Part shown: positions 1 to 64,000 of the stretch, one piece after another
How positions within the stretch are numbered: the first letter of the stretch is position 1
Layout of the letters: every line of letters begins with the position of its first letter
Origin: Patescibacteria group bacterium
GTDB taxonomy: Bacteria; Patescibacteriota; Microgenomatia; UBA1400; PJMF01
Length of the DNA: 64,000 nucleotides
NCBI GenBank assembly: GCA_049322575.1
Contig: JBMORQ010000027.1
Location: 9,092 to 73,091 of the forward strand
Direction: 5' to 3'
The notes under the pieces: model-generated
The model's input: the letters and a program-made list of their open reading frames with translations, nothing else
Told to the model about the DNA's origin: nothing
The model's database searches: none
Program-made: the position numbers and the translations under genes

Positions 1-3
1 ATC

Positions 4-414
4 TTGGTGGTTGGTAAACGTGAACTTGCCAATGGGGAAGTTGGTCTAATGGTTCGTCATTCCAAAGAAAAACTCTCACTTCAATTAGGTAAAGTGGTTG
101 AGCAAATGGCAGAAATTTTAGACAGAGTTCAATTAGAAATGTTCACAAAAGCCAAGGCCACTCAACAATCACTCGTCACCGAGGTTAATTCATATGATGA
201 ATTCAGAAAGGTGATGGAAGAGAAACGTGGCTTTATCAAAGCTCATTGGTGCGAACAGGCTGAATGCGAGGCTCAAATTAAAGAAGAAACAAAAGCATCG
301 ACCCGTTGTTTGCCTTTTATTGATAACCAAGGCCAGGTTGAAGAAAGCGATGGCAAATGTGTCAAATGTGGTGCTCCGTCTAAGCATCGTTGGTTATTTG
401 CTTTGGCATACTAA
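4..414 (+). CDS. proS: Prolyl-tRNA synthetase, C-terminal fragment. Archaeal/eukaryal-type ProRS zinc-binding C-terminal domain, truncated at the window start.
   Basis: The Cys-rich C-terminus (CEQAEC...CVKCG) ends in the conserved terminal Tyr (...LFALAY*) typical of archaeal-type ProRS. The ORF runs in-frame off the 5' edge of the window. Confidence 0.7.
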   Translation: MVVGKRELANGEVGLMVRHSKEKLSLQLGKVVEQMAEILDRVQLEMFTKAKATQQSLVTEVNSYDEFRKVMEEKRGFIKAHWCEQAECEAQIKEETKASTRCLPFIDNQGQVEESDGKCVKCGAPSKHRWLFALAY

Positions 415-435
415 ATTGAAGCAGCAACTGCTCAA

Positions 436-772
436 ATGCGTAAAGATTACAAAAATCTGGTTTTTACTGACCATGCCCTAGACAGGCTTACTTTGCGTCG
501 CCTTTCTAAAGAGCAAATCCATCAGGTAGTTAGTTCCTATCAAAAAAAAAATTAGACAAGACAACAATACCTTCAAGTTTATTAAAAACATATCAGGCCG
601 GAAAATCCACGTCATCGCCTCATGGTTAAAGAATGAAGGAAAATGGCTAGTTGTTTCTATTTGGGTAAGGGGGGAAGACGATCCTCAACCATTGATTTGG
701 CAGTTATTGACTCTACCGTTTAGGATTTTATGGTTCATCATTAAACACCTCATTTTTCTCATGAGGAAATAA
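436..772 (+). pseudogene. DUF4258-family (toxin-like) gene interrupted by a frameshift at a poly(A)10 tract.
   Basis: ORF 436..555 encodes MRKDYKNLVFTDHALDRLTLRRLSKEQIHQVVSSYQKKN*, which matches the DUF4258 N-terminal pattern (FTxHAxxRLxxRxIs). It stops right after A10 (542-551). The -1 frame then continues ...RKIHVIASWLKNEGKWLVVSIWVRGEDDP..., which looks like the DUF4258 C-terminal beta-strand region, to a stop at 770-772. A G6 tract lies at 669-674. Confidence 0.45.
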
Positions 773-1125
773 TTTTTTGTACGTATTAGTTACTTAATTG
801 CGGAAATTGCAAGAAATAATTAGACCTATATTGAAAATTTCAGTTAATCAACACGCAGATTATTACCCTCAGCATCAATCCTTTTTGGCTATGGGTTTTT
901 TCTGAGTCTTTTCGTATATTACTCATACATCCCGGTGAGGAGCCCACGGCGATCATCCTGGAAAAGCAATTTTTCATGGTTATCGCGGTGGGTATTTTTT
1001 TTTGGCAAAAACAACTCAAACACCGGAAACAAACCAATTGTAAAGTGCTTTTAACAAAAAGCAATTAAAAAAACCTCCGCTGATTGGAGTCTTCCCTCTG
1101 AACCCCTCAGAAAATTTTTTTCCGT

Positions 1126-1131
1126 TATAAT
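1126..1131 (+). promoter_or_regulatory. -10 box (TATAAT) 8 nt upstream of the ATG of the DHH gene. A leaderless transcript is predicted.
   Basis: cgTTATAATgagctccaATG, with no Shine-Dalgarno sequence. The same arrangement recurs at several other genes in the window. Confidence 0.4.
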
Positions 1132-1139
1132 GAGCTCCA

Positions 1140-2030
1140 ATGACAATACAACGCCCTTTAATCGTCACTCATCACGCTCCAGATTTGGACGCAATCACCT
1201 CCACTTGGTTGCTCAAGCGCTTCCATGGCCAAGATTTCGCCGATGCCAAGATTGCCTTCGTTAACCCAGGAGACAAGATCGAGCTTGAAGAAGCCGAAAA
1301 ACACCAGGCACAACTCCATGAGGTGGTCTATGTCGATACCGGCTTAGGTAAATTTGATCATCATCAACCAGAAAGAGCCAAACAAAATGTCTGTGCCACA
1401 ACTCTGGTTTTTGACTATCTTTGCCAGCTATATCCTGACTATGCTAATGATCAAGCACTCAAAGAACTAGTCGACTATGTAAATCAGATTGATCACTTTC
1501 AAGAAATTTCTTGGCCTGAATCGCAATCTGCGCGTTTCACCCTGACCATCAGCGAGCTAATTAGGGGACATGAATTCACCAACCCGCACGATGATGATTC
1601 TCAAATGAACTTTGGTTTTCAATGTTTGGATAATGCTTATGCTTCCCTGCGTCAACATGTCAAAGCCAAAGAGATCATTAAGAAAAAGGGCATAGAGTTT
1701 GAGTTGCCTGCCGGCAAATGTTTGGCGATCAAAACGAGAAATGACGATACCATCAAGTTGGCTCAAAAGCAGGGCTATGTATTGGTGATTCGCAAAGATC
1801 CAACCCAGGGCCATGTGCGAATCAAGGCCAGGCCCGACTCAGCAATCGATCTCTCGATTCTAGCACCCAAGATCATGTCTAAAGATAAAGTTGGCACCTG
1901 GTTCCTCCACGGTAGTGGCAAAATGCTGCTCAACAACTCAAAAAAACACCGAGGCCACACACCAAGCCCGCTAAAACTTGAACAAGTGGTAGAAATAATC
2001 AAGGAAACTTATGGAGAATCATCCAGCTAA
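1140..2030 (+). CDS. DHH-family phosphoesterase (NrnA-like nanoRNase / pAp phosphatase family).
   Basis: Motif I is HHAPDLDAITS (HxxPDxDxxxS). The DHH motif is GKFDHHQPE. The C-terminal DHHA1-like region contains HGSGK. Confidence 0.75.
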   Translation: MTIQRPLIVTHHAPDLDAITSTWLLKRFHGQDFADAKIAFVNPGDKIELEEAEKHQAQLHEVVYVDTGLGKFDHHQPERAKQNVCATTLVFDYLCQLYPDYANDQALKELVDYVNQIDHFQEISWPESQSARFTLTISELIRGHEFTNPHDDDSQMNFGFQCLDNAYASLRQHVKAKEIIKKKGIEFELPAGKCLAIKTRNDDTIKLAQKQGYVLVIRKDPTQGHVRIKARPDSAIDLSILAPKIMSKDKVGTWFLHGSGKMLLNNSKKHRGHTPSPLKLEQVVEIIKETYGESSS

Positions 2031-2511
2031 CGCAGTCCGAGATTGTATCTTTTGCAAAATTGTTGCGGGTGAAGTACCATCTCATAAAATTTGGCAAGAC
2101 GAAAAACATTTAGCCTTCTTGTCGATATTTCCTAATACACCAGGATTTACCGTTGTCATCCCCAAAGAACATTATAGTAGTTACGCCTTTGAACAAGATG
2201 ATAAAGTGCTCGCAGACTTAGTTTTGGCGACTAAAAAAGTTGCTAACATTTTGACCAGTTTTTTTGACGACACCAATCGCTGCGGCATGTTTTTTGAAGG
2301 TTTTGGCGTTGACCACTTGCACAGCAAACTCTTTCCCATGCACGGCATTGGCAAGGGCAAAGAGTGGAGGATGATGGAAAGTGGCTCGTTTAGACAATAT
2401 TTTGACAAATATCCTGGATATTTGTGTTCCAACGACTCAGAACGGGCTGATGATGATGAGTTGGCAGAGTTGGCAAGGAAAATTCGTCAAAAATCGAACC
2501 CTAATTTATAA
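2011..2511 (+). CDS. HIT-family (histidine triad-like) nucleotide hydrolase/transferase.
   Basis: N-terminus CIFCKIVAGEVPSHKIWQDEKHLAFLSIFPNTPGFTVVIPKEH is typical of HIT proteins. The His-triad region (VDHLHSKLF) is non-canonical. The gene overlaps the previous gene by 20 nt. Confidence 0.6.
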   Translation: MENHPANAVRDCIFCKIVAGEVPSHKIWQDEKHLAFLSIFPNTPGFTVVIPKEHYSSYAFEQDDKVLADLVLATKKVANILTSFFDDTNRCGMFFEGFGVDHLHSKLFPMHGIGKGKEWRMMESGSFRQYFDKYPGYLCSNDSERADDDELAELARKIRQKSNPNL

Positions 2512-2553
2512 CGATTTTTTTCAAAAAATATCGCAACATTTTTCCCAGAAAAT

Positions 2554-2563
2554 TTGATATAAT
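2554..2563 (+). promoter_or_regulatory. Extended -10 promoter element TTGATATAAT upstream of rpsU.
   Basis: TGnTATAAT consensus. An identical 10-mer occurs upstream of murE (12857-12866), ORF 27694 (27638-27647) and the 7TM gene (61881-61890). Confidence 0.45.
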
Positions 2564-2602
2564 CCAGATCATATTTAAGCAGGCAAATCGCCGACCGAGA
2601 TT

Positions 2603-2607
2603 GGAGG
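2603..2607 (+). promoter_or_regulatory. Shine-Dalgarno sequence (GGAGG) for rpsU, 9 nt before the TTG start.
   Basis: ttGGAGGtgttctccttTTG. This is one of the few clear SD sites in the window. Confidence 0.5.
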
Positions 2608-2616
2608 TGTTCTCCT

Positions 2617-2868
2617 TTGCCAGTCATAGTTAAAGCTAAGAAAAATCAAAGCACCAACGATGTTATCCGACAGTTCCGTAAACAAACGGCTACAGCTGAT
2701 ATTGTTCAAATTGTCAAAGATCGACGCTACTTTAAAAAACCATCTCAGGTTCGCGCTGAAAAAACTATCGAAATGAACCGCTTGCGCAAACGCGCCCGTT
2801 CCCTAAAGAGAATGAAGAATATTTCTCCCCAAGTTTTATCTCGCATCAACGAGAGATTGGGAAGTTAA
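2617..2868 (+). CDS. rpsU: 30S ribosomal protein S21.
   Basis: 83 aa and highly basic. MPVIVKAKKNQSTNDVIRQFRK...YFKKPSQVRAEK...RLRKRARSLKR matches the S21 pattern. TTG start with SD. Confidence 0.85.
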   Translation: MPVIVKAKKNQSTNDVIRQFRKQTATADIVQIVKDRRYFKKPSQVRAEKTIEMNRLRKRARSLKRMKNISPQVLSRINERLGS

Positions 2869-2894
2869 TTTTTCAACTTCGATTACAACAAAGA

Positions 2895-2925
2895 AAAACC
2901 CCGCGTAACAGCGGGGTTTTTGGTT
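2895..2925. terminator. Rho-independent terminator, bidirectional, between the convergent rpsU and ORF 2985..3527.
   Basis: A-run, stem ccccgc (2899-2904) / gcgggg (2911-2916), loop gtaaca, then a T-run (2917-2921). Confidence 0.7.
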
Positions 2926-2984
2926 TCTTTTATTTTTTGCTTTGGGTTGAACGATTTTGGTTTTAAGTTGGTCTCTAATCAAGG

Positions 2985-3527
2985 TTATTTTCTTGGCTTT
3001 ATTTTCGCCCTAATCGAAAACTCCCATTGATCGCCATCACTGGTATCAAAGCTGGTGGAGTTAGTTAAGCTATGGTAGTTCACCAAGTGGTTACTCAGAG
3101 TCTCTTCTATTTCTTTTTTCTGTTCGTTGATTTCTGCAATTTGCACTTTTAAATTAACAATTTGTGGATTGGATTGCATTTGTGAGCGACGCTCTTTGAC
3201 GGTGGCAGAGAATTGATCCAACTGAGTTTGAGCCTCAGCAAGCTGGGCGTCATTCTCAAAAACGCTTTTCAAGCTACTGCGCTTTTCTGCTATTTCCCTA
3301 TTTAATTTGGTTAGCTCCTCGGCGTGTTTTTCGATCAGGTTTTGCAGTGAGCCCAAAGTTTCAGCCAATTTGTCAGACTCAGCAACTTCCACATCATTGC
3401 TGGAGTCAACTTTTTCCGATTCTGCGGAAGTCGCATCGCCCATAACCTCGGCGGCCAACTCGTCCCCGCTTGGCAAGTCATCATTAGTTGCGACTGTGGT
3501 GGTTTTCATTTTTGCGTCATCACTCAT
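2985..3527 (-). CDS. Hypothetical acidic coiled-coil protein.
   Basis: 180-aa ORF. The N-terminus is acidic and low-complexity. The central region (LAETLGSLQNLIEKHAEELTKLNREIAEKRSSL...QLAEAQTQLDQF) has heptad-like periodicity. No recognisable catalytic motif. Confidence 0.55.
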   Translation of the reverse strand: MSDDAKMKTTTVATNDDLPSGDELAAEVMGDATSAESEKVDSSNDVEVAESDKLAETLGSLQNLIEKHAEELTKLNREIAEKRSSLKSVFENDAQLAEAQTQLDQFSATVKERRSQMQSNPQIVNLKVQIAEINEQKKEIEETLSNHLVNYHSLTNSTSFDTSDGDQWEFSIRAKIKPRK

Positions 3528-3638
3528 TTTGTCCTTTCATACTTCGATAAGTCGGTCCCAATGTAACGTATTTGTCAGGGAAACTCAAGGATCGACACAA
3601 AACCAAGGCTAAAAAAATTATGAGATTGTCTTAAAGTG

Positions 3639-3644
3639 TATAAT
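3639..3644 (+). promoter_or_regulatory. -10 box (TATAAT) placed to start rnpB transcription at or near the mature 5' end.
   Basis: gtgTATAATggcttgtgcgcaacc. The TATAAT is 4-6 nt before the P1 helix. Confidence 0.4.
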
Positions 3645-3648
3645 GGCT

Positions 3649-3971
3649 TGTGCGCAACCGGGTAATGGCTTTTGGTAGTGGCCTGCCACCATTCAAAAGA
3701 GGAAAGTCCGGACAGCAGAGCGAACGGTGCCTCGCGAAAGCGGGGGGTTCTCGTAAGAGAAGACAGTCTAGAGCAACAGAAACGATCCGAGTGGCGTCGG
3801 CTGAAACGACTAAGCGTCTGAGTATCTCGCAAGAGATGGCAATCCTCCCGGCTGCAACTGGCGATCTTGACCTTAATGGACTCGCTCCCTTTTCTCGCAA
3901 GAGGAGGTCATAATGACCAGGCATAGATAAATCATTGCTTAAACAGAATCCGGCTTATGAGTTGCGCACAA
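3649..3971 (+). ncRNA. rnpB: RNase P RNA (bacterial type, compact, about 322 nt).
   Basis: P1 helix tgtgcgcaac (3649-3658) pairs with gttgcgcaca (3961-3970). It contains the universal AGGAAAGUCCGGAC motif (P4 5' strand) and ACAGAAuCCGGCUUAU (P4 3' strand). It is a GC-rich island in an AT-rich genome. All overlapping ORFs (3575..3832, 3631..3924, 3650..3913) are spurious. Confidence 0.85.
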
Positions 3972-3983
3972 ATCTCTAACCGA

Positions 3984-3989
3984 TATAAT
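3984..3989 (+). promoter_or_regulatory. -10 box (TATAAT) 8 nt upstream of the ATG at 3998. A leaderless transcript is predicted.
   Basis: cgaTATAATgtctttatATG. Confidence 0.4.
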
Positions 3990-3997
3990 GTCTTTAT

Positions 3998-4684
3998 ATG
4001 CAATCACAAGTTTTTGACTCAGTTTCGTATGTTCTTGCCCAAACCATAGCTAACTTTGCCTATTTTCTCCCAAGAATCACCGGGGCTTTACTTGCTTTGG
4101 TCATAGGTATAGTAGTTGCAAAAATTATTAGACGGTTGTTGACCCAATTGCTCGACAGCATTAGCTTTTCCAAATTTATCAATAAAACACCTTTGCAATT
4201 TGCCTTCAACAACGAAGTTGGTAAAAAAGCTGAGGAAGTCCTGGCAGGGATTGTATATTGGCTGGTGATGCTGGTAGTTATTCAAACTACAGTCTCGATC
4301 TTGGGTATCACTGCCCTCTCTAGTGTTCTAGAAAAACTGTTGGCTTACATCCCCAGGGTCTTGTCAGCTGCATTAATATTTGCATTAGGAGTCTTGCTGG
4401 CAGGGTGGGTGGAGAGTGCTGTTAAAAGTATCGCCCGCACCTTTGACGCATCAACAGCCCGCCTCTTGGGAAAATTCTCCAGCTATATGGTTGTGATTAT
4501 CGTCGCCCTGGCTTCCTTGGCTGAGCTAGGTATTGCCAGCAACTTTATCAACATGATTTTCTTTGGCCTGATTGCTGCTGTTTCCTTGGCTGGTGGCCTT
4601 GCCATCGGTTTGGGTAGCAAAGATCTAGTCAGCCAACTTTTATCAGACTGGTACAAAAGAAACAAGAAGGCCGGCAAAAAATAG
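3998..4684 (+). CDS. Integral membrane protein with repeated conserved TM-helix units (MscS-associated TM-helix-repeat-like). Function unknown.
   Basis: 228 aa with multiple hydrophobic helices (e.g. ITGALLALVIGIVVAKIIRRLL and LSAALIFALGVLLAGWVESAVKSI). Basic C-terminus. Confidence 0.6.
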   Translation: MQSQVFDSVSYVLAQTIANFAYFLPRITGALLALVIGIVVAKIIRRLLTQLLDSISFSKFINKTPLQFAFNNEVGKKAEEVLAGIVYWLVMLVVIQTTVSILGITALSSVLEKLLAYIPRVLSAALIFALGVLLAGWVESAVKSIARTFDASTARLLGKFSSYMVVIIVALASLAELGIASNFINMIFFGLIAAVSLAGGLAIGLGSKDLVSQLLSDWYKRNKKAGKK

Positions 4685-4687
4685 TCT

Positions 4688-5449
4688 ATGACCGGTTTCC
4701 AAGCAATCATTCTAGGGTTGGTGCAAGGTCTAACCGAATTTCTACCTGTTTCCAGTTCGGGGCACCTAGTGATTTTCCAAAATCTGTTTGGCATCGATGA
4801 GCCCACCATTACCTTTGATATTTTTCTGCACTTATCCACACTTGCAGCAATTTTGGTGTTTCTGCGCAAACGCATCATTAAGATACGATTCGAGACACTT
4901 TTTCTGGTTGCTGTCGGCACTGTTCCAGCAATTATCCTAGGTCTACTACTCAACGATTATCTCGAGCTACTTTTCAGTTCAAGCAAGCTGGTTGGAATCA
5001 CTCTGCTGGTTACAGCTGCGATTAACTTTGCCTCAGATAAATTACTTAATCGAGAAGGACAAAAAAGGGAAATAGATGAACTTAGCTGGAAAAATGCATT
5101 GGTAATAGGCACTTTCCAAGCCTTAGCAATCACGCCGGGAATCTCTCGATCGGGCTCGACTCTCTTGGGCGGCCTGTGGCAGAAACTTAAGAAAGAGGAC
5201 GCTTTCGAGTTTTCGTTCCTGTTAGCGATTCCAGCAATTCTTGGCGCCACACTACTACAAATTATTAAAATAATCACTGACAACAACATTGATATTGATC
5301 CTACTAATTTTTTTCTGGGCGGTATTACGGCTTTTTTAAGTGGACTCGCCAGCCTAATAGTCTTCAGAATTATCATAGCCAAAGCTAAACTTGATGTTTT
5401 TGCAATTTATTGTTTGATCGTAGGCGCACTCACACTCATCTTTCTTTAA
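4688..5449 (+). CDS. uppP: Undecaprenyl-diphosphatase (UppP/BacA).
   Basis: Signature GLVQGLTEFLPVSSSGHLVI and downstream RSGSTL motif. Eight-TM profile. Starts 4 nt after the upstream gene. Confidence 0.9.
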   Translation: MTGFQAIILGLVQGLTEFLPVSSSGHLVIFQNLFGIDEPTITFDIFLHLSTLAAILVFLRKRIIKIRFETLFLVAVGTVPAIILGLLLNDYLELLFSSSKLVGITLLVTAAINFASDKLLNREGQKREIDELSWKNALVIGTFQALAITPGISRSGSTLLGGLWQKLKKEDAFEFSFLLAIPAILGATLLQIIKIITDNNIDIDPTNFFLGGITAFLSGLASLIVFRIIIAKAKLDVFAIYCLIVGALTLIFL

Positions 5450-5469
5450 ATTTTGACCAAGACTTTGAT

Positions 5470-7020
5470 TTAGTCAGAGATGGGCGATTGTACGTACTGA
5501 AGTGCTTCTGCCACCTGTTGGTAATGTACATTTGTTTGACAATCCAAATCGGCAATCGTCCGGGAAATTGCGAGAACCCTGGTGGATTGTTTGGTATTCA
5601 GCGCTAACTTAACGGCAGCGTTTCGTAATAACTTTTCTGCCTCATGAGTGACTTTGAATTCTCTTATTAGTTGGGATGAGCTAAAAAGTCCCTCAGTATT
5701 CGAGATCGCCGACCAAAGACTACGCCGCCTCAAGTAGGCCCGAGCAATGTTCTCCCGGTCCAAATAACTGCCTGTTTGAGCTTGTCCCTGACTACAAGAC
5801 GGCCCTGCCAACTTACCAGCTGCCTCTAAAAACGGAGAGTGCGCTGTTAGTTCACCGAACATTTCAATCCGCTCTTCGAAAAGTGTCTGAAGTTTTCGCT
5901 GATGAATCATCCTTTGATTCTTAGAGCAGCTACAGACCTCTGATGTCTGATGACTTTTACCGCAAGGACATATTTTTGCCGAAACGATTATTTGATAATT
6001 CGCTTCAAAAACTCTAGCTTGGTCATTATTTGAGAATCGAGAAGGACAACTATGGCTCCAAATTCTATCAATTGTTTTTTTGGCAAACTCAGAGCCGTTC
6101 TCTAAATAGAGCAAACCATGATGTGCCAAAGAGGCAATAGGCACCGAGCCATAGCCAGACTTTCTACCGAATATCTCTGAACAAGTCGTCTCCGGACCAA
6201 TCTTGACTACCGGCCTCCCAGAGTAGGAATTTTTTTCTCTGGCTAAGAATTGTCGATCTGATCCCTGATCATCCAGAGAAACATACTCCTGCTCTAAGGT
6301 GGGTAGGATCGAAATAGCAATTTTGGCTAAAACATACTTCAATATCTCGTCCTGTCCAAATACCAGCAGAGAAAAACCGCCTACAGCGGCAATCGTGAAA
6401 AGCCGCTTGCTTCTTTCCTCGCCAGCGATGTCTCCAAACGTCATTTGTCTGACATTCCTAACACCGACAGAAGGAGTTTGAGATTTGCTCACAGACTCAC
6501 TCAACCGATCGGAGATTTTTGGTTCCTGCCTAAGCAACTCACTAACATGTCTAATTGGGTGAAGATTGACATATCTTACCAATCCAAGTGAGGAGAAGTC
6601 ATCAGCGGCTATATAAATTCTTTTATAACCCTTGTTTAAAAGACTCAATACTATACTCCGACAATTCTTGATGGACCTAACACTCCCGTCCAACGATAAC
6701 TCACCCAAAAAAACGCAATTTGACATTTGCCAACTACACAACCCATTAATCCTCAGTAAGCTTGCCGCAATGGCCAGCTCCAGATGACTAGACACTTTTG
6801 GCACGTCCATGGGCGCCAGATTAATAATCGTCTTGCGTTGTTTGATCTTGATGGCGCAGTTTTTAAACGCGGCCACGATCTTGGTGATTGACTCGTTGAC
6901 AATCCTGCTCGGTAAACCCACCACCTGGATTAATGGAATACCTGACACCTGCGTAACCTCTACTTGAATGATGATTGGTTGGGAATTACTGAAAATTACT
7001 GAAAATGTTTTAGCTATCAT
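5470..7020 (-). CDS. YifB/ComM-family Mg-chelatase-like AAA+ protein with degenerate Walker A and Walker B motifs.
   Basis: N-terminal Lon-protease-like domain (IINLAPMDVPKVSSHLELAIAASLL). The AAA+ core aligns to ComM, but the P-loop GPPGTGKT is replaced by FGQDEILKY. Walker B GVLFLDELPEF is replaced by GLLYLENGSEF. The Zn ribbon (ICPCGKS...CSCS) is retained. Confidence 0.75.
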   Translation of the reverse strand: MIAKTFSVIFSNSQPIIIQVEVTQVSGIPLIQVVGLPSRIVNESITKIVAAFKNCAIKIKQRKTIINLAPMDVPKVSSHLELAIAASLLRINGLCSWQMSNCVFLGELSLDGSVRSIKNCRSIVLSLLNKGYKRIYIAADDFSSLGLVRYVNLHPIRHVSELLRQEPKISDRLSESVSKSQTPSVGVRNVRQMTFGDIAGEERSKRLFTIAAVGGFSLLVFGQDEILKYVLAKIAISILPTLEQEYVSLDDQGSDRQFLAREKNSYSGRPVVKIGPETTCSEIFGRKSGYGSVPIASLAHHGLLYLENGSEFAKKTIDRIWSHSCPSRFSNNDQARVFEANYQIIVSAKICPCGKSHQTSEVCSCSKNQRMIHQRKLQTLFEERIEMFGELTAHSPFLEAAGKLAGPSCSQGQAQTGSYLDRENIARAYLRRRSLWSAISNTEGLFSSSQLIREFKVTHEAEKLLRNAAVKLALNTKQSTRVLAISRTIADLDCQTNVHYQQVAEALQYVQSPISD

Positions 7021-7310
7021 GCTTTGATCTTAACAATCAATCCTTACAAAAAGCGTAACTTTTCTGAAATTGAAAACGCAAACATCCCCAACTCCAACCA
7101 CCCCTGCCCTTACAGTATTTGCACGCTTAGAAGGTCAAAAACCACTCAGCTTGCCTAACCAAGCTAACTAAACCAAACAGCTCTGTCAGATAACTACCAG
7201 ATTTGTTTTTTCACGAGAAAATTTCTCTTGCGGTAATTCATTTTTTCCTAACTCAAGCACAACAAAAAACTCCTCAGGCACTATTACCGCAAACACATGC
7301 TCTGAAAAAA

Positions 7311-8228
7311 TTACTTAAAGGATTCTATAGCCAACAAACACGCCCCATACGCCGAAGTCCTGGTAGGAAAAACCGTCGACATTTCAGGAAAAAACTGCCT
7401 AACCCTACTCATTAACAAAGCACGAGCAGACATCTGATCCAATACTCCACCAACCATCACCAAATCTGCTTGCCGCTGCTGCAATTCCAACCTATCAGCC
7501 ACAGCCTTTACCATTAGAAAAAGTTCCTCAACTGCCTGGTTAATAATTTGTCGAGCTTTAACATCACCCTCTGACTCAGCCTCGAAACAGATTTTCGCCA
7601 AGCCCGCGATATCTTTTTTGGAAATCAGTGGTTCATATATTAAATTCTTCAAATTGCCAATCGAATTGACTTTAAAAGCCACTCGCACTTTTTCCTCAAG
7701 CTTGCTTTTTTCATCTCGACCATCGTAACTACGTAAAGCAGCGCGCAACGTCATAAGCCCGATTTCATATCCTGACCCCTCGTCGCTCAGCAGATAGTCC
7801 ATACCTCCAGCCTTGGCTGTCTGACCTCGATCGTTCTTGCCTAAACAATTTGAACCCGTGCCGGAAATCAAGACCAAAGCGTTAGCACTCTTGGTACCAG
7901 CCCTCATAGCAATCCAGCCATCGTTAACAATTTGACAATGATTGCCACACACTTTGGTGAGACCAGCTTGATAAAACTCTCTAGCCCGAATCGCATCTGC
8001 TTCTGTATCAAGACCCGATAGGCCGAAACAGGACATAAACTCACCGTCCGGATAAAGTCCCTGCAAAGTATCTATAGCTTGATATAACTCTTGACGCGTT
8101 TGAACCGCCTCAGCAAGCAGCATGTTGCTACTTCCAAAGACTCTCTGCAAGACAGGTTGACGGTTTTCGTCTAAAACCAAGAGTTCGGTTTTGCTTGCTC
8201 CACCATCGATTCCAATAAAAAATTTCAT
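7311..8228 (-). CDS. BadF/BadG/BcrA/BcrD-type ATPase; putative sugar (GlcNAc/glucose) kinase of the ASKHA superfamily.
   Basis: N-terminal phosphate-1 motif FIGIDGGASKTE. GTGSN and GG motifs are present (LISGTGSNCLG, VMVGGVL). Adjacent to glycogen-degrading enzymes. Confidence 0.7.
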   Translation of the reverse strand: MKFFIGIDGGASKTELLVLDENRQPVLQRVFGSSNMLLAEAVQTRQELYQAIDTLQGLYPDGEFMSCFGLSGLDTEADAIRAREFYQAGLTKVCGNHCQIVNDGWIAMRAGTKSANALVLISGTGSNCLGKNDRGQTAKAGGMDYLLSDEGSGYEIGLMTLRAALRSYDGRDEKSKLEEKVRVAFKVNSIGNLKNLIYEPLISKKDIAGLAKICFEAESEGDVKARQIINQAVEELFLMVKAVADRLELQQRQADLVMVGGVLDQMSARALLMSRVRQFFPEMSTVFPTRTSAYGACLLAIESFK

Positions 8229-8263
8229 CTTTTCCTTAAGCAGACTAACTAAACAGACCGTGG

Positions 8264-10273
8264 TTAAAGTTCCTTGGGTACCACCAACTCACCTTGGTTT
8301 TTGTTTTTCAGTTCGGTCTTCTTGCTTAGGTAGCTTAAAACTAATTCTATGTAAACTGCGTGACTCCAAACTAATGGAGTAGCCGAAAGCGACTTGCCTG
8401 TTTCTGGATTGAGCTGTTCGGCTAAAATGCCAGACGCATAAACGTGATTGGCTACCCATGCCAACACCTCTTCGACTGATTTTAAGTCATCGGTCGTCAC
8501 CTCTGACTTATGAAGCAATCTGAGTGCTTCCCACATAGTGGTGATAAACCAGGGGTTGGGCTTGGTGTTGTCGCGGAAATAATTATCATGCTCATAACGA
8601 ATCATGCCGCCCACTGTATCGGGATTAGTTAGTCGAGCCACCGACTGTTGTTGAGTCGAGATAAAAAGCGGATCATCCTGGCTCAAAACTTCGAAATACC
8701 ATAGACCAAAGAGCGAGCTTGCATCTACCACCAACTCCCGGGTGATTTTTTCGCCATCGACTTTGACGTAGCGTACGAATGACTTCATCTCTGGTTCATA
8801 CAAGGCATCAATCATGGCACGTTTTACTTCGTTAGCCGCCTGTTTGTAGGTACGCATGTGATTGCGCTTACCAAGCAGCTCGCTGAAGTTTGCAGCTGCC
8901 ATCAAGCCGGCATAAACAGCACAACAGGTATATGTAGAAACTCCGTGAACCTCTTCCCACAGATCGTATGACGAAAAAGGCAAGCCGGTTTTTTCGTCTC
9001 TAAAACTAACTAGAAACTCGGCAATTTTCTCAATCATCGGTTTGTAGAGAGTTTCAATAAACTCAAGATCCTTAGAGACCTGATAGTGTCTCCATAAGGC
9101 AACCAAAACAGCTGCGCTCTCGTCTTCCTGAATGGGCAACTGCAAAATTTTGTCCTTCAACCAGCGCTTCTGCTTAACCGATGAATGCCAAGTCGAACCC
9201 AAACTCTGGTCCGAATTAAAACGATGATGAAGATAACCGTCTGGATGTAAAACCTGACTACAGAAAACAAAAAAAGGCTTGGTCACCTCAGCATAGCCTG
9301 CCTGGTTAAGGATCGAAACAATAAAGGCAGCATCGCGAGGCCACATGTAGGTGTAGTCATCCTTGCCATACTCGATCATCTCACTGTCGGCCGAGGCAAT
9401 GATGCTACCGCGGTTATCGACATGAGCCCGCAAAACGAAGAGTGAAGTGTCGAAGAGCCGCTTTTGATCATCGGGCAAAGTTTCCACGGCGGGATCGCGC
9501 TTGGCTAACCAAGCATGCCAATACTCCTCGGTCGAGTGAATCATACCCTCGGGGGTTTTCTCCCTGACAAGCTGATTAAGCTCGTAAGATTCGGCTAAGG
9601 ATTTGCCCGCACATATCCAATAAAAAATCCTCGACTTGGACTTAACATCCACCCTGCTGTGAAAGGAAACCACACTATCAACACTGCCGTGCTCAACAGC
9701 ATTTTTGGTCAACTCGCCATCTTCAGCATCTCGAAAAGATCCCTCTTTGCCCTCGAAAGCATAAGCACCGACGGTGTAATCCGACATCGGTTGCCCGGTG
9801 TCGCTCAGACCATTAACGATAAATACTCGACGACCCTTATAATGAACAATGGCGTTGTGGGTGGGATCAAAAAAAGCGGTGTTGCGTTTTTTATTTTCTG
9901 CAATCCAAAAAATCTGGTGGAAAAATATCTTGACAGTCAAGGCACCTTCACTATGATTGTAAACGTCAACCTGGCGCAAAAACACGTTTTTTTCGTTATA
10001 AACAATATCCTCCATCACTATACTTACCTGGAGGGATTCATTTTTGCAAACCAAGTAACCAACCATCGTCTCCGGCTTATAGCCAACATTAATCTGCCAA
10101 CTGCCATCGTCTAACCAAGTAAAGTGATCATTAATCATCAAACCAATACGATGTTTTTGTCCGCTAACATGGTTCTCTAAACCAACAAATGGATAATGCA
10201 TGTCCCGCACAAACCCGTGTCTGTCTAGGGTGACCAAAAATTGACCGTTACCTAAAACAAGTGCTCTTGCCAT
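8264..10273 (-). CDS. Glycoside hydrolase family 15 (glucoamylase / glucodextranase-like).
   Basis: 669 aa. N-terminal beta-sandwich domain plus (alpha/alpha)6 catalytic domain. Conserved WEEVHG-type region (LWEEVHGVSTYT). SD GGAGG precedes the ATG. Confidence 0.8.
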   Translation of the reverse strand: MARALVLGNGQFLVTLDRHGFVRDMHYPFVGLENHVSGQKHRIGLMINDHFTWLDDGSWQINVGYKPETMVGYLVCKNESLQVSIVMEDIVYNEKNVFLRQVDVYNHSEGALTVKIFFHQIFWIAENKKRNTAFFDPTHNAIVHYKGRRVFIVNGLSDTGQPMSDYTVGAYAFEGKEGSFRDAEDGELTKNAVEHGSVDSVVSFHSRVDVKSKSRIFYWICAGKSLAESYELNQLVREKTPEGMIHSTEEYWHAWLAKRDPAVETLPDDQKRLFDTSLFVLRAHVDNRGSIIASADSEMIEYGKDDYTYMWPRDAAFIVSILNQAGYAEVTKPFFVFCSQVLHPDGYLHHRFNSDQSLGSTWHSSVKQKRWLKDKILQLPIQEDESAAVLVALWRHYQVSKDLEFIETLYKPMIEKIAEFLVSFRDEKTGLPFSSYDLWEEVHGVSTYTCCAVYAGLMAAANFSELLGKRNHMRTYKQAANEVKRAMIDALYEPEMKSFVRYVKVDGEKITRELVVDASSLFGLWYFEVLSQDDPLFISTQQQSVARLTNPDTVGGMIRYEHDNYFRDNTKPNPWFITTMWEALRLLHKSEVTTDDLKSVEEVLAWVANHVYASGILAEQLNPETGKSLSATPLVWSHAVYIELVLSYLSKKTELKNKNQGELVVPKEL

Positions 10274-10282
10274 ATACCTCCA

Positions 10283-11515
10283 TCATAACAGCCGTTCACG
10301 AAGATCGGCTAGTACAAGCGAATAACGTCGATATGCTTCAAAAGGATCTTGATAGGGACTAAAATATGCATGGATGTCGCCATCAGCCGACCACTTAGTG
10401 CACATGTAATAAAAATGGTCGCTGGTTTGAAGACATCGCCAGTCAGCGATGATCATCTCATCTTGACTCGCCAAAACCTCATTCTCCAACTCATAAAGGG
10501 CCCGCAGACTATCCTTCTGCAAATCATTGCCCAACCAAGCCGTTAGATCACGATCTACATCGGCCCAAGAGATATAACGAGGCACGTCGTAAGCGGGTAG
10601 GGAATGTTGGTCCTCGATTGCACTGAAAATCTGGGTCGGTGTCACAAATCTATTCCACTTGCTTTGCAAAAACTCATAAACAAAATGACGGAAGAACTCA
10701 AAAATGCCTGTGTCGCTCCATTGATGCTCTCCAAAAGTCTCAAAATCCATAAAAAGGTTGATGATTTCCTCACTTTTATACGACTCTAACCAGTGCAGGT
10801 ATTTTTTAGCAGACAGAGGGTGAGACTGCCAGTTTTTATCACCAAAACGAAAGGCGATGTCATCCGATAATTCTGCGTGTTTCAAGAGCAAAGGCAGATG
10901 ACTGGGCGTGTAACTCACATAAACTTGGGTTTTTGGCCTTTTTCCAAGGTAAGGTTCAACAGCCTCGGTCAGCATGCCTTGAAAGCCCAACTCTGCGACA
11001 GATTCGGCAATTTGATTAGAATAAATCAACTCTGTGTTGCGGAAAACTTTTGGTTTTTGGCCGAAAAGCTGACCGATGAGCTGAGAATGTTTATCGACTT
11101 GAGCCACAAATTCTTCAGGGGAGTAAAGAAAAGCCAACGAATGGTAATAGGTTTCACTCAAAAACTCGACTTGGCCAGATTCCGCCAGCTTTTGCAGTAG
11201 TTCAATTACCTCGGGCTGATACGCTTCTGCCTGTTCCAGAAAAACTCCCGAGGCGGAGATGGCAAAACAAAACTCGGGCTGTTGCTCGACCAACTCAAGT
11301 AACAAACTCAACATCGGCAGATATGATTTGGCAGAGACTTTGCGAAAAATTGCACAATTTATGTCTTCGTTTAGCTGTTTTTCGGCCAGATGGTTGTCTA
11401 CTGACGAACTCTCTTTGTGAGAGAAGTATCCAGAGTGATTACCGAGCTCAAAAACCTGAAAATCTCTCAGGCGATAGGGCTGATGCAGCTGAAAATACAG
11501 GCAAACTTGTGGCAT
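10283..11515 (-). CDS. Glycoside hydrolase family 57 (alpha-amylase / 4-alpha-glucanotransferase / branching-enzyme family).
   Basis: N-terminus LYFQLHQPYRL is the GH57 HQP signature, followed by a TIM-like catalytic region with conserved Glu/Asp (FMDFETFGEH). Confidence 0.8.
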   Translation of the reverse strand: MPQVCLYFQLHQPYRLRDFQVFELGNHSGYFSHKESSSVDNHLAEKQLNEDINCAIFRKVSAKSYLPMLSLLLELVEQQPEFCFAISASGVFLEQAEAYQPEVIELLQKLAESGQVEFLSETYYHSLAFLYSPEEFVAQVDKHSQLIGQLFGQKPKVFRNTELIYSNQIAESVAELGFQGMLTEAVEPYLGKRPKTQVYVSYTPSHLPLLLKHAELSDDIAFRFGDKNWQSHPLSAKKYLHWLESYKSEEIINLFMDFETFGEHQWSDTGIFEFFRHFVYEFLQSKWNRFVTPTQIFSAIEDQHSLPAYDVPRYISWADVDRDLTAWLGNDLQKDSLRALYELENEVLASQDEMIIADWRCLQTSDHFYYMCTKWSADGDIHAYFSPYQDPFEAYRRYSLVLADLRERLL

Positions 11516-11541
11516 GAAATCAATTAATTGCTAAGAAACGA

Positions 11542-12765
11542 CTAATTACTAAGAAACGCCCGACGATAAACTTGGCGGATTCGAGCAGTTGCGCGATTCC
11601 ACTCCATCTTTTTGAGATCATTGAGTTGTCCAGCTGTAACTTCAGCGCGATAGCCTCGATCCTCAAGTAGTTCTACAACTTTCTTTGACATTAGCTCAAT
11701 ATCCCAAAAATCAACGGCGATGGCGGCGGGCATAACCTCGCTAACTCCAGAAGTCTTGGAAAGAACCACCGGGGTGTGACGTTGCGCTGCCTCAAGAGCA
11801 ACCAAACCAAATGGCTCAGAAACCGAGGGCATGATAAAGACATCGGCTCGATCAAGTAACTTTGCTTTCTGCTCATCGCGTACAAAACCACTAAACAAAA
11901 CCGTAGCCGAGAGCTTCTGTCCAGCAGTCTGAAAAAGCAGTTCATGGTAGAGGTGACCGGAACCAGCAATCACAAATAGGGTCTCCGGTATCATACTGAC
12001 CACCTTGCTTGCAGTTTTCAACAAATGATCAATTCCTTTTTGCATGGTTAAACGACCCATAAAAACCACCACCGGGCGTTTCTTGGCGAAACTCATTCTT
12101 TCCTCAGAGAAAGACGAGCCAATTTTCTCTATGCCATTGTGTACAACGTGAATGCGTGATTCATCGAGGTGATATTTCTCCACCAAAAGCCTCTTGGTGT
12201 AGTAACTAACGGCGATAATCTCATCTGCTAGCTTCAGCCCCTCTTGTTCAATCTTGGTAATGAAGGCACTACCATTTCCAGAGGGAACTCGGTCAAACTC
12301 AGTAGAATGGACATGAGCCACAAATGGCTTATTCATGTTTTTCTTAATCCTAGCAGCAGCTGGAAAAGACATCCAATCGTGGGCATGAACAACATCAAAA
12401 TCGTGCTTGATCTTCTTGGCTTTTTTCTCCACTATCTTGGCGTAATCGAAAACTTTTTGTTCAATCTCGCACCTATCCAGGGCTTCGAGATCAAAGGCAT
12501 CAATTTCTGACTTATCCAATTTGCGACGATTGCCAGGATGATAGGCATCAAAAGGGGGAGACTGCTTACTTTGCCAAGATTTATCATAACAGCCAATCAT
12601 TTTCATGTGGCCGACTTGACCGGCAAACTGATAGGGAAGGGTGAAATATATCTGAGTATTCTGACCAGCCAAGGCGGCAGTCATTCCCTGACAAGCAACA
12701 CCAAGACCACCACTGTTGTGTGGCGGATACTCCCAACCAATCATCAACACTCGGGGATGATCCAT
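11542..12765 (-). CDS. GT4/GT5 glycosyltransferase, probable glycogen (alpha-glucan) synthase.
   Basis: N-terminus VLMIGWEYPPHNSGGLGV (the E-x-P...GGLG of glycogen/starch synthases). GT-B C-terminal domain with the E-x7-E-like region (EPFGLVALEAA). Clustered with GH57 and GH15. Confidence 0.75.
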   Translation of the reverse strand: MDHPRVLMIGWEYPPHNSGGLGVACQGMTAALAGQNTQIYFTLPYQFAGQVGHMKMIGCYDKSWQSKQSPPFDAYHPGNRRKLDKSEIDAFDLEALDRCEIEQKVFDYAKIVEKKAKKIKHDFDVVHAHDWMSFPAAARIKKNMNKPFVAHVHSTEFDRVPSGNGSAFITKIEQEGLKLADEIIAVSYYTKRLLVEKYHLDESRIHVVHNGIEKIGSSFSEERMSFAKKRPVVVFMGRLTMQKGIDHLLKTASKVVSMIPETLFVIAGSGHLYHELLFQTAGQKLSATVLFSGFVRDEQKAKLLDRADVFIMPSVSEPFGLVALEAAQRHTPVVLSKTSGVSEVMPAAIAVDFWDIELMSKKVVELLEDRGYRAEVTAGQLNDLKKMEWNRATARIRQVYRRAFLSN

Positions 12766-12860
12766 CCTTGGTGATCCTACTAGTAATTATTATTTCTCAA
12801 CTTATCAGTTTACACGTTTTTGACCTCCTATTTCAATCAGATGTTTTAAGCTGATCTTGA

Positions 12861-12866
12861 TATAAT
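12861..12866 (+). promoter_or_regulatory. -10 box within TTGATATAAT, 7 nt upstream of the ATG at 12874. Suggests a leaderless murE beginning at 12874.
   Basis: cTTGATATAATgatttcgATG. The TATAAT overlaps the ORF-track start codon at 12865. Confidence 0.4.
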
Positions 12867-14103
12867 GATTTCGATGTTAAAAACTCTCCTATATTCGCTA
12901 AAAAAATACTATCATTTTTTTAAAACTGGTCTGATGCGGGGTTTACCTGCTGAGATTAAGAATGGTTTTCCGGCAAAAAAACTCAAAATTGTCTGCATCA
13001 CTGGTACCGACGGCAAGACAACTTCCTCGACCTTGCTCTACCACGTTCTCAAGTCAGCTGGCAAAAAGGTTGCTTTACTTTCAACAGTTGCAGCCTATTT
13101 CGGTGATCAGGAAATTGAAACCGGTCTGCACGTCACATCTCCCAGCCCCGACGCTTTGCACAAACTTATGAGAAAAATGGTTGATGAGGGAATCGAATAT
13201 CTGGTCTTGGAGTTTACTTCTCATGGAGCATACCAACAACGCCTGTGGGGTATTAAACCTCTAATCGCTGGTGTGACCAATGTTAATTATGAGCATCTTG
13301 ATTACCACCTCAATTACCAAAATTATCTTGAGGCGAAAGCCAGTTTCCTGAAAAAAGCTAAAACTATCGTTCTCAACCAAGACGACATGTCATTCTACCG
13401 ATTGCGCAAGTTGATATCAAACAAAAAACACAACTTTTTGTCATACTCTGCTGAGGAAAAACTAGCGCCAGTGATTAAAAAAGCGCTGCAACAACGTTTT
13501 TCTGAGCCGTTCAACCAAATGAACTCACGGCTGGTAACAAAAATGGCCTTAGAACTAGGCCTTACGGAAAAAGAAATTGCAGCCAGCATCGAATCCTTCC
13601 CAGGTGTTCCTGGAAGAATGCAGTTCATTAAAAACTCACGAGGTCTGAAAATTGTGGTAGATTTTGCTCATACACCGCAGGGCTTGGATGCAGCTTTACG
13701 GGCCATGCGCAAGATCATGAAAGAAGAACAAAGCCGAGGTCGCTTAATTGCCGTATATGGTTGCGCTGGCCTACGAGATCAGGTTAAACGTCCCACCATG
13801 GGAAAAATCGGCGTTGAACTGGCTGACCTAGTGATCTTCACCGCTGAGGATCCCAGAACAGAGAATGTTTGGTCGATTATTCGCCAGATGAAAGAGCAAT
13901 TAACTGAAGGTCACGATAAAATCGTTACTATCATCGATCGACAAAAGGCCATTGATTTCGCCATCAATCGTTTGGCAAAAAAAGGCGACTACATCGGCAT
14001 TTTTGGCAAGGGACCTGAAAAAAGCATGTGCTATGGCAAAATTGAGTATCCTTGGAGTGAAAGCCTAGCCGTGGAAAAAGCTCTACAAAACAAAAATAAT
14101 TAA
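12865..14103 (+). CDS. murE: UDP-N-acetylmuramoyl-L-alanyl-D-glutamate--2,6-diaminopimelate (or L-Lys) ligase MurE. The true start is probably ATG 12874.
   Basis: P-loop ITGTDGKTT. TSP..PDALHKLM motif. Mur-ligase middle domain (EFTSHGAYQQRLWG, NVNYEHLDYH). C-terminal domain. Short N-terminal domain. Confidence 0.85.
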   Translation: MISMLKTLLYSLKKYYHFFKTGLMRGLPAEIKNGFPAKKLKIVCITGTDGKTTSSTLLYHVLKSAGKKVALLSTVAAYFGDQEIETGLHVTSPSPDALHKLMRKMVDEGIEYLVLEFTSHGAYQQRLWGIKPLIAGVTNVNYEHLDYHLNYQNYLEAKASFLKKAKTIVLNQDDMSFYRLRKLISNKKHNFLSYSAEEKLAPVIKKALQQRFSEPFNQMNSRLVTKMALELGLTEKEIAASIESFPGVPGRMQFIKNSRGLKIVVDFAHTPQGLDAALRAMRKIMKEEQSRGRLIAVYGCAGLRDQVKRPTMGKIGVELADLVIFTAEDPRTENVWSIIRQMKEQLTEGHDKIVTIIDRQKAIDFAINRLAKKGDYIGIFGKGPEKSMCYGKIEYPWSESLAVEKALQNKNN

Positions 14104-14115
14104 GACAAGACCGAG

Positions 14116-15558
14116 ATGGAAAATATTAATATTTTTTTCAACTGGAAGAACTTTTATTTAGTCGGCATCAAAGGTGTGGCCATGACCTCGACCGCTCAAT
14201 TGCTGCTCGATGCTGGCAAGGGAGTCAGGGGCAGCGATGTCGCCGAAGACTTTGTCACCAAGGATCTCTTGGCCGATACTGGCATCATTGTTGATGTTGG
14301 TTTTGAGTCAGAGCTGCCAACCGGAACCGATTGTTTAATCTACACTAGCGCTCATGGCGGACCAAACAATCCCCAGGTTCTGCAGGCGCAAGCCTTGGGC
14401 ATTCCCTGTTTATCTCAGGCAGAAGCTCTATCAATCTTTTTTAACCAAAAGAAAGGAGTGGCTGTTTGTGGGGTAGGCGGAAAATCAACTGTCTCAGCTA
14501 TGATTGCTTGGATTTTGGAAAAAACTCGACAAAATCCTTCATATTCGGTGGGAGTGGGACGGATTCCTGGCTTGGCCCGCACCGGAAAATGGAACGAGGC
14601 AAGCGAATATTTTATTGCCGAAGCCGACGAGTACGTGACCAACCCTCAGGTCGGGTTATCGGGGCAACCAATCACCCCTCGGTTTTCCTTTTTGAAACCG
14701 TATCTAACAGTTTGCACCAACCTAAAGTTTGACCACCCTGATGTTTACCGCGATTTTGAGCATACAAAAGACGTCTTTACTGAGTTTTTTAGATCGACAA
14801 AAAACGGCGGCCAACTAATCATTAACGGCGACAACCCTGACTTGCGTCAAATTGCTCAAAAACTCGCTGAAAAAGGCTTACCTCATAACAGCTATGGAGA
14901 AAGCGAAAACTGCCACTATGTTTTACGTGACTATCAATCAACAAATGGCCGAACTTACGGCAAAATCTTTAAGGATAACCAATTAGTTGGGGAAATTTCC
15001 TTACAAATTCCTGGAAAATTCAATTTATTGAACGCTCTAGCTGCGGTTGTTTGCTCAATTAAACTAGGCACTTCAATTAATCAAAGTACCGAGGCATTGA
15101 AAACTTTTAATTCAACCATGAGGCGTTTTGAATTTGTGGGTGAAAATAACGGCGTCTTGTTTTATGACGACTATGCACATCATCCGCACGAAGTGGCAAG
15201 CTCAATCCAAGCTCTTAATGAGTGGTATCCCGATGCTAAAAAAGTCATTGCCTTCCAGTCTCACACCTATTCTCGTACCAAAAAACTCTTCGATGATTTT
15301 ATGGGAGCGTTTAAGAATGCCCAAAATATTGCCATGATTGAGATTTTTGCTTCGGCACGTGAAGGGCTTGACCCAACGGTATCGAGCGATCTGCTATGCC
15401 AAGCAATTAAAAACAAATGGCCCGAAAAAAACGTAGAAAATTTGAGAAGTCTAGAAAATTTGGCTGGTTTTTTTGCTAATTTAGAGCCAGGAAGCGTTGT
15501 TTTAACGGTTGGGGCAGGGGATATCTATCTTGTCTATGAAAAAATGGGCATGAGGTAA
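14116..15558 (+). CDS. murC: UDP-N-acetylmuramate--L-alanine ligase MurC.
   Basis: N-terminal YLVGIKGVAMTSTAQLLLDAGKGVRGSD (MurC Rossmann N-domain). P-loop GVGGKSTVSAMIA. DxYAHHP motif. Confidence 0.85.
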   Translation: MENINIFFNWKNFYLVGIKGVAMTSTAQLLLDAGKGVRGSDVAEDFVTKDLLADTGIIVDVGFESELPTGTDCLIYTSAHGGPNNPQVLQAQALGIPCLSQAEALSIFFNQKKGVAVCGVGGKSTVSAMIAWILEKTRQNPSYSVGVGRIPGLARTGKWNEASEYFIAEADEYVTNPQVGLSGQPITPRFSFLKPYLTVCTNLKFDHPDVYRDFEHTKDVFTEFFRSTKNGGQLIINGDNPDLRQIAQKLAEKGLPHNSYGESENCHYVLRDYQSTNGRTYGKIFKDNQLVGEISLQIPGKFNLLNALAAVVCSIKLGTSINQSTEALKTFNSTMRRFEFVGENNGVLFYDDYAHHPHEVASSIQALNEWYPDAKKVIAFQSHTYSRTKKLFDDFMGAFKNAQNIAMIEIFASAREGLDPTVSSDLLCQAIKNKWPEKNVENLRSLENLAGFFANLEPGSVVLTVGAGDIYLVYEKMGMR

Positions 15559-15715
15559 AAGTGATGCCCAAGGATTTTCAGCAAAAGGTGTTTTTTCGTG
15601 CCTGGGAGCTGAATAAGTCTGCAAAGGGCTGATAGACTTATAGCGAAATATGACTTTTCGATAGAGATGTTATTTGACTACTGGTCTAATAAGTAGCTGC
15701 AGACTTCGGGAAGAA

Positions 15716-15724
15716 TGTTATAAT
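15716..15724 (+). promoter_or_regulatory. Extended -10 (TGtTATAAT), putative promoter of the tRNA-Leu/tRNA-Pro transcription unit.
   Basis: gaaTGtTATAATcttgg, about 64 nt upstream of tRNA-Leu. Confidence 0.35.
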
Positions 15725-15787
15725 CTTGGTGTTATTTATGGCTATTGCTTGAAAGTGAAAACTTTAAGCTTGGTCAAAAAAACCATC

Positions 15788-15871
15788 GCCTCTGTGGTGG
15801 AATTGGTAGACGCGCGAGACTTAAAATCTCGTTCCGGCAACGGAGTGTGGGTTCGATTCCCACCGGAGGCA
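15788..15871 (+). tRNA. tRNA-Leu (anticodon UAA). Class II with a long variable arm. CCA not encoded.
   Basis: Acceptor gcctctg/cggaggc. Anticodon stem cgaga/tctcg with loop cTTAAaa. T-arm gtgggTTCGATTcccac. Confidence 0.9.
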
Positions 15872-15991
15872 CTTTCTAGTACTATTGTATATATGTATAT
15901 GTGTGCTAGAAGACAGCTCGGGAGACGGCGAGCAAAAATCGATGACAGCTGATTGTTGTAAACAATAAGCCAGTCGACACAAATTAAGAAA

Positions 15992-16065
15992 CGGAGAATA
16001 GCTCAGATGGCTAGAGCGCACGGTTTGGGACCGTGAGGTCGCAGGTTCGAGTCCTGTTTCTCCGA
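15992..16065 (+). tRNA. tRNA-Pro (anticodon UGG).
   Basis: Acceptor cggagaa/ttctccg. D-arm tagctcagatggctagagc. Anticodon stem cacgg/ccgtg with loop ttTGGga. T-loop TTCGAGT. Confidence 0.9.
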
Positions 16066-16071
16066 CACATA

Positions 16072-16101
16072 AGAAAATCCGGCACACGCCGGATTTTTTT
16101 A
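16072..16101 (+). terminator. Rho-independent terminator after tRNA-Pro.
   Basis: Stem atccggc (16077-16083) / gccggat (16088-16094), loop acac, followed by T7. Confidence 0.7.
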
Positions 16102-16266
16102 TGTATTTCGACAGGACGACTTGCACCCGATCAAGCGAAATCAGAAAAATAAGATAGCTTGAGCCTGACGAGGGTGAGTCCTGTTTCCAAATTACTTCTC
16201 AGACTTCGATCAAGGATGAGCCTATTTTGTAGTAGAATTGTGTAAATCCTATGTGAAAGTCAGTTA

Positions 16267-16947
16267 ATGAAAACAAAACAATCATCATTAAAACTTAACA
16301 GGCTTCCATCCATAATTTTCCTGACAACCATAGTTTTTTTCGCTTTCGTTTTTGTTGGAACTATTTATTTTAAAATATTTAAAAGCAATACCGCTCTACA
16401 ACCAAAGATCGCCGATAACCAAGAGTGGATTAATAAAAATCAACACGACTTTACGCTGATTTTTGTTGATATGTTTGATCAGGCAAAACAGTGTTCTGAA
16501 AAGGGCAACATTCCACACATTTTTTCGGACTATCTTGATAATTGTGATGGATTAATCCGCTCGCGACTTGATTCATTTAATTCTCTCCTAAGCATTGATA
16601 CAGCCACTGCTACAGAATCACGGAAACCAATTTATTTCATTCGCCTGAATGAAGGTGGATATATTGAAAAACTATTTCAGTCAGGAGTTTATTATCAAGA
16701 TAAAATTGACAATTCAAATGATCTAAAAATAAAATATGTTTTAGAGGGTAAAAAAAGTCCACATCCATTCCCCATGTTTACTTGTGATGGCGGAGACGAC
16801 CTTCCTTGTAACTGGCTGCCTCTAAAAATGATTCTTCCAGACAGACGACTATTAAAGGATTTTTATTCTGAAATCGAGCTAATTTATCCAATTAAAAATG
16901 AATCAGGAGAAATAATTGGTGCGGTCGTCATTTTATACGCTGATTAA
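16267..16947 (+). CDS. Hypothetical membrane-anchored protein (N-terminal TM helix, extracytoplasmic domain).
   Basis: 226-aa ORF, AT-rich. N-terminal TM helix IIFLTTIVFFAFVFVGTIYF. No recognisable domain. Confidence 0.5.
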   Translation: MKTKQSSLKLNRLPSIIFLTTIVFFAFVFVGTIYFKIFKSNTALQPKIADNQEWINKNQHDFTLIFVDMFDQAKQCSEKGNIPHIFSDYLDNCDGLIRSRLDSFNSLLSIDTATATESRKPIYFIRLNEGGYIEKLFQSGVYYQDKIDNSNDLKIKYVLEGKKSPHPFPMFTCDGGDDLPCNWLPLKMILPDRRLLKDFYSEIELIYPIKNESGEIIGAVVILYAD

Positions 16948-17026
16948 AATCAATTATTGTTAAAAATTGCTGCAAAACCTCCAAATCCCTCAACAATTAT
17001 TTAAATTTTCCTGCTAGAATACACAC

Positions 17027-17893
17027 ATGACAGGAATAATTGGTGCGATTATTGGTGCGACTGGTTTCGGCACAGCCAATATCGTTATCAAAAAATCACT
17101 TTCAACATTAACCATCCCTCAAACACTCATGATGTCGACACTGTCTGGCATCTTTTTTTTGACAATCTTCGCTTTGCTTTCTCATGGATTTGCTGATATT
17201 ACTTTATCAACTTTTCTGGCAGCTATAGCTTTAGCCGGTGGCGAAACCTGTTTATATCTAATTCTCTACAAAACCTTTGATGTGAGTAACGTGACGGTAG
17301 CCGCTGCCGTTTCAGGCACTTATCCACTACTTTCTACACTTGTTACAGCTTTGTTGTTCTCTGAGTTTCCCTCACAAAGCCGACTGTTTTTCATCTTTTT
17401 ACTTGTTGTGGGCGGTATTGTCACCAGCATCGATTGGAACGGTGTTTTCAAAAATGGCTTCGATAAAAAGGACTTAGTGAAGGGTTTTGGTTGGATTGTG
17501 GCCACAACTTTTATTCATGCCTTATACTTTCCTCTTCTGGGCGGTTTTACGGCCAATGGTGCGTGGCAAACCAAACTACTTTTAATAAAAATCGTGTCGG
17601 CGATCTTGTTGTTCATAGTGTTTTTCGTGATAAGAAAGCAAAGCGTTTTGCCTTCAAAAGACAGAATGCCTTTCACTTCTTTGCTTGGATTGTTAGAAGT
17701 AATTGGATGGGCAGGGTATAGCTGGGCCAGCAATAGCACAGATGAACAAAAGGCCGTATTAATAGCCGCGCTCAATTCATCATCGTTGGTCACCGCAATC
17801 TTGGCATATTTCTTTCTCAACGAAAAACTGTCAAAATTCCAATATCTTGGAATAATCATGATCATAGTTAGTCTTACTGGACTATCGTTTTAA
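17027..17893 (+). CDS. EamA/DMT-superfamily transporter.
   Basis: 288 aa, about 10 TM helices in two repeated halves. No soluble domains. Confidence 0.7.
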   Translation: MTGIIGAIIGATGFGTANIVIKKSLSTLTIPQTLMMSTLSGIFFLTIFALLSHGFADITLSTFLAAIALAGGETCLYLILYKTFDVSNVTVAAAVSGTYPLLSTLVTALLFSEFPSQSRLFFIFLLVVGGIVTSIDWNGVFKNGFDKKDLVKGFGWIVATTFIHALYFPLLGGFTANGAWQTKLLLIKIVSAILLFIVFFVIRKQSVLPSKDRMPFTSLLGLLEVIGWAGYSWASNSTDEQKAVLIAALNSSSLVTAILAYFFLNEKLSKFQYLGIIMIIVSLTGLSF

Positions 17894-17895
17894 AT

Positions 17896-18999
17896 TTGAA
17901 AGATAAAATGCAACATCAAGATATTCACCCAACAAACCAGCACTCAGTAAAAAATACTAGCTCCACACCGGTTCATAAAGCTCACCAAACTCCCTTAAAC
18001 CTCAATTCAGAAAATTCTTTCATGACAAAAACAAAAGCTTTCTTGGGCGAGTTACTGGAAAAAATTGGCAGTAATCAAGTCGCTGTAATAATCGTCTCTG
18101 TTATCTTTTTTGTTTTAATCATGTCCGCAGCTGTTTTTGCCATGAAATCATCAGATAAAACAACTCGGCCAGAACAATCAACCAATTCATCCGAAAAGAA
18201 ACCGTCAAAACTCAGTTCGTTACTTGGCAAACTCGATTCTGATAAAAAGGTTAGTCCTTCTCCAAGTAACACCGTTGCACCTGTTCCCAGTGACAAACCA
18301 ACTCCCACTGCAACAACTGGCCCCAGCAAAACCCCAACTCCAAAACCGACAGCCAAGCCTTCCAGCACCCCAACCCCACTGCCGACTAACACCCCGGCTC
18401 CAACCTACACACCTGCGCCCACCAGAACACCTAACCCACCAAGAACCAGAATCTCCTTTCCCACAAATGGGCAAGTAATTACTGCTAACGAAGTTAATCA
18501 CACCATCTGCATCGTGGACGTTCCCGATGGTGGAGATTTTACTGGAGCAACCAAGAGAACCAACATTGATAACGCTGGTTGGTCAGCCTATCAAGGGCCA
18601 AGCACGACTTGCCCCACCTTAACTGATGGCAGTCACAGCATCGCTATTCAGTTTAAGAACCAATATGGCGAGGAAGGCAATGTCGCCAGTGTTAGCTACA
18701 CCTACAAATACGAAAATCCTAATCAGTGCACCGACACAGATGGCGGCCAAGTTTTTGAAACTGCCGGCACAACTGCCGGTGGAAGCTCAAAACTCTGCCC
18801 CGAAAACAACTGCGCCACTTTCTGCCCTGGTACGAGCTGTACCGACAGTTGTGGTTCCTACATTAATGGCAGCCTTCGTAGCACAACCGAGGGCGAGTAT
18901 GTCATTGAGTGGTTTTGCAACAATGGCGGTTTAACCTACAACGTCAGAATGTGCGACAGCCGAAGATGCGAAAACGGGGCCTGTCAGCCTGTTCACTAA
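17896..18999 (+). CDS. Secreted, membrane-anchored protein with a Pro/Thr-rich linker and a C-terminal Cys-rich domain (about 16 Cys).
   Basis: TM anchor (VAVIIVSVIFFVLIMSAAVFA). PT-rich linker (TPTATTGPSKTPTPKPTAKPSSTPTPLPTNTPAPTYTPAPTRTPNPP). C-terminal domain rich in Cys/Gly/Thr/Asn (CPENNCATFCPGTSCTDSCGS...CDSRRCENGACQP). Confidence 0.65.
   Translation: MKDKMQHQDIHPTNQHSVKNTSSTPVHKAHQTPLNLNSENSFMTKTKAFLGELLEKIGSNQVAVIIVSVIFFVLIMSAAVFAMKSSDKTTRPEQSTNSSEKKPSKLSSLLGKLDSDKKVSPSPSNTVAPVPSDKPTPTATTGPSKTPTPKPTAKPSSTPTPLPTNTPAPTYTPAPTRTPNPPRTRISFPTNGQVITANEVNHTICIVDVPDGGDFTGATKRTNIDNAGWSAYQGPSTTCPTLTDGSHSIAIQFKNQYGEEGNVASVSYTYKYENPNQCTDTDGGQVFETAGTTAGGSSKLCPENNCATFCPGTSCTDSCGSYINGSLRSTTEGEYVIEWFCNNGGLTYNVRMCDSRRCENGACQPVH
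18280..18450 (+). repeat. Low-complexity Pro/Thr-rich coding repeat (PT linker) inside ORF 17896..18999.
   Basis: Degenerate (P-T/A/S)n units. Antisense ORFs here (18075..18392, 18220..18501, 18224..18478) are artefacts of this composition. Confidence 0.5.
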
Positions 19000-19019
19000 C
19001 TAACCGACATTAACCACGT

Positions 19020-19413
19020 TTATTCTAACTGGCCGATTTTGAAACTCTGCAGGTATTCCTGTGCTTTAGGAGAGTGGTCGTTACCCGTACCCGGCTTGGT
19101 ATGAAAGATCCCAGAGGCATCTTTGCCACAGCCCTCGAGAATTGCTTCACCACCGGGGTGTTTGGCCGCTGCGATATATGATGTCACGTCATAGACATTA
19201 CCATCAACGGCAAACCAACAATCCTCTGGGGAAGCATGCTGGGAAATTTCATCTAAGCTGATTGTTTTTGACTGTTGTTCTGGGTTGTTTGATTCTACGG
19301 AGGTAGGTTGAGCTGGCTCCTTTGCCGAATTGCTGACTGGCGCAGAAGAATTGTTCAGGCTACATCCAGCCAAAACCAAACTTGTAAATAAGAGTAGAGA
19401 AAAAGTTTTTTTC
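19020..19413 (-). CDS. Cytochrome b5-like heme-binding-domain lipoprotein. GTG start at 19413 is preferred over the ATG at 19493.
   Basis: Lipoprotein signal VKKTFSLLLFTSLVLAGCS (lipobox LAGC), preceded by an AAAGG SD. C-terminal cyt-b5 fold with the HPGG motif (AAKHPGGEAILEGCGKDASGIFH). Confidence 0.6.
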
Positions 19414-19543
19414 ACAGAAACCTTTCTGTTTTGTATTGGAGAACAATTCTGTCTTACAAAGGCGAAAATGACAACATTGAAAAAATGATACATAGTAATA
19501 CTTAATAGACTTACTGCCTGAAATGTAGTTCAATAAAAAAAGT

Positions 19544-19822
19544 ATGAAGTTTAATCCCATAATCAGTAGAATTTCCTCTGGTTTTAAGAGCGCTAGTACC
19601 GGAAGTAGGATCAAGACAACCATAAGCTCAGAGGTAAGACAGCAACAAAACCAACAGTTACAATCTCAGCTCAATCAAGCAGTCGTCGAGCGAAGAAAAC
19701 TGGCTGCTGCTGAATTTGTAAATCCAGATCCATTGAAGAGCAATTTTAGACAAAGAGGTGAAATACTTGCCAGAAAAATTGCTGATTTACAGGCAAAAGC
19801 TAATGCTGAGACCAAAATTTAA
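19544..19822 (+). CDS. Hypothetical small Gln-rich protein.
   Basis: 92-aa ORF between the cyt-b5 and VKOR genes. No motif, so coding status is uncertain. Confidence 0.35.
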   Translation: MKFNPIISRISSGFKSASTGSRIKTTISSEVRQQQNQQLQSQLNQAVVERRKLAAAEFVNPDPLKSNFRQRGEILARKIADLQAKANAETKI

Positions 19823-19823
19823 C

Positions 19824-20240
19824 TTAAACTTTCTCTTCCGGTTTCTTCAACCAGACCAGTGACAAAACAAACACAATCAGCATAATAATTTGACACATCA
19901 CACAAACCGGACAAATAACACGCTCAACGAAAATCTCCAAAATGGTCAACCTTAAGCAGAAAAGCATACCAAAAGCTGTCATACCCACGGCCATTTTTTT
20001 ACTCTTAAAGAGGGTTGAAAGAAAAATCACCATATAGCCGATTAGGCCAATTATAGCCACTAGTACGCCAAAAACAGTTGCCAGAGCACCTTTGGTGATG
20101 GGTTCGCAGTTGACAGTCTCACTTATGTTGCAGATGCCCAATGTCTGGGATGTCATATATTCGTAAAGTAGGTAAGTGGCCAAGCCAACACCTATAATAG
20201 ATAAAAACATGATAATTTGGCGAATGAGTTTTTCTTTCAT
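19824..20240 (-). CDS. Vitamin K epoxide reductase (VKOR)-family membrane protein, standalone with no fused thioredoxin domain.
   Basis: Loop Cys pair (GICNISETVNC) and TM CxxC active site (ICPVCVMC). About 4 TM helices. Start moved to the internal Met (MKEKLIRQ...) to avoid overlap with recQ. Confidence 0.65.
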   Translation of the reverse strand: MKEKLIRQIIMFLSIIGVGLATYLLYEYMTSQTLGICNISETVNCEPITKGALATVFGVLVAIIGLIGYMVIFLSTLFKSKKMAVGMTAFGMLFCLRLTILEIFVERVICPVCVMCQIIMLIVFVLSLVWLKKPEEKV

Positions 20241-20297
20241 ACGGTTTTTTGTAAGGATAAGTTGATAAGCTACGCTAAACATAGCAAAAAAAACTCA

Positions 20298-21737
20298 ATG
20301 ATTCCAGAGTCTACTTTAAAAACATTTTTTGGCTTTCAAGATTTTAGACACGGTCAAAAGGAGATTGTCGATTCAATTTTGTCTGGCAAAGACACTCTGG
20401 CACTTTTGCCAACAGGTGGAGGTAAGTCAATTTGCTTCCAAGTGCCTGGACTGATTATGAAAAATCTTTCACTTGTTGTGTCACCGCTTATTTCGTTGAT
20501 GATTGATCAAGTACACAATCTTCAAAAAAGAAATATCCCAACATCTTGTATTCATAGCGGTCTAGACAAAGAACAACTAAAAAAGATCTTTTCCGAAATA
20601 TTATCTAATAAATACAAATTTGTTTATGTCTCGCCTGAAAGATTGGCTAATGATAAATTTCTGCGATTATGTCAGCAAATAACAATTTCTCAATTAGTTA
20701 TTGATGAGGCGCACTGTATCTCGATGTGGGGTAATGATTTTAGGCCGAGTTATAAAAGAATTCCTGAGTTTGTCAGCAAATTAGAAAATAGGCCAGTAAT
20801 GTCGGCTTTTACCGCTACAGCTACCAGAAAAGTGGTTAATGATATTGCTTCCTCACTTCAATTAAATAAACCAGCAATTTTTTATAACAGTTTCTCAAGA
20901 AAAAACCTTAATATTTGTGTTTATAGATGCGCCAGCCACAATCAAAAGATTTTGGCACTCATTTATCTATTACAAAAACATTTTGGTCAGTCAGGAATCA
21001 TCTACACAGCTACCAGAGAAGACACCAAGCAAGTTGTAGATATCGTTAGAAAATTTTCCTGGAATGAAAAATTGAGTAAGATAAAAATTGAGTATTATCA
21101 TGGAGCACTTAGTGCAGAGAGAAGGAAAAAAGTTCAAGAATTATTTCTTTGCAAAAAGCTACAAGTAATTTCCACTACTAATGCGTTCGGTATGGGTATA
21201 GATCAACCTGATATCCGCTTCATTATCCATTATCAAATTCCCGGTAATTTGGAAAATTATTACCAAGAAATTGGGCGAGCGGGAAGAGATGGCAATGATT
21301 CTCGATGCTATTTACTATTTTTTCCTTACGACGTAACAATTCAACAGGAAATGATTAACTCGAATAAAAAAATAACAATTGCTAGAAAAAACTACCTGTT
21401 TAACCAATTAAAGCAAATGATTTATTATGCCGAAAATAAACAATGCCTTCATCGATTCATTCTTAAATACTTCGGTGAACACTCGACAGCAAACTGTGAA
21501 ATACGCTGTAATCACTGTACAAAAGAAAGGCATCTCAAAATCAATTTTGAGCAAGATTCATTTCCGGAAATAACACATAACCCTTCTCTCAACCTGCCCA
21601 ATCTCACTGAAGAACAGCTAATTTATTGCCAACTACTTCAACCTAAAAAACTAGAGCATTTTTTAACCATCCCAGGTATTGGCGCAGCTTGGAGGCAAGT
21701 TTGGCTAAGCTCATCCAGAGAAAACATGGTAGAATAG
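20298..21737 (+). CDS. recQ: RecQ-family ATP-dependent DNA helicase (helicase core plus Zn-binding RQC, no HRDC).
   Basis: FGFQDFRHGQKEIV, LALLPTGGGKS, DEAHCISMWGNDFRP (DEAH box), helicase motifs to QEIGRAGRDG. Zn-binding Cys cluster (CLHRF...CEIRCNHC). Start adjusted to MIPEST... Confidence 0.85.
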   Translation: MIPESTLKTFFGFQDFRHGQKEIVDSILSGKDTLALLPTGGGKSICFQVPGLIMKNLSLVVSPLISLMIDQVHNLQKRNIPTSCIHSGLDKEQLKKIFSEILSNKYKFVYVSPERLANDKFLRLCQQITISQLVIDEAHCISMWGNDFRPSYKRIPEFVSKLENRPVMSAFTATATRKVVNDIASSLQLNKPAIFYNSFSRKNLNICVYRCASHNQKILALIYLLQKHFGQSGIIYTATREDTKQVVDIVRKFSWNEKLSKIKIEYYHGALSAERRKKVQELFLCKKLQVISTTNAFGMGIDQPDIRFIIHYQIPGNLENYYQEIGRAGRDGNDSRCYLLFFPYDVTIQQEMINSNKKITIARKNYLFNQLKQMIYYAENKQCLHRFILKYFGEHSTANCEIRCNHCTKERHLKINFEQDSFPEITHNPSLNLPNLTEEQLIYCQLLQPKKLEHFLTIPGIGAAWRQVWLSSSRENMVE

Positions 21738-21746
21738 CAGACTATC

Positions 21747-22106
21747 ATGATGACAATCGACGAACTCGTAAAAGAGTACAAAAAAATCAGCAATTTTCTA
21801 AACACCCGTTGGCCATTGAAAGACGGTCAGCAACGAATCTTTGCACGAACCATGAAGATTGTTGAGGAACTGGGTGAATTGGCAGACGAAATTCTAACCA
21901 GCATGAATCTGCAAAGAAATTCCAAGATCGAAAAATTTTCTAGAGAAAATATTGAAGATGAATTTGCAGACGTTTTGGCATCATTAATTCTTCTCGCCAA
22001 CGAGATGGACATTGATGTTGAAGCAGTCATGAAAAAGAAAATTAAGTTCACTCGCGAGAGATTTGAAATGGGTAGGGATGATGAGACTGATTTGAAATTA
22101 AGCTAA
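21747..22106 (+). CDS. MazG-like nucleoside-triphosphate pyrophosphohydrolase (all-alpha NTP-PPase).
   Basis: EELGELADEIL and EFADVLASLILLANEMDID are the MazG/dUTPase-like EExxE...D metal-binding helices. Confidence 0.7.
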   Translation: MMTIDELVKEYKKISNFLNTRWPLKDGQQRIFARTMKIVEELGELADEILTSMNLQRNSKIEKFSRENIEDEFADVLASLILLANEMDIDVEAVMKKKIKFTRERFEMGRDDETDLKLS

Positions 22107-22157
22107 ACATCACTAAACTTTTTAGCGCAATTATAATTCGCCAAAAACCCACTTCAA

Positions 22158-22790
22158 TTAATTAAAGCTAAAAATTTCAGTCAGAGAATCGATTAAATCT
22201 TTTTCGAATTGTTGGTCCCACTTTTGGATATCCTGATTAATTTTGCTGGTATCGTTTAACTGACAACTAGACCACAAACCACGTCGGCTATTCCTAGCAT
22301 TTTCTTCAGCCAATCGCAGCTCTTCTTGCTTTTTAACATCTGGTGGATAGGACCGAGCAAAGGCATATCCTTCCTCAACGAGTTTTTTGTTGACAAGAAC
22401 ATCTCCGAGCCAAACATAACGAAGAAGTCTGCCATATCTGTCTGTTTCGCTGGTGTCTTTTTCTAAACTAACAGTTTGTCCAGCAACTATATCTTCATTC
22501 GCCTTAGACGCTTCCTTGCCAAAGCACTCCACTCCAACTCTGGGGTCCTTCGTCTCTGGGGTATCTATGCCGATATACCTAACTTTTCTGCCATCAAAAA
22601 GCTGTATGGTATCACCATCAACAATTTTCTCGACCACCACTATTTCCAAACCATCTTCAGTCACCTCTCCCAAAACCTTTTTTCCTTCAGAAAAGTCTCC
22701 AGAGAAGATCTGATAGAGCGCACTAATAAATAGAACTAACAGGGAGAGAATACTTAGCTGTTTCTTGTTGAGCTTTTTTAATTTCACCAA
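22158..22790 (-). CDS. Secreted/membrane-anchored thermonuclease (staphylococcal nuclease, SNase-like).
   Basis: N-terminal TM helix. SNase core VDGDTIQL...RKVRYIGIDTPE...GQTVSLEKD...DRYGRLLRYVWL...Y. Confidence 0.8.
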   Translation of the reverse strand: MVKLKKLNKKQLSILSLLVLFISALYQIFSGDFSEGKKVLGEVTEDGLEIVVVEKIVDGDTIQLFDGRKVRYIGIDTPETKDPRVGVECFGKEASKANEDIVAGQTVSLEKDTSETDRYGRLLRYVWLGDVLVNKKLVEEGYAFARSYPPDVKKQEELRLAEENARNSRRGLWSSCQLNDTSKINQDIQKWDQQFEKDLIDSLTEIFSFN

Positions 22791-22883
22791 CTCAGAGTAG
22801 CTTAAAAAATGAACTTGAGCTAGTAGTGATTTGTCAACCTTTTTAGCGTCAACTAATCAAATAATCTCCATCAAACTTCACCC

Positions 22884-24731
22884 TTAAATGGACAAGTGCT
22901 GATAAAGATCGCCATCTTTAAAACCACGTGATCGGTAATATTCTTTGGTACCAATTGCTGAAATGACTGCTAAATTACAAAATCCATGCTTCTTTGATTC
23001 TTCAATTGCATGCTCAATTAGTTTTTTTCCTAATCCAATATGTTGTGCTTTATCGGCTTGATGGTTACCCAAACTGGTTAGCACTCCGTAAACATGAATC
23101 TCACGAATAATTGCAGAGTTTTTCAACTCCTCTATAAAACCATCGGTCTTTGGCAAACTGAGTCTAAGAAAACCAAGAAGTTTTTCCTGTGATCTAGTAA
23201 TGGTTGGCACCGTAAACTGCATAAAAATCTCTTTACTAACTGAAGTTTGATACTCAATTTGGCTATAGTTGATTTTTTCCATATTAAACTGCTCTCGTCG
23301 GATTTCTCGCGCCCGAATGTCCTGAGAGTCTTTACCCAATTGAAGTAGCTGCTTGTCAGCAATTTGTCTAAAATTTGTTTTTTTGTTACCCACCACGATA
23401 TCTTGCGAAGGGATATCTCGTACAATTCTAGTTAAACGACAATAGGGAGGAGTTAGCAACATTACCTCGGTCAAAACGGCTAGAAGTTCATCATCAGAAT
23501 ATGGTTTCCATAATCCTTTTTGGTAATATTGCATCAACTCGGCACTTTGAATGAGCGAACAGGGATAAACTTTTAATTCATCTGGACAAAAATCTGGATC
23601 CTCAAAGAGTCTTTTAAAATCTTCGATGTCGTTTTTTACTGATGAGCCATACAAATTAGCCATCCAGTGTGCATGAATCTTGAAACCAGCTTGTCTCAAC
23701 AAGGCAAATGCTCTACGAGTAGCAGCCACATCGTGCCCGCGATGATTTTTAAGTAGCACCTCATCATTCATGCTCTGGACGCCAATTTGCGTCTTGGTGC
23801 ATCCCAGGCGACGAATTCTCATAACTTCTACCTCAGAAATATTGTCTGGTCGAGTTTCTACTACCAAACCTACGTTGCGCACTTTTGACGTTTCATTGAA
23901 TTTCTGCTGTTCTTCAAGCTCTTGCCAAGTTGACTGTTGCCACTCATCTAAACCAAGTTTTTTCTCTGGAGCGACGTATAGTTCAGAAATAACCTGGTTG
24001 TAGGTTTTGGCAAGTTCTAATCCATCAAGTTGCTCACCAACTGTATTTTTTTGGTTGATTTCTGGCCTGTTCGTTAGGGCGAAGTGCTGATTTTCTTCTA
24101 AAAGATTAATCCTAGATTCATAGGCATTTTCGATTTTTTGTCTATCGTCATCTGACTCACCGTCAATTTTTCTGCCAAAATCATTTAAAGCTCTAAAACA
24201 CTCTTTTATAAACCAAATTTGGTATTTTTCAGGATAAAAGGACCAGGTTCCACCCAAAATGATTAGCTCGACTTTATCGATTTCATGGCCCATGCTGTAA
24301 AGAGCATCAAGACGATTATATGTTTGAAGATAGGGATCGAAAGAATTGCGCTCGGCACGCTGAGCACCGGGCTCGTTGCTGAGATAACTCTTGGGCATAC
24401 GAACATCGCTGGGACAAAAAATACATTTTCCAGGACAAGGAAATGGCTTGGTCAAAACCGTGACTGGAGCAACCCCCGATGAAGTACGAACCGGTTTCAT
24501 TTGTAGTTGCTTTATTACGCGCTGATCATATTTTCCGCATATTCCCGCATCTGTCATTTTTTTGTATGCCTCTATCAACTCAGTTTTTGCAAAAATTCCG
24601 CCAGTTTTTTTTGGGTAACATTTGATCAATTTGACCAAAGCTAATTTTGACAAAGGCATTGAAGCTTGCAACTCAGAAAATAGTTGCTTCAATTGGTCGA
24701 GATGTTGTTTATAATCAAAGCTTGTTGACAT
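22884..24731 (-). CDS. elp3: Elp3-family radical-SAM/GNAT enzyme (elongator catalytic-subunit homologue; tRNA wobble uridine cm5U synthase).
   Basis: Radical-SAM cluster FPCPGKCIFCPSD matches the Elp3 CPxGKC(I/V)(Y/F)CP motif. C-terminal GNAT domain (REIHVYGVLTSLG...QHIGLGKKLIEHAIEESKKHGFCNLAVISAIGTKEYYRSRGF) parallels Elp3 (RELHVYG...QHQGFG...ISGVGTRNYYRK). Leaderless: TATAAT is 8 nt upstream of the ATG. Confidence 0.85.
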   Translation of the reverse strand: MSTSFDYKQHLDQLKQLFSELQASMPLSKLALVKLIKCYPKKTGGIFAKTELIEAYKKMTDAGICGKYDQRVIKQLQMKPVRTSSGVAPVTVLTKPFPCPGKCIFCPSDVRMPKSYLSNEPGAQRAERNSFDPYLQTYNRLDALYSMGHEIDKVELIILGGTWSFYPEKYQIWFIKECFRALNDFGRKIDGESDDDRQKIENAYESRINLLEENQHFALTNRPEINQKNTVGEQLDGLELAKTYNQVISELYVAPEKKLGLDEWQQSTWQELEEQQKFNETSKVRNVGLVVETRPDNISEVEVMRIRRLGCTKTQIGVQSMNDEVLLKNHRGHDVAATRRAFALLRQAGFKIHAHWMANLYGSSVKNDIEDFKRLFEDPDFCPDELKVYPCSLIQSAELMQYYQKGLWKPYSDDELLAVLTEVMLLTPPYCRLTRIVRDIPSQDIVVGNKKTNFRQIADKQLLQLGKDSQDIRAREIRREQFNMEKINYSQIEYQTSVSKEIFMQFTVPTITRSQEKLLGFLRLSLPKTDGFIEELKNSAIIREIHVYGVLTSLGNHQADKAQHIGLGKKLIEHAIEESKKHGFCNLAVISAIGTKEYYRSRGFKDGDLYQHLSI

Positions 24732-24739
24732 CAAGGTCT

Positions 24740-24745
24740 ATTATA
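24740..24745 (-). promoter_or_regulatory. -10 box (TATAAT on the minus strand) 8 nt upstream of the elp3 ATG. A leaderless transcript is predicted.
   Basis: Minus-strand reading gcagTTATAATagaccttgATG. Confidence 0.4.
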
Positions 24746-24773
24746 ACTGCTAAATGTCAGTCTCCCTAACCAG

Positions 24774-25550
24774 ATGAAAAAACAAACCATTCTACAACTC
24801 AATCAACTAAACAAAGATTTCTATAACAAAATTTCTAAAGAATTCAGCCAAACCAGAAGCTACTATTGGAACGGCTGGCATAAACTCTCTCAGTTTTTGA
24901 GAGAAGAGTTGAGCCAACACACCCAGCCAACTATCCTCGACCTGGGTTGCGGCAATGGTCGGTTTGCTGAGTTTCTACAGGAAATTCTTAACGGCAAAAA
25001 ATTCAGTTACGTTGGTTGTGATAATAGCGAAAAACTTTTGAGTATCGCCCAAGAAAAAATCACCCTGATTATCGATGACGCTGAGCTTAAAAAACTCGAT
25101 CTTGTTAAAACCACTCTTGATGATTCTCTTCAAGAAAAACTTAATCACAAACGCTATCACTTGATTACGCTTTTTGGCGTGATGCATCACATTCCTTCGG
25201 CCGATCTTAGAATCTCTTTGTTGCAACAATTGTCACACTTGCTTAACCACAACGGTTTAATTATTTTTACTGCCTGGCAATTTCAAAACGACCAACGGGT
25301 TTTTGAACGACAATCTCCACCCAACAAAATCGGTTTGGATGAAAGTGACCTAGAGGCTGGTGATTACATTTTAGATTGGCGCAAGGGCAAAGTCGCTTAT
25401 CGCTACTGCCACCAAACGGACCACAGGGAACTTGAAAATATCATCGCTCAATCAAACATGGACTTGGTTGATCAATTTTATGCCGATGGGAAAACAGATC
25501 AGCTAAATTTTTATGTTATCTTGAGAAAGAAAGCTGTGGAAGATGTCTAG
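24774..25550 (+). CDS. Trm9/ALKBH8-like SAM-dependent tRNA (mcm5U-type) methyltransferase.
   Basis: FYNKISKEFSQTRSYYWNGW matches the Trm9 signature (HFSQTRYKPWP). SAM motif I is ILDLGCGNGR. VMHHIPS and IIFTAWQFQ parallel the Trm9 VVHHWST and ALIYCWALEQ. Divergently adjacent to elp3. Confidence 0.65.
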   Translation: MKKQTILQLNQLNKDFYNKISKEFSQTRSYYWNGWHKLSQFLREELSQHTQPTILDLGCGNGRFAEFLQEILNGKKFSYVGCDNSEKLLSIAQEKITLIIDDAELKKLDLVKTTLDDSLQEKLNHKRYHLITLFGVMHHIPSADLRISLLQQLSHLLNHNGLIIFTAWQFQNDQRVFERQSPPNKIGLDESDLEAGDYILDWRKGKVAYRYCHQTDHRELENIIAQSNMDLVDQFYADGKTDQLNFYVILRKKAVEDV

Positions 25551-25712
25551 GTAGCCGTTCTTTTAGAATTTCGGCATGACAAAAGCGGCATATGTTAAAT
25601 TTGCCTTACAAAACTAAGCCAAGTAGCATAAATCAGGAAAATTTGTTAAAATTGTAGCTCTTGTTCTTTTAAATTAAGCATATTTGCTGACTGGCTTTGT
25701 CAGTCACACAAT

Positions 25713-25783
25713 TGCCCGATCGTCTAATGGCAGGACAGAGGCCTTTGAAGCCTTTAATCCAGGTTCGAATCCTAGTCGGGCAT
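25713..25783 (+). tRNA. tRNA-Gln (anticodon UUG).
   Basis: Acceptor tgcccga/tcgggca. Anticodon stem gaggc/gcctt with loop ctTTGaa. T-loop TTCGAAT (one C-A mismatch in the T-stem). Confidence 0.8.
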
Positions 25784-25874
25784 CACGTTTTTTTCAGATG
25801 TTTTTATTGTATAAATCATCAAATTTAACTTTTTCCCTTTATCATTTCTTATAAAAGTCATTAGAATAATTGAT

Positions 25875-26696
25875 ATGTGTGAAGATAATGCTTTTAGATC
25901 GTATAGCAAATCATTTGAGCCAAATCCGACTGGAAATCCAAGAAGACCGGAACAATTTTCTAACGAAGTTAAAATATACTTCCTTGGTGTACCGATAAAT
26001 TCAGAGCTAGAAGATCCTACACGAATGAGAGAGTTTGAAAACTTACTTGAAAGAGCGAGAGCTGACCGTTGGCAGATTTATGCAACCTCAGTTCCTGATT
26101 ATTTTGAAATGCTCACTCCAGATGGATGGAATCAATTTGAACGAACTGGTCAGCACCTCTGTGTTTTACGACCCCAGTCTCACCAACCAAGCGGGTGGAA
26201 TGAAATCGCCAGCTCAGTTATGCAAATTGCAGACAACGCCACACAACCGATAGTTTTACTCAGACCTGGCAATCCATTGCTCGGTGATAAATTAACCGAG
26301 ATATTCATTGGTCAATTTGTTAATACTCCAAAACAAATTGAAATTTTAGAGGCAAAATCAGGACCTGATATTGTCGGTGATTTTGCCGAAAAAATGATGG
26401 GATTAAAAAACAGTAGACGCTTTCATATTGACGGTCCACATGCTTTATTGCTTACTGATAGCGAATCATTAATAGGATCTTTAATAATAATTCGAAGCCT
26501 AGATAGAATCTATACAGATGGCAATCTTTTTAAAGATGTTTTACAAAAACTAATAGATCTAAGTTTGGGAGATAAGCAAGTTTTTATTAAAAGTCAGAAA
26601 ACTAGTGGAGAAATTTTAACTGTTCTAAATCTACTAAAAGAAATAGATCGTTTTAAACCCAAAGACCATTACACTTTAGTCGTTAATAATTTATAA
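25875..26696 (+). CDS. Hypothetical protein, orphan ORF adjacent to tRNA-Gln.
   Basis: 273 aa with no recognisable motif. TAGAAT -10 lies 7 nt upstream of the ATG (leaderless). AT-rich flanks. Confidence 0.55.
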   Translation: MCEDNAFRSYSKSFEPNPTGNPRRPEQFSNEVKIYFLGVPINSELEDPTRMREFENLLERARADRWQIYATSVPDYFEMLTPDGWNQFERTGQHLCVLRPQSHQPSGWNEIASSVMQIADNATQPIVLLRPGNPLLGDKLTEIFIGQFVNTPKQIEILEAKSGPDIVGDFAEKMMGLKNSRRFHIDGPHALLLTDSESLIGSLIIIRSLDRIYTDGNLFKDVLQKLIDLSLGDKQVFIKSQKTSGEILTVLNLLKEIDRFKPKDHYTLVVNNL

Positions 26697-26830
26697 CCAA
26701 CTTGAACTCATAGACATCCCATGGGCCAACTCTCCACCAACAAACCATTCGAAACTGAAGTACGTTTTTTATCAATCATGTAGATCACTTTAAAAGTGGA
26801 GAATGCATTTCCCACAACACCTCTTGCAAG

Positions 26831-27538
26831 TCAAACCTCAAAAAATTTCCCGTCATAATTTAAAAAGCGACCATTGAGTTCCTCGCGCCAGTTTTGGCTA
26901 ATGCCAATGATGTATTTTGCCTGATCGAAAGGTGTTTGTTGACCCTGCGGGTTCATGTCAGTTTTAACCATACCAGGATGGACAGCATAAATCTTGACAT
27001 TTGCGGGCAAGTCTCGTGTCAAACAATAAGTCATCATATTGAGTCCGGCTTTGCTGGCTCGATAGCCATAGTTGGCCGTGGAACCAGGCTCGTCCTTGAT
27101 CGACGAACGACACGACGAAATATTAATCACAAAAGCTGGCTCTGGGGTTAACAAGGGCAAAAATCCTTTAACCATCATGGCTGGCGCAACCGTATTAACG
27201 TTAAACATTTTTAAGAGCAGTTGACGATCCAACGAAGCTAAGTCGCAAACCATTTTTTTGTTGCCGTTGGTGGCTGTATCTTTGTTTAAACCGGCATTGT
27301 TAACCAAATAATCCAAATGGTCGGTAAGCGAGACAACCTCAGAAAAGGCTTGCTGAATCGAGGAATCATCGGTAACATCCAATTTAATTGCCACCAAATC
27401 GGGATGAGCCGATAGTTGCTGATCCAGTTTAGCAGGGTCGCGCACTCCAATAAAAACCTGAAAACCCTGTTGCAAAAAGTTTTCAGCAAAACCACGGCCC
27501 AAACCTCGACCGCCTCCGGTAATAAAAGCTGTTCTCAT
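26831..27538 (-). CDS. Short-chain dehydrogenase/reductase (SDR) family oxidoreductase.
   Basis: TGGGRGLG (NAD(P)-binding), NNAG, catalytic YRASKAGL (YxxxK). Confidence 0.85.
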   Translation of the reverse strand: MRTAFITGGGRGLGRGFAENFLQQGFQVFIGVRDPAKLDQQLSAHPDLVAIKLDVTDDSSIQQAFSEVVSLTDHLDYLVNNAGLNKDTATNGNKKMVCDLASLDRQLLLKMFNVNTVAPAMMVKGFLPLLTPEPAFVINISSCRSSIKDEPGSTANYGYRASKAGLNMMTYCLTRDLPANVKIYAVHPGMVKTDMNPQGQQTPFDQAKYIIGISQNWREELNGRFLNYDGKFFEV

Positions 27539-27637
27539 TTTTTCCTTTAACTAGACTTGTTGTGAAATACCATTTATATTAAAAATCATTCGAGTGCAAG
27601 TCAGAATTGATCTAATTAGCAGTTTAGCGTAAAAATG

Positions 27638-27647
27638 TTGATATAAT
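27638..27647 (+). promoter_or_regulatory. Extended -10 TTGATATAAT upstream of ORF 27694.
   Basis: Third copy of the exact 10-mer in this window. Confidence 0.4.
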
Positions 27648-27693
27648 CAAATTGAAAAATTTATAAAACAAAAAACTAATTACCAAGGAAAAT

Positions 27694-27996
27694 ATGGATA
27701 AAGAAACTTCAATTAATCACGCAACAATCGAAAAAACTGATAATCAAACTGTCATCGACTTGTCAGACCAAGACATCATTATTGGCAGAGAAGGTGTTTT
27801 TTTTGGCAAAAAGATAATCGACAAAGAAATAGTCAGAACTCTTATCCTAAAAGCACTTGAAGCTGCTAAGAACGGCGTGCACCTACCTATGGACGAAAAA
27901 GGTAATCATATCCTAATAATTGATAACGTTACGTACATTGGAATCGGATATAGAGACTGGCACACCTTAGTAGATTTCGCCAATGAGAACAGCTAA
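27694..27996 (+). CDS. Hypothetical protein.
   Basis: 100-aa ORF immediately upstream of the cyclophilin gene (3-nt gap). No motif recognised. Confidence 0.45.
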   Translation: MDKETSINHATIEKTDNQTVIDLSDQDIIIGREGVFFGKKIIDKEIVRTLILKALEAAKNGVHLPMDEKGNHILIIDNVTYIGIGYRDWHTLVDFANENS

Positions 27997-27998
27997 AT

Positions 27999-28700
27999 AT
28001 GCCCAAACAACTCCAAATTATTATTGCCACTACCTTAATACTAATTGTCGGAGCAGCCATTATCACCAAACTAAATCCTCGGCCCATCTCTCTTAAATCA
28101 CCCAATCCAAACCTTGTTCAAAATACAAATAACCAAGTAAAGGAACCAATGACAGACTCGTTACAAAATCCTACCGCTCGACCATCTCAAAAAGCAGGTC
28201 CTCCGGCGATGCAGATTGATCAGAGCAAAAAATACTCAGCGGTGTTAGAAACCTCGGCCGGTACAATAGTGATCAGCCTTAATGCAGCTCAGACTCCGAT
28301 TACCGTCAATAATTTTGTGTCTTTGGCCCGCGAGGGTTTTTATGACAACACAATCTTTCATCGAACCATCAAAGATTTTATGATTCAGGGTGGTGATCCA
28401 CAGGGCAATGGAACTGGCGGCCCCGGGTATCGCTTCAACGACGAGCCTTTCCAGGGGGAATACACCAGAGGTACAGTCGCCATGGCCAACGCCGGTCCCA
28501 ACACCAATGGTAGTCAATTCTTCATTATGCATGCCGATTATGCTTTGCCCAAAAATTACGTAATTTTTGGCAAGGTGGAGAAGGGTTTGGAAACGGTTGA
28601 TACTATCGCCAACGCTCCAGTTGTGCGAGGTGCTTCTGGTGAATTATCAAAACCGGCCCAAGCCGTGACTGTCAAAAGTGTTACAATTGTAGAAGAATAG
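27999..28700 (+). CDS. ppiB: Peptidyl-prolyl cis-trans isomerase, cyclophilin type, membrane-anchored.
   Basis: N-terminal TM helix. Cyclophilin core FHRTIKDFMIQGGDPQGNGTGGPGY...GTVAMANAGPNTNGSQFFI. Confidence 0.9.
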   Translation: MPKQLQIIIATTLILIVGAAIITKLNPRPISLKSPNPNLVQNTNNQVKEPMTDSLQNPTARPSQKAGPPAMQIDQSKKYSAVLETSAGTIVISLNAAQTPITVNNFVSLAREGFYDNTIFHRTIKDFMIQGGDPQGNGTGGPGYRFNDEPFQGEYTRGTVAMANAGPNTNGSQFFIMHADYALPKNYVIFGKVEKGLETVDTIANAPVVRGASGELSKPAQAVTVKSVTIVEE

Positions 28701-28734
28701 ATTTTGGTCACAAAATAGACTTCAAAACGAGAAA

Positions 28735-28774
28735 CAAAAAAGGCTGGTCTGATTTACATCAGCCAGCCTTTTTA
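28735..28774. terminator. Rho-independent bidirectional terminator between the convergent ppi and Lys-rich genes.
   Basis: A-run, stem aggctgg...ccagcct with inner ctgat/atcag arms, then T5. Confidence 0.65.
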
Positions 28775-28789
28775 CTATCTAAAAATATT

Positions 28790-29068
28790 TTATTTTTTGC
28801 TCTGAGTTTTTTTCTTAAGTTTAGCTGCTACTTTTTTTGCTTTGACAGTAGCTTTTTTGGCAACTTTCTTGGCCTCAACTTGTGCTTTCTTCATTGCCTT
28901 TTTAGGATTTTTTTTGATCTCAGTGCCAACTTTCTTAGCCTTTTTTGCAGCAGCTACTGCAACTTTTTTGGTTTTGTCACGATTTTCCTTTTTGGAAAGG
29001 AATAGCGCAGCAGCACCAGCTGCCAACCCAACCACAAATGATAATAATCCCGATGATTTTTTTGCCAT
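28790..29068 (-). CDS. Small membrane-anchored Lys/Ala-rich protein (histone H1 C-terminal-tail-like / AKKA-repeat).
   Basis: 92 aa. TM helix LLSFVVGLAAGAAALFL, then KKVAVAAAKKAKKVGTEIKK...AKKVAKKATVKAKKVAAKLKKK. Confidence 0.55.
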   Translation of the reverse strand: MAKKSSGLLSFVVGLAAGAAALFLSKKENRDKTKKVAVAAAKKAKKVGTEIKKNPKKAMKKAQVEAKKVAKKATVKAKKVAAKLKKKTQSKK

Positions 29069-29150
29069 AAAAAAGCCCTCCTATTCTTTCTAGATAATAG
29101 TATCTAGATTTTTTGGAGGGCTGTCAAGTCAGTGCTTAATTTGAAGCGAT

Positions 29151-30581
29151 TTATTTTATCTTCACCACAGACATGGTGTTAGTTAAACCCGGCTCTGCCC
29201 AATACTTCCCTAAAACAACAATCACAGTCTGTCCAGATTCAACAATTCCTTTTTCTTTCAAAAGATTAATCATTTTGTCATTCAGTACTAAGTCACAACC
29301 TTTTTTCAGGTCCAACATAAAAGGATCAACACCATACATCAACGACATGGAACCATAAGCCTTAAGATTGCTAGTGACTCCTTTAATCTTAACTCTGGGA
29401 CGGAAACGACTTAGCAAACGAGCCGTCTTACCAGTTTCACTTAAACACACCACTGAAGCAATTTCTTCGGCACGGTGTTTTAGCATATATGCCACCGCAT
29501 GCGTGATACTGGCTGAGTCGCTATCATCTGACCAATCCTCAATATCTGATTCAATGTACTGTTCGTTAAAAGCAGCAATTTTCGCCTGGGTGGCAACTGC
29601 GCGGACAGGGTATTTACCGATAGTGGTTTCTTCCGAAAGCATAACTGCGCTAGTATTATCATAAATGGCGTTAGCAATGTCTGTGACTTCGGCACGTGTT
29701 GGGCGTGGACTCTCAACCATCGATTTAAGCATCTGAGTTGCTGTAATAACCGGCTTACCAGCGAAACGACACTTTGTGATTATCAGTTTCTGCCAGAAGG
29801 CCAACTGTTCAAAAGGCACCTCCACTGCCAAATCACCACGTGCTACCATAACGGCATCACTTGCCGCGATAATCTCGTCGAGATTATCAATAGCTGCTTG
29901 ATTTTCAATTTTTGCAACTACCTGCGCATTGATACCACGCTTTTTTAGTTCACCTCGCAAAATCTCGATATCTTTACTGTCCCGAACAAATGAAAGACCA
30001 ACAAAATCGATCGCATCACCCTCGGCACCATCGAGTTGAGCCAAGTCAGCGGGAATGATCGAAGGCATATCAATAGTAATACCTGGTGTATTCATGGTTT
30101 TGCGGTGTTTAACACAAAAGTCACTCAAGGCTTTGGCCACAAAATGATCTTTGCTTTTTTCAATGATTTCAAATTCACAGGCACCATCGTCAAGTAGAAT
30201 GAAGTTGCCAACTTGAAGGGTCTCGACAACGTTTTGTGGAATCAAAACCATTTTGTCGTCACTCCGAGAATCGTCGAAGGTAAAAATGGCAACATCATCC
30301 TTTTTCATATCGAAAGCCTGTTCTCCAGGAAGATTGATACGAATTTCAGGACCTTGTAGATCAAGCAAAACACCAATAGAAACACCCATTTCTTTCGCAA
30401 CCTTTTTGATACGATGAATTCTTTCTTGGTGCCATTCTGGAGTACCATGCTTGGTGTTGAAACGAGCCACATTCATGCCCGCCTCGATCAACTCTTTCAT
30501 GATTTCTTCAGTTTCCGTTGCTGGACCAATGGTTGCAACAATTTTTGTGAATTTCTGCATTCTTCCCTTCAGTTTTTGCAC
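29151..30581 (-). CDS. pyk: Pyruvate kinase.
   Basis: KIVATIGPATETEE...MNVARFNTKHGT...LLDLQGPEIR and the full PK barrel and C-domain. SD GAGGTG is upstream. The real start may be the internal Met (MQKFTKIV). Confidence 0.9.
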   Translation of the reverse strand: MQKLKGRMQKFTKIVATIGPATETEEIMKELIEAGMNVARFNTKHGTPEWHQERIHRIKKVAKEMGVSIGVLLDLQGPEIRINLPGEQAFDMKKDDVAIFTFDDSRSDDKMVLIPQNVVETLQVGNFILLDDGACEFEIIEKSKDHFVAKALSDFCVKHRKTMNTPGITIDMPSIIPADLAQLDGAEGDAIDFVGLSFVRDSKDIEILRGELKKRGINAQVVAKIENQAAIDNLDEIIAASDAVMVARGDLAVEVPFEQLAFWQKLIITKCRFAGKPVITATQMLKSMVESPRPTRAEVTDIANAIYDNTSAVMLSEETTIGKYPVRAVATQAKIAAFNEQYIESDIEDWSDDSDSASITHAVAYMLKHRAEEIASVVCLSETGKTARLLSRFRPRVKIKGVTSNLKAYGSMSLMYGVDPFMLDLKKGCDLVLNDKMINLLKEKGIVESGQTVIVVLGKYWAEPGLTNTMSVVKIK

Positions 30582-30715
30582 CTCGATGCAAATTACATAT
30601 TATCCGAAAGCTAAATTGTAACTCAAAGCCAACTATTTTTATATAGAACAATTAACTACCCACCCAAAACAGTTCCAATTGAATTCCTGTGGAATAGGAT
30701 TATGTAGTTAAAAGC

Positions 30716-32146
30716 TCATTTTTTTAAAAGAATGATTTGTAGTTTTTCTGTGCAGTGGTATTCCTCCCCAACCGAGGATTGCCCAAAAAGAGTCAACTCA
30801 TTGTAAGCAGTTTTGCCATGTTCATATTTTGAGTCATCCACCACCACCGCCATTTGTCGGCTTTGATCTTGATTGTCCTCAATATTCAACACTTTACAAC
30901 CGGCCTCACGCATTAAGAAACGATGCTCAGGGGCATTGTGGTAGGGGAGAATACCAGATTGCATGCTGACATACAGTGGTTGCCGGTTTTTGTCACAAAA
31001 ATCCCGATAACAAGTTTGCATATCAGCCACTGTGCGACGAGCTGGCAAAAAATATCGTTTAGTAAAAATCGGCAAAAGCCACAAAAGCGACAAAAGTGCA
31101 ACAAATAGCACAAGCTGCAACGGCAGCAAAGCCATAGTCATAATTAATAGACTCATCAAGCCAAAAATATAGTGTGATTCAATATTGAAAGGCAAAATAA
31201 AAGTTAAGACAAAGCAAATTAATGAAGCCAATGACAGAGAAAGTAAAGACCTGAATTGAGCGTGTTGTTTCCTTTTCCAATAAATCTGCAATCCAACAAC
31301 GATTAAAGCCATTAGCAACAAAGAAATTACCACCCCGACCCAACCTTTATAACCGACCAAATATCCCTCCAATGTCATCATTTTTCCCCAGAAACCAATG
31401 TCTACTTGCATAAGCGTTTGTCCCTCAATTAGCAACTTGGTTAAAACAAATTTATGTCTAAGCTCAAAAAATATAGTTGGCAAATTTAGCAACAAACCCG
31501 CCACTGAAGTTGCCACAACAACCAACCAGGTTTTTTTGCGCCAAAAAAACATCCCGACTAAAAAGAGCGACGCAACTGCCGGCAAAGCAGAATAATTAAA
31601 AGAAATAGCCGCTGCAACTCCCAGAGAGAAAGCCGTCAAATTTTTCCAATTCAACTGATGCCTCATCTCCAAAAAGGCAAAGCTAGCGATAATCATAAAT
31701 AGCAAGACAAAAGATGGATTCCAAACAAATCGATGTTGAATAATTGCTTGCGGTTGAAGAGTAACCAGCAATCCAACCAACCACAAACTCACCAACTTAG
31801 TCTTATCATTTCTATAAATCCAAATGCCAAAAAGAAAGGCGAGCAAATAACAAAAAATCACAGTGTAAATTGAAGAAAAAGCCGAATGATTTGTTAACAA
31901 GAAAGCTGGAAACAGCAGATAAAAATAAAAAGCACTTTGATTGAAGGAAAAAGCGCTGGTTTGTGGTCCAAGTAAAGGTGGCTTGCCAGATTCGTACCAA
32001 TCTAACAAGACCGAGAAATCTCGGCCCATGTCGTTGAAGAAGAGTAGGGAGGTATGAATGCTATAAAGGCGAAAAACAAGGAAAACTGCAATAGGTAATA
32101 CGAATAGTAGTAATTTCCAATTATTGACGACTAATCTCATAACCAT
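30716..32146 (-). CDS. Polytopic membrane protein, putative GT-C-fold glycosyltransferase.
   Basis: 476 aa, more than 10 TM helices. Possible first-loop acidic motif FNDMGRD. C-terminal soluble domain. Confidence 0.55.
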   Translation of the reverse strand: MVMRLVVNNWKLLLFVLPIAVFLVFRLYSIHTSLLFFNDMGRDFSVLLDWYESGKPPLLGPQTSAFSFNQSAFYFYLLFPAFLLTNHSAFSSIYTVIFCYLLAFLFGIWIYRNDKTKLVSLWLVGLLVTLQPQAIIQHRFVWNPSFVLLFMIIASFAFLEMRHQLNWKNLTAFSLGVAAAISFNYSALPAVASLFLVGMFFWRKKTWLVVVATSVAGLLLNLPTIFFELRHKFVLTKLLIEGQTLMQVDIGFWGKMMTLEGYLVGYKGWVGVVISLLLMALIVVGLQIYWKRKQHAQFRSLLSLSLASLICFVLTFILPFNIESHYIFGLMSLLIMTMALLPLQLVLFVALLSLLWLLPIFTKRYFLPARRTVADMQTCYRDFCDKNRQPLYVSMQSGILPYHNAPEHRFLMREAGCKVLNIEDNQDQSRQMAVVVDDSKYEHGKTAYNELTLFGQSSVGEEYHCTEKLQIILLKK

Positions 32147-32210
32147 AAATTATATCCGGGATCCAAACCAACTGCTAGCCTTTGGTCAACTCATATGAAA
32201 CAATAAACTC

Positions 32211-33509
32211 GTGAGAACTATTGCGCAAAGAATTCTAAAATCAGAGGGACTAATACAATCTGCACAGATGGTCGTGGGTAACAACCTAGCAACCTTAATA
32301 TCTGCTGTTGCGCTCATCATGATTTCTCGTCTACTTGGACCAAGCATGTTTGGCGAATTTAGCGTGGGAATTTCTATAGCCATGATTTGGACAAGGTTTG
32401 TCGACTTGGGGATATCGACTGCCTTAATAAAACGAGCTTCTGAATCAACTGATCAGAAAAGAGTTAATGACTTATTTTCATTTACTATCAAAACCAAAAT
32501 GATAACTGCTGTGATCATGACGCTCATTGGCTTATTTGTTGTTAACCAAATAATGAACTTGATTGAGATAGGTGAAGAAAAAATTGTATATATGGGGATA
32601 ATTCTCAGTCTTGCTACGGTTGCCTATGACCAGTTAATTGTGATGCTCCAATCTCTAGGAAGGTTTTCGCAAGCAATTGTTGTCAATTTCTTTCAAGCAT
32701 CTCTCAAGCTCGCATCAGTTGCGGTTTTCTTTTTCACAAATATCTCCAATCCATTTCTGATCTTTTTGGTCTTCGCCGGCATACCCATCGTGCCAACTTT
32801 GTTCTCAAAAATGTTTATTCCCTCGTGGATAAAAATTGATTTATCAATACAAAATAAAGAAGTGAGCAAATTGATAATTTCTCTTGTTAAACACACCTCC
32901 ATTGGCATAATAGCTCTGGCTTTAATCGAGAATGTCAGTATCATTTTTGTGCGTGGTTTTATGGACGCCTATGATGCCGGCCTATTGGCTGGCGTAAGCC
33001 GTATCTCTACTTTTCTGCTTTTAGTGGCTGGCTCCCTAGGAAATGTCTTATTCGTGAGAGTGGCTAAATATAAAACAAAACAACACATTCTAGCCTATAC
33101 AAAAAAGGCCACGTTGTTTACGTTCCTAATATTAGTGTCTTTCATCACTTTTATCCCGTTCAGCAAGTTAATGATTCTTTATACTATTGGACCAGAATAC
33201 CTTAGTGGCAACCCGATTTTATTAATCTTAGCTGGGGCTTCTTTTATCAGCATCGCCACAGTACCACTATCAGCACTTTTTTATAGTTTCGAAAAGCCAA
33301 CGTTCTTCTCAGTTACGGGAGTAATCCAAGCTATTATCATCATTGGGGGAAACTGGATGTTTGTGCCTCAATATGGCCTGGTTGCTTCAGCCCTTGCAAC
33401 TCTCACCTCCCGCGTTGTAATGTTCTTTATGATCTCAATTTGGGGACTATCATTAGTCCGTCAAAAGTTTCTCTCTAAAAAACCGATCAAAAACCACCTA
33501 GCGCCTTAA
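32211..33509 (+). CDS. Polysaccharide biosynthesis protein / Wzx-like flippase (MOP superfamily).
   Basis: 432 aa, about 12 TM helices. N-terminal region typical of oligosaccharide-unit flippases. Confidence 0.65.
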   Translation: MRTIAQRILKSEGLIQSAQMVVGNNLATLISAVALIMISRLLGPSMFGEFSVGISIAMIWTRFVDLGISTALIKRASESTDQKRVNDLFSFTIKTKMITAVIMTLIGLFVVNQIMNLIEIGEEKIVYMGIILSLATVAYDQLIVMLQSLGRFSQAIVVNFFQASLKLASVAVFFFTNISNPFLIFLVFAGIPIVPTLFSKMFIPSWIKIDLSIQNKEVSKLIISLVKHTSIGIIALALIENVSIIFVRGFMDAYDAGLLAGVSRISTFLLLVAGSLGNVLFVRVAKYKTKQHILAYTKKATLFTFLILVSFITFIPFSKLMILYTIGPEYLSGNPILLILAGASFISIATVPLSALFYSFEKPTFFSVTGVIQAIIIIGGNWMFVPQYGLVASALATLTSRVVMFFMISIWGLSLVRQKFLSKKPIKNHLAP

Positions 33510-34341
33510 AGATTCCCGAAATATTTCTCATTCTTTCGATACAAATCGCTGGAAAATTCCGGATGATTTTTTTCCATCCCCAATTTCTGATGATTACTAA
33601 ACACCAGTTTTTAAAATCAAGCCAGCGTTTTTTGACCGATTCAATATTCATTGTTTGATGTCCTAAGTGAATTACTTCGACAGTCGGATCAACAATGTTT
33701 ATAAAACCAGCTTTTCTCAGACGGAGAGATAAGTCAACGTCTTCAAGATAACTTGTAAATAACTCAGCAAACAAGCCAACTTTTGACAAGGCATAGCGAG
33801 AATAAATAACACAAGCACCGTTAGTTGCATCAACTTCAACAGCTGTAGATGGTTTTTGAGTGATACATCTAGCTTTTCCTTTGTCCTCGATTTTGATACC
33901 AGCGGATTCTATAGTACCGTTTAGATCCACTATTAGTGGATTAATTGAACCAACTTTTCTAGGATCTTTATTCTTTGTTAAGTCTACTGACCAACCACTT
34001 TTTAAAATAACATCATCATTGACCGTACCGACCCACTCCCCAGAGCTTAAACGAAAACCTGTGTTAACAGTATCTGCAAAGCCCTTGTTTTGCTTGATCG
34101 GCACAAAACGTACCGAGGGATACTTGCATCGATATTCTTTTAGAGACTCATTGGTAACAGAGCTAGATACAATTATCAGTTCAGTTTTTTCTGATATTAA
34201 GTCAATGTTGTTAATTAAAAACTGATCGAGCAGGTGTTTGTGAAGGTTGGGGACGGTTATACTAATGATTTTTGATACAACTACCTCATCAATGGAAGAG
34301 TGTCGTCTCATATTATCTTCCAAGTCCTGAGTTTTTTGCAT
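33487..34341 (-). CDS. Glycosyltransferase family 2 (GT-A fold).
   Basis: DxD-type motifs (TVNDDV, EDVDLSLR). Confidence 0.75.
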   Translation of the reverse strand: MQKTQDLEDNMRRHSSIDEVVVSKIISITVPNLHKHLLDQFLINNIDLISEKTELIIVSSSVTNESLKEYRCKYPSVRFVPIKQNKGFADTVNTGFRLSSGEWVGTVNDDVILKSGWSVDLTKNKDPRKVGSINPLIVDLNGTIESAGIKIEDKGKARCITQKPSTAVEVDATNGACVIYSRYALSKVGLFAELFTSYLEDVDLSLRLRKAGFINIVDPTVEVIHLGHQTMNIESVKKRWLDFKNWCLVIIRNWGWKKIIRNFPAICIERMRNISGIFKALGGF

Positions 34342-34347
34342 AACAAT

Positions 34348-35637
34348 TCATTTAACAAAACGTTTCATGAAGTTGTCCAACAGATGACTAATACCTTTTT
34401 CAGGTGGAGTTTCATGCTGCAGGTTTGTTAGAAGCTCATAAGTTTTGTAACTTAAGTATCTAGCCTCATTTGCTGTCTGCTGTAAATTTGCGATCAGTCT
34501 CTCGTTTCTCTTAACACTAGCAATCGTTTCCACCCAACTAGAGTCATCTCGTGGTTCACTAATGCTATTCATCTTTGAACAAAAACAGTCCACTGCGTCG
34601 CCATCCAGATTGTAATAAACTTTTTTTGATACGACTTGCCAAGCCTGCTCATATTTTTTCTTGTCTGTTTTAATATCTGAAATCATTCCATTTAGCTCGC
34701 TAATGTTAGTGTCATCGATATGGACTGAAAGTTTAAAAACTTCATCGATTAATTTGTAAAATTGCAAATTTTTCTGATTGATTAGAAAGATGAGAGGTTT
34801 CTTAGTCAGCAGCGCCTCAAAAGTCATACTACTAACATCCAAGAAGAAGGCATCACTACCTCTTAATAGTTCCAGATTGTTGACACTACCCTCGAATGAT
34901 CCACCGTAAACAACAATATTCGATCTGGACTGGCTCAATTCTCGATATAAATCTACTATGTATTGAGGAGTGCTACCATGCAGTTTCACGATAAGTAAAA
35001 AGTCTGAATCGATATTTTTAGCAACTTCCAAACCAAGTGAGTCAACTGTTGTGTCACCAAAAAATGTCGGGAAATATGTAAAAACTTTTTTATATTTTCC
35101 TGGATAGAAAGATTTTATTTTGCGCTTGGCACTACTTACATCTTTGTCAGACGTATTAATAACATCATCGTTTTTTGTCTGACCGATTTGCCATAGTTTC
35201 CGGCTATCAACAGCCCGTTCGAGCAATAGTGACTCCTGATGTGGTCCGAGCGACGTAATGAAATCATAGCAGTTAAGCAAGGCGACTCTAGATGGTAAAA
35301 ACCAGCCAGTTTTCAAGCTTATACCATGAAACAACATAACCTTTTTCAGTGAGTAGAGAGCAGGAACAATATTATAAGACTCGAAAAAAAATATCCATCC
35401 GCTACGTCTGTTCAGAAAATCAATGGTCAAAGGAATATTGTGAGGCATGAACTCTGAGTTGTCGTCATCACCTACCAAACGATCCAACATCATGACTGGC
35501 AGTCCCACTTTCTTACACTCGCTATACACTTGTTCAGTCACCACCACGAAAGTGCCGCCTAATCTTCTATACAGCGGGAGTGCTTGCGATAAGTGGTGAA
35601 AAACATTACCTAAGAAAAAGTATATTTCCTCTTTCAT
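34348..35637 (-). CDS. TagF/TagB-like CDP-polyol:polyol-phosphate phosphotransferase (teichoic-acid-type polymerase/primase family).
   Basis: 429-aa GT-B-like protein. C-terminal half has the TagF-type arrangement (FYPGKYKKVFTYFPTF...KLHGS...). Translationally coupled (4-nt overlap) to the CDP-ribitol synthase gene. Confidence 0.55.
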   Translation of the reverse strand: MKEEIYFFLGNVFHHLSQALPLYRRLGGTFVVVTEQVYSECKKVGLPVMMLDRLVGDDDNSEFMPHNIPLTIDFLNRRSGWIFFFESYNIVPALYSLKKVMLFHGISLKTGWFLPSRVALLNCYDFITSLGPHQESLLLERAVDSRKLWQIGQTKNDDVINTSDKDVSSAKRKIKSFYPGKYKKVFTYFPTFFGDTTVDSLGLEVAKNIDSDFLLIVKLHGSTPQYIVDLYRELSQSRSNIVVYGGSFEGSVNNLELLRGSDAFFLDVSSMTFEALLTKKPLIFLINQKNLQFYKLIDEVFKLSVHIDDTNISELNGMISDIKTDKKKYEQAWQVVSKKVYYNLDGDAVDCFCSKMNSISEPRDDSSWVETIASVKRNERLIANLQQTANEARYLSYKTYELLTNLQHETPPEKGISHLLDNFMKRFVK

Positions 35638-36983
35638 TCTTTCCTTATATCAATAACTTGTCCAGTAACTTGAGAAAAAAGCACAGAAAGAGATTGCTCA
35701 GCAACAGTCTCGGCATCAAGCAATAGTTTCTTGTCCTCATTGGGAAAATTCTTTTGCCTCATCGGTGTGTCGGTCCTTGAAGGACAAATAATATTGACGT
35801 GAATATCGTCTTCATATAACTCATCAGCCAATGCTTGTACAAAGTTAACAAGAGCAGATTTTAAAGAGGAGTAAATTGCATATCCAGCGCGACCCCTAGT
35901 GTATGAGCTCGAGGAGAAAAACAATAAATGACCACCTCTGTTCAGGTAGTCGATGGCTGTCTTGGCTAGCATTATTGTTCCTGTGTAGTTGATGTTGACC
36001 TGTTCTCGAACTTCTTTTTCCTCCTGATCCTTAAAATTCTTATGTACCAAAATACCAGCGGTGATTATCACTGCATCAAACATACCCAATTTTTTGTGCA
36101 CACTCTCGAGAGCATGCTTAACTAATTGGCCATCACTAATATCGACACCATTTGATCTGGAAAAGCCACTCACTTTTGCTCCGTTTTCTTTACAAATATC
36201 ATAAATCGCCTTACCTATACCACTAGAATGACCGACAATAATAATTGTTTTATCCTGTAACAGTTCTTTACGTAAAGATCCAACATATGTTGATCGAAGC
36301 TGAAATATTTTGTCGGCAATGTGTATGTCTAAGGGGTAGGTGACCTTCATGTTCAAATCATCCCCCATTACGACATATACCTTCGATCCACAGTAACGAA
36401 TCACCAGGCCACAGTCATCCGTAACTGAGTAATCATTGTTTTCCTCAGCTAGCTGGTGAGCCTTCATAATTACGCGAAAAATGAAACCCTGTGGAGTTTG
36501 TCCCCTCATGTATGAAGAACGGTCAGGAATTTTTTCAATGTATCTATCCTTAACTTTTATCAGGGTATCGGCGGATGGAATTGCCACATCAACCGCTTCA
36601 TTGGCATCCAGGGCAGCGATCATTTCGTTGATGATTCTCTCAGATACGAAGGGCCTAACAGCATCATGTATCAGCACATAATCATCCGGAGATGCATTGA
36701 GAGATCTAAGAGCAATTTTTGATGACTCCTGGCGCGTAGACCCTCCAACCACAACTCTTATCCTTTGTAAGCCTTTTTCTCTGATGAATGACCTCACAAA
36801 ACCTTCATTCTCTGCATCGGTTACCAATACAACATCGTCGATCTGAGAGTGCCCAAGGAAAGCCTTAAGAGTGTGGAAAAATATTGGCTCTCCAGCCAGC
36901 TTGATGTACTGCTTGAAGGTTCCTTCTGACTTAAAACGTCCTCCTGATCCAGCCGAAAGTATTATTGCGTGAATTTTCATCAT
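35634..36983 (-). CDS. Bifunctional CDP-ribitol synthase-like enzyme: N-terminal IspD/TarI-type cytidylyltransferase fused to a C-terminal TarJ-type SDR reductase.
   Basis: N-terminus IHAIILSAGSGGRF is an IspD/TarI-like nucleotidyltransferase motif. C-terminal SDR has GHSSGIGKA (TGxxxGxG-like) and YxxxK (YSSLKSAL). Start is set at the internal Met; TAAAAT -10 lies 7 nt upstream. Confidence 0.7.
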   Translation of the reverse strand: MMKIHAIILSAGSGGRFKSEGTFKQYIKLAGEPIFFHTLKAFLGHSQIDDVVLVTDAENEGFVRSFIREKGLQRIRVVVGGSTRQESSKIALRSLNASPDDYVLIHDAVRPFVSERIINEMIAALDANEAVDVAIPSADTLIKVKDRYIEKIPDRSSYMRGQTPQGFIFRVIMKAHQLAEENNDYSVTDDCGLVIRYCGSKVYVVMGDDLNMKVTYPLDIHIADKIFQLRSTYVGSLRKELLQDKTIIIVGHSSGIGKAIYDICKENGAKVSGFSRSNGVDISDGQLVKHALESVHKKLGMFDAVIITAGILVHKNFKDQEEKEVREQVNINYTGTIMLAKTAIDYLNRGGHLLFFSSSSYTRGRAGYAIYSSLKSALVNFVQALADELYEDDIHVNIICPSRTDTPMRQKNFPNEDKKLLLDAETVAEQSLSVLFSQVTGQVIDIRKE

Positions 36984-37136
36984 TTTTTCAATTTTTAAAA
37001 CTAAATCATGGTAGCATATAGCAATCTCAAAACGAAATGACCTGTTTAGAGTCCAACAAAACAAATTAGAGGTTGCCAAATCAAGCTAACAATCTTTCAA
37101 CCAACTGCTAAGATTGCTTTTTTGATATATTAATCT

Positions 37137-38264
37137 TTAGCTACTTGAATGAATCGTCTCCCGCTCTAGTAGATGTTCAATTTGCTCCTCTGTTAAGGTG
37201 ATAAACTCCGATGGTCTCACTGACCGATCGTCTATGGTAAAGGCACTGGCATAAGGCTTGCCAAATTTTATCCCATCGAATGGAACCCCATGTCTCCGTA
37301 GCCAAGATAAGGTAACTGCCCCAACATCCTTTACAACTGAAGACTCATCATTGTTATGAGTCTTCATCCTTCGTGCTGTATGAAGAACAATTGTGTACCC
37401 CAACTCCTTATACTGTCTGAGTTTGTTTATTACAGCGGTGTTTGGTCGTTTTTTATTATATTTCGTGGTAGTATTGTCTTCAATCGTTATTGTGTTGTCT
37501 ATGTCAACAACCAAGGTTTTGTTTAACAAATTATCCCTTTTCATCTTTTTGTTACTAGTTCTCCAATAGCGTGATATTTGCTCTGGGGTTCCCATGGGTT
37601 TAAATAATTTTAAACGATCAATAACAACCCGATATCCATCATGGATATAGTCCATGTATAAGGGTGCAACAAAAAACTCATTGTTAACAGGACGCTCCAA
37701 TGCTCTTTTAGCATAGCTAAAAAAAAGCTCAGAATCTCTGAAAAAGTAGAATCCAACCGTTGCCCATGGAGAGATCCTCTTTTTCTCTTGGATGCTTATC
37801 ACTTCGTCTTTTCTATTTATCTTGCAGAAAGACCATGCGTCACCTGGTTGGCGCGAACATGGAATTATGCCCTCAATAGCTTTATCACTCATTAAATTTA
37901 TCAGAGTCGGACTCTGGAAATAGCTATCACAGTTATATATTGCTACTGAGTTTGATTTATTCATAAATTTTTCAACAACAACGGCCGTTTCCAATTGCCC
38001 CCTGGTTTGACCCATCAGCTCTATCCACTTCACATCATTAAATGGCAGCGAATCCTCGACTCTCTGCTGAAGTTTCCTCTTAATCTGATGGGATTTTTGC
38101 GAAATGATAAATAACTCATCATCGTGAAAAATTGGCAAAGACTCAATAGACCATTCAAGCAATGATTTGCCTCGCAAATTTATAAGTGGCTTGTGCAAAT
38201 GAGGTATCAATTTTTTAAATCTAGTACCTTCTCCAGCTGCACATAAAATGTATGTCACAGCCAT
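37137..38264 (-). CDS. Sugar-phosphate nucleotidyltransferase (LicC/MurU-like NTP-transferase) fused to a HAD-family phosphatase domain.
   Basis: N-terminus ILCAAGEGTRF is the G-x-G-T-R NTP_transferase signature. The C-terminal domain starts VVDIDNTIT (HAD DxDxT motif). Confidence 0.65.
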   Translation of the reverse strand: MAVTYILCAAGEGTRFKKLIPHLHKPLINLRGKSLLEWSIESLPIFHDDELFIISQKSHQIKRKLQQRVEDSLPFNDVKWIELMGQTRGQLETAVVVEKFMNKSNSVAIYNCDSYFQSPTLINLMSDKAIEGIIPCSRQPGDAWSFCKINRKDEVISIQEKKRISPWATVGFYFFRDSELFFSYAKRALERPVNNEFFVAPLYMDYIHDGYRVVIDRLKLFKPMGTPEQISRYWRTSNKKMKRDNLLNKTLVVDIDNTITIEDNTTTKYNKKRPNTAVINKLRQYKELGYTIVLHTARRMKTHNNDESSVVKDVGAVTLSWLRRHGVPFDGIKFGKPYASAFTIDDRSVRPSEFITLTEEQIEHLLERETIHSSS

Positions 38265-39736
38265 TTCATTCCTTTCTTGAACAAGTGCATGGCTTGAACA
38301 AATTGAGCTGACATGTGAGATAAACTATCTTGATGTAGAGGAATCATGCTTAAAAATAAAGTCGCTTCGAGAAGCCGTAGCTCTCTGATACTAATCCCAT
38401 TTTTTTCGACAAATTTGGTAAAAATCGAAGCTACCTCAAAATCTTGGAATTCTGGTTTGTTAAAATGCAAAGCAATTCCTTGTTGATCAAGTTGTAAAGT
38501 AAACATATCTGACATGATGTAATCATAGTTGCCAAGAAATGAATGAGATAGTTTGCAAATGTCATATATCTGTGGACGATAGGTCTCATCGATAGATTTG
38601 TTCCAGCCTCTTGGATCAATTAGCTTGAGTTGTTTTGACGCTGTGTCAAACATAATATTTGAGGCACATAGATCTCCATGAGAGAAATGTAATTCATTTC
38701 TACTTTTTTTCTTTACAATTTTCTCAACCGAGAAAAGAAGTTGGTCACAAAAATCATCGTAAGAACCAAAACCCTCAAGTTTTGCCAAAATCTCCAAACG
38801 ATCAATCTCCATCAATTTTTTTGTTTCTTGGATTCTTTTTCTTACTTTATCAACAAATAAAGAATGCATTTGCTCCCTGTAAACAACCCCATCAACCTTT
38901 TTTTTCGGAGCTGTGTCAAGACAATCTTGTATTTTTTCTAGAAAGTCTCTAAAGACTTCCTCTTTTTGAAAAGACCCATTTTTGAACAACACTGCTGCAT
39001 CAAAGGAGAAAATTTTTTCAACCTGATACGAAGCAGTTTGAGAGTCTTTGTAAAACACTCCCACATGAGGAAAAAAAGGTCTCAGTGAAGCAGGCACATT
39101 GGAAAGAAAGTTATACTCTGCCTCCATTTTATCAGTCTTAAATGATTGTTTTACAAAATAATAACAATTATCCACAGAAATGCTATTAAAATATCTTTTA
39201 TCGAGGTTCTGATTGAAAAGTAATATCGAATCAGTTGGATTCTCTAAATCCAACATCGATTGAGTTAAATCAACATCTATTGATTCTCTTTGTAAATCTA
39301 CCAATAGCATCTCATCGGAGTCTCTCTTTCTCAGAACTTCGAGATAGGGTACCGAAAAGATATATGGTTCTTCTAACCTCATCAGCTCATTTTTAAAAAA
39401 GGTTTTCTCGCTAATAGCAGCGGCTTTTTTTATTGCAAATTTTATTTTGTTCTCTCCGATGGGAAAAAAACGAGCGCTGTAATATATTAAGTTTGTATTT
39501 GATAAATCACCCTGGTAAATGAAACCATCGCTGATCGATTTATAGAGTTCCTTCCAGGTTACAACCTTGTCTGTCGTTAGTACAACATTGCGAGCTTCGA
39601 TGCCAAGTTTATCGATCAGGGTTTCAACATATTTTTTCTTACCTAATACTATCTCTGAATAGTTACTTACCCCAAGTTTACCTGATAAAAAGGAATTTGT
39701 AGAAAAACTTGTATTAATTATGTAAATTGTGTTCAT
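38255..39736 (-). CDS. APH/choline-kinase-fold small-molecule kinase (LicA/AmgK-like) with a long N-terminal extension.
   Basis: The C-terminal region has the Brenner motif HGDLCASNIMFD and downstream IDPRG. The N-terminal roughly 250 aa are of unknown fold. Confidence 0.6.
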   Translation of the reverse strand: MNTIYIINTSFSTNSFLSGKLGVSNYSEIVLGKKKYVETLIDKLGIEARNVVLTTDKVVTWKELYKSISDGFIYQGDLSNTNLIYYSARFFPIGENKIKFAIKKAAAISEKTFFKNELMRLEEPYIFSVPYLEVLRKRDSDEMLLVDLQRESIDVDLTQSMLDLENPTDSILLFNQNLDKRYFNSISVDNCYYFVKQSFKTDKMEAEYNFLSNVPASLRPFFPHVGVFYKDSQTASYQVEKIFSFDAAVLFKNGSFQKEEVFRDFLEKIQDCLDTAPKKKVDGVVYREQMHSLFVDKVRKRIQETKKLMEIDRLEILAKLEGFGSYDDFCDQLLFSVEKIVKKKSRNELHFSHGDLCASNIMFDTASKQLKLIDPRGWNKSIDETYRPQIYDICKLSHSFLGNYDYIMSDMFTLQLDQQGIALHFNKPEFQDFEVASIFTKFVEKNGISIRELRLLEATLFLSMIPLHQDSLSHMSAQFVQAMHLFKKGMKWL

Positions 39737-40610
39737 GACGATTCAGCTTTTGAATATTTCTTGTAAAGAATACTATAAGTATGCAGAAACAGATAAAAAC
39801 GAAAGCATAATAGATCGAACTGTATTGATTATTATACTGCAAACCAAAGTTATTGATAACATTGTCCAATACAAAAGGGTATGCCTGATCAATTCCCGTT
39901 GACGTGATGGTCATCACAGCATATAACTCAGTAACCCAGCCTAAAACGGTTAAAGAAAGCATTAAAAAAATCTTTTCCGCACTATTAATCCCTATTTCTT
40001 TAAATATCTTTTGTAAATGGCTAATTGCCAAAACAAGGTAATATGACAAACTTGAATGCTTTTTTCCTACCATATAAATCAAAAAGATTGAGAGTATCTT
40101 GGGCAATAAAACAATACCAAACCAAATAAATACTCCCAACAAAAGAGAAATTGTAGAGTTGGCTCTTAACGTACTCGTGCTCCCCGTGACAGCTTGTAAA
40201 AACAGGGGCGGTAACAGGATGATAAGATCGAAAAAACGGATGTAAATCATTACAGCAATAGTCTTCAAAAGGCAACTTTTGCAGTAACTACTAACTAATG
40301 CGACTAGACCAAAGTCTTTAATTAAGGGAAGCGTTACGTTGCCAAAAGAAGCTGACACAAACTGAAAAAAGATGATATTTTTTAGACCAACCCCTCTTAC
40401 TCCCATCAGCAACCAAATCCTTGCGGCACGAAACACGTGCGACAACAGATACAACAAAACAGAAAAGAACAATAGTTTAAAATTTGATTGGTTAACATTG
40501 AGCAATAAGTAGAAGATTGCCCACAAAAAATATACCGACAACAAAATCATCAAAAGTGGATGGGAGTTGGAACCATTGCGCTTGTGATCAGACATAGTAT
40601 TACTGTTCAT
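39714..40610 (-). CDS. Polytopic membrane protein, UPF0104 / lysylphosphatidylglycerol-synthase-TM-like (flippase-like).
   Basis: 298 aa, about 8 TM helices. Of the type commonly encoded next to DPM1-like GT2 enzymes. Overlaps both neighbours. Confidence 0.5.
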   Translation of the reverse strand: MNSNTMSDHKRNGSNSHPLLMILLSVYFLWAIFYLLLNVNQSNFKLLFFSVLLYLLSHVFRAARIWLLMGVRGVGLKNIIFFQFVSASFGNVTLPLIKDFGLVALVSSYCKSCLLKTIAVMIYIRFFDLIILLPPLFLQAVTGSTSTLRANSTISLLLGVFIWFGIVLLPKILSIFLIYMVGKKHSSLSYYLVLAISHLQKIFKEIGINSAEKIFLMLSLTVLGWVTELYAVMTITSTGIDQAYPFVLDNVINNFGLQYNNQYSSIYYAFVFICFCILIVFFTRNIQKLNRHEHNLHN

Positions 40611-41403
40611 AAACTAGGATTGAAAAATATTGCTTTAACGGTTTACCATTCATTTTTGGAAAGATATCAGAAGGCGCGACAAAATATCGAGCGAACAAAC
40701 CGAGAATATGCATACCCTGCTTAATTACTTTGGCATTACTGACTTGATCATCCTCTCTCCAAGTTATCGGGAAGAAAGCGAATACTGATTTTGTGTATAT
40801 TGTGAACAACAACAAATATACATTAAACGTCAAATCATCGGGAAAATAGTCAAAACGGCACTTCTTAAGAAATGTCACTTTATACATGTTTAATCCAGAT
40901 CCTGTATCGGTGATTTTTGATTGTGTAACCATAGAACACACTAAGTTAACAAGATAATTCCCATAAATTCGATATCTTGAATAACCACTTACGACTGACC
41001 GTTTATCAAACCTCGAACCGAGTAATGATGAAAAATTTCGATAAGATCCATCTGAGAGAATACTCAGAAGATCTTCAATATCAGCCTGATCGTCACCATG
41101 CAGAGTTATCAAATAGTCGTAGTTATTGTTAATTGCATAGTTAAAAGCCACCTTATGTGAGCCACCCAAATTGTAATTTGCGTTGTTCTGTAAAACTGCA
41201 ACTGGTTTTTTTAGATTTCTTGCAGACCTTATGGCTGCTGGGAGAGTCTTGTCTTGGCTCCTGTTCTCTACGATTAATATACCAGAAAGATAACTAAGTG
41301 CCCTACTAGATGACAACTTCTTTAACACTCTCACAATTTGTGTTTCGCAATTGTAAGCAGGGATGAACAATAGAATTGAGTCTTTTTTTTCTTTACTTTT
41401 CAT
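40600..41403 (-). CDS. Glycosyltransferase family 2, polyprenyl-phosphate sugar synthase (DPM1-like).
   Basis: ILLFIPAYNCETQI...D-x-D (LHGDDQAD). Start adjusted to the internal Met to remove a 200-nt overlap. Confidence 0.7.
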   Translation of the reverse strand: MKSKEKKDSILLFIPAYNCETQIVRVLKKLSSSRALSYLSGILIVENRSQDKTLPAAIRSARNLKKPVAVLQNNANYNLGGSHKVAFNYAINNNYDYLITLHGDDQADIEDLLSILSDGSYRNFSSLLGSRFDKRSVVSGYSRYRIYGNYLVNLVCSMVTQSKITDTGSGLNMYKVTFLKKCRFDYFPDDLTFNVYLLLFTIYTKSVFAFFPITWREDDQVSNAKVIKQGMHILGLFARYFVAPSDIFPKMNGKPLKQYFSILVYEQ

Positions 41404-42850
41404 CTCTATATTCCTTAACAGTGAATAGTTCTCCTTGTTTCCAGGTGCAGAATGGTAAAGAAACCACATCATTTTCATCTTTCGGGAGTCGTATTTGATT
41501 ATCCAACTCCGATGGTTTCCAAGGCATTGATAATACTCTTGCATGACCTTCTTGAAGAACAACAGAAAAAACTGGCCAAGTCCATAACCACTCATAACGA
41601 TTCTCGCTTAGAGTATCCAAATTAATCCTAGTTGTTTTATCTGCATTCAAGATTTGCTCGGTCGAAGACACGTAAAATCTTCTCCATCTGATGTTGTGAG
41701 ACATTTGCCAAAAACTGTGGAACAGTAGCATGATCGATAACACAAAAATGATTTGAGTATTGTGCACATATTTTGCGAAAAATTTCCTTGGCAAAAATAC
41801 TAATAGAGAAATAATAACTGATGCAACTGTAATCAGCACTCTCAAATCAAACTCACTTTGAGGAAACTGTCCATGTCTTGAAACCATGATGCACAAATGA
41901 ATTGTAAAAATCGGCACAAGCAGCAATGGAAGAATCAAATCAATAACAAACTTTCTCACTCTCATCTGCCGCTTCGTCTTTAACATCCGATTAATTATTA
42001 CGAAAAGGGCAACAAAAAAACCAAAGACAGAATATAGCAGGTTTGTTCTCTTCAAGTAGTAATCGAATGCGCCCATAATTTGAAATATTAAATTAATATA
42101 TCCTGAAGTCTGAGTTGCCACTGGATGTGAGACACCCCACCAAAAAGAATATGTCATTACACCCGCATATGTTGAAGCCAACAAAAGAAAGAATTTGTCT
42201 CTCTTCTTCAGATATCTAAAAATTGAATGAAGTGCGAATACCGGCGCAATGAATAAAGCCGTTTCATGACTTCTGAAAAGCAGCAATGAGAAAGAAAACA
42301 AAGGTATTCTTACGTCGTGGCCGGAATCAAGCATTATCGTGCAAGCAACTACCAATGATAGTATCGCAAAAAAACCAATAGCTGGATTAATGATGAATAT
42401 TGTGGAGGGGATAATAAAAACAATAAACAAAAAGAGGATTGCCAATGCCTCACCATACAACCTTTTTTTCGCCAAAAAAAACGTCGCGAAAAAAACCAAA
42501 AGAAATGGAAGAATAAAAACAGCTCCATCATACAGATAACCAAGCTCAGCATATCCAGTGATACCAAAAAATCTTCCCAGATTCATAGGAAACTGGTTTA
42601 TCAGATTAACAAAAAGTCTCTGGTGCTTTCCATCATCACTAAAGCCGTTGACTAAAGCGCTGACAAAAAAGAAAGAGCCGTCAGCATACATCGCTCTGTG
42701 TACAATTGTCGAGTGAAGTAATGAAATGAGATACAAAAGAGACGAGAATGCAAACAATCCAACGGTGGAAAAGTACACTCCCTGGGCGAGCAGACCCTCT
42801 CTTGAACCGAGGAATTGAGAAATTTTTTTCATAAAAAAAACAAATCTCAT
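41393..42850 (-). CDS. Large polytopic membrane protein, putative GT-C-type glycosyltransferase / polysaccharide polymerase.
   Basis: 485 aa, more than 12 TM helices. Confidence 0.5.
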   Translation of the reverse strand: MRFVFFMKKISQFLGSREGLLAQGVYFSTVGLFAFSSLLYLISLLHSTIVHRAMYADGSFFFVSALVNGFSDDGKHQRLFVNLINQFPMNLGRFFGITGYAELGYLYDGAVFILPFLLVFFATFFLAKKRLYGEALAILFLFIVFIIPSTIFIINPAIGFFAILSLVVACTIMLDSGHDVRIPLFSFSLLLFRSHETALFIAPVFALHSIFRYLKKRDKFFLLLASTYAGVMTYSFWWGVSHPVATQTSGYINLIFQIMGAFDYYLKRTNLLYSVFGFFVALFVIINRMLKTKRQMRVRKFVIDLILPLLLVPIFTIHLCIMVSRHGQFPQSEFDLRVLITVASVIISLLVFLPRKFFAKYVHNTQIIFVLSIMLLFHSFWQMSHNIRWRRFYVSSTEQILNADKTTRINLDTLSENRYEWLWTWPVFSVVLQEGHARVLSMPWKPSELDNQIRLPKDENDVVSLPFCTWKQGELFTVKEYRDEK

Positions 42851-45198
42851 TATGCGTGATTAATAACGTTTGCAATGATCTCGCCGTAATTTCGCGCAAC
42901 CTTGCTCCAACTACAGTGCTGTTCAAAATATTTTAGGCCATTATGTGACAGAGTTTTACGTAAAAAACTGCCACTAATCATCTGTTTGAAAACTTTAACT
43001 GGATCTCTTTCATCGATTATAAGAACCTCTTTTCCCGCTACTAAGTTCCAGCCTCTAACACCATCCTTATTCGCAATAATGGGTAAGCCGTACGATAGAT
43101 AGTCTGCAACTTTGACACTCGATCCACCCCCTCCCTTTGTTAGAGAAATAGCGATATCTGAACAAGAAAATATAATTTTTTTTGTTGTCTCGTTGACTAC
43201 TCCGGCAAAATGAACATTTTCCGGTTTATCACCAGAGTAAACAGTGCCAGCTCGACCAACAACCACAAAATCAATCTCAGGTAATTTTGGTGCTAGTGTA
43301 TTGCACAAATACTTCAGCCCCAACATATTGGGCATGTGGTCGCTTGCAATGAATACACAAACAAATTTTTTACCAAATAATTTCGTCTTCCATTTGCGCC
43401 TCAAAGCATTTTGTATATTTGAGTCTTCTTCCTTTGAAAAACCATTATTTACTACATATACGGATCCATTCAATTTTGAAAAATACTCCTTATCTTTTTG
43501 ACTTACACATACCACAGCTTCAGAATTTCTGGCTGCACTGTTTTCAAGTTTCTGCACCATTTTCAGCAAATTATCTTTAAAAGGGTGTGCCTCAAATATC
43601 TTTTCCTTTAGTTGATATTCACAATTGTGGCTCTCAAGAATAATTTTTTTATTAAGTTTTTCCGCTATGGGATATAAGTAGGGGTGACTAATTATTACTA
43701 ACTTTGCATAAATGGAGAGATCTCTTGCAAACTGCATATATAGTTTGTTTTTCTTAGCCATAAAAGAACTGACAACATCTGCAACACTCACATTAGCAAG
43801 GTTTCCATACCTTTCATCGTAGGAAATATGCTCCAGTGTCTTGGGAATACTTATTTCAATGAAATTATCATTTATGTATTTTTTCCTTAAAATCCCACGG
43901 TCGTTAAAACATAAATAAATGATTTTAAATCTATTTCCAGCTGAAAGGGCAGAGTAGAGACCATTGATCCTTGAAGCTCCTCCGTTGTTTGGGTTGGAAA
44001 TACTAAAATCATTTAGCACCAAAAGTGTCTCTCTATTATCATCCCTTTTTACTTGATTGATTTGCTCTCTTGCAAATTTTGCAATACTTCTCCAGGAAAA
44101 ATTCTTCCTGACATAATCCGATCCTAATTTGGATATATGCTTCTTAAGATCTTTGTTTTGTATCAAGCTTCTCAGATCCTCTGCAAAGTTTTTTTGATCT
44201 GAAACTACCACATGCTGACCACTTGTTAAATCCAACCCCCTCGCACCGCACTTAGTTGTGACGGTTGGTATACCCAAGGCTAAGTACTCAATCATTTTTA
44301 AATTGGTTCCTGATCCGTGAAACATAGGATTAATGGCAACATCAGTAGTTGCCAATAACTCATCTTTTCTGTCCTGATCAACTTCCCCTTCTAAAATTAC
44401 GTTTGGTGCCTTTTTCTTTATTGCACTACAACATAAGCCAGCAATCCGAAAGACGCAGTCTGTAAGAGATGGTGCCAGTTTTTCATTAATGAAGAGAACA
44501 GCCTCTAAGTTTGGTGGGTGGGCACTTCCAATAAAAAGGACCTCATTTCGTCGGACATCTCTTTTTCTATTTCCGTATTCGGCATCGTCAAAACCATTCT
44601 TAACCAAAACAATTCTTTTTTCATCTATTTCATACTCACGTAGAAAGCCATTTTTTTCCTCTTCAGAAATGGCAAAAACTAAATCTGATTCTTTAACTAA
44701 AACCCTCTCTAAAGACTCAACATAAGCCATACAGCGAATATCTTTCAATAAATAGCTAGCCATCTCTTTCTCTAGATTATAGCTATTGTAAATATGAAGC
44801 TTGGTGTCTATACCAAGAAACACATCAAAATCTGACATATAAGGCGAGTCATGAATAATGATGTTTGATTTGCTGTATAGTCTAAGAAATATTTCAAAAT
44901 ACTCATCATAGTAGTGCGCACTCAAGGCGCTTGAAATGCCAGACAATTCTTTACCAGCTTTCTTCTGAAAAAAATAGTTATAGATCTTTAAGAAATAGCT
45001 ATTCTGAGGAACCTTGTATTCCCTAAAATGCTCAGAATACTTTTCTCGCTTGGTTTTTTTATGGCTATGGGTATAGGAAAGAAGGGTGACATCGTAATAA
45101 CTACTCAAATACTTATAAAAATAGTAGTAACGAATCTCGCCTCCACTAGTTGGTGGCAACCTTGTCGAATAGTAGTTGATCACAAGAAGTTTTTTCAC
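42850..45198 (-). CDS. Tandem-domain GT-B glycosyltransferase (two GT4-like modules).
   Basis: 782 aa. Two successive Rossmann GT-B halves with E-x7-E-like regions (VAINPMFHGSGTNLKMIEYLALG; SLTKGGGGSSVKVADYLSYG). Confidence 0.7.
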   Translation of the reverse strand: MKKLLVINYYSTRLPPTSGGEIRYYYFYKYLSSYYDVTLLSYTHSHKKTKREKYSEHFREYKVPQNSYFLKIYNYFFQKKAGKELSGISSALSAHYYDEYFEIFLRLYSKSNIIIHDSPYMSDFDVFLGIDTKLHIYNSYNLEKEMASYLLKDIRCMAYVESLERVLVKESDLVFAISEEEKNGFLREYEIDEKRIVLVKNGFDDAEYGNRKRDVRRNEVLFIGSAHPPNLEAVLFINEKLAPSLTDCVFRIAGLCCSAIKKKAPNVILEGEVDQDRKDELLATTDVAINPMFHGSGTNLKMIEYLALGIPTVTTKCGARGLDLTSGQHVVVSDQKNFAEDLRSLIQNKDLKKHISKLGSDYVRKNFSWRSIAKFAREQINQVKRDDNRETLLVLNDFSISNPNNGGASRINGLYSALSAGNRFKIIYLCFNDRGILRKKYINDNFIEISIPKTLEHISYDERYGNLANVSVADVVSSFMAKKNKLYMQFARDLSIYAKLVIISHPYLYPIAEKLNKKIILESHNCEYQLKEKIFEAHPFKDNLLKMVQKLENSAARNSEAVVCVSQKDKEYFSKLNGSVYVVNNGFSKEEDSNIQNALRRKWKTKLFGKKFVCVFIASDHMPNMLGLKYLCNTLAPKLPEIDFVVVGRAGTVYSGDKPENVHFAGVVNETTKKIIFSCSDIAISLTKGGGGSSVKVADYLSYGLPIIANKDGVRGWNLVAGKEVLIIDERDPVKVFKQMISGSFLRKTLSHNGLKYFEQHCSWSKVARNYGEIIANVINHA

Positions 45199-45725
45199 TT
45201 TGAATTGACTAGTACATTGCTCTTTTTGGTTCCTCTAAATATCTTCCTTTGCAACCAACCAAAAAAATAATGAGTGAAACTTGATAATTTTACTACACCA
45301 TTTTTTTTCCCCAAATTTTCAGCTGATAATAAACTCTTGATTAAAAAAACTTGTGGATGGTATTCTCTGTAGAACATTGACTGCATAACTTTTTCCGACA
45401 CGTCCTTTGGCATGCTCTTTCCATATATATATGAATAAACTTTTTTCGGAAAGGAAATTGGATCACTATTTAAAAGTTCCTCAACATCGATTCTTTTTCT
45501 ATTTGTTCTAGAAAAATGATAGCGGATAATTTTATCAACTGTTTTTTTCACTTTGATGTGAATTGTTGACAAATAATAAATGAGACATTCGTATGTCAAC
45601 TCATTACTTTTTTTCTCAATAGCATTACTAGCAAAAACCTTTTCATCCACGTAATCAACCAGGTCAAAAATCTTTTCGTCATTTTTTCTATTTAAATCTT
45701 GAAGAGCGGTCTCAATTTTTGTCAT
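45195..45725 (-). CDS. Hypothetical protein.
   Basis: 176-aa ORF coupled to the GT4 genes. No motif recognised. Confidence 0.45.
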   Translation of the reverse strand: MTKIETALQDLNRKNDEKIFDLVDYVDEKVFASNAIEKKSNELTYECLIYYLSTIHIKVKKTVDKIIRYHFSRTNRKRIDVEELLNSDPISFPKKVYSYIYGKSMPKDVSEKVMQSMFYREYHPQVFLIKSLLSAENLGKKNGVVKLSSFTHYFFGWLQRKIFRGTKKSNVLVNSK

Positions 45726-45770
45726 GAGCTATTAAATTATGGTTGGCACAAATTACGAAAATACAAATTA

Positions 45771-46967
45771 TTAACAATTTTGCACGCTAGTAAGAAATAC
45801 TTTAGCACATTTTGAAAAATTATATGAATCAAGAATGTCATATTGCTTGTAGATGATTTTCTCAAGCATGGACGGATCATCGAGAATTCTTACTATATGA
45901 GCAAAGATGTCATTTTCCGAAGACACGGCCATGTCATTCTTAAGAATGCTATAGTTAAATGGAGATTCTTCGTGAGACAAAACCAGACAACCATGAAAAA
46001 TCGCCTCGAAGTTTACAATTCCCAGGCTTTCTTCTTTTGATGGATTGATAAAAACATCTATGTTCTGAAAAACTCCTGCCTTTTCATCCGTCGAAAAATT
46101 ATAGACAAACTCTGTCTGAGAAAATGATTTTCTCATTTCTTGTTGAATTTCAAGGTATGTATTTGTCTTAACTCCAGCCAATACTAATCGTAATTTCACG
46201 CCCTTGTTCGAGAAGATTTTTTTGTATTTTCTAAAAAAATTTGAAATCAATTCCAAATTTTTCCTTCTCGTTATCTGTCCGACATAGCCAATGGTAAACG
46301 TTTTGTTTGAAAAATTGTTTATTCTGCGCTTGATAACAGAAGCAATCTTCCTTTTTTGCTGATCAACATCTTTTAATTTATAGGGAGAAAAGGATAAATG
46401 CACAATTTTTCCGCTGGAAACTTTATATGTTGATTTCAATTCTCGTTGTTCTTTTTCTGACAAAACGAGTATTTTGCTGGATAAATCGAGTGTTTTTTGA
46501 AACAAATAGTTACCATTGTAGTAAGAAACGTTGTGGTAAGCGGGAAGCGCCACTAGCTTTTTGTGAAACTTTTTGGCAAAACACGCCGCATCAACAAACA
46601 ATCTTGTAGGCATCCCAGCAGCTATTATGAGATCTGAGCTGCGAATGATGTCACAAGCCTTGTCTGAATAAGACAAAATTGGACCAAAATACCACGGAGA
46701 AAAAATTGAAAACTTTCTCACAAGATTACCAAACAACTTATTAGCTATCTTTTGTTGAGTTTTTTTAATCGGTAGTCTGATTACATTTTTTTCATACCTG
46801 TTGATCGGTACGAAGTTTGAAAAAGTTTTGTAGCTATCAAGAGTCTCACCTTGTCCAGTGATAACAACCACCTCATGATCTGCCAACATCTCCACCAGCT
46901 GCTGTGACAGGTACTCAAGTCCGCCTTTTGCTGGCGGATAGCAATGTACAAAATATACTATCTTCAT
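45771..46967 (-). CDS. Glycosyltransferase family 4.
   Basis: N-terminus KIVYFVHCYPPAKGGLEY. GT-B C-terminal domain (FINPSKEESLGIVNFEAIFHGCLVL). Confidence 0.8.
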   Translation of the reverse strand: MKIVYFVHCYPPAKGGLEYLSQQLVEMLADHEVVVITGQGETLDSYKTFSNFVPINRYEKNVIRLPIKKTQQKIANKLFGNLVRKFSIFSPWYFGPILSYSDKACDIIRSSDLIIAAGMPTRLFVDAACFAKKFHKKLVALPAYHNVSYYNGNYLFQKTLDLSSKILVLSEKEQRELKSTYKVSSGKIVHLSFSPYKLKDVDQQKRKIASVIKRRINNFSNKTFTIGYVGQITRRKNLELISNFFRKYKKIFSNKGVKLRLVLAGVKTNTYLEIQQEMRKSFSQTEFVYNFSTDEKAGVFQNIDVFINPSKEESLGIVNFEAIFHGCLVLSHEESPFNYSILKNDMAVSSENDIFAHIVRILDDPSMLEKIIYKQYDILDSYNFSKCAKVFLTSVQNC

Positions 46968-47019
46968 GATAAAAAAGCTTTGTTTTTATTATGGTCTTGT
47001 CTGGGTATACCCTACGAAC

Positions 47020-47769
47020 CTATGTCTTCACAGACACTTGCTTTAAATACACATCTACCACATCCTTACTTTCTCCCCATCCCTTCATGATCGAGTTCTC
47101 GATATACATCGCCTTGTCTGTAAATTTCATCACTGCATCCAAGGAATGGCTAACCAGCACAATGGTGACTCGCTTTCTCTTGAACTCGGCCAGTCTATCA
47201 AAACACTTGCGTTGAAACGCCTCATCACCAACTGCCAAAATTTCGTCAATCAGTAAGATTTCTGGGTTGCTGTGAACCGCCACAGCAAAAGCTAGCCGTA
47301 AATACATGCCTGATGAATAATGCTTAATCGGTTGATCTATAAAATCCCAGATATCAGCAAAGTCAACTATATCATTAACTTTGCTCTTAATTTCCTCGCG
47401 GGTCATACCGAGAATTACACCGTTCAAGAAAATATTTTCACGGCCAGTCAGCTCAGGATGAAATCCGGCACCGAGCTCTATTAGTGGAGCTATCCGACCA
47501 TTCATCTTGATCGAACCATTAGTTGGCTTAGTCACTCCGGCCATCAGTTTAAGTAGGGTTGACTTACCTGACCCATTTGGACCGATTATGCCGATTGTTT
47601 CGCCTTTTTTTACCTCAAAACTAACGTCATTCAATGCCCAGAATGACTCAATCGTTCTTTGCCCACCGAATAAAGCAGGGAGCAATTCTTTAAAAGTTCT
47701 CTGCTTCTGCTTGTGAAAGAGCTTCCACACATGGTCAACGGTAATGGCAACTTCAGACGACATCTGCAA
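47020..47769 (-). CDS. ABC transporter ATP-binding protein, TagH/Wzt/KpsT-type polysaccharide/teichoic-acid exporter.
   Basis: Walker A GIIGPNGSGKST, signature YSSGMYLRLAFA, Walker B LLIDEIL. Confidence 0.85.
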   Translation of the reverse strand: MQMSSEVAITVDHVWKLFHKQKQRTFKELLPALFGGQRTIESFWALNDVSFEVKKGETIGIIGPNGSGKSTLLKLMAGVTKPTNGSIKMNGRIAPLIELGAGFHPELTGRENIFLNGVILGMTREEIKSKVNDIVDFADIWDFIDQPIKHYSSGMYLRLAFAVAVHSNPEILLIDEILAVGDEAFQRKCFDRLAEFKRKRVTIVLVSHSLDAVMKFTDKAMYIENSIMKGWGESKDVVDVYLKQVSVKT

Positions 47770-48532
47770 AAACCCCCTCTAGTTTTTTGAACAATTTATA
47801 ACTGACAATGAGAAAGATCATCGATAGAAGGAGAGCTATACCCAAGCTTCCTAGGTTGGGGAAGCCACCTCCTAAGATTGTTTGGCGATAAGCGTTAATA
47901 ATCACAGCCATGGGATTTAGCTGAAATATCCAGCGATAATTTGCTGGAAACATTTCCACAGGATAGATAACTGGGGTCAAGTACATCCAAACTAATAGCG
48001 CCAAATTCAATAAATACTGGATGTCACGATAAAATAGGTTTGCTGCCGCCAGAAAGAGCGACACACCGTAGGTAAAGATAGTCTGGATGATAAAGATCGG
48101 AAAAAACCACAAGATATTCCAAGTCAAGGGAATTCGGAAAAATATCATGAAGACCACAAAAATCAGTGAGGCCAAAAAGAAATCGATAATCTTGGCCAAA
48201 ATGGTACTGACCACGAAGACCTCCCGCGGAAAATAGATTTTTGTCAACAACCCTGCGTTGCCCACCAACGCAGTGGTGCTAGCAGCTAAAGAGTTGGTAA
48301 AAAGGGTCCAGGGAAGCAGGCCCGCATACAGAAAAATCGGATACGGCACACCAAGATCGCTGACCCTAAGAAGCTGAGAGAAAACAAAAGCCATAACCAA
48401 CATTTGGAAAAGTGGATTGAGCATTACCCAGGCATAGCCCAGAACCGACTGTTTATACCTCTGCTTAACTTCCCTCAAAGTTAGCTCAGAAATCAGCTCG
48501 TAGTAGTCACGAAATATTGACAACATTTTCAT
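47753..48532 (-). CDS. ABC-2-type transporter permease (TagG/Wzm-like).
   Basis: 259 aa, 6 TM helices, ABC-2 family. Overlaps the ATPase gene by 17 nt. Confidence 0.8.
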   Translation of the reverse strand: MKMLSIFRDYYELISELTLREVKQRYKQSVLGYAWVMLNPLFQMLVMAFVFSQLLRVSDLGVPYPIFLYAGLLPWTLFTNSLAASTTALVGNAGLLTKIYFPREVFVVSTILAKIIDFFLASLIFVVFMIFFRIPLTWNILWFFPIFIIQTIFTYGVSLFLAAANLFYRDIQYLLNLALLVWMYLTPVIYPVEMFPANYRWIFQLNPMAVIINAYRQTILGGGFPNLGSLGIALLLSMIFLIVSYKLFKKLEGVFADVV

Positions 48533-48767
48533 AGATCGGTTTTATCTTATCACGGTTGGGTTCCCATCCCGAGTGGATCTTGAGATATTTACCAAAATCA
48601 TCTAATTGTATCAGCTTTCAAAGACATCCTAGTCGTCAGTTGATTACGACTGTTGGTTTCACCTAGAACCAAACAGACAACGAAAGCCATGATAAAAATT
48701 AATACATTTACTTTGAGAATGCAAACTAAACTTTGTCGAAAAAGACGTAATACCACTTAATGATTGC

Positions 48768-50588
48768 TTAGTCTACACACCTCTCTCTAATCACCAACCA
48801 ATTTGGCATGATTAATTCTTCAGTAATATAAACATCAAAACTCTTTACTGGAGGAGCAAAACGATCTTCAGAGTATACATAAGAATTTGGCTCTACAATT
48901 TGCCTGCTGATAATATTATTAGCAGTAATAATCATAGAGTTTGGTTCTTTAAGATAACAAATAGCATTTTCATTTTCTACATCTTTTATTAGAATCTTGC
49001 CAATTTTTCTATGTGAATCATCGGCTTTTTGCCAACTATTCGGATCAATTTGTAAATACCAAGCCAAAAAAATTGCAGGATCAGTTGGTGCATTAATCAC
49101 ATAAACAACTTGCTCTGGATTTTTTGTGATAGAGTCACCAATAAAGTTTGCGAGCTGTTTAATGTTATTCTGAAAAGCTAGTCCAGATTCCTCTGGAAAA
49201 AATATTAAATAGTCACGCCAATACAATGCCGTGTTGAAAAGTAAGACTGATAGCGTAAACGTTATGGTTAGTTTCTTGATTAAAGATACTTTAGTCAACT
49301 GAATTAGATAGAAAACACCAACCGCCACAAAATAAACAATTGGCACGACCATCTGCAAAGTTCTGCCGGAGTGCGGGATATCGGTCGTTAACGCCGCTGC
49401 CAAAGGCGAAATCAACAACCATGAAATCATAAAAATAGAAAAATCGTCTGGGCGGCGAATTTTTTTTACCGCTCCTGCTATAAAAAATGGAATGAAAATT
49501 AACAACAAATTGCCGTATTTAGAAAAAGCATGCCTCGGCGAGAGATTGTCATCAAAAAACAAAAAGCCTGAAGAGAAATGTAACAAATAACCCTTAGCAA
49601 AATTATTACCGATCACTACAAGCTTGTTATTTAAAATTCTCAAGATCGGCAAACCGGAAACAGAACTCCGAAAATAGATTTCATTAACATTCTCAGTAAT
49701 TTTCACTTTATCAATTGCCAAAACACTTATTGCACGCGAACCCGCTGAATTGAAGAAGGTTAAATATGCAAAAACTATTGCTGAAAGGCCAAAAAAAACA
49801 ACCACCCACATTTCTTTTACCAAAAATGTTTTGAAAGGTTTTTTCTTTAGAAAATTCTTTAAAAATAGAAAAGATAAATATAAACCGGAAAAAACTGGTA
49901 GCAGCAATCTTTCGGCATTATAGGTATACATGCTCACCAGTAACAAAATCATACCAAGAGTTTTGAATAACCATTTTTTCTGTACGAAAAATGCCAAACC
50001 AATCATTAAAAATGAAAATCCTACGATTGGATCCATGGCAATCCTCGAATAATGGACATGCCAGGGGCTGATGGTCAAAAGAAACATCATCGCAAGCGAC
50101 AGCCATTTATCTTTTGTTTTGCTAAAAACGAAGACACCTAAAGCAATTATTGAAGTCATACCCAGTAATGAGGTAGGGAAGCGCACGGCAAAAGTTGTTA
50201 AACCGAAAAACCAAAAAGAAATAATTTGCAGATATGACAAGAGAGCTGGTTTGTAGTCACCAAAAGCTTTTAGAAAAGGTGGCCAAGAAACGCCCCACTC
50301 ATCTTTTCCCGTCTCTTTTAAACTATAAGCGTTATAAGCGTACGAAACCTCGTCCCAGTTTAAGCCGCGCGGAATTTCACTGAGTTTGTAGAAGCGGAAG
50401 CAGAGGGCTAAAAATAAAACCAATAAAACAAACAAAGCGAAAAGATACTTTTCGAAGCGCAAGAGAAGTGACTTACTTGTTTTTTGCCTCATGAAAAATA
50501 TTCTGACACAATTTCTTTTCATAACAAGGGTTGTGTAAAAATCTTTGGATATAAAACCGAAAAATTCATTTTTTCCTCGTTTAAACAT
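48768..50588 (-). CDS. GT-C-fold glycosyltransferase of the PMT/ArnT (GT39/GT83-like) family. The start is probably the internal Met at 50492.
   Basis: First-loop DE motif (LNWDEVSYAYNAYSL). More than 10 TM helices. C-terminal extracytoplasmic domain. Confidence 0.65.
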   Translation of the reverse strand: MFKRGKNEFFGFISKDFYTTLVMKRNCVRIFFMRQKTSKSLLLRFEKYLFALFVLLVLFLALCFRFYKLSEIPRGLNWDEVSYAYNAYSLKETGKDEWGVSWPPFLKAFGDYKPALLSYLQIISFWFFGLTTFAVRFPTSLLGMTSIIALGVFVFSKTKDKWLSLAMMFLLTISPWHVHYSRIAMDPIVGFSFLMIGLAFFVQKKWLFKTLGMILLLVSMYTYNAERLLLPVFSGLYLSFLFLKNFLKKKPFKTFLVKEMWVVVFFGLSAIVFAYLTFFNSAGSRAISVLAIDKVKITENVNEIYFRSSVSGLPILRILNNKLVVIGNNFAKGYLLHFSSGFLFFDDNLSPRHAFSKYGNLLLIFIPFFIAGAVKKIRRPDDFSIFMISWLLISPLAAALTTDIPHSGRTLQMVVPIVYFVAVGVFYLIQLTKVSLIKKLTITFTLSVLLFNTALYWRDYLIFFPEESGLAFQNNIKQLANFIGDSITKNPEQVVYVINAPTDPAIFLAWYLQIDPNSWQKADDSHRKIGKILIKDVENENAICYLKEPNSMIITANNIISRQIVEPNSYVYSEDRFAPPVKSFDVYITEELIMPNWLVIRERCVD

Positions 50589-50606
50589 CCGGCAAAAAAT
50601 GCCAAA

Positions 50607-51467
50607 TCAAACAAACAAAAGTAGTAATCCGGCAGTCACTCCAAATATTCCGATCATTTTCTTTAAGTTCAACTCATCTTTAAAGAAAAAAGGAGATAGC
50701 AGAGTCAATAAAGAAATTGAGGCAGCATTTGTGGCATTCACAAAACCAACATTAGCTGCCAAATTGAATCCTACTTGCATAAAATATGCATAACTTGAAC
50801 CAAAAACACCAATCATTAGTAGTGTGATAATTTGATCTTTCGAGAGTAGTTTCCATTCTATTTTTTTGTACTTAATTTCTCCAAGAATCAACATCGTCAC
50901 AATAATCATGGATATGATTAGTCTTGTTAGAATCGGAACACCCATGTTTAGAAGATATTTAGAGCTTAAGGCCAAAAAACCCCAGCAGAAAAATGCAGCT
51001 ATTGTGTAGGGCAACCACACCCTATTTGAATTTGCTCTATTTTTATCTCTCTCGATCGTAATTAGGGCAGAGAACAAGACAATTAGTGCTATCGCAATCA
51101 CTGACCTCACAGACAACGGTGAAGAAAATAGAAAAATTGAGGCAACTGCCGTAAACACAACATAACTTTTTGAAATAATAAGACTATATCCAGGATTTGG
51201 TGAATACTCGATTCCTTTTAGGGAAAAAGTATTTCCTAGATAACTGAAAAATATTGCTTGAATTACGATTAATATATACTCGTTGTGCTCGAGTGCAAAA
51301 CTCGTTTTGGTTCTAACCGCTAATAAGATATAAACAATCACTGGTATTAGAAACATGGCCAGATTGTTTAATTGTTGAGGAGTCTTGAGCGCATTGCTTT
51401 TCCTTACGCACAGATACAAAGCTACCGAACTAACAAACATAATCAAACTGGCAATAATCCAATTCAT
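50607..51467 (-). CDS. Polytopic membrane protein (DMT-like), function unknown.
   Basis: 286 aa, about 9-10 TM helices. Confidence 0.5.
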   Translation of the reverse strand: MNWIIASLIMFVSSVALYLCVRKSNALKTPQQLNNLAMFLIPVIVYILLAVRTKTSFALEHNEYILIVIQAIFFSYLGNTFSLKGIEYSPNPGYSLIISKSYVVFTAVASIFLFSSPLSVRSVIAIALIVLFSALITIERDKNRANSNRVWLPYTIAAFFCWGFLALSSKYLLNMGVPILTRLIISMIIVTMLILGEIKYKKIEWKLLSKDQIITLLMIGVFGSSYAYFMQVGFNLAANVGFVNATNAASISLLTLLSPFFFKDELNLKKMIGIFGVTAGLLLLFV

Positions 51468-51526
51468 AGTTTTTTATTCCGCACCCCGACGACCAAAGGA
51501 ATTAGGAGTTTTCAAACAAAGTAATG

Positions 51527-51601
51527 GGTGGCTGACCGGGATCGAACCGGCCACCTCCGCTTCCACAGAGCGGCGCTCTAACCGAATGAGCTACAGCCAC
51601 C
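51527..51601 (-). tRNA. tRNA-His (anticodon GUG) with an encoded G-1.
   Basis: Minus-strand reading g-gtggctg ta gctc attcggtta gagc g ccgct ctGTGga agcgg aggtg gccgg ttcgatc ccggt cagccac c. G-1 pairs with discriminator C73, the tRNA-His identity element. Confidence 0.85.
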
Positions 51602-51756
51602 ATGTTGTTAAAGAAAGACTGGGTGAAATAGATTGATTGCTAAAATTTATTTCACGTCAAGTTAACGAGTTCATCGAAGCTAGGGCCAAAATCCCTTCCA
51701 ATTTAACAAAAGAAGCAGAACTAGACTCGATGCAAAGTTAACGTGACTATTATAAA

Positions 51757-52443
51757 CTAATCTTTCCTGTCTGGCAAAGATTGCAGAAGCTGGGTTAGTT
51801 TGGGTAAGTACTTTATCTGTTCCCATGCCATTCGGTTGAGGTGATCAAGGTCACTGTGGACAGCAACTCCAGGAACAGCCCTAAACATCTCAATGTCACT
51901 CTCGCCATCACCTACCACAATCACATCATCTTTGGTCAACTCTCGCTCTTCCATGAATGATTGAAGCTGTCTGAGCTTATGGCCCGCTTCATCCTTATCA
52001 TATTTGAAATCAATCCAGTTTTCATTATCATCAAATACGAAAATTGAATTGGCATACCAGTGTTTTATAGCCAAACGCTCTGCTACTGTTTCCACAAAAA
52101 TATCTATCGAACTTGAGATCAAAGCCACTTCGTAGCCAAGATCTTGAAGTTCGTTGATTGTTGCAACGGCATCGCCACGCAATTCAATCGTGAAAAACAA
52201 ATCGAGCAAGTCTTCTTTGCTGATAACTTTGTGGTACTTTTTCCAGATCGCAAAGAGACCATCCCGCATCTCTTTCCAGTCGATTGAACCAGATTTGTAT
52301 GCGGTATATAGTCTGGCATGCTCACTAGTATCAGCACCTAAAACTTCAGTCAAAACGTACCAAGAATTGCTAAGAGTAATCGTTTTATCAACGTCAAAAA
52401 TAACAACCTTGGGTTTTTGTGTGGGGATCATCATTGTCAGCAT
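51757..52443 (-). CDS. HAD-superfamily hydrolase (HAD-IB / phosphoserine-phosphatase-like).
   Basis: Motif I VVIFDVDKTIT (DxDxT). Later motifs ISSS... and GDGESD. Confidence 0.8.
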   Translation of the reverse strand: MLTMMIPTQKPKVVIFDVDKTITLSNSWYVLTEVLGADTSEHARLYTAYKSGSIDWKEMRDGLFAIWKKYHKVISKEDLLDLFFTIELRGDAVATINELQDLGYEVALISSSIDIFVETVAERLAIKHWYANSIFVFDDNENWIDFKYDKDEAGHKLRQLQSFMEERELTKDDVIVVGDGESDIEMFRAVPGVAVHSDLDHLNRMAWEQIKYLPKLTQLLQSLPDRKD

Positions 52444-52600
52444 CCTTTCAGCGTGTTTGGGCTATACAGAGTTCCTACGTAATTCATTGCCTATACAAAA
52501 ACGCGGGAGGCCTGATGGTTAAAAAGCAAGCCCCCCATCTTCGTTGGTGAGGCTTTCATAACTCTTTCTCCAAGAGATTTTTAAATTGCCGATAATTACG

Positions 52601-52674
52601 TGCGCCAAGCTGGATTTGAACCAGCGACCTACCGCTTAGAAGGCGGTTGCTCTATCCAACTGAGCTATTGGCGC
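52601..52674 (-). tRNA. tRNA-Arg (anticodon UCU).
   Basis: Minus-strand reading gcgccaa ta gctc agttggata gagc a accgc ctTCTaa gcggt aggtc gctgg ttcaaat ccagc ttggcgc a. Confidence 0.85.
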
Positions 52675-52951
52675 TCTTGTGGATAACTAACCACCGTATT
52701 CTCTCAAAAAAACCAGTTTTTGACCAGAACATGACGATGATATGTACTAATACGCAATATGGCAATCTGTAGGGGTTACTCATTGCTTATACCACCAGGC
52801 ATAGACAGAGGAAACTCAGCAATAAGCACCAGTTATTTATCTGAGTTACTGTAAAGTCAGATCAACTAGTTGAAATAGTATGCTCTGGTGTCTCATTATC
52901 AACTCAACCGAAGACTATCATCTATACAACCCCCCTCAAGCGGCTAGCGAG

Positions 52952-52957
52952 TATAAT
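52952..52957 (+). promoter_or_regulatory. -10 box (gTATAATag) 9 nt upstream of the uvrB ATG at 52967.
   Basis: cgagTATAATagaggattcATG. Supports the shorter uvrB start. Confidence 0.4.
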
Positions 52958-52966
52958 AGAGGATTC

Positions 52967-55276
52967 ATGAAATTCAAGTTGCAAGCCCCCCACCAACCAA
53001 CAGGAGATCAGCCGCGTGCCATTAAGCAATTAACTGAAGGATTGTTGAATGAGGCCAAATATCAGACATTACTTGGAGTGACCGGTTCAGGTAAAACTTT
53101 TACTATGGCCAACCTTATTGAGAATGTTCAAAAACCCACTTTGGTGATCGCTCACAACAAAACTCTAGCGGCTCAACTCTACCAAGAATTCAGGGATTAT
53201 TTCCCAGAAAATGCCGTCAATTATTTTGTTTCCTACTACGACTACTACCAACCTGAAGCGTATATTCCAAGCACCGATACATACATTGAAAAAGAAGCAC
53301 AAATTAATGATGAAATAGATAAGTTGCGCCTTGCCGCAACAACCAATCTTTTGACAAGACCTGACGTCATCATTGTTGCCTCAGTTTCTTGTATTTATAA
53401 CCTTGGCTCGCCTCACGAATACGACCGATATTTACTTGAAATCTCCGTGGGAGACATGATCGAGCGCCGAGCTTTTGTAGATCAGCTCGCCAATTTGCAA
53501 TATGAGCGTTCGGATTTAGAGCTGAGACGCGGCACTTTCAGAATTAAGGGAGATATAATTCAAATTTGGCCAGCGTATGAGGACATGGCTCTAAAGATTG
53601 ATACTTTGGAGAACCGGATCACTTCAATTAATCAAATCGATCCTATAAGCGGTTTAATTAATCAAAGTGAACACCAAAGTCGTTTTGAGCATCCCTCAAA
53701 ATCACAAAGTTATATCGTTTTCCCAGCTAAACACCACGTGATTGACCCTTCAACCCTCCAAAGCGGTCTAGCAGCAATTAGAAACGATTTGGAGAGACGC
53801 ATCAATGAACTCAATACACAAAACAAACAACTTGAGGCGTATCGCTTAAAACAAAAAGTTAATTACGACATTGAAATGATAGAGCAATTTGGATTTGTTG
53901 CTGGAATCGAAAACTACTCTCGCTATTTCGATGGTCGCAAGCCAGGACAACCACCATACACCTTGCTTGACTATTTAGCACTAAATGCAAAAAAGTTTCA
54001 AACCGACTCGTTTTTGACTTTCATCGATGAAAGCCACATAACAGTCCCTCAAATCAGAGGTATGTATCGAGGTGATCAGTCGCGAAAAGCAACTCTAATT
54101 GACTATGGTTTTCGACTACCTAGTGCCATAGATAATCGCCCACTTCAATTCAGTGAATTCTTAGAAAGAAACAACCAAACGATCTATGTTTCAGCAACTC
54201 CGAACGAATGGGAGATCGAACAATCTAAAGGAAAAGTAATAGAACAATTGATTCGACCAACCGGCTTAACAGATCCAACCATTGAAATTCGACCAACTAC
54301 CAATCAAATAGAAGACCTAGTAATCGAGGTTATTAAAAGAAAAACCCTTGGTCAAAGAACCTTGGTGACAACTCTAACCAAGAAAATGGCCGAAACCTTA
54401 ACGGACTATTTAAATGATAAAACTAAGATTGATCAACTGATTACGAGTCATAAACAAAAACTCAATGACTTTGACTTTGAATATTCCTCAAGAATTATTG
54501 GGTCAGAAAGAGATTATTTACCCATGGAAAATATGGAAATTGGCCCGATTCAGAATAGTATATTCACTTCGTCGCGTATCGACTCAATCGTAGGGGACCT
54601 AGATCCAGATCAACTTTATCCCAAAGTCGCTTACCTACATTCAGATATTGAGACGCTGGAAAGATCGGACATTCTCGATGATCTTAGACTTGGAAAATAT
54701 GATGTTTTGGTTGGTATCAACCTTCTCAGAGAGGGACTTGATCTTCCCGAGGTTACATTGGTGGCAATCTTGGATGCGGATAAAGAGGGTTTTCTAAGAT
54801 CGGCCACTTCGATGATTCAAACAATCGGTCGCGCAGCGCGTCATATCGAAGGAAAGGCTCTCTTGTATGCTGACAAGCTCACAATTTCCATAAAGCAGGC
54901 AATTGAGGAAACACAGCGGAGAAGGCGCATTCAAGTTAAATATAACACCGAACACGGTATCAATCCCAAAACGATCAATAAACCAATCCGTGCCAAACTC
55001 TTTCTGAGGGATGAGGTCACTGATGATGACGGCATTTACTCGGCGAAATCAAAAAACAAAAAGACCCTCTTTGAAAGCCAAGAATCAGGCTTGGTAATTC
55101 AATTAAACAAACAACGAGCAATTGATCTAACAAAGCTTAATCCTGAGTCATTAACGCCTTCTGACAGAAATAAATTGAGTAAAGTACTGCGACGCCGCAT
55201 GACTAGAGCTGCCAATGAACTTGATTTTGAACTAGCAGCCATCTTGCGAGACCACATTCACAGACTTGAGGACTAA
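52967..55276 (+). CDS. uvrB: Excinuclease ABC subunit B, with an insertion of about 70 aa in helicase domain 2.
   Basis: PTGDQPRAIKQL, GVTGSGKTFTMA (Walker A), beta-hairpin region, YLHSDI...LVGINLLREGLDLPEV, C-terminal UVR domain (ELDFELAAILRDHIHRL). Start adjusted to MKFKLQAPHQ. Confidence 0.9.
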   Translation: MKFKLQAPHQPTGDQPRAIKQLTEGLLNEAKYQTLLGVTGSGKTFTMANLIENVQKPTLVIAHNKTLAAQLYQEFRDYFPENAVNYFVSYYDYYQPEAYIPSTDTYIEKEAQINDEIDKLRLAATTNLLTRPDVIIVASVSCIYNLGSPHEYDRYLLEISVGDMIERRAFVDQLANLQYERSDLELRRGTFRIKGDIIQIWPAYEDMALKIDTLENRITSINQIDPISGLINQSEHQSRFEHPSKSQSYIVFPAKHHVIDPSTLQSGLAAIRNDLERRINELNTQNKQLEAYRLKQKVNYDIEMIEQFGFVAGIENYSRYFDGRKPGQPPYTLLDYLALNAKKFQTDSFLTFIDESHITVPQIRGMYRGDQSRKATLIDYGFRLPSAIDNRPLQFSEFLERNNQTIYVSATPNEWEIEQSKGKVIEQLIRPTGLTDPTIEIRPTTNQIEDLVIEVIKRKTLGQRTLVTTLTKKMAETLTDYLNDKTKIDQLITSHKQKLNDFDFEYSSRIIGSERDYLPMENMEIGPIQNSIFTSSRIDSIVGDLDPDQLYPKVAYLHSDIETLERSDILDDLRLGKYDVLVGINLLREGLDLPEVTLVAILDADKEGFLRSATSMIQTIGRAARHIEGKALLYADKLTISIKQAIEETQRRRRIQVKYNTEHGINPKTINKPIRAKLFLRDEVTDDDGIYSAKSKNKKTLFESQESGLVIQLNKQRAIDLTKLNPESLTPSDRNKLSKVLRRRMTRAANELDFELAAILRDHIHRLED

Positions 55277-55409
55277 AATCGGGCCAACTGTCGCAAGACA
55301 AAACAGACTAACGGACGAACTTGTTGTTTACGGTTATAATAGTGGTTTACTTCTAGGCCAATGAACTAAAACCATATATTGATCAAAGCTTTCGGAATTA
55401 AACAATCAC

Positions 55410-58409
55410 ATGAAACAAACTACATCAGAAAAAACATCGATTGACTACATAATCATCAAGGGTGCTCGTGAGCATAACCTCAAAAATATCAATCTTTTAA
55501 TTCCAAAAAACAAATTTGTTGTTTTTACTGGTCTCTCTGGGAGTGGTAAAAGTTCCCTTGCATTTGATACTCTGTATGCCGAGGGACAAAGACGATATGT
55601 CGAGTCGTTAAGTTCATACGCGAGGCAATTTCTGGGTGTGATGAATAAACCAGAAATTGACCACATTGAAGGCTTGTCTCCGGCTATTTCCATCGACCAA
55701 AAAACCACCTCTCATAATCCACGTTCAACTGTCGGTACCATCACGGAAATTTATGACTACTTACGGTTACTTTTTGCCAGAATTGGTCATCCTCATTGTC
55801 CGAACTGCGGTAGAGAGGTCTCAACTCAAAGTATTGACCAGATTGTGAGCAAGGTTTTGAGCGAGCTCAACCAAAGATCTTCGCAACAAGTCATCCGCCT
55901 CTCAGTTCTCTCGCCAATTGTGCGCAATCGCAAAGGTGAGTTTTCCGGACTCTTTACCAATCTAATCAAACAGGGCTATAGTCGCACTAGAATTGATGGC
56001 AAAATCTACGACATCAATAAGGATCTCTCACTCATCAAAACCAATAAGCATAATATTGATGTCTTAATTGATCGGATTACTACTAGCAACAAACAACTCG
56101 AAGATGAAAAAGAGTTTGAGGCTCTCAAATCAAGGATTACCCATTCCATCGAGGAGTCACTGAAACTAGCCGATGGCTTGTGTGTGGTAAGTTGGATCGA
56201 GGACCAAAGCTTCACTTTTCCCGAAAATCCAGAAGTATTTTCTGACCAACTCTATAGTGAAAAGCTAGCTTGTCCTAATTGTAATATTTCTATCAAAGAA
56301 CTTGAGCCAAGGCTATTCTCCTTTAACTCTCCTGATGGCGCCTGTGAAACCTGCAACGGCTTAGGTTCGATTTTGAAAATTGATCCCAACAAAATTCTGG
56401 CTAAAAGTCTCACTCTGAGTGAGGGGGCGATTGTTCCTTTTGCCAGAGTGCTGGGTAATGACAGCTGGTGGTCGAGATTAGTTCAAGTCGTGGTAGAAGA
56501 AGCGGGCTATGATTTTCGCAAAACGCCTTTCATGGAAATGTCGACAGATTTTCAGGATGTCTTGCTACATGGCTCGGATAAGGTCTACAAGATTGTTGGT
56601 ACCAATCGTTTTGGCAAGGAAACCGTTGTTCACAACACTTTTGAAGGTTTCATTTCGAATTTAGAAAGGCGCTACCATGAAACCGACAGCAGCTTCATTC
56701 GCAATGAAATTGAACAGTATATGCAGCGTGAGATTTGCGGCACCTGTAACGGTGCTAGGCTTAAAAAAGAGGCATTGGGAGTCACCATTGACCAACAAAA
56801 CATTAACGATATTACCAACCTTCCTGTTAAAAAATCGTTGGCTTGGAGCAAGGAGTTGGTTTCAAAAAATAACCTTAATGCCATTGAAAAACAGGTTGCT
56901 ATGCCAGTTATTAAAGAAATCCACTCCAGACTTGAATTTCTTTCTTCGGTAGGCTTAAACTACTTAACTCTACATCGTGAGGCATCAACATTGGCCGGCG
57001 GAGAAGCGCAACGTATCCGACTCGCATCACAAATCGGGACTGGTTTAACCGGCGTCTTGTATATCTTGGACGAACCAACTATCGGCTTACACCCCAGAGA
57101 CAACAATCAACTTATCGAAACTCTCAAGAGCCTTAGAAACAATGGTAACTCGGTGGTAGTGGTTGAGCATGATCGAGATGTGATGCTTGCCTCAGATTAC
57201 ATTTTTGATTTCGGACCCCTCGCTGGAAAAGATGGCGGTGAAGTGGTAGCAGAGGGCTCGCCACAACAAATCATGTCCGATCAAAAGTCGCTCACAGGCA
57301 AGTACTTGTCTCGAAAAAAAGATGTCAAAATCGACAAAAGAGAAACAAACAAAGAACCAAAGCTCGTTTCAATTGAAGAAACAGACGATTTAATTAATCA
57401 AAGAACTTCGATTGAAATCTATGGCGCTTCTCACCACAACCTTAAAAACATAGACGTAAGCTTTCCGCTCAGGTCACTAACATGTATCACCGGCATTTCT
57501 GGATCAGGCAAGTCTACTTTGCTTCACGATACCCTTTATTACAATTTGGCAAATAAACTTGAGAAAAAAATTGATAGGCGCCCCGGACATGTTGAAAGAA
57601 TTTCTATTCCTGACGAGATTAGTCGGGTTGCTTTAATTGACCAAAGTCCGATCGGTAAAACACCACGCTCCAATCCCGCAACCTATACCAAAATTTTTGA
57701 TCTCATCCGCAAGCTGTTTGCCTCAACAAAAGAATCGACCCTGCGAGGATTTAATCAAGGTCGTTTTAGTTTCAATGTTAAAGGAGGTCGTTGTGAAACC
57801 TGTCAGGGTGAGGGCCAAATAAAAATCGAAATGCAATTTTTACCCGACATCTATGTTGAATGTGATGTTTGTCACGGGAAAAGATACAACCAAGAAACTC
57901 TCCAGGTTCTCTATAAAGATAAGAATATTGCAGAAGTTCTGGAAATGACCGTAAGTGAAGCTCTAAAATTCTTCAGCAACAACGGTACCATCAACCAAAA
58001 ATTGCAGACACTTATCGATGTCGGCTTGGGCTACATTAAACTCGGACAACCAGCCCCGACGCTTAGTGGAGGTGAGGCGCAGAGAGTCAAACTCGCCAGA
58101 GAACTCAGCACTAGAACCCAACAACACGTAGTTTACCTACTAGACGAACCAACAACTGGTTTGCATTTTGCCGATGTGCAAAAACTACTGGAGGTATTAC
58201 ATCAGTTAGTTGAACAAAACAATACGGTCATTCTCATTGAGCACAACCTGGATATTATAAAAAACTGTAATTGGATCATAGATCTGGGTCCCGAGGGTGG
58301 AGAGTATGGTGGAGAAGTCATTGCGCAGGGTTCACCTCAGCAAATAGCAAATAATCCCGACTCATTTACTGGTTTCTATTTAAAAGAGGAGCTCAAACAG
58401 CTAAAATGA
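55410..58409 (+). CDS. uvrA: Excinuclease ABC subunit A.
   Basis: Two ABC modules (GLSGSGKSSL, GISGSGKSTL). LSGGEAQR signatures twice. Zn-finger Cys pairs (CPNC...C..C). Confidence 0.9.
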   Translation: MKQTTSEKTSIDYIIIKGAREHNLKNINLLIPKNKFVVFTGLSGSGKSSLAFDTLYAEGQRRYVESLSSYARQFLGVMNKPEIDHIEGLSPAISIDQKTTSHNPRSTVGTITEIYDYLRLLFARIGHPHCPNCGREVSTQSIDQIVSKVLSELNQRSSQQVIRLSVLSPIVRNRKGEFSGLFTNLIKQGYSRTRIDGKIYDINKDLSLIKTNKHNIDVLIDRITTSNKQLEDEKEFEALKSRITHSIEESLKLADGLCVVSWIEDQSFTFPENPEVFSDQLYSEKLACPNCNISIKELEPRLFSFNSPDGACETCNGLGSILKIDPNKILAKSLTLSEGAIVPFARVLGNDSWWSRLVQVVVEEAGYDFRKTPFMEMSTDFQDVLLHGSDKVYKIVGTNRFGKETVVHNTFEGFISNLERRYHETDSSFIRNEIEQYMQREICGTCNGARLKKEALGVTIDQQNINDITNLPVKKSLAWSKELVSKNNLNAIEKQVAMPVIKEIHSRLEFLSSVGLNYLTLHREASTLAGGEAQRIRLASQIGTGLTGVLYILDEPTIGLHPRDNNQLIETLKSLRNNGNSVVVVEHDRDVMLASDYIFDFGPLAGKDGGEVVAEGSPQQIMSDQKSLTGKYLSRKKDVKIDKRETNKEPKLVSIEETDDLINQRTSIEIYGASHHNLKNIDVSFPLRSLTCITGISGSGKSTLLHDTLYYNLANKLEKKIDRRPGHVERISIPDEISRVALIDQSPIGKTPRSNPATYTKIFDLIRKLFASTKESTLRGFNQGRFSFNVKGGRCETCQGEGQIKIEMQFLPDIYVECDVCHGKRYNQETLQVLYKDKNIAEVLEMTVSEALKFFSNNGTINQKLQTLIDVGLGYIKLGQPAPTLSGGEAQRVKLARELSTRTQQHVVYLLDEPTTGLHFADVQKLLEVLHQLVEQNNTVILIEHNLDIIKNCNWIIDLGPEGGEYGGEVIAQGSPQQIANNPDSFTGFYLKEELKQLK

Positions 58410-58413
58410 GCTT

Positions 58414-60321
58414 ATGAACACTGGTTTCTTTAAGAAATGTTTGATTCTTTTGATAGGTCTTCTCGCTCCTTTTACTAGCCAACCAATCCGTGCTGAAACG
58501 AAACATTTTGAGAGCTATCTAAACACTACATACTCGGTTAATGAAGATGGCTCAACATATGTTGAACATAATTTCCAAATCAAGAACTTAACACCAACTT
58601 TCTTTGTCAACAAATACGGTCTTCAATTAAGTTCTGGAAATATCGCTGATGTTCGTGTCACCAACGGCAATCAAGCTATTGATGCTGAAGTTGTTAACAC
58701 GGACAACAAAACAACTGTTGGCATTACTTTCCCAGACAAGGTTGTTGGTGAAGGGAAAATAAGACGCTTTACCATAAGTTACAAAAATGAGGATATTTCT
58801 CAAGTTTCTGGCCAAGTATTAGAAGTCAGCATCCCAAAATTAAACGATCCCACTGCTTACGATAAGTATGGTGTGACTCTAATCACTCCTTTGAAATTCG
58901 GCTATCCAAACCGTGTTACTCCTGAATCGTTTACCCAACAAATTGCCGGCAATAAGGTCGAGCTACACTTTAGTAATCTGGCCGGCCAAAGCATTTCCGC
59001 AATCTATGGTGAAAAACAAATCTTTGAACTCAAGCTTCGTTATATACTCGAAAACGATCGTAACCAACCTGTAATTAGCCAAATTACTTTACCTCCAGAT
59101 ACCTCCTTCCAAACAGTGCACTACCAAACTATCGAGCCAAAACCGCAAAAAATTGAGCTCGATAATGATGGTAATTGGATAGCCACTTACCAGTTGAACA
59201 ACAACTCCCAGGTTGAAATAAAGGCTCAAGCCAAAGTAATGCTTACGCTTGATCAAAATAAAGAAATACCTGTCTTTCTACCAACCGGAAACCACCTCAA
59301 AACCAAAGAATATTGGCCAGTTAAAAACCCCGACATCATCACTCTTGCAACTCAAAATCCCACTGCAGAGGACATCTATAATTTTACGTCCACTACACTT
59401 AGCTACACTACAGAGCCTCTATCAATTGATCTGAAACGTCTTGGTGCTCAAGCAGCAATCGAAAATCCCAGCAAGTCAACTTGCCAAGAATTCACTGATG
59501 TCTTCATAACATTGGCTAGAGCCAATGACATACCAGCTCGCCGTGCAACCGGCTTTGCCTATTCCGAAAATGAAAAGCTTCGTCCACTCAGTCTACCTGG
59601 TGACGTCCTGCATGCTTGGCCAGAATTTTTCGACCAAGAAAAGAAAGTATGGAGACCGATTGACCCCACCTGGGGAAATACAGCTGGCGGAGTAGATTAC
59701 TTCAACCAATTTGATCTAAACCACATAGTCTTCGCCTTTAATGGAGAATCAAGCGAACGACCCTACCCAGCCGGTTCATACCTGCAATCAGAGACACCCC
59801 AAAAAAACGTTGAGGTAACCTTTGCCAAAGATTTTCCAGAGACCCAAACCAAAATACTTGCCACTCTCAAGCCTCAGAAGATTGGTTTTATTGACTTTCC
59901 TGGAACATACCGTTTAGAACTGGAAAATGCTACGGGTCGCGCATGGTACAACCTTAATGTCAGTTATCGAACTGATGATCCAGAAACATTAATATCAACC
60001 CAAGAAAATCGGCAGCTCATTCTCCTGCCTTATCAAAAAATTGAAGTGCCTTTTAGGGTTTATAATAGGTCTTTGTCATCATCTTTTGACAAACAAATAC
60101 AAATCATCGTCGAAGTTGGTAAAAAAGATAGCTTAACTCATGACTTCCAAGTCAACTCAATCCCAGAATTCAACAGCCTCAACCAATATAAAGTCCTTTT
60201 CTCCCTCTTGGTCTCAGGAAGTATCATCGGCGCCCTTACAACCGGGAGTCTACTCGTTTTTAGACGCAGAAAACAAAATTCTCTACGTGGGAAAAGCCAA
60301 AAAACTGAGGAATCGACTTAG
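58414..60321 (+). CDS. Secreted transglutaminase-like (papain-fold) enzyme with signal peptide and C-terminal TM anchor.
   Basis: Signal peptide (LILLIGLLAPFTSQPIRA). Catalytic Cys in STCQEFTDVFITLARANDIPARRATGFAY. His in DVLHAWPEFF. Asp in RPIDPTWG. C-terminal TM helix plus basic tail. Starts 4 nt after uvrA. Confidence 0.7.
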   Translation: MNTGFFKKCLILLIGLLAPFTSQPIRAETKHFESYLNTTYSVNEDGSTYVEHNFQIKNLTPTFFVNKYGLQLSSGNIADVRVTNGNQAIDAEVVNTDNKTTVGITFPDKVVGEGKIRRFTISYKNEDISQVSGQVLEVSIPKLNDPTAYDKYGVTLITPLKFGYPNRVTPESFTQQIAGNKVELHFSNLAGQSISAIYGEKQIFELKLRYILENDRNQPVISQITLPPDTSFQTVHYQTIEPKPQKIELDNDGNWIATYQLNNNSQVEIKAQAKVMLTLDQNKEIPVFLPTGNHLKTKEYWPVKNPDIITLATQNPTAEDIYNFTSTTLSYTTEPLSIDLKRLGAQAAIENPSKSTCQEFTDVFITLARANDIPARRATGFAYSENEKLRPLSLPGDVLHAWPEFFDQEKKVWRPIDPTWGNTAGGVDYFNQFDLNHIVFAFNGESSERPYPAGSYLQSETPQKNVEVTFAKDFPETQTKILATLKPQKIGFIDFPGTYRLELENATGRAWYNLNVSYRTDDPETLISTQENRQLILLPYQKIEVPFRVYNRSLSSSFDKQIQIIVEVGKKDSLTHDFQVNSIPEFNSLNQYKVLFSLLVSGSIIGALTTGSLLVFRRRKQNSLRGKSQKTEEST

Positions 60322-61513
60322 AAACTATCTGCAGATCAAGGATCTATCTCCTCGCATCGCGAAGATGGTTAAACTCGCTGTTAAGCTCGAATATCAGATA
60401 CTTTCCAGCGAACTTGAGTCATTGCTAGTTGAAGCAGAACTTATCCGTACTCTGCAACCTCAATTTAACGTCCTACTAAAAGACGATAAATCATCACTAT
60501 ATATAGTAGTAACAAAGGAAGAGTTCCCCAAGATAGTGAAAACTCGTAAACGAGAACTTGTCAGAAAGAATATTTCTGGGCAGGTAATTGGTCCTTTTCC
60601 TAGTAGTTATAAGTTAAATGAGGTACTAAAAATTGTCAGACCAATTTTTAAGTGGTGCGATAAGAAAACAAGAGATAACCAAGCCTGTTTCTATCACCAT
60701 CTTGATCTTTGTTCTGGTGCCTGTGTCAGACAAATCACCCCTGAGGAGTACCAAGCAAATATTAAACAATTAGTATTATTTCTGCGCGGGAAGAAAAAGC
60801 TTGTATCAAATAATCTGAGAATGATGATGAAACAAGCCGCAAAAGAAGAAAAGTTTGAATTAGCGAACAGATACAAACAGATGATTCAATTAATTGAAGA
60901 GGTAACAAATCCAGAGTTTAGACTAAAGCCCGATTTAGCCTTACCAGTTTTCCAACTTAAACAAAAAGAAATTGGTTTGATCAATCTTTCACAGATGATG
61001 GGCACATATTTAAATAATCTACCACCAAATTATCCGCTTAACAGAATCGAAGGTTATGATGTCTCCAACATTCAGGGAACCAATGCTGCCGTCTCCATGG
61101 TTGTTTTTATAAATGGTCAACCGGAAAAGAAACTTTATCGTGTCTTCAATATCAGAACACTTAAAACCCCCAACGATTTTGCCATGCTTAAGGAAGCACT
61201 AATAAGACGTCAGAACCATCCAGAGTGGGGAAAACCTGACTTGATAATCATTGATGGGGGAAAGGGTCAACTCAAATCAGCACTTGCTGCCTGGAAGTGG
61301 CCTAATCCAGTTATCAGCATTGAAAAGCATCCGGATCGGCTAATTTTTCCACGAATTACCTCCATCGAGGGCAGGAAAACCAGCGATTATTCTGTTATCA
61401 AGCTTGAAAAAGAACACCCAGCACTAAAACTGGTTGCAAATGTACGCGACGAATCCCATCGCTTTGCAAAAAAACAACACATTAGATTAAGGACTAAGAA
61501 TCTGCTATCATGA
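60140..61513 (+). CDS. uvrC: Excinuclease ABC subunit C, short form: GIY-YIG, Cys-rich, UVR and RNase-H-like endonuclease domains, without the C-terminal (HhH)2 domain. Start uncertain.
   Basis: GIY-YIG (PGVYSFLDAENKILYVGKAKKLRNRLRNY), Cys cluster (HHLDLCSGAC), UVR helix (ELANRYKQMIQLIEEV), endonuclease domain (IEGYDVSNIQGTNAAVSMVVF), ends DESHRFAKK...*. 457 aa versus about 600 for canonical UvrC. The ATG at 60140 overlaps the upstream ORF by 182 nt. Confidence 0.8.
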   Translation: MTSKSTQSQNSTASTNIKSFSPSWSQEVSSAPLQPGVYSFLDAENKILYVGKAKKLRNRLRNYLQIKDLSPRIAKMVKLAVKLEYQILSSELESLLVEAELIRTLQPQFNVLLKDDKSSLYIVVTKEEFPKIVKTRKRELVRKNISGQVIGPFPSSYKLNEVLKIVRPIFKWCDKKTRDNQACFYHHLDLCSGACVRQITPEEYQANIKQLVLFLRGKKKLVSNNLRMMMKQAAKEEKFELANRYKQMIQLIEEVTNPEFRLKPDLALPVFQLKQKEIGLINLSQMMGTYLNNLPPNYPLNRIEGYDVSNIQGTNAAVSMVVFINGQPEKKLYRVFNIRTLKTPNDFAMLKEALIRRQNHPEWGKPDLIIIDGGKGQLKSALAAWKWPNPVISIEKHPDRLIFPRITSIEGRKTSDYSVIKLEKEHPALKLVANVRDESHRFAKKQHIRLRTKNLLS

Positions 61514-61517
61514 GGTT

Positions 61518-61874
61518 GTGAAAGCTATAATTCGAACAATTATTGCCATCGCCATCCTAGCCTGGATTTTGCCGACAGTTGATTATTTAAATTGGACAAC
61601 ACTCTTAATCGCCGGGGTGGTTTTAACCATTCTTCAAAGTGTGATTAAACCCATACTAAAATTATTTTTCTTGCCGGTCAATATTGTGACATTTGGGCTT
61701 TTTTCTTTAGTTATCAACGTGATAATAATCTGGTTGCTAACTTTTCTGGTTCCCGGAATGCGCATTGATAACATTGTGCTGTTTGGTGTACCTCTGAACA
61801 GTTTTTTCTCTTTGTTATTGGTTTCAAGTCTGATCAGCTTTCTACAATCGTTTATCAGGTTTTTTATCAAGTAA
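61518..61874 (+). CDS. DUF360 / phage-holin-family-4-like small membrane protein (4 TM).
   Basis: 118 aa, four hydrophobic helices. GTG start after GAGG. Confidence 0.55.
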   Translation: MKAIIRTIIAIAILAWILPTVDYLNWTTLLIAGVVLTILQSVIKPILKLFFLPVNIVTFGLFSLVINVIIIWLLTFLVPGMRIDNIVLFGVPLNSFFSLLLVSSLISFLQSFIRFFIK

Positions 61875-61884
61875 CAGAAATTGA

Positions 61885-61890
61885 TATAAT
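61885..61890 (+). promoter_or_regulatory. -10 box within TTGATATAAT, 8 nt upstream of the ATG at 61899. A leaderless transcript for the 7TM/ATP-grasp operon is predicted.
   Basis: aaaTTGATATAATagcgagttATG. Confidence 0.4.
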
Positions 61891-61898
61891 AGCGAGTT

Positions 61899-62888
61899 AT
61901 GAAAAAAATTGTCATAAGCCTCTTTTCACTACTGTTGTTTGGTATTGTCCTGGGAGTTACCTCTCCAGAACGATATCAAGCTGAGGCACAAGAAACAAAC
62001 GGCTCTATAGAAATTCTTGAGGTTTTTGATCAAGATGGCAACCTATTTGACTCTGCCACTGATAGCAGCGAAGCAACTAACACCGGCAAGCTCGCCTCAG
62101 TTTCAGCAGAGGTTGAACAGAAAATTCAAGAAAAAAAGGATAAAGACATTACAGACACTAGTGGAAAGCAAAAGGGCAAATTAGCGTCATACCTTGACGA
62201 ACACCCAACCGGACCACTTTCTTGGCACAATCCTCTGCAAGTTGCCATCCGTGCCGCCATTGAAAAAGGTCTACCTGCCAATATTATTGTTCTATTACTG
62301 ATGTTTCCGATCATCGCCTCAATTATTGCCGCCTCTAGACATGTGGTTGGACTCAAAGGATTTGGTATCTATATTCCCGCCGTTTTAGCCGTTGCTTTGG
62401 TTTCAACAGGCATTCTAACCGGTCTGACGATTTTCATTGTCGTTTTAGCTGCCGCAATAGCAACCAGAACGATCATTAGAAAATTTCGCATGCCATATTT
62501 GCCAAGAACAGCCATGTTGATGTGGGGTGTATCGATTGTTACCCTGCTAGTTTTAATCGGTTCGGTTATTATGATAGAGAACTCAACCCTTCTCACTATC
62601 AGCATCTTCCCTGTGCTTATCATTATTCTTTTAACAGAAAATTTTATAGAATCTCAACAATTTAACAGCCAAAAAGAGGCCATAAAACTAACTGTGGAGA
62701 CCATTTTCTTGTCAATTCTCTGTTCCATATTCATCAGTAACGAGACGCTCCAAAAGGTTGTCATCCTGCGTCCAGAATTAACTCTACTTTTAGTTGCCTT
62801 TATCAACTATGCCATCGGCAAATACTCTGGACTAAGATTTCTAGAATACCTACGTTTTAGAGAAATTCTTAATAACAACAATGAGTAA
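61899..62888 (+). CDS. Seven-TM membrane protein of the 7TM/ATP-grasp-associated family (7TM-ITG-like, but lacking the inactive transglutaminase domain).
   Basis: Signal/TM helix, about 110 aa low-complexity ectodomain, then seven hydrophobic helices. The stop overlaps the start of the ATP-grasp gene by 8 nt (ATGAGTAA). Confidence 0.65.
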   Translation: MKKIVISLFSLLLFGIVLGVTSPERYQAEAQETNGSIEILEVFDQDGNLFDSATDSSEATNTGKLASVSAEVEQKIQEKKDKDITDTSGKQKGKLASYLDEHPTGPLSWHNPLQVAIRAAIEKGLPANIIVLLLMFPIIASIIAASRHVVGLKGFGIYIPAVLAVALVSTGILTGLTIFIVVLAAAIATRTIIRKFRMPYLPRTAMLMWGVSIVTLLVLIGSVIMIENSTLLTISIFPVLIIILLTENFIESQQFNSQKEAIKLTVETIFLSILCSIFISNETLQKVVILRPELTLLLVAFINYAIGKYSGLRFLEYLRFREILNNNNE

Positions 62889-64000
62889 AGCATCTGAAAT
62901 CTTGGGCATGAATGCCCGAGAGCAATTCTATTCTCGCCTTAATTCCACTCAAGCAAAGAGTGTCTGCAAATCTAAGTTGGCTACAAAACTCCTGATGCAA
63001 AGTAGAGGTATTCCTACGGCAGAGTTTTATGGCATCTTTGCCTTACCAGAGGATGTGAACGGTTTCGATTGGCAAAGCCTTCAAAAAAACTTCGTTATTA
63101 AACCAACCAACGGTCACGCAGGTAAGGGTGTAGTGGCATTTAAAACCCAACACCCAACTAAAGCAAACACTTGGATTGATGCCATTGGAAGAGAGTGGTC
63201 CCTAGATGACATCAAACTGCACTGCTACGACATTCTGGAGGGTCAATACAGTACTCATGGCTCACAGCACAACGTTATCATTGAAGAACGTATTCCCATC
63301 CATCCTAAACTACTCAAATACACCTACAAGGGCACACCTGACGTCCGTGTGGTGGTGTATAACAATGTACCAGTCATGGCAAAACTCCGCTTGCCCACTA
63401 AAGAATCGGAGGGACGTGCCAATGTAACCCAAGGCGCCATCATGACAGGCATCGACATCGCCACTGGTGTTACTACCTATGCCGTAGCCCACAAAACTCA
63501 GATGATTAAATATTTGCCAGGAACAAAAAAGAAGCTTAATGGCATACTCATCCCTCAGTGGAACAGGGCGCTAAAAATCTCGGTAGAGGCTACAATGGCT
63601 GCCAATCTTATGTACTGCGGAGTCGACCTATTTTTTCACGAAGAAAAAGGACCGATGGTTGTGGAATTGAATGCTTTTCCGGGACTTTCGATCCAAGTAG
63701 CCAACAAGGCTGGCTTACGACGCAGGCTTTCTAGGGTTGAAGATCTCAATGTACTTAACGCAGAACATGGGGTAAGAATAGGCCAGGCACTTTTCGCGGA
63801 AAGTTTTTCCGACAAAATTACCGCTGAAGATGGCCTAACTATCATTTCAGCCAACGAGACAGTGAAAATTCAAGCCGAGAATAGACGTTCTATCGAGACC
63901 TTGGCACTAATCAACACTGGCCGTTATCGATCAGCTATATCAAGCAAGCTTGCTAGCGAAATTGGCCTGATTGATGTTGACGATTTGCTCTGGTTTCAAC
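62881..64000 (+). CDS. RimK-related ATP-grasp amidoligase (alpha-L-glutamate-ligase-like), 3'-partial; runs off the window edge.
   Basis: N-terminus ILGMNAREQFYSRLNSTQAKSVCKSKLATKLLMQSRGIPTAEFYGI. ATP-grasp motifs IKPTNGHAGKGV, VVVYNNVPVMAKLRLP, MYCGVDLFFHEEKGPMVVELNAFPGL. No stop codon before 64000. Confidence 0.75.
   Translation, partial: MSKASEILGMNAREQFYSRLNSTQAKSVCKSKLATKLLMQSRGIPTAEFYGIFALPEDVNGFDWQSLQKNFVIKPTNGHAGKGVVAFKTQHPTKANTWIDAIGREWSLDDIKLHCYDILEGQYSTHGSQHNVIIEERIPIHPKLLKYTYKGTPDVRVVVYNNVPVMAKLRLPTKESEGRANVTQGAIMTGIDIATGVTTYAVAHKTQMIKYLPGTKKKLNGILIPQWNRALKISVEATMAANLMYCGVDLFFHEEKGPMVVELNAFPGLSIQVANKAGLRRRLSRVEDLNVLNAEHGVRIGQALFAESFSDKITAEDGLTIISANETVKIQAENRRSIETLALINTGRYRSAISSKLASEIGLIDVDDLLWFQ

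Follow-up and report, generated by a model that had tools for sequence, protein, structure and literature searches.

A standalone VKOR beside a cytochrome b5 lipoprotein and a cysteine-rich surface protein in a Patescibacteria bacterium: three neighbouring cell-envelope genes, probably not a dedicated module

Why do genes for a standalone VKOR, a cytochrome b5 lipoprotein and a cysteine-rich surface protein lie side by side in a Microgenomates-like Patescibacteria bacterium? A preliminary description of the 64-kb stretch of DNA analysed here (the window) took the three for a functional trio, with the b5 lipoprotein as candidate electron partner of VKOR and the surface protein as its substrate. 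The features that bear on this question are the following:

15788..17893, plus strand: left part of a lineage-specific block, with tRNA-Leu, tRNA-Pro, orf226 and an EamA transporter (tRNAs; Pfam match for EamA)
17896..18999, plus strand: Ig-like/Cys-rich surface protein (open reading frame)
19020..19415, minus strand: cytochrome b5 lipoprotein, 131 aa, GTG start (Pfam Cyt-b5)
19544..19822, plus strand: orf92, 92 aa (open reading frame; conserved in a related locus, L030)
19824..20240, minus strand: standalone VKOR, 138 aa, four TM helices (Pfam VKOR)
20217..21737, plus strand: recQ helicase, the conserved divergent neighbour of VKOR (Pfam DEAD, Helicase_C and RecQ_Zn_bind)

All three genes are present and neighbouring, as first described, but they are not co-oriented. 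The genes for the surface protein, b5, orf92 and VKOR alternate in strand (+, -, +, -), the surface protein gene converges on b5, and orf92 occupies the plus strand within the roughly 400 nt that separate b5 from VKOR. The orf92 product is small, Cys-free, Gln-rich and probably cytoplasmic, and it retrieved no match in Pfam or NCBIfam searches; its gene is divergent from b5 and convergent on VKOR. An 83-aa open reading frame in L030 holds the same divergent position beside b5 and is 42% identical to orf92 (E 2e-11), and the b5 of that locus matches the window b5 at 51% identity over its best tblastn segment. Because this conserved, opposite-strand gene separates them, b5 and VKOR do not form an operon, and the trio spans at least three transcription units. 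Promoter-like hexamers face both directions at 19446-19496 and are not significant alone; in the promoter and terminator scan the counts were not clearly above shuffled expectation and are at most compatible with separate transcription units.

VKOR is a clear family member. It matches Pfam PF07884 at 65.2 bits (cut-off 27.5, E 9e-18), carries the NCBI name 'vitamin K epoxide reductase family protein' (P0001), and scores 54.6 bits against NCBIfam NF011480, below the equivalog cut-off of 120, which makes it a member of the family and not that equivalog. Hydropathy places TM segments at 8-26, 56-74, ~83-105 and 108-126. A profile search retrieved Synechococcus VKOR (4NV6, E 1.5e-8) and Takifugu VKOR-like (6WV9, E 0.003), and the loop pair C37-x7-C45, invariant in the 28 sequences of alignment A1, aligns with the loop cysteines of both. 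Also invariant in this alignment are an extra cysteine in TM3, C95, and the run C110-P-V-C113-V-M-C116 at the start of TM4. The family assignment, the loop pair, the CPVC motif (110-113) and the absence of a fused thioredoxin domain stand as first described, but the TM motif is really CxxCxxC. All four canonical cysteines are present in the alignments and PDB profile matches. Which TM4 cysteines form the catalytic pair is ambiguous, since the Synechococcus alignment points to C113/C116 and the gapless Takifugu alignment to C110/C113. The latter also sets the invariant Q117 at the position of the vertebrate TM4 tyrosine (TY motif; Tyr139 in human numbering).

The reading of the second gene as a b5-like lipoprotein held up throughout. 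Read directly from the sequence, the N-terminus (MKKTFSLLLFTSLVLAGC) contains a LAGC lipobox with Cys18, which fits the bacterial pattern [LVI][ASTVI][GAS]C and, as in other lipoproteins, would place the mature protein outside the cytoplasm. Across the b5 family this site reads AGC, SGC or ACS in many members, and others carry an uncleaved TM anchor. A linker of ~35 residues leads to a b558-type domain with His86 (within HPGG), His114 and Cys66/Cys96; it matches Pfam PF00173 at 71.7 bits (cut-off 23.7, E 5e-20), and the NCBI name of the protein (P0052) is 'cytochrome b5 domain-containing protein'. In alignment A2 (31 members), whose numbering runs one above that of the real b5 protein, the HPGG histidine is invariant, His114 (DHS) is kept in at least 90%, and Cys66 and Cys96 are invariant in the CPR family. 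The best PDB match of the b5 profile is Ectothiorhodospira vacuolata b558 (1CXY, E 5e-23), with both histidines and both cysteines (DCW and xCG) aligned, and His86 and His114 also align with ligand positions of 3OZZ. Both axial histidines are therefore in place; this check and that of the VKOR residues, both proposed in the preliminary description as possible refutations, came out in its favour. The protein would carry single electrons on a bis-His heme b, as in bacterial b558, and be tethered at the outer face of the membrane. It probably contains one structural disulfide, Cys66-Cys96; the two cysteines of 1CXY presumably form a disulfide in that structure.

The first gene encodes, in order, a short cytoplasmic N-terminus, a TM helix (62-80), a linker (residues 85-184, 59% Pro/Thr/Ser), an Ig/FN3-like beta-sandwich (~residues 185-272, 2 Cys) and a Cys-rich C-terminal module (residues 272-367, the last 96 residues, 10 Cys). 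The string quoted in the preliminary description, CPENNCATFCPGTSCTDSCGS, was found in this open reading frame (17896..18999, plus strand), and the N-terminal anchor and Pro/Thr-rich stalk were described correctly; the cysteines total 12, not about 16. NCBI starts the protein at the ATG at 18022, which gives 325 aa (P0155). An N-in anchor followed by the linker would put the Cys-rich domain outside the cytoplasm, as had been proposed, and the protein may best be regarded as a type-II-anchored surface protein. With 12 extracytoplasmic cysteines it is a likely client of the VKOR pathway, like any secreted multi-Cys protein.

A Pfam search of this protein gave no match, and a word-indexed homolog search with its C-terminal half returned nothing, the protein itself included. 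This type of search is insufficient here, and its relatives come from an exhaustive HMMER search against 1.84 billion representatives. That search yielded 113 relatives, most of which match the Ig-like domain alone; the repeats of P0158 are Pfam Big_13. P0156 and P0157 share the Cys-rich module as well. The AF2 model has a pLDDT above 90 in the Ig-like part and of 45-63 in the Cys-rich part, too low for a fold assignment of the module; the best Foldseek PDB matches, the FN3-like modules of CbhA (3PE9), reflect the Ig/FN3-like domain only. Neither b5 nor VKOR was found near the full-length homolog P0156 on any of three contigs, each of 2.7-3.5 kb. The open reading frame downstream of P0156 was considered as a hidden b5 and rejected: although it is convergent at a distance of 21 nt, just as b5 is in the window, it is unrelated and cytoplasmic-looking.

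Comparison with related loci shows how the neighbourhood was put together. VKOR lies beside recQ in six of them (L002, L003, L008, L010, L012 and L017), most of which also have mazG, SNase, Elp3 and mur ligases, and orf226, EamA, the Ig/Cys-rich protein, b5 and orf92 are absent from all six VKOR loci. In relatives that match the gene order of the window around VKOR, the gene lies directly between recQ and tRNA/murC; in L003 the tRNA is directly beside VKOR and the left block of the window is missing. Because syntenic relatives have this arrangement, the block orf226-EamA-Ig/Cys-rich-b5-orf92 is a lineage-specific insert. We therefore consider it probable that the trio consists of three independently transcribed cell-envelope genes of a Microgenomates-like Patescibacteria bacterium and is not a dedicated module. 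The genes would be found together since a block of exported proteins, specific to the lineage, lies with tRNA-Pro on one side and the conserved recQ-VKOR pair on the other.

The make-up of the insert admits a second reading, in which the VKOR pathway serves b5 (Cys66-Cys96), orf226 (4 Cys) and the Ig/Cys-rich protein (12 Cys) as clients, all three inserted beside VKOR as exported disulfide proteins, and b5 has no electron role toward VKOR. All proteins of the inserted block except EamA and orf92 are exported and contain cysteine, orf226, to the left of EamA, being TM-anchored. This composition suits such clustering of substrates, as do the invariant b5 cysteine pair, aligned with that of 1CXY, and an operon in L048 that joins a Cys-rich sortase-substrate-like protein with VKOR. 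Dsb-type client genes, however, are normally scattered across the genome, and the clustering seen here is not conserved in relatives. We regard this reading as unlikely; its predictions hardly differ from those of three independently transcribed genes.

A dedicated partnership makes a stronger claim, namely that the b5 lipoprotein is the electron acceptor of the standalone VKOR and the adjoining Cys-rich surface protein is the substrate. Electrons would pass from the substrate, perhaps by way of a Trx-like protein, to VKOR, and from there, perhaps by way of a quinone, to heme b5 and an external acceptor. The short distance between b5 and VKOR in the window favours this proposal, and so does the situation in one other CPR clade. 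In L084 and L096, b5 is followed co-directionally by VKOR at 26 and 44 nt, respectively, and L048 has an operon-like run of b5, a Cys-rich sortase-substrate-like protein with a LAATG tail, a sortase and VKOR. The pair is kept in this clade despite b5 identities of 54-61% and differing flanking genes. Co-direction in L084 and L096 and the shared run in L048 would be unexpected if b5 and VKOR never interacted, and count against the explanation by independently transcribed genes. Also in favour of a partnership, some lineages have b5 beside other thiol-redox membrane genes, either a DsbD_TM-thioredoxin (CcdA-Trx) fusion or AhpC-TSA and DsbA-like genes. Mitochondria offer a precedent, since Erv1 there hands the electrons of a disulfide relay on to a heme protein, cytochrome c.

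The wider distribution of both genes argues against a dedicated partnership. No b5 lay within 10 kb of VKOR in any of 23 related loci, even with all 103 b5 homologs as queries. Conversely, 80 of 83 b5 loci lack VKOR, and the three that have it all belong to the clade of L084, L096 and L048. Leaving the window aside, VKOR thus occurs near b5 in one of ~70 independent b5 groups, where about 0.5 would be expected by chance (our estimate, for a single-copy gene falling within 3 genes in a ~900-gene genome), and, counted by lineage, the linkage could have arisen by chance. The b5-orf92 and recQ-VKOR pairs each occur in relatives without the other, there is no b5-VKOR fusion among the 154 homologs listed, and the Cys-rich homolog that we examined, P0156, is linked to neither gene. 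For a conserved module of VKOR, b5 and a Cys-rich protein, we found neither co-orientation in the window nor conserved linkage in relatives. Our literature search found nothing linking VKOR with cytochrome b5 in bacteria. A paper on giant-virus VKOR mentions b5 solely in the context of desaturases. In summary, the functional trio is not borne out, we rate b5 as the dedicated electron acceptor of VKOR as rather improbable, and the proposal survives as a weak lead, owed to a single further CPR clade.

What else accompanies b5 in relatives? Its immediate neighbours are heterogeneous (123 neighbours in 70 groups): ArsR-type HTH 4, Ferric_reduct 3, UDG 3, desulfoferrodoxin 2 and VKOR 2. Fre (Ferric_reduct + FAD + NAD) directly follows b5 in L051 and directly precedes it in L063, and L073 has a Fre-like gene at a distance of a few kb; an association of Fre with b5 in CPR has been published before (Hehenberger, Cahill et al., bioRxiv 10.1101/2021.11.17.468889). 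Fre and a 74-aa two-TM protein were considered as partners of the window b5 and rejected, as the window contains no homolog of either. We also dropped the idea that thiol-redox genes are generally enriched around b5: they occur in ~4 of ~72 lineages, close to our chance expectation, estimated from ~1% of genes being of this kind and 6 neighbour slots. A main role of the b5 lipoprotein in heme capture or iron handling at the surface, unrelated to VKOR and in place of electron transfer, in an organism presumably unable to make heme, is very unlikely: tethering to the surface on a long linker, a Fur, FTR1 and Ferric_reduct gene within 3 kb of b5 in one locus (L028/L029) and ArsR-type regulators as the commonest immediate neighbour would suit such a role, but the conserved bis-His ligand set is typical of electron carriers and the recurrent neighbours are redox enzymes, the NAD/FAD-binding Fre and desulfoferrodoxin.

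If the three genes are indeed transcribed independently and form no module, VKOR would be the membrane enzyme that generates disulfides for the organism in general. Its loop cysteines would re-oxidise a membrane-anchored thioredoxin-like protein (MdbA/DsbA-type), an assumed partner encoded elsewhere in the genome, and by analogy with characterised VKORs its TM4 CxxC would pass electrons to a quinone. A candidate for such a partner occurs in relatives: in 7 of the 23 VKOR loci, a TM-anchored Trx-like protein of 126-132 aa with the motif YGAYWCxHC is encoded next to VKOR in divergent orientation; the L005 version carries an additional fused domain. The YGAYWCxHC motif resembles the active site of the fused cyanobacterial domain. 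The occurrence of such a gene in 7 of 23 loci agrees with the literature, where a standalone VKOR and an MdbA/Trx-like partner with a gene of its own are described for CPR, and 88 of 750 genomes have VKOR next to an MdbA-like oxidoreductase (Meheust et al. 2019, PMC6744442). The standalone enzyme, at first thought unusual, is thus nothing out of the ordinary for CPR. The 64-kb window itself, part of a 190-kb contig, contained no thioredoxin-fold partner by tblastn with the 7 Trx-like partners of relatives, by tblastn with DsbA-like, AhpC-TSA and CcdA-Trx queries, or when scanned for proteins that combine a hydrophobic N-terminal segment with CxxC. This absence from the window counts against our preferred explanation.

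The locus touches on the question of which electron acceptor serves a quinone-type thiol oxidase that is kept by many CPR described as without respiratory chains. CPR bacteria are generally described as non-respiring (PMC5220378; PMC8080830), which also weighs against the preferred explanation. In a non-respiring, probably quinone-poor member, a b5 lipoprotein on the outer face might take up the electrons and so re-oxidise VKOR or the quinol bound to it, although we consider this unlikely. If it were true, disulfides of surface proteins would be made in a process coupled to a heme carrier and not to a respiratory chain, a bacterial analogue of the transfer from Erv1 to cytochrome c, and the coupling would have left two independent traces in genomes, one in the window and one in the co-directional b5-VKOR arrangements of L084, L096 and L048. 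Should the pairs of that clade be a true partnership, it would represent a new terminal step of oxidative protein folding across a very large part of bacterial diversity and would give the widespread CPR b5 proteins a function. The NCBI naming of VKOR and b5 in this MAG, the standalone VKOR with an MdbA-like partner and exported b5 domains in CPR were already known. Overall, the locus is mostly ordinary and offers a single weak lead.

Several known systems resemble parts of this locus. Synechococcus VKOR (3KP9, 4NV6) is the best solved-structure match, and its loop cysteine pair and TM4 CxxC align with those of the window VKOR, which in contrast has four TM helices only and no fused Trx domain; the C-x7-C spacing of the loop is that of vertebrate VKORC1, whereas Synechococcus VKOR has C-x5-C. 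E. vacuolata b558 (1CXY) is a soluble bacterial cytochrome b5 and extracytoplasmic, like the window b5, but the latter is a lipoprotein on a ~35-residue linker in an organism without a known respiratory chain. The pFre + cytochrome-b5 clusters of CPR (bioRxiv 10.1101/2021.11.17.468889) likewise involve an exported or membrane b5 as a presumed extracytoplasmic electron carrier; they differ in that the window has no Fre gene and its b5 is of the classical bis-His type, while that paper focuses on the MAPR-like cytb5M/MY class. Compared with the MdbA-VKOR pathway of the Gram-positive Actinobacteria Actinomyces oris and Corynebacterium (CPR counterpart, PMC6744442), the window has no partner gene within its 64 kb, and the CPR VKOR clade has six invariant cysteines (the extra C95 and C116), not four. 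The likeness to this pathway lies in a standalone VKOR, a monoderm-type envelope, a separately encoded membrane-anchored thiol-disulfide oxidoreductase, here seen as the Trx-like WCxHC protein beside VKOR in 7 of 23 relatives, and a link to sortase substrates and surface proteins.

The VKOR region had been described as three adjacent genes, and all three are present: an Ig-like/Cys-rich surface protein (gene A), a cytochrome b5 lipoprotein (gene B) and the VKOR (gene C). The region nonetheless contains four genes, with orf92 lying between B and C.

Genes of the VKOR region and one further membrane ORF of the window
17896..18999 (+): gene A, 367-aa ORF; NCBI start at the ATG at 18022, 325 aa (product P0155)
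19020..19415 (-): gene B, 131 aa, GTG start with AGAAAGG just ahead
19544..19822 (+): orf92, 92 aa
19824..20240 (-): gene C, 138 aa
39714..40610: unassigned 298-aa membrane ORF with an N-terminal hydrophobic segment and a CxxC

Genes A and B are convergent with a gap of 20-21 nt, and orf92 diverges from gene B and converges with gene C, 1 nt away; this succession of strands (+, -, +, -) rules out a single operon. The NCBI MAG contig (190,244 bp, labelled 'Patescibacteria group bacterium') already names gene C 'vitamin K epoxide reductase family protein' and gene B 'cytochrome b5 domain-containing protein', and both identities were thus in public annotation before this analysis. The orf92 family is Gln-rich, Cys-free and 83-92 aa long, and is conserved divergently upstream of b5 in two lineages; orf92 is 42% identical (E 2e-11) to L030:9614-9865 (-), from a b5 locus of a relative, and is without family assignment. 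At a further locus, L117, an 87-aa ORF without detectable similarity occupies its position.

For VKOR, one genome per GTDB species was scanned, and 23 loci were listed, most with 10 kb on each side. No b5 gene (tblastn with all 103 b5 homologs as queries) and no gene A homolog occurs in any of the 23, which speaks against the proposal that VKOR, b5 and the Cys-rich protein form a unit. The window's gene order around VKOR is common to six loci (L002, L003, L008, L010, L012 and L017), all with recQ and mazG beside VKOR and several with SNase and Elp3 on the recQ/mazG side and mur ligases on the other. The block orf226, EamA, gene A, b5 and orf92 is missing from all six, indicating that these 3.6 kb are an insertion, specific to the window's lineage, between tRNA-Pro and VKOR; in L003, a tRNA gene immediately adjoins VKOR. 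The adjacency of A, B and C would then stem from insertion beside a tRNA gene. Window positions 15788-19822 form a variable region beside the tRNA gene (orf226, EamA, Ig/Cys-rich protein, b5, orf92). GC is 0.44 at 18-20 kb and 0.36-0.38 in the flanks, a rise due in part to the Pro/Thr linker.

In seven further loci of the 23, VKOR is divergently adjoined by a membrane-anchored YGAYWCxHC protein (126-132 aa in six, fused to an extra domain in L005) with a weak match to Pfam Thioredoxin. Such a Trx-like protein is the expected VKOR partner, and its position agrees with the report that VKOR adjoins an MdbA-like oxidoreductase in 88 of 750 CPR genomes (Meheust et al. 2019, PMC6744442). The 64-kb window holds no homolog of it, and among the window's ORFs an N-terminal hydrophobic segment and a CxxC occur together only in VKOR and the 298-aa membrane ORF. 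In the best-supported reading, VKOR would be the general disulfide-generating enzyme of the cell, with a Trx-like/MdbA-like partner presumably encoded outside the window. A further extracytoplasmic protein-folding factor in the window is a cyclophilin-type peptidyl-prolyl isomerase with an N-terminal membrane anchor at 27999-28700 (+) (Pro_isomerase, E 7e-42). The stretch 58414-62888 (+) encodes a secreted transglutaminase-like protein (Transglut_core, E 5e-13) and, downstream of it beyond two ORFs (60140-61513 and 61518-61874), a 7TM_transglut membrane protein (E 1e-23).

Gene A is a type-II-anchored surface protein: a single TM helix (residues 62-80) precedes 100 residues of which 59% are Pro, Thr or Ser, in keeping with the membrane anchor and Pro/Thr-rich stalk noted earlier. 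About 16 cysteines had been attributed to its C-terminal domain; the entire product has 12, two in the first extracellular domain and 10 within the last 96 residues. Pfam and word-indexed homolog searches with gene A gave no matches, and an exhaustive HMMER search gave 113 relatives. Almost all of these have only the first domain (~88 residues) in common, and beyond it either end or continue with an NCNG-containing domain or with other modules. This domain is a beta-sandwich in the AF2 model (pLDDT >90), resembles FN3/Ig-like modules by Foldseek (3PE9), and is present in 13 copies in the homolog P0158, where Pfam labels the repeats Big_13. The Cys-rich module, whose AF2 model is poor, is common only to P0156 and P0157 among the 113 relatives, with its 10 Cys conserved. 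P0156 is found on three short contigs bearing neither b5 nor VKOR; its convergent downstream neighbour, separated from it by 21 nt just as b5 is from gene A in the window, was considered as a b5 counterpart and is an unrelated protein. Gene A belongs to a large set of Ig-like surface proteins and is plausibly a client of the disulfide pathway.

The b5-side sample comprised the best 80 of 170 matches from a metagenome scan plus targeted look-ups. Within the 83 loci of this sample first analyzed (702 kb in total), VKOR lies near b5 in three.

b5-VKOR loci of relatives
L084:1185-1996 (+): b5 (1185-1556), then VKOR (1583-1996), gap 26 nt
L096:2347-3176 (+): b5 (2347-2715), then VKOR (2760-3176), gap 44 nt
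L048:5519-7643 (+): b5, 239-aa Cys-rich protein, sortase and VKOR, gaps minimal

The 239-aa protein of L048 ends in a sorting-signal-like tail (LAATG, hydrophobic stretch, KK) and the sortase is well matched (Pfam E 8e-22); the arrangement in these loci has the appearance of a surface-protein maturation operon with a heme protein among its products. The three form one clade (VKORs 73-75% and b5 proteins 54-61% identical) with differing flanking genes, and the window's proteins are 39-43% (VKOR) and 48-52% (b5) identical to theirs. L030, whose b5 has the highest tblastn identity to that of the window (51%) among the matches listed, has an orf92 homolog divergent from b5 at the same position as in the window, and lacks VKOR within the available 10 kb upstream and 1.3 kb downstream of b5.

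The redox neighbours of b558-type b5 carriers in CPR are varied. A Pfam census of 123 immediate b5 neighbours in 70 non-redundant groups yielded no dominant partner, the commonest being ArsR-type HTH (4), Ferric_reduct (3), UDG (3), desulfoferrodoxin (2) and VKOR (2). In one lineage, b5 is followed at a distance of 1-1.5 kb by AhpC-TSA and a DsbA-like gene, and a Fre-b5 association in CPR has already been published (bioRxiv 10.1101/2021.11.17.468889). In seven loci (L056, L076, L081, L092, L098, L108 and L109), b5 is directly followed by a two-TM protein of 74 aa that has conserved His residues and no Pfam family (e.g. L081:655-879); it is conceivable as a small heme or electron-transfer partner in the membrane. 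Another lineage (L058/L060/L110-L112; e.g. L110:6001-8087) has, 12 nt 3' of b5, a gene for a 573-aa protein in which a DsbD/CcdA-type membrane domain (DsbD_TM) is fused to a thioredoxin/AhpC-TSA domain, and a convergent FNR-like gene just downstream.

By our own estimate, a single-copy gene in a ~900-gene genome falls within three genes of b5 by chance in ~0.7% of cases per lineage, which predicts ~0.5 b5-VKOR cases over ~70 lineages. One clade was observed, excluding the window, which was chosen for its adjacency; at the level of lineages, chance could therefore account for the linkage. What exceeds chance is the retention of the pair at operon-like spacing in three fairly divergent genomes with differing surroundings, in one of which (L048) it includes a sortase and its likely substrate. 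We regard this retention as a lead, not a result. The mechanism first proposed, in which the b5 heme protein acts as electron partner of VKOR, appears improbable to us. In its favour, CPR bacteria are described as non-respiring (PMC5220378; PMC8080830), so the oxidant of VKOR there need not be a respiratory chain, and a heme acceptor would, by analogy, have a mitochondrial precedent. We favour instead a general disulfide-generating VKOR and a b5 lipoprotein that would serve as a b558-type heme carrier on the outer face.

Gene B is by sequence a classical bis-His cytochrome b5 (Pfam Cyt-b5, E 5e-20). Its top solved-structure match is Ectothiorhodospira vacuolata cytochrome b558 (1CXY, E 5e-23), with which both axial His, whose absence would have spoken against the assignment, and both Cys align. 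The HPGG His and the two Cys (DCW and GCG motifs) are invariant in 31 CPR b5 homologs, at least 90% of which also keep the second His (DHS in the window). At the positions of the aligned Cys, b558 presumably carries a disulfide. Together with the standard lipoprotein signal at the N-terminus (MKKTFSLLLFTSLVLAGC), these features mark the product as an extracytoplasmic protein, very likely heme-binding and probably itself disulfide-containing; the initial assignment as a lipoprotein with a b5-like heme domain holds. Gene C likewise has the expected VKOR features (Pfam E 9e-18, 65.2 bits, cut-off 27.5; four TM segments by hydropathy). Residues invariant in 28 CPR homologs include C37, C45, C95, C110, C113, C116, R97, E102 and Q117, and the profile of this alignment matches Synechococcus VKOR 4NV6 (E 1.5e-8) and Takifugu VKOR-like 6WV9 (E 0.003). 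The C37/C45 pair aligns to the loop cysteines of both. TM4 is ambiguous: the Synechococcus alignment puts C113/C116 on the catalytic CxxC, and the gapless Takifugu alignment puts C110/C113 there and Q117 on the vertebrate TM4 Tyr of the TY motif, which we take to be Tyr139 in human numbering. A CxxC is present either way, so the loop pair and TM CxxC described initially stand and the proposed refutation by missing catalytic residues does not apply. In the homolog P0047, a C-terminal tail of ~35 residues, predicted cytoplasmic, bears 11 Cys (GCCEDGCTDEDKLKCQDQSCCGGGCDCSNKSC). Unlike canonical VKORs, the CPR clade has two extra invariant Cys (six in total): TM4 carries a CxxCxxC, and TM3 contributes one Cys more.

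Follow-up and report, generated by a model that had tools for sequence, protein, structure and literature searches.

A head-to-head elp3 and Trm9-type methyltransferase gene pair as a predicted wobble-uridine modification module in Patescibacteria and other bacterial phyla

In a small Patescibacteria genome, the gene for a full-length Elp3 lies head to head with a gene for a class I SAM-dependent methyltransferase that we assign, from sequence and structure-model comparisons, to the Trm9 type, and the two form a pair that is conserved and co-evolving across phyla. Together they quite likely constitute a two-gene wobble-uridine module in which Elp3 would convert U34 to cm5U and the Trm9-type enzyme would carry this nucleoside on to mcm5U or a derivative of it. 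The original prediction had proposed such a module of Elp3 and a Trm9-type enzyme in a reduced bacterium, and this proposal held in every in silico test that we ran on it.

The elp3 locus and its conserved pairing

Throughout, the window denotes the whole 64-kb stretch of DNA that was analysed. Both open reading frames named in the original prediction are found there, transcribed divergently from either side of the expected short gap (Table 1), and all of the motifs attributed to them occur in the translations: CPGKCIFCP, EIHVYG, QHIGLGKKL and ISAIGTKEYYR in Elp3, and FSQTRSYYWNGW, LDLGCGNGR, VMHHIPS and IIFTAWQFQ in the methyltransferase.

Table 1. Features of the divergent gene pair, in window coordinates
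Feature	Position	Strand	Description
elp3	22884..24731	(-)	615 aa from ATG; in-frame TTG alternative start one codon upstream, at 24734
C-terminal GNAT/KAT acetyl-CoA domain	22902..23279	(-)	Q563-H-x-G566-x-G568, E544, Y598
Helical insertion of the rSAM domain, variable between lineages	23922..24179	(-)	85 residues, about residues 185-270
Radical-SAM [4Fe-4S] cysteine motif	24414..24437	(-)	C99-x3-C103-x2-C106 (CPGKCIFC); aligns to DmcElp3 CPGKCIYC
Divergent intergenic region	24732..24773		42 nt between start codons, read from sequence
TATAAT	24740..24745 (+ coordinates)	(-)	Last base 8 nt upstream of the elp3 ATG
Trm9-type class I SAM methyltransferase	24774..25550	(+)	258 aa; predicted tRNA (cm5U34) carboxyl-O-methyltransferase
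SAM-binding motif I	24936..24962	(+)	L55-D-L-G-C-G-N-G-R63; aligns to Trm9 VDVGCGNGK
H138-H139	25185..25190	(+)	ScTrm9 H115/H116; invariant in the family; align to YlTrm9 H126/H127

Searches begun from either protein lead to the other gene. When the methyltransferase was used as the starting point, Elp3 was found to adjoin it in 68 of 80 species genomes, or in 68 of 74 once loci short of upstream sequence are set aside, and when Elp3 was used instead, the methyltransferase adjoined it in 67 of 80 metagenome loci. Twelve loci from the latter search are without the methyltransferase, nine of them with under 900 nt of sequence upstream, and the gene is carried by 67 of the 71 loci with enough flank. 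Because adjacency recurs at these frequencies in both directions (68/80 and 67/80), the pairing is not a matter of chance. The arrangement is nearly always head to head, with 57 such loci among those that have a full-length Elp3 ORF and a median gap of 17 nt, and it is found in Patescibacteria, Chloroflexota, Acidobacteriota and Proteobacteria; at a Crenarchaeota locus, too, a methyltransferase of the same family adjoins Elp3. Pairwise distances between the Elp3 proteins and between the methyltransferases correlate closely (r = 0.904, Mantel 0/2000). We retrieved approximately 135 paired relatives in this analysis, the gene arrangement is shared by hundreds of relatives within Patescibacteria (55-66% identity), and the methyltransferase family comprises 2452 clusters (50% identity) at E <= 1e-30. 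Clustering of all ORFs from the 80 genome loci gave no third conserved neighbour: apart from the two genes of the pair, only shadow ORFs within elp3 recur, and thiolation enzymes do not appear there as a recurring partner. A downstream tRNA-Gln(UUG) gene was considered as a linked substrate gene and rejected: tRNA genes often lie 3' of the methyltransferase in Patescibacteria loci, and these are mostly for Arg(CCG) or Ser, not U34.

These surveys also overturn the idea that bacterial Elp3 homologues are rare and usually orphan. Bacterial Elp3 gives at least 7998 matches at E <= 1e-20, a protein identical to that of the window already bears the NCBI name 'elongator complex protein 3 [Patescibacteria group bacterium]', and in most close relatives the gene lies beside that of this methyltransferase.

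The pair would flank a very short shared control region. In 43 of 54 relatives the elp3 start is preceded, at a distance of 5-12 nt, by a -10-like TAnnnT box, and the corresponding interval upstream of the methyltransferase start holds such a box in just 16 of 54 relatives and not in the window. A scan for sigma-70 two-hexamer promoters and terminators returned no site within the intergenic region, where only the -10 box is evident. Of the earlier suggestion that both genes are leaderless, the elp3 half is thus upheld and the methyltransferase half is not.

Elp3 and Trm9 signatures of the two proteins

The larger ORF is a full-length Elp3. It matches the NCBIfam model TIGR01211 (ELP3) with 474 bits against a cutoff of 350 over residues 67-610, and its closest solved relative in a PDB search is Dehalococcoides Elp3 (5l7j, E 9e-93), with archaeal and eukaryotic Elp3 structures also matching strongly. 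The three Fe-S cysteines (C99, C103 and C106) show no variation among 24 relatives. The GNAT region gives weak Pfam matches to Acetyltransf_10 and Acetyltransf_7 (residues 560-606), and the acetyl-CoA-binding residues are present: K153, K351, E544 and Y598, all invariant, correspond to K77, K193, E386 and Y441 of the DmcElp3 pocket, on the assumption that PDB chain numbering equals that of the published description. The rSAM domain carries an insertion at the point where alignments to solved Elp3 structures split. This insertion is not present in DmcElp3, MinElp3 or eukaryotic Elp3, ranges in length from 3 to 133 residues across loci, and has several positions that are invariant among close relatives; in the AlphaFold model, helices in this region span residues 197-213, 223-233, 244-259 and 269-279.

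The methyltransferase is less readily placed with standard models. Five Pfam families (Methyltransf_23, _12, _25, _31 and _11) all match it, the curated libraries return generic matches only, and nothing in NCBIfam reaches its cutoff, the best being UbiG at 36 bits; because no Trm9-specific model matched, these libraries cannot decide Trm9 membership. A single-sequence search of the PDB placed Trm9 just fourth (E 1e-3), so a family profile was needed. With a profile of 45 family members, Trm9 (5cm2_Z) ranks first in the PDB at E 2e-17 and 66 bits over profile positions 26-231, followed by generic methyltransferases that score at most 53 bits and mostly cover the SAM-binding core at positions ~46-162. 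Comparison of the family with 18 named fungal Trm9 proteins using hhalign gave a probability of 99.8% and an E-value of 1.3e-27 across 202 columns, end to end. An HMM built from fungal Trm9 picks out this ORF alone in the window (59 bits) and matches 143 of 144 family members (median 46 bits, up to 117), with the best unrelated methyltransferase among 161 sequences in the loci reaching 24 bits. In line with these results, the AlphaFold model (pLDDT 96) has a Rossmann-like strand order and finds Trm9 as its top PDB match in Foldseek, and several homologues carry the JGI label 'TRM9'. In a neighbour-joining tree, eukaryotic and archaeal Trm9 fall inside the bacterial family; since the split between the family and other methyltransferases is recovered in just 80 of 200 bootstraps, the tree is consistent with the Trm9 reading and not decisive. 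Judged from the profile comparisons, homology between this methyltransferase family and genuine Trm9 spans the whole domain.

This homology extends to the active site. D56, C59 and G60 of motif I are invariant among the 45 family members, the window protein has D56, G58 and G60, and D83 aligns to D72 of ScTrm9, the acidic ribose-binding residue. Residues of the ScTrm9 active site have been implicated by mutation (R29, D72, H115, H116, W145, W168, R241 and N271) or by a docking model (Y18), and H116 is proposed to be the catalytic residue that orients the carboxylate (PMC4678810). Nine of the ten implicated residues are kept here (Y17, R28, D83, H138, H139, W168, W202, R210 and N245), vary little or not at all across the family, and include a Y-to-R spacing identical to that of Trm9. 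The exception is Y243 of ScTrm9, whose alanine mutant retains ~10% activity (PMC4678810) and in whose place the window protein, like most family members, has a cysteine (C212; RYCH versus RYYH). Top rank in the profile search, whole-domain homology and this near-complete active site support the predicted Trm9-type assignment.

A proposed step towards mcm5U and its alternatives

As the first step of the proposed pathway, Elp3 would act alone, like its counterparts in archaea and Dehalococcoides, and use its radical-SAM and acetyl-CoA (GNAT) domains to attach a carboxymethyl group to C5 of U34 and so form cm5U34, as its family membership suggests. The Trm9-type enzyme would then use SAM to methyl-esterify the cm5U34 carboxylate, yielding mcm5U34 or a derivative, a step that we infer from the homology to Trm9, the conservation of active-site residues and the linkage of the two genes.

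Eukaryotic and archaeal Trm9 require Trm112. No Trm112p Pfam match was found among the window ORFs scanned, nor any small conserved neighbour in the stretches around 80 related loci, so the expectation of a pathway without Trm112 is borne out only for the 64-kb window and for the fetched stretches around related loci. Pfam scans of the window ORFs likewise returned no MnmE, MnmG or MnmA domains. The loop of the window methyltransferase that aligns to the Trm112-contact loop of YlTrm9 (A110-D117) is ~8 residues longer.

An extra segment of ~8 residues after strand beta3, together with C212 in the place of substrate-side residue Y243 and the divergence of the window-type subfamily from eukaryotic Trm9 (just 59 bits with the fungal HMM), would fit a methyltransferase that works with Elp3 but whose product is not the mcm5U methyl ester. 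Its target could be another Elp3-dependent intermediate, another atom of the base or tRNA, or Elp3 itself, and the bacterial end product would then differ from the eukaryotic and archaeal one; the U34 chemistry that follows Elp3 in Haloferax is itself not fully understood (PMC6144793). We consider this unlikely, given that every residue with a proposed role in holding the cm5U carboxylate or the uracil ring (R28, H138/H139, W168, R210 and N245) is kept, and that fungal Trm9 gives more than 100 bits against other family members linked to Elp3.

Far less probable, and strongly disfavoured, is the view that an unrelated enzyme adjoins elp3 by chance, be it a small-molecule methyltransferase or a generic one of class I (UbiE-, UbiG- or BioC-like). 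The UbiG, UbiE and BioC models give 29-36 bits, far below their cutoffs, and the Trm9 profile match is specific and covers the whole domain, including C-terminal substrate-binding motifs that are absent from generic methyltransferases. Moreover, adjacency is conserved in both search directions and in several phyla, and the two proteins co-evolve. It is similarly hard to credit that the pair was recently acquired from archaea or eukaryotes and is decaying or unused here, for although Elp3 and Trm9 are best known from those domains and the window Elp3 has the long N-terminus typical of their Elp3 proteins and not found in DmcElp3, ORF and family alignments show both genes intact with all catalytic residues kept, the GC content of the region (0.38-0.39) is that of its surroundings and offers no compositional anomaly, the arrangement is conserved among Patescibacteria relatives, and the elp3 -10 box is conserved.

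The predicted Elp3 and Trm9-type wobble-uridine module bears on how bacterial U34 modification is understood. Textbooks and recent reviews describe decoration of U34 in bacteria by MnmE/MnmG and present Elp3 as a Dehalococcoides curiosity with no evidence of xcm5U products, and neither biochemical nor nucleoside evidence of cm5U or mcm5U is known for any bacterium (PMC7663514). Our literature search on Elp3 and Trm9 in bacteria, CPR and Patescibacteria found no paper describing a bacterial pair. The window locus and its paired relatives point to a complete Elp3-to-Trm9 route maintained as a conserved unit in several bacterial phyla, and they predict mcm5U-type nucleosides in bacteria. Because the pair recurs in many bacterial phyla, this 'non-bacterial' mcm5-type tRNA modification is probably widespread in bacteria. 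Such a route would assign a role to a large family whose present annotation is just 'class I SAM-dependent methyltransferase', and would supply small, possibly Trm112-independent Trm9 enzymes and stand-alone Elp3 proteins with long N-termini for biochemistry and structural work. It also has a bearing on decoding in ultra-small Patescibacteria, which read split codon boxes with few tRNAs.

More tentatively, many bacteria (Patescibacteria, Anaerolineae, Thermoanaerobaculia and some Proteobacteria) might make mcm5U34-type uridines by a self-sufficient two-protein system, with Elp3 acting alone and a Trm9 orthologue that has taken over the role of Trm112 by means of a lineage-specific insertion where Trm112 would make contact, and this system might replace MnmE/MnmG in reduced genomes. 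In that case mcm5U would be a modification of all three domains, and structural and mechanistic studies would gain from these bacteria the simplest Elp3-Trm9 system known.

Comparison with known systems

The eukaryotic pathway, in which Elongator (Elp3) is followed by Trm9-Trm112 or ALKBH8-TRMT112, employs the same two catalytic families in the same predicted order, and the Elp3 Fe-S and acetyl-CoA residues and nine of ten Trm9 active-site residues are common to both. By contrast, Elp1, 2, 4, 5 and 6 are not expected here, no Trm112 was found nearby and the genes are physically paired head to head; the bacterial proteins further differ in the cysteine at the position of Y243, the longer Trm112-contact loop and the helical insertion in Elp3.

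Within bacteria, MnmE/MnmG (cmnm5U/nm5U) and CmoA/CmoB/CmoM (mcmo5U) also decorate C5 of U34, but they do so with unrelated enzyme families. CmoM, too, forms a methyl ester on the side chain of a wobble uridine. The NCBIfam CmoA and CmoB models give just 24-29 bits against cutoffs near 200.

The bacterial Elp3 that has been studied is DmcElp3 of Dehalococcoides mccartyi (PDB 5l7j), the closest solved structure and likewise a stand-alone Elp3, which the literature treats as a bacterial rarity for which no downstream enzyme is known (PMC7663514). The window Elp3 differs from it by an N-terminal extension of ~78 residues and by the insertion at residues 185-270, neither of which DmcElp3 has.

Archaeal Elp3 also functions without the other Elongator subunits, Haloferax volcanii (HVO_1032 Trm9-Trm112) and Sulfolobus solfataricus being examples. 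The Elp3 and Trm9 genes of Sulfolobus are clustered (PMC2584109), and Haloferax Trm9-Trm112 makes mcm5U (PMC6144793). The archaeal Trm9 enzyme needs Trm112 in vivo, and, unlike the archaeal Elp3-Trm9 systems, the pair described here resides in a bacterial host and is usually arranged divergently rather than co-directionally.

Conserved head-to-head pairing of elp3 and a methyltransferase gene

Both open reading frames of the original prediction, an elp3 gene and a divergent gene for a class I methyltransferase proposed to be of the Trm9 type, were recovered from the window where they had been placed, and every peptide motif quoted for them is found in the translations. The two genes are 42 nt apart in DNA from a Patescibacteria (CPR) metagenome-assembled genome, each product has an identical NCBI entry assigned to a "Patescibacteria group bacterium", and the GC content near the pair (0.38-0.39) is the same as that of its surroundings.

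When one genome of each GTDB species was searched with the methyltransferase, 80 loci were obtained, 68 of which carry Elp3 inside the fetched flanks; in six of the 12 Elp3-less loci the upstream sequence extends for no more than about 1 kb, leaving a ratio of 68 to 74 where the flank suffices. Among loci from this search with a full-length Elp3 ORF, 57 are arranged head to head, the two genes being a median of 17 nt apart as measured on the longest ORFs. An Elp3-first scan of metagenomes yielded another 80 loci at 52-62% identity, and here the methyltransferase gene lies head to head with elp3 in 67; in nine of the 12 loci lacking it the upstream sequence is shorter than 900 nt (67/71 with enough flank). 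No third conserved gene accompanies the pair in the 80 genome loci, where only shadow ORFs inside elp3 recur. Across 62 loci, pairwise distances of the two proteins are correlated (r = 0.904, Mantel 0/2000), which fits inheritance of the pair as a unit, with shared species history necessarily explaining part of the correlation. Together, these data indicate that the pairing is real, and it is the strongest evidence for the proposed reading of the two genes.

Carriers among the Patescibacteria include Pace-, Woese-, Dojka- and Saccharibacteria, WWE3, and Gracili-, Kuenen-, Portnoy-, Lloyd- and Komeilibacteria. The pair also occurs in Chloroflexota (mostly Anaerolineales), Acidobacteriota (Thermoanaerobaculia, Multivorans), Myxococcales/Deltaproteobacteria, Gammaproteobacteria, Nitrosomonadaceae, Fermentibacteria and one Crenarchaeota contig. 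Six genome loci (L005, L006, L019, L031, L049 and L065), from Chloroflexota, Marinacidobacterales and one unclassified bacterium, have no Elp3 near the Trm9-like gene, upstream of which the flank is at least 3.8 kb long.

Assignment of the two proteins

The window Elp3 scores above the cutoff of NCBIfam TIGR01211 (474 versus 350 bits) and matches all solved Elp3 structures, with the Dehalococcoides protein (DmcElp3, PDB 5l7j) at E 9e-93 and those of Methanocaldococcus, yeast and human also strong. Its three radical-SAM cysteines, C99, C103 and C106, show no variation across 24 relatives. The acetyl-CoA-binding residues, on which the original prediction had made the assignment depend, are retained: K153, K351, E544 and Y598 align with the pocket residues K77, K193, E386 and Y441 highlighted in DmcElp3 by Lin et al. 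(PMC6367351), and all four are invariant. Two features set the window protein apart from DmcElp3. Its N-terminus is longer by about 78 residues; such an extension, typical of Elp3 from archaea and eukaryotes, has been tied to tRNA binding (PMC6367351). It also carries an 85-residue insertion that is helical in the AlphaFold model (pLDDT 60-85). In related loci this insertion is between 3 and 133 residues long, with positions such as Y244, N245, P255, E256 and W269 invariant among close relatives. The largest insertion belongs to the longest Elp3 ORF (874 aa; L028, Thermoanaerobaculia chromosome OZ241363.1), which may be over-extended or carry extra domains. The premise that bacterial Elp3 is rare did not hold: at least 7998 homologues were found at E <= 1e-20 and NCBI already names the window protein "elongator complex protein 3", so Elp3 is neither new nor rare in bacteria.

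The methyltransferase is matched in Pfam by generic class I methyltransferase domains and nothing more specific, and no NCBIfam model reaches its cutoff (best UbiG at 36 bits, then CpaM, UbiE and BioC); no curated prokaryotic model currently matches the family, which is large, comprising 2452 clusters (50% identity) at E <= 1e-30, a count that may include archaeal and eukaryotic Trm9. When the single sequence was searched against the PDB, Trm9 ranked fourth. We therefore built on profiles of the family, aligning 45 of 120 homologues from a protein collection, mostly Patescibacteria, several of which are labelled "TRM9" by JGI. With this profile, Yarrowia Trm9 (5cm2_Z) became the top PDB match of all (E 2.3e-17, 66 bits) over profile positions 26-231, including the C-terminal W, (D)W and RY(C/Y)H blocks, whereas generic methyltransferases scored at most 53 bits and mostly covered the SAM-binding core alone. 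Profile-profile alignment (hhalign) with 18 sequences from a named fungal Trm9 set gave a probability of 99.8% and E 1.3e-27 over 202 columns, from the N-terminal helix to the C-terminus. A fungal Trm9 HMM, run on window ORFs of at least 100 aa and on the 160 related loci, matched the methyltransferase alone in the window (59 bits) and 143 of 144 family members in the related loci (median 46 bits; 102-117 bits for some of Saccharibacteria and Gammaproteobacteria type), compared with 24 bits for the top unrelated methyltransferase. In a quick neighbour-joining tree, eukaryotic Trm9 and an archaeal Elp3-linked homologue (L075) are nested within the bacterial family, with a weak split (80/200) between family and outgroup.

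Mutagenesis of yeast Trm9 offers a residue-level comparison (PMC4678810). Substitutions at R29, D72, H116, W145, W168, R241, Y243 and N271 confer zymocin resistance with at least about 90% to total loss of activity, H115A leaves about 25% of wild-type activity, and Y18, which was not mutated, was proposed from docking to contact the cm5U carboxylate (Létoquart et al.). By hhalign these ten positions correspond to Y17, R28, D83, H138, H139, W168, W202, R210, C212 and N245 of the window protein. Nine are kept, most of them invariant family-wide and with identical Y-to-R spacing; the single replacement relative to yeast is Y243 to Cys, within RYCH. Overall, the reading of the pair as Elp3 and a Trm9-type methyltransferase is supported by homology, by the conserved active-site residues and by synteny that is very strongly conserved.

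Control region and neighbouring genes

Both genes had been thought leaderless, which the sequences support for elp3 but not for its partner. The elp3 ATG is preceded on its own strand by a TATAAT whose end is 8 nt away, and among 54 relatives with well-defined start codons 43 have a TAnnnT box, in many a perfect TATAAT, at a distance of 5-12 nt before elp3 begins; this supports a leaderless elp3 mRNA. By contrast, only 16 of 54 have such a box before the methyltransferase start, and none lies near the ATG of the window gene, whose closest -10-like hexamer is found about 26 nt away on the upstream side and which lacks an evident Shine-Dalgarno sequence. A two-hexamer promoter scan of the 42-nt gap found no site.

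Features of the window and of related loci
Feature	Coordinates	Strand	Remarks
GH15 glucoamylase-like, GH57, GT4/GT5 (starch-synthase-like) gene run	8264..12765	-	probably a glycogen or alpha-glucan module
Protein with cytochrome b5-like heme/steroid-binding domain	19020..19493	-	E 5e-20
RecQ helicase	20217..21737
MazG-like pyrophosphohydrolase	21747..22106
Staphylococcal-nuclease homologue	22158..22790	-	secreted or membrane-anchored
elp3	22884..24731	-	615 aa from ATG; in-frame TTG one codon upstream
Lineage-variable helical insertion, Elp3 radical-SAM domain	23922..24179	-	residues about 185-270, 85 aa
Trm9-type methyltransferase	24774..25550	+	258 aa
tRNA-Gln(UUG)	25713..25784	+	162 nt downstream of methyltransferase stop
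273-aa ORF	25875..26696	+	downstream of tRNA-Gln
Large ORFs (298-493 aa), several	30716..32146, 38255..40610, 41393..42850	-	no Pfam family; embedded in glycosyltransferase, teichoic-acid-like, ABC-2 exporter cluster, 32211..50588
Second methyltransferase (metagenome loci)	L095:2238-3017, L096:2377-3228, L101:783-1535, also L107, L113, L115, L123

The tRNA-Gln(UUG) that follows the methyltransferase gene is a classic Elongator/Trm9 substrate in yeast, and four of the five window tRNA genes have U34 (Leu-UAA, Pro-UGG, Gln-UUG, Arg-UCU). A tRNA gene lies directly 3' of the methyltransferase in many Patescibacteria loci (noted in L001, L037, L046, L057, L058, L061, L063, L069, L023, L043 and L062). 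Linkage of a U34 tRNA gene to the pair is inconsistent, since these following tRNAs are usually Arg(CCG) or Ser.

The 273-aa ORF beyond the tRNA has no Pfam or NCBIfam match and no homologue in the 160 related loci. A cluster of nucleic-acid-metabolism genes (20217..22790) is situated upstream of elp3, and its RecQ neighbours the pair in seven loci. In one subclade of the related metagenome loci, the Trm9-like gene is immediately adjoined by a second, different class I methyltransferase of about 250-390 aa, with BioC as its best weak NCBIfam match (43 bits), which the window lacks. The cytochrome b5-like domain seems unusual for a Patescibacteria genome.

Proposed pathway and comparison with known systems

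Archaeal Elp3 has been shown to form cm5U34 from acetyl-CoA and SAM (cited in PMC7663514). By analogy, the window Elp3, acting alone, would convert U34 to cm5U34 with the same substrates, and the Trm9-type enzyme would then methyl-esterify the carboxylate to give mcm5U34. On the model of Trm9, this carboxylate would be positioned by R28 and H139, while stacking on the uracil would fall to W168 and recognition of O2 and N3 to N245. So far, xcm5U nucleosides have not been reported from bacteria (PMC7663514).

Trm112 is required by eukaryotic Trm9 (PMC4678810) and by Haloferax Trm9 (PMC6144793), and no Trm112-like protein was found in the window or beside the pair in related loci. The surface of Yarrowia Trm9 that touches Trm112 consists of strand beta3 (E100-V103) and the loop A110-D117. 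Compared with that enzyme, the window methyltransferase has an equivalent loop about eight residues longer, with two short helices at residues 110-122 in the AlphaFold model, while more Trm9-like family members retain the short loop. We speculate that the insertion may substitute for Trm112 shielding.

Clustering of Elp3 and Trm9 genes was noted in Sulfolobus in 2008 (PMC2584109), and Haloferax Trm9-Trm112 was shown in 2018 to make mcm5U (PMC6144793). Bacterial Elp3 was treated as confined to Dehalococcoides in 2019 and 2020 (PMC6367351, PMC7663514) and described as present in "numerous bacteria" in the 2026 literature; the searchable literature contains no mention of a bacterial Trm9 or Elp3-Trm9 pair. 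Automated annotation partly anticipates the finding, in that NCBI names Elp3 and JGI names some homologues of the methyltransferase TRM9. The value of the pair lies in the breadth of a conserved bacterial module, its prediction of mcm5U in bacteria and its possible independence from Trm112; it adds a new member, from bacteria, to a pathway already known and is not a new kind of system.

Follow-up and report, generated by a model that had tools for sequence, protein, structure and literature searches.

Does a Patescibacteria genome in which a cytidylyltransferase–reductase fusion gene overlaps a TagF-like gene encode the means to place ribitol-phosphate on a surface glycan? Envelopes of CPR/Patescibacteria are poorly characterized, and their surface polymers probably mediate host-cell attachment and phage recognition. 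The two genes lie within a same-strand glycan cluster of approximately 20 kb, in a stretch of 64 kb that was analyzed as a whole (the window). Their products are 100% identical to NCBI entries labeled "MAG: Patescibacteria group bacterium" on a 190-kb contig, which confirms the CPR origin. We consider it probable, at roughly 60%, that they form the polyol-phosphate module of a cell-surface glycopolymer cluster, in which CDP-ribitol is made and ribitol-phosphate is attached to a glycan. The identity of the polyol, its acceptor, and any wall linkage are what we infer from the observations below.

The first gene of the pair (35634–36983, minus strand) encodes a protein of 449 residues with the N terminus MMKIHAIILSAGSGGRF. 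The mechanical ORF extends to a TTG at 37079, and the NCBI gene call gives the same 449 residues. As the first-pass annotation had claimed, the protein joins an N-terminal IspD/TarI-like cytidylyltransferase domain (residues 4–227, approximately nt 36303–36974, minus strand; Pfam IspD, 1.7e-52) to a C-terminal classical SDR reductase domain (residues ~241–436, approximately nt 35676–36263, minus strand; Pfam adh_short, 4.4e-31 over residues 280–416). The GxGxR motif, the conserved lysine, and the D(A/G)xRP motif of cytidylyltransferases are all present in the N-terminal domain (GSGGR, 12–16; KQY, 24–26; DAVRP, 107–111), and the reductase domain has a glycine-rich GHSSGIG (251–257) and the catalytic YxxxK as YSSLK (371–375). 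Full-length two-domain homologues number more than 7000, with 44–51% identity among the best 120. The domain order is that published for Bcs1, which has an IspD-like N-terminal and a FabG-like C-terminal domain (PMC4017328) and for which formation of CDP-ribitol from Ru5P, NADPH, and CTP has been shown (PMC10299916). We predict a Bcs1-type bifunctional enzyme producing CDP-ribitol or a related CDP-alditol. The earlier label, a fused TarI-TarJ, is imprecise: the architecture is of the Bcs1 type, and the reductase domain of Bcs1 has no homology to TarJ (PMC4017328).

By sequence, the cytidylyltransferase domain by itself is not separable from an MEP-type IspD. The fusion scores above the cut-off of the domain-level ispD equivalog TIGR00453 (187.5 versus 181.3 bits) and just below that of the ribitol-5-phosphate cytidylyltransferase model NF001183 (158.1 versus 166 bits). 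Its PDB matches include IspD 5ddt and the TarI structures 4jis (5.9e-33) and 6xhp (7.5e-30), the top match being B. subtilis IspD, and NCBI names it 2-C-methyl-D-erythritol 4-phosphate cytidylyltransferase. Such scores and such a name would suit a protein that serves as the organism's MEP-pathway IspD for isoprenoids, with the TagF-like gene beside it by coincidence. The surroundings make this scarcely credible. A grouping with IspD/IspF was checked, and the fusion partner of the IspD-like domain is an SDR, not IspF (Pfam); a Pfam sweep found no Dxs, Dxr, IspE, IspF, IspG, or IspH among the ORFs of the 64-kb window; the fusion is translationally coupled to a predicted CDP-polyol transferase within a glycan cluster; and the combination of IspD-SDR with a short Glyphos_transf protein recurs in two other genomes, one of them Patescibacteria. 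Reading the fusion as a CDP-ribitol synthase corrects its public annotation as an MEP-pathway IspD.

The second gene (34348–35637, minus strand) encodes a 429-residue protein that we assign to a divergent, short TagF-like type of GT-B phosphotransferase (Glyphos_transf, PF04464), predicted to act as a CDP-polyol:glycan polyol-phosphotransferase. Pfam Glyphos_transf matched residues 120–348 (4.7e-10; 39.4 bits versus a gathering cut-off of 22.1), so that all three HMMs proposed for checking the module (IspD, adh_short, and Glyphos_transf) found their targets. A PDB search with the single sequence gave no match, and the subfamily profile matched Cps3D, TagF, and TarL (5.5e-19 to 1.2e-16). The AF2 model (pLDDT 84.6) is closest to the structures of TagF, Bcs3-CroT, and TarL, with 12–16% identity in the structural alignments. 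The family assignment made at first pass stands, but the resemblance is not limited to a C-terminal half: profile and structure comparison place the whole GT-B fold at residues 1–360, followed by a unique helical extension of ~70 residues. Homologues within the subfamily have 350–390 residues, and the subfamily is rare: a search of 1.84 billion proteins gave just 98 cluster representatives at E ≤ 1e-3. TagF-like enzymes also occur in Gram-negative capsules and O-antigens (PMC10901376).

Catalytic histidine pairs have been described for TagF (H444/H584), TarL (H300/H433), and CroT (H96/H233). Such a pair, whose presence had been set as a check on the TagF assignment, is found as H104 and H220, both invariant in the subfamily alignments A1 (30 sequences) and A3 (21 sequences). 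H104, the putative catalytic base (codon 35326–35328), lies in the loop F-H104-G-I-S107-L-K109 (35311–35331, minus strand); this HGxxxK loop has its counterpart in THG(V/I)P(L/F)K when aligned to canonical Glyphos_transf proteins, and H104, G105, and K109 show no or almost no variation across the subfamily alignments. H220 (codon 34978–34980, minus strand) aligns with H584 of TagF and H433 of TarL; in the mutant chain of 3l7m, Ala occupies the corresponding site. The H+3 residue, three positions beyond the first histidine, lies in the polyol pocket and is Pro in glycerol-specific TagF (P447) and Gly in the ribitol enzyme CroT (G99), and an expanded GAF loop is the ribitol signature of TarL/TarK. 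The rule has exceptions, as H+3 is also Gly in TagB/TarB and in a TagD-coupled Glyphos_transf protein of a related locus (L014). Here, the loop FHGISLK has TagF-like length and Ser107 at H+3, which is not a documented ribitol signature.

Bcs1 is the sole characterized IspD-SDR fusion found in the literature searched, and it makes CDP-ribitol. The source names of full-length homologues, which are annotations and not experiments, are ribitol-specific in a few cases ([quoted passage not shown]), and some read "bifunctional cytidylyltransferase/SDR." Both points weigh against another alcohol, in which the SDR domain would reduce xylulose-5-phosphate to arabinitol-phosphate or fructose-6-phosphate to mannitol-phosphate and the pair would install a non-ribitol polyol phosphate. 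Parallel two-step routes to CDP-arabinitol and CDP-mannitol, by a reductase and a cytidylyltransferase, have been proposed for pneumococcal capsule loci (PMC1391919); moreover, Ser107 fits none of the published signatures for ribitol (Gly, GAF) or glycerol (Pro), and the ribitol-specific model NF001183 stays slightly under its cut-off. A different polyol is conceivable but unlikely, and ribitol is the alcohol we favor.

The genes overlap by 4 nt, as first noted. Read from the sequence, the synthase ends in ...AAA GAA TGA and the transferase begins with ATG AAA GAG, ATGA being common to both (35634–35637, minus strand), and a purine-rich AAGGAAAG lies immediately upstream. The TagF-like gene is followed, after a gap of 6 bp, by a GT2 glycosyltransferase gene (33487–34341, minus strand; Pfam Glycos_transf_2, 1.6e-08), an order repeated on an independent Logan contig, and its end is overlapped by the convergent gene of a Wzx-type (Polysacc_synt) flippase (32211–33509, plus strand; PF01943, 2.7e-09), which adjoins the Glyphos_transf gene in loci of other genomes too. 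Located 153 bp upstream of the synthase, an NTP_transferase–HAD phosphatase fusion (37137–38264, minus strand; NTP_transf_3, 4.4e-07; TIGR01689, 7.4e-31; PDB 1xpj, 2.5e-23; PDB 4evw, 3.7e-11), whose HAD part is typed as "EcbF-BcbF capsule biosynthesis phosphatase," is probably a second precursor-activation enzyme. Its gene is overlapped by that of a protein-kinase-fold, small-molecule kinase-like protein (38255–39736, minus strand) with an HGDLCASN...IDPRG catalytic loop and weak matches, over this loop only, to Choline_kinase (1.2e-4) and APH(3'). The remainder of the same-strand cluster (39714–50588, minus strand) encodes a 298-residue membrane protein, a polyprenyl-P-sugar-synthase-like GT2, a 485-residue membrane protein, a 782-residue double GT4, a 176-residue protein of unknown function, a further GT4, an ABC-2 exporter, and a PMT-like GT-C. 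UppP/BacA is encoded at 4688–5449 of the window.

Of 13 loci examined in relatives, 12 have a nucleotidyltransferase gene beside the TagF-like gene or a few kb from it; at the remaining one (L003), only a LicD gene is found beside it. The donor nucleotidyltransferase varies with lineage, being TagD in Saccharimonadales, MobA-like elsewhere, and IspD-SDR here. A TagD-like gene abuts the TagF-like gene in L004, L005, L006, and L013 and lies ~3.4 kb off in L011, and NTP_transf_3 (MobA-like) is the nucleotidyltransferase in L001, L002, L012, L014, and the P0229 locus. The TagF-like enzyme might draw its donor from elsewhere than the coupled synthase, using CDP-glycerol or an NDP-alcohol or NDP-sugar produced by the kinase-like and NTP_transferase–HAD pair while an unrecognized transferase consumes CDP-ribitol. 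Its closest clade members (L001, L002, and L012) are coupled to MobA-like NTP_transf_3 rather than to IspD-SDR, the Saccharimonadales members are coupled to TagD, the window's own NTP_transferase is one gene away with the kinase alongside, and the polyol loop has the length seen in TagF (glycerol). We still judge this rather improbable. The ATGA overlap joins the TagF-like gene to the IspD-SDR gene, IspD-SDR adjoins Glyphos_transf in both of the other genomes, and H+3 is neither Pro nor Met. Moreover, tblastn found no TagD-like gene in the window, and its ORFs include no second Glyphos_transf or LicD-type phosphotransferase able to use CDP-ribitol. Supply of CDP-ribitol by the fusion to its TagF-like partner remains the preferred reading.

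The window also encodes the ABC exporter announced at first pass (47020–48532, minus strand), an ABC-2 glycan exporter of the TagG/TagH–Wzm/Wzt class with its ATPase at 47020–47769 (ABC_tran, 1.3e-25) and its permease at 47753–48532 (ABC-2, 7.5e-21). The top NCBIfam matches of the ATPase are TagH models (4.4e-71 and 1.1e-59), at 240 and 202 bits that do not reach the equivalog cut-offs of 538 and 320; a galactan Wzt model scores nearly the same (194 bits), and the top matches of the permease are Wzm/RfbD and KpsM. The exporter is ~10 kb from the module, with eight genes between, and the Wzx-like flippase is far closer.

The TagH matches, together with TagF and TarL among the top structural matches, would fit a true polymerase that makes a poly(ribitol-phosphate) wall teichoic acid (WTA) exported in the manner of S. 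aureus by the TagGH-like transporter; CroT of Bcs3 (residues 1–373) is likewise a bare GT-B and yet works in a polymerase. Several features render this very unlikely. An extra domain N-terminal to GT-B marks the TagF/TarL polymerases (PMC10901376) and is absent from the 429-residue protein, which therefore resembles a single-addition transferase of the TagB/TarF type and not a poly(ribitol-phosphate) polymerase. In Saccharimonadales, the TagF-like homologue coexists with a separate GT2-Glyphos_transf protein of ~810 residues that is polymerase-like in appearance, which suggests a primase-like role for the short subfamily. The many glycosyltransferases and the Wzx flippase of the cluster point to a heteroglycan, and neither a TagO/WecA-type initiating transferase, a TagA-type ManNAc transferase, nor an LCP ligase was detected among the window ORFs.

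Taken together, these results support the ribitol-phosphate (or similar polyol-phosphate) glycan proposed at the outset, and a route can be sketched. Based on family membership, the SDR domain would use NADPH to reduce a ketopentose 5-phosphate, most likely D-ribulose-5-phosphate, to ribitol-5-phosphate, which the IspD/TarI-like domain would activate with CTP to CDP-ribitol. In the TagF-like enzyme, by analogy with TagF, TarL, and CroT, H104 would then serve as base and the pyrophosphate would be contacted by H220, and the glycan acceptor would probably be anchored on undecaprenyl-phosphate. The architecture suggests that most likely one or a few ribitol-phosphate units are added, in the TagB/TarB/TarF manner, serving as linker, decoration, or part of a repeat unit; a long poly(ribitol-phosphate) chain seems improbable. 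Judging from context, the neighboring GT2 and GT4 enzymes would build the glycan, and export could proceed through the adjacent Wzx-like flippase or the ABC-2 (TagGH/Wzm-Wzt-like) transporter.

One broader idea is that the short TagF-like subfamily consists of donor-flexible "alcohol-phosphate" transferases with specificity set by the H+3 residue, and that the member found here could put ribitol-phosphate on a heteroglycan of the cell surface distinct from a classical WTA. Within the subfamily, TagD-coupled members have Met at H+3, and Ser goes with IspD-SDR or MobA-like nucleotidyltransferases. The Met/Ser split follows the clades of the subfamily and may reflect ancestry rather than specificity, and we hold this idea to be distinctly doubtful. 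Since the cluster also encodes a GT-C of the PMT family and a GT2 resembling polyprenyl-P-sugar synthases, such a glycan might sit on a surface protein (S-layer or pilin) or gain further sugars outside the membrane. If true, this would have a eukaryote-like parallel in the ribitol-phosphate of O-mannosyl glycans and might help determine episymbiont–host or phage recognition. As its members pair with different donor synthases from lineage to lineage, the subfamily makes a small, tractable system for the study of donor specificity.

The first-pass view that such a module would be notable in a CPR organism was overstated, as loci of equivalent or fuller content, for example TagD/TagF-like/ABC-2, are present in further genomes of Patescibacteria and Saccharimonadales. 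Given that both enzyme families are known and that other CPR genomes have comparable loci, the annotation is sound but fairly ordinary; neither the families nor their occurrence in CPR is new, and current understanding is not overturned. What the locus offers is a concrete, testable prediction of a CPR glycopolymer bearing ribitol-phosphate.

Among known systems, the fusion is most readily likened, by published description, to Bcs1/Acs1 of Haemophilus influenzae (EC 1.1.1.405 / 2.7.7.40), which has an IspD-like part followed by a FabG-like SDR and is of similar size. There, too, the gene next to the synthase encodes a ribitol-phosphate transferase of the TagF-like kind, and the glycan locus includes an ABC exporter. 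The host here, however, is a CPR bacterium and not a Gram-negative pathogen, the partner is a stand-alone 429-residue transferase rather than the three-enzyme Bcs3 machine, and no PRPP-dependent ribosyltransferase was recognized in the window. With TarI/TarJ of S. aureus and S. pneumoniae, the fusion shares a TarI-like cytidylyltransferase domain and the overall reaction logic, but TarJ is a separate protein without homology to the SDR domain of the fusion (PMC4017328), so that "fused TarI-TarJ" conveys no more than an analogy of function. Like the TagB/TarB/TarF primases, the TagF-like protein is a bare GT-B of ~360 residues that keeps the two histidines, and a single or limited addition onto a lipid-linked intermediate is expected; it differs in its remote sequence similarity, in a likely donor other than CDP-glycerol, and in its unique 70-residue C-terminal helical tail. 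Its pocket residue, Ser107, sets it apart from CroT (Gly99) and S. aureus TarL (expanded GAF loop), as does the lack of a polymerase-type accessory domain or a fused partner enzyme. The TagD loci of Saccharimonadales/Saccharibacteria contain the same TagF-like subfamily (~27–30% identity, tblastn), coupled to a donor synthase, and a homologous ABC-2 exporter (ATPase 43–47% identical); in those loci, the donor synthase is TagD-like, which points to CDP-glycerol, H+3 of the transferase is Met, and the exporter is directly adjacent.

The open reading frame at 35634..36983 on the reverse strand encodes a protein of 449 residues (starting MMKIHAIILSAGSGGRF) in which an IspD domain (E = 1.7e-52, residues 4–227) is followed by an adh_short domain (E = 4.4e-31), confirming the domain composition read in the first-pass annotation. 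The cytidylyltransferase motifs GSGGR, KQY, and DAVRP and the SDR motifs GHSSGIG and YSSLK are present. As that annotation also described, the gene overlaps the transferase gene (34348..35637, reverse strand) by 4 nt, the ATGA at 35634..35637 being common to the synthase stop codon and the transferase start codon. Each protein has an entry of 100% identity in an NCBI “Patescibacteria group bacterium” MAG (190-kb contig), which confirms the CPR origin of the genes and means that they were already public. A promoter and terminator scan of 33000..38500 gave 11 promoter-like matches versus 14.9 in shuffled sequence and five terminator-like matches versus 3.2, that is, no excess over shuffled, and we make no claim for the 153 bp that precede the synthase gene.

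The domain architecture of the synthase is shared with Bcs1 of Haemophilus influenzae, which joins an IspD-/GlmU-like N-terminal cytidylyltransferase to a FabG-like C-terminal reductase (PMC4017328) and converts ribulose-5-P, NADPH, and CTP to CDP-ribitol (PMC10299916). The earlier description of the protein as a fused TarI–TarJ thus holds in the sense of a Bcs1-type architecture but not literally, since TarJ of Staphylococcus aureus is a non-homologous analogue of the Bcs1 reductase domain (PMC4017328). More than 7000 proteins match the synthase at E ≤ 1e-30; the best 120 of these share 44–51% identity with it along almost their entire length, each with both domains. Among the matches listed, some homologues bear the name “bifunctional cytidylyltransferase/SDR family oxidoreductase” or [quoted passage not shown] and one of those so named comes from another Patescibacteria MAG.

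In the public NCBI record, the fusion is named “2-C-methyl-D-erythritol 4-phosphate cytidylyltransferase,” that is, IspD of the MEP pathway. The synthase scores 187.5 with the ispD model TIGR00453 (cut-off 181.3) and 158.1, below the cut-off of 166, with the ribitol-5-P cytidylyltransferase model NF001183. IspD and TarI entries are interleaved among its PDB matches, and the cytidylyltransferase domain does not by itself separate MEP from ribitol specificity. An MEP-pathway context, which the first-pass annotation regarded as counting against its reading, was not found: the ORFs of the 64-kb window include no MEP-pathway gene, and the fusion partner is an SDR. We assign the fusion to CDP-polyol synthesis because it contains an SDR domain, its gene is coupled to a TagF-like one, and the window’s ORFs include no MEP genes. 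The name in the public record is probably a misannotation. Because similar two-step routes have also been put forward for CDP-arabinitol and CDP-mannitol (PMC1391919), we regard ribitol as the most likely polyol but not as proven.

The 429-residue product of the downstream gene matches Pfam Glyphos_transf with 39.4 bits (E = 4.7e-10), above the gathering score of 22.1 bits, and is named “CDP-glycerol glycerophosphotransferase family protein” by NCBI. Its sequence marks it as a divergent member of this family. Used alone, it found nothing meaningful in the PDB with phmmer (NarL, E = 1.3) and a single relative in a word-indexed homologue search; when 1.84 billion cluster representatives were searched exhaustively with HMMER, 98 relatives were obtained at E ≤ 1e-3, only 27 of them at E ≤ 1e-30. 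Remote PDB relatives were reached not with the single sequence but only with a 30-member profile of the subfamily, meaning its short TagF-like relatives (Cps3D, 5.5e-19; TagF, 2e-17; TarL, 1.2e-16). The loci of the relatives were located with a six-sequence subfamily alignment. In an AlphaFold2 model (21 sequences; pLDDT 84.6, pTM 0.78), residues 5 to approximately 360 form a GT-B fold, which is followed by two long helices (366–409 and 412–428). The first-pass call of a TagF-like GT-B protein is borne out by Pfam, profile, and model alike. UDP-GlcNAc 2-epimerase, for which fold scores were similar, was rejected as the identity of the protein, since Pfam, the histidine pair, and the sequence profile all favour Glyphos_transf. 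The C-terminal extension of about 70 residues (360–429; window 34348..34557, reverse strand; helix pLDDT 54–79) is absent from all aligned homologues. Its last helix is amphipathic (hydrophobic moment 0.54), and the extension may serve in membrane contact or oligomerisation.

The pair of catalytic histidines characteristic of TagF, whose absence the first-pass annotation had named as a point against its own reading, is present as H104 and H220, both invariant in the two subfamily alignments. H220 (VKLHGS) is aligned with H584 of TagF and H433 of TarL, a position occupied by Ala in the mutant chain 3l7m. H104 lies within FHGISLK, a loop that aligns with THG(V/I)P(L/F)K of the canonical 810-residue GT2-Glyphos_transf proteins and matches in form W-H444-G-T-P-L-K of TagF and H96 of CroT. 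The equivalent histidines are essential by mutagenesis in TagB, TagF, TarL, and CroT (PMC10901376; PMC10299916).

The strongest comparative result is the variable nucleotidyltransferase beside the TagF-like gene. In most relatives, a nucleotidyltransferase gene directly adjoins the TagF-like gene, often with a 4-nt overlap, and its family varies: Saccharimonadales have a TagD-like gene, Omnitrophota, Crenothrix, and metagenomic contigs have a MobA-like NTP_transf_3, and the window has IspD-SDR. The exceptions are locus L011, where the TagD-like gene lies approximately 3.4 kb off, and L003, with only a LicD gene beside the TagF-like gene. Such an arrangement fits the coupling of a phosphotransferase to the synthase of its donor. 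The window itself has no TagD-like gene (tblastn), no second Glyphos_transf, and no LicD-type enzyme. In two other genomes, an IspD-SDR gene adjoins, or lies one gene from, a short Glyphos_transf; one is a Patescibacteria genome, and in the other the pair stands beside a Polysacc_synt flippase. Four Saccharimonadales-type loci have an ABC-2 exporter flanking the subfamily member, with an ATPase 43–47% identical to that of the window. At 2919..4702 (reverse strand) of locus L006, about 3 kb from its TagD and TagF-like pair, a gene for an IspD-family cytidylyltransferase without a fusion partner (5.5e-38) precedes one for an extended-SDR epimerase/dehydratase-family protein; the two may constitute a further route to a CDP-polyol or CDP-sugar.

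Residue H+3, the third beyond the first histidine, is a published determinant of the donor pocket, being Pro447 in glycerol-specific TagF and Gly99 in ribitol-specific CroT; TarL and TarK have an expanded G-A-F loop in this region, and TagB and TarB are exceptions to the rule (PMC10901376; PMC10299916). In the window transferase, where the loop is as long as that of TagF, the residue is Ser107, which is neither the glycerol signature nor a documented ribitol signature. Among subfamily members, this residue splits cleanly by the coupled nucleotidyltransferase. Met (THGNMLK) occurs in the TagD-like loci L004, L005, L006, L011, and L013, and also in L007, where the upstream flank is cut off; Ser occurs with other nucleotidyltransferases in L001, L002, and L012 (NTP_transf_3), in L014 and the P0229 locus, and in the window (IspD-SDR). 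The CroT-type Gly (WHGVGLK) occurs in a different Glyphos_transf, which lies beside the IspD-SDR gene in another Patescibacteria genome. The trend runs as expected for donor specificity and may lend it weak support, while coinciding with clades in a small sample. A simple rule of Gly for ribitol and Pro for glycerol was rejected as decisive, given that a TagD-coupled Glyphos_transf of another subfamily in L014 has Gly. In the metagenomic loci L014 (2814..6808) and P0229, two synthase–transferase pairs lie side by side: a TagD-like gene, a Glyphos_transf (FHGLGVEK loop), and LicD are followed by a subfamily member (EHGTSDK loop) and an NTP_transferase. Such paired sets imply that one polymer receives more than one kind of alcohol phosphate.

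TagF-like polymerases have an extra N-terminal domain, which the primases TarB and TarF are without (PMC10901376), and the window transferase begins directly with GT-B. Subfamily members in Saccharimonadales loci adjoin a separate GT2-Glyphos_transf protein of about 810 residues, a better polymerase candidate there than the subfamily member. From the bare GT-B and this separate protein, we infer a primase-like enzyme that makes a single or limited polyol-phosphate addition. CroT counts against reading a primase from architecture, because it is also a bare GT-B and yet works in a polymerase, and we therefore keep the primase-like role conditional.

The module stands at the closing end of a same-strand cluster that runs from about 50588 down to 33487 and encodes, in order, a PMT-like GT-C, an ABC-2 permease and ATPase, a GT4, a 176-residue unknown protein, a 782-residue double GT4, a 485-residue membrane protein, a GT2, a 298-residue membrane protein, a kinase-fold protein, an NTP_transferase-HAD fusion, the synthase, the transferase, and a GT2. 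The first-pass annotation placed a TagGH-like exporter at 47020..48532. This interval, upstream of the module on the same strand, does encode an ATPase (47020..47769) and the ABC-2 permease (47753..48532); the best curated matches of the ATPase are TagH models, under their equivalog cut-offs and with galactan Wzt nearly equal in score, and TagGH is a tentative assignment. A Wzx-type flippase converges on the cluster end, and either the flippase or the ABC-2 exporter may be the route of glycan export. UppP/BacA and Mur ligases are encoded elsewhere in the window, which has no TagO/WecA, TagA, or LCP ligase, and we therefore do not assign the module to the canonical wall teichoic acid pathway.

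The kinase-fold and NTP_transferase-HAD genes (37137..39736, reverse strand) overlap. The former product has an HGDLCASN...IDPRG catalytic loop, weak Choline_kinase (1.2e-4) and APH matches, and no sequence relatives in the PDB; in the latter, the NTP_transferase is fused to a HAD phosphatase classed as “EcbF-BcbF capsule biosynthesis phosphatase” (TIGR01689, 7.4e-31; PDB 1xpj, 2.5e-23; PDB 4evw, 3.7e-11). The combination of a kinase, a nucleotidyltransferase, and a phosphatase suggests that precursors are activated by a second route as well. There is a loose resemblance to pneumococcal tarIJ–licABC, with matches too weak to call; a lic1-like phosphocholine pathway was rejected, the choline kinase (1.2e-4) and LicC (0.079) matches being too weak and LicD absent from the window. 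Two EamA/DMT-family transporters, of the superfamily to which LicB choline transporters belong, are encoded at 50607..51467 (reverse strand), heading the glycan-cluster strand block, and at 17027..17893 (forward strand).

The GT2 at 40600..41595 (reverse strand) is weakly similar to polyprenyl-phosphate sugar synthases (AglJ, PpgS), and the PMT-family GT-C occupies 48768..50588 (reverse strand); large multi-pass membrane proteins without a Pfam match are encoded at 41393..42850 and 30716..32146. These sequence features suggest that the cluster also provides for extracytoplasmic glycosylation following a GtrB/CsbB plus GT-C logic. The 782-residue protein (42850..45198, reverse strand) apparently comprises two tandem GT4-type modules (two matched stretches for Glyco_trans_1_4 and Glyco_transf_4). 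PADLOC assigned none of the unannotated proteins of the cluster to a defence system, its MkoA match being insignificant.

Elsewhere in the window, a glucan-metabolism block at 8264..12765 (reverse strand) combines GH15 glucoamylase-like, GH57, and GT4/GT5 glycogen-synthase-like genes beside a BadF/BcrA-type ATPase. A 157-residue protein (19020..19493, reverse strand) has a cytochrome b5-like heme/steroid-binding domain (5.1e-20), which is unexpected in a reduced CPR genome. The stretch 52880..62888 (forward strand) carries uvrB, uvrA, and a transglutaminase-core protein (58414..60321) that overlaps a uvrC-like ORF (60140..61513) by about 180 nt, with a 7TM_transglut protein next.

Overall, the first-pass interpretation is supported, with corrections to the TarI–TarJ label, the polymerase-type transferase, the exporter assignment, and the novelty for CPR. 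We put the probability that the two genes encode a CDP-polyol synthase and a polyol-phosphotransferase acting on a surface glycan at about 0.8; ribitol as the specific polyol is held less firmly, and the proposed ribitol-phosphate mechanism is reasonably likely. The literature yielded no experimental demonstration of a teichoic-type polymer for any CPR organism, and nothing on PDB 9IQW. Rhamnose polysaccharides have been proposed in place of teichoic acids for Patescibacterium (PMC11809585). TagF-like enzymes also build Gram-negative capsules and O-antigens, beyond Firmicutes and Actinobacteria (PMC10901376), and metabolic models of TM7 genomes had already predicted teichoic-acid capability (PMC6609349). 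Public Saccharimonadales MAGs contain equivalent loci with TagD, TagF-like, and ABC-2 genes, some with the GT2-Glyphos_transf polymerase candidate, so the notability first claimed for CPR was overstated. The module thus comprises two genes of known families, correctly read in function, and represents not a new kind of system but a trait already visible in the genomes of the lineage.
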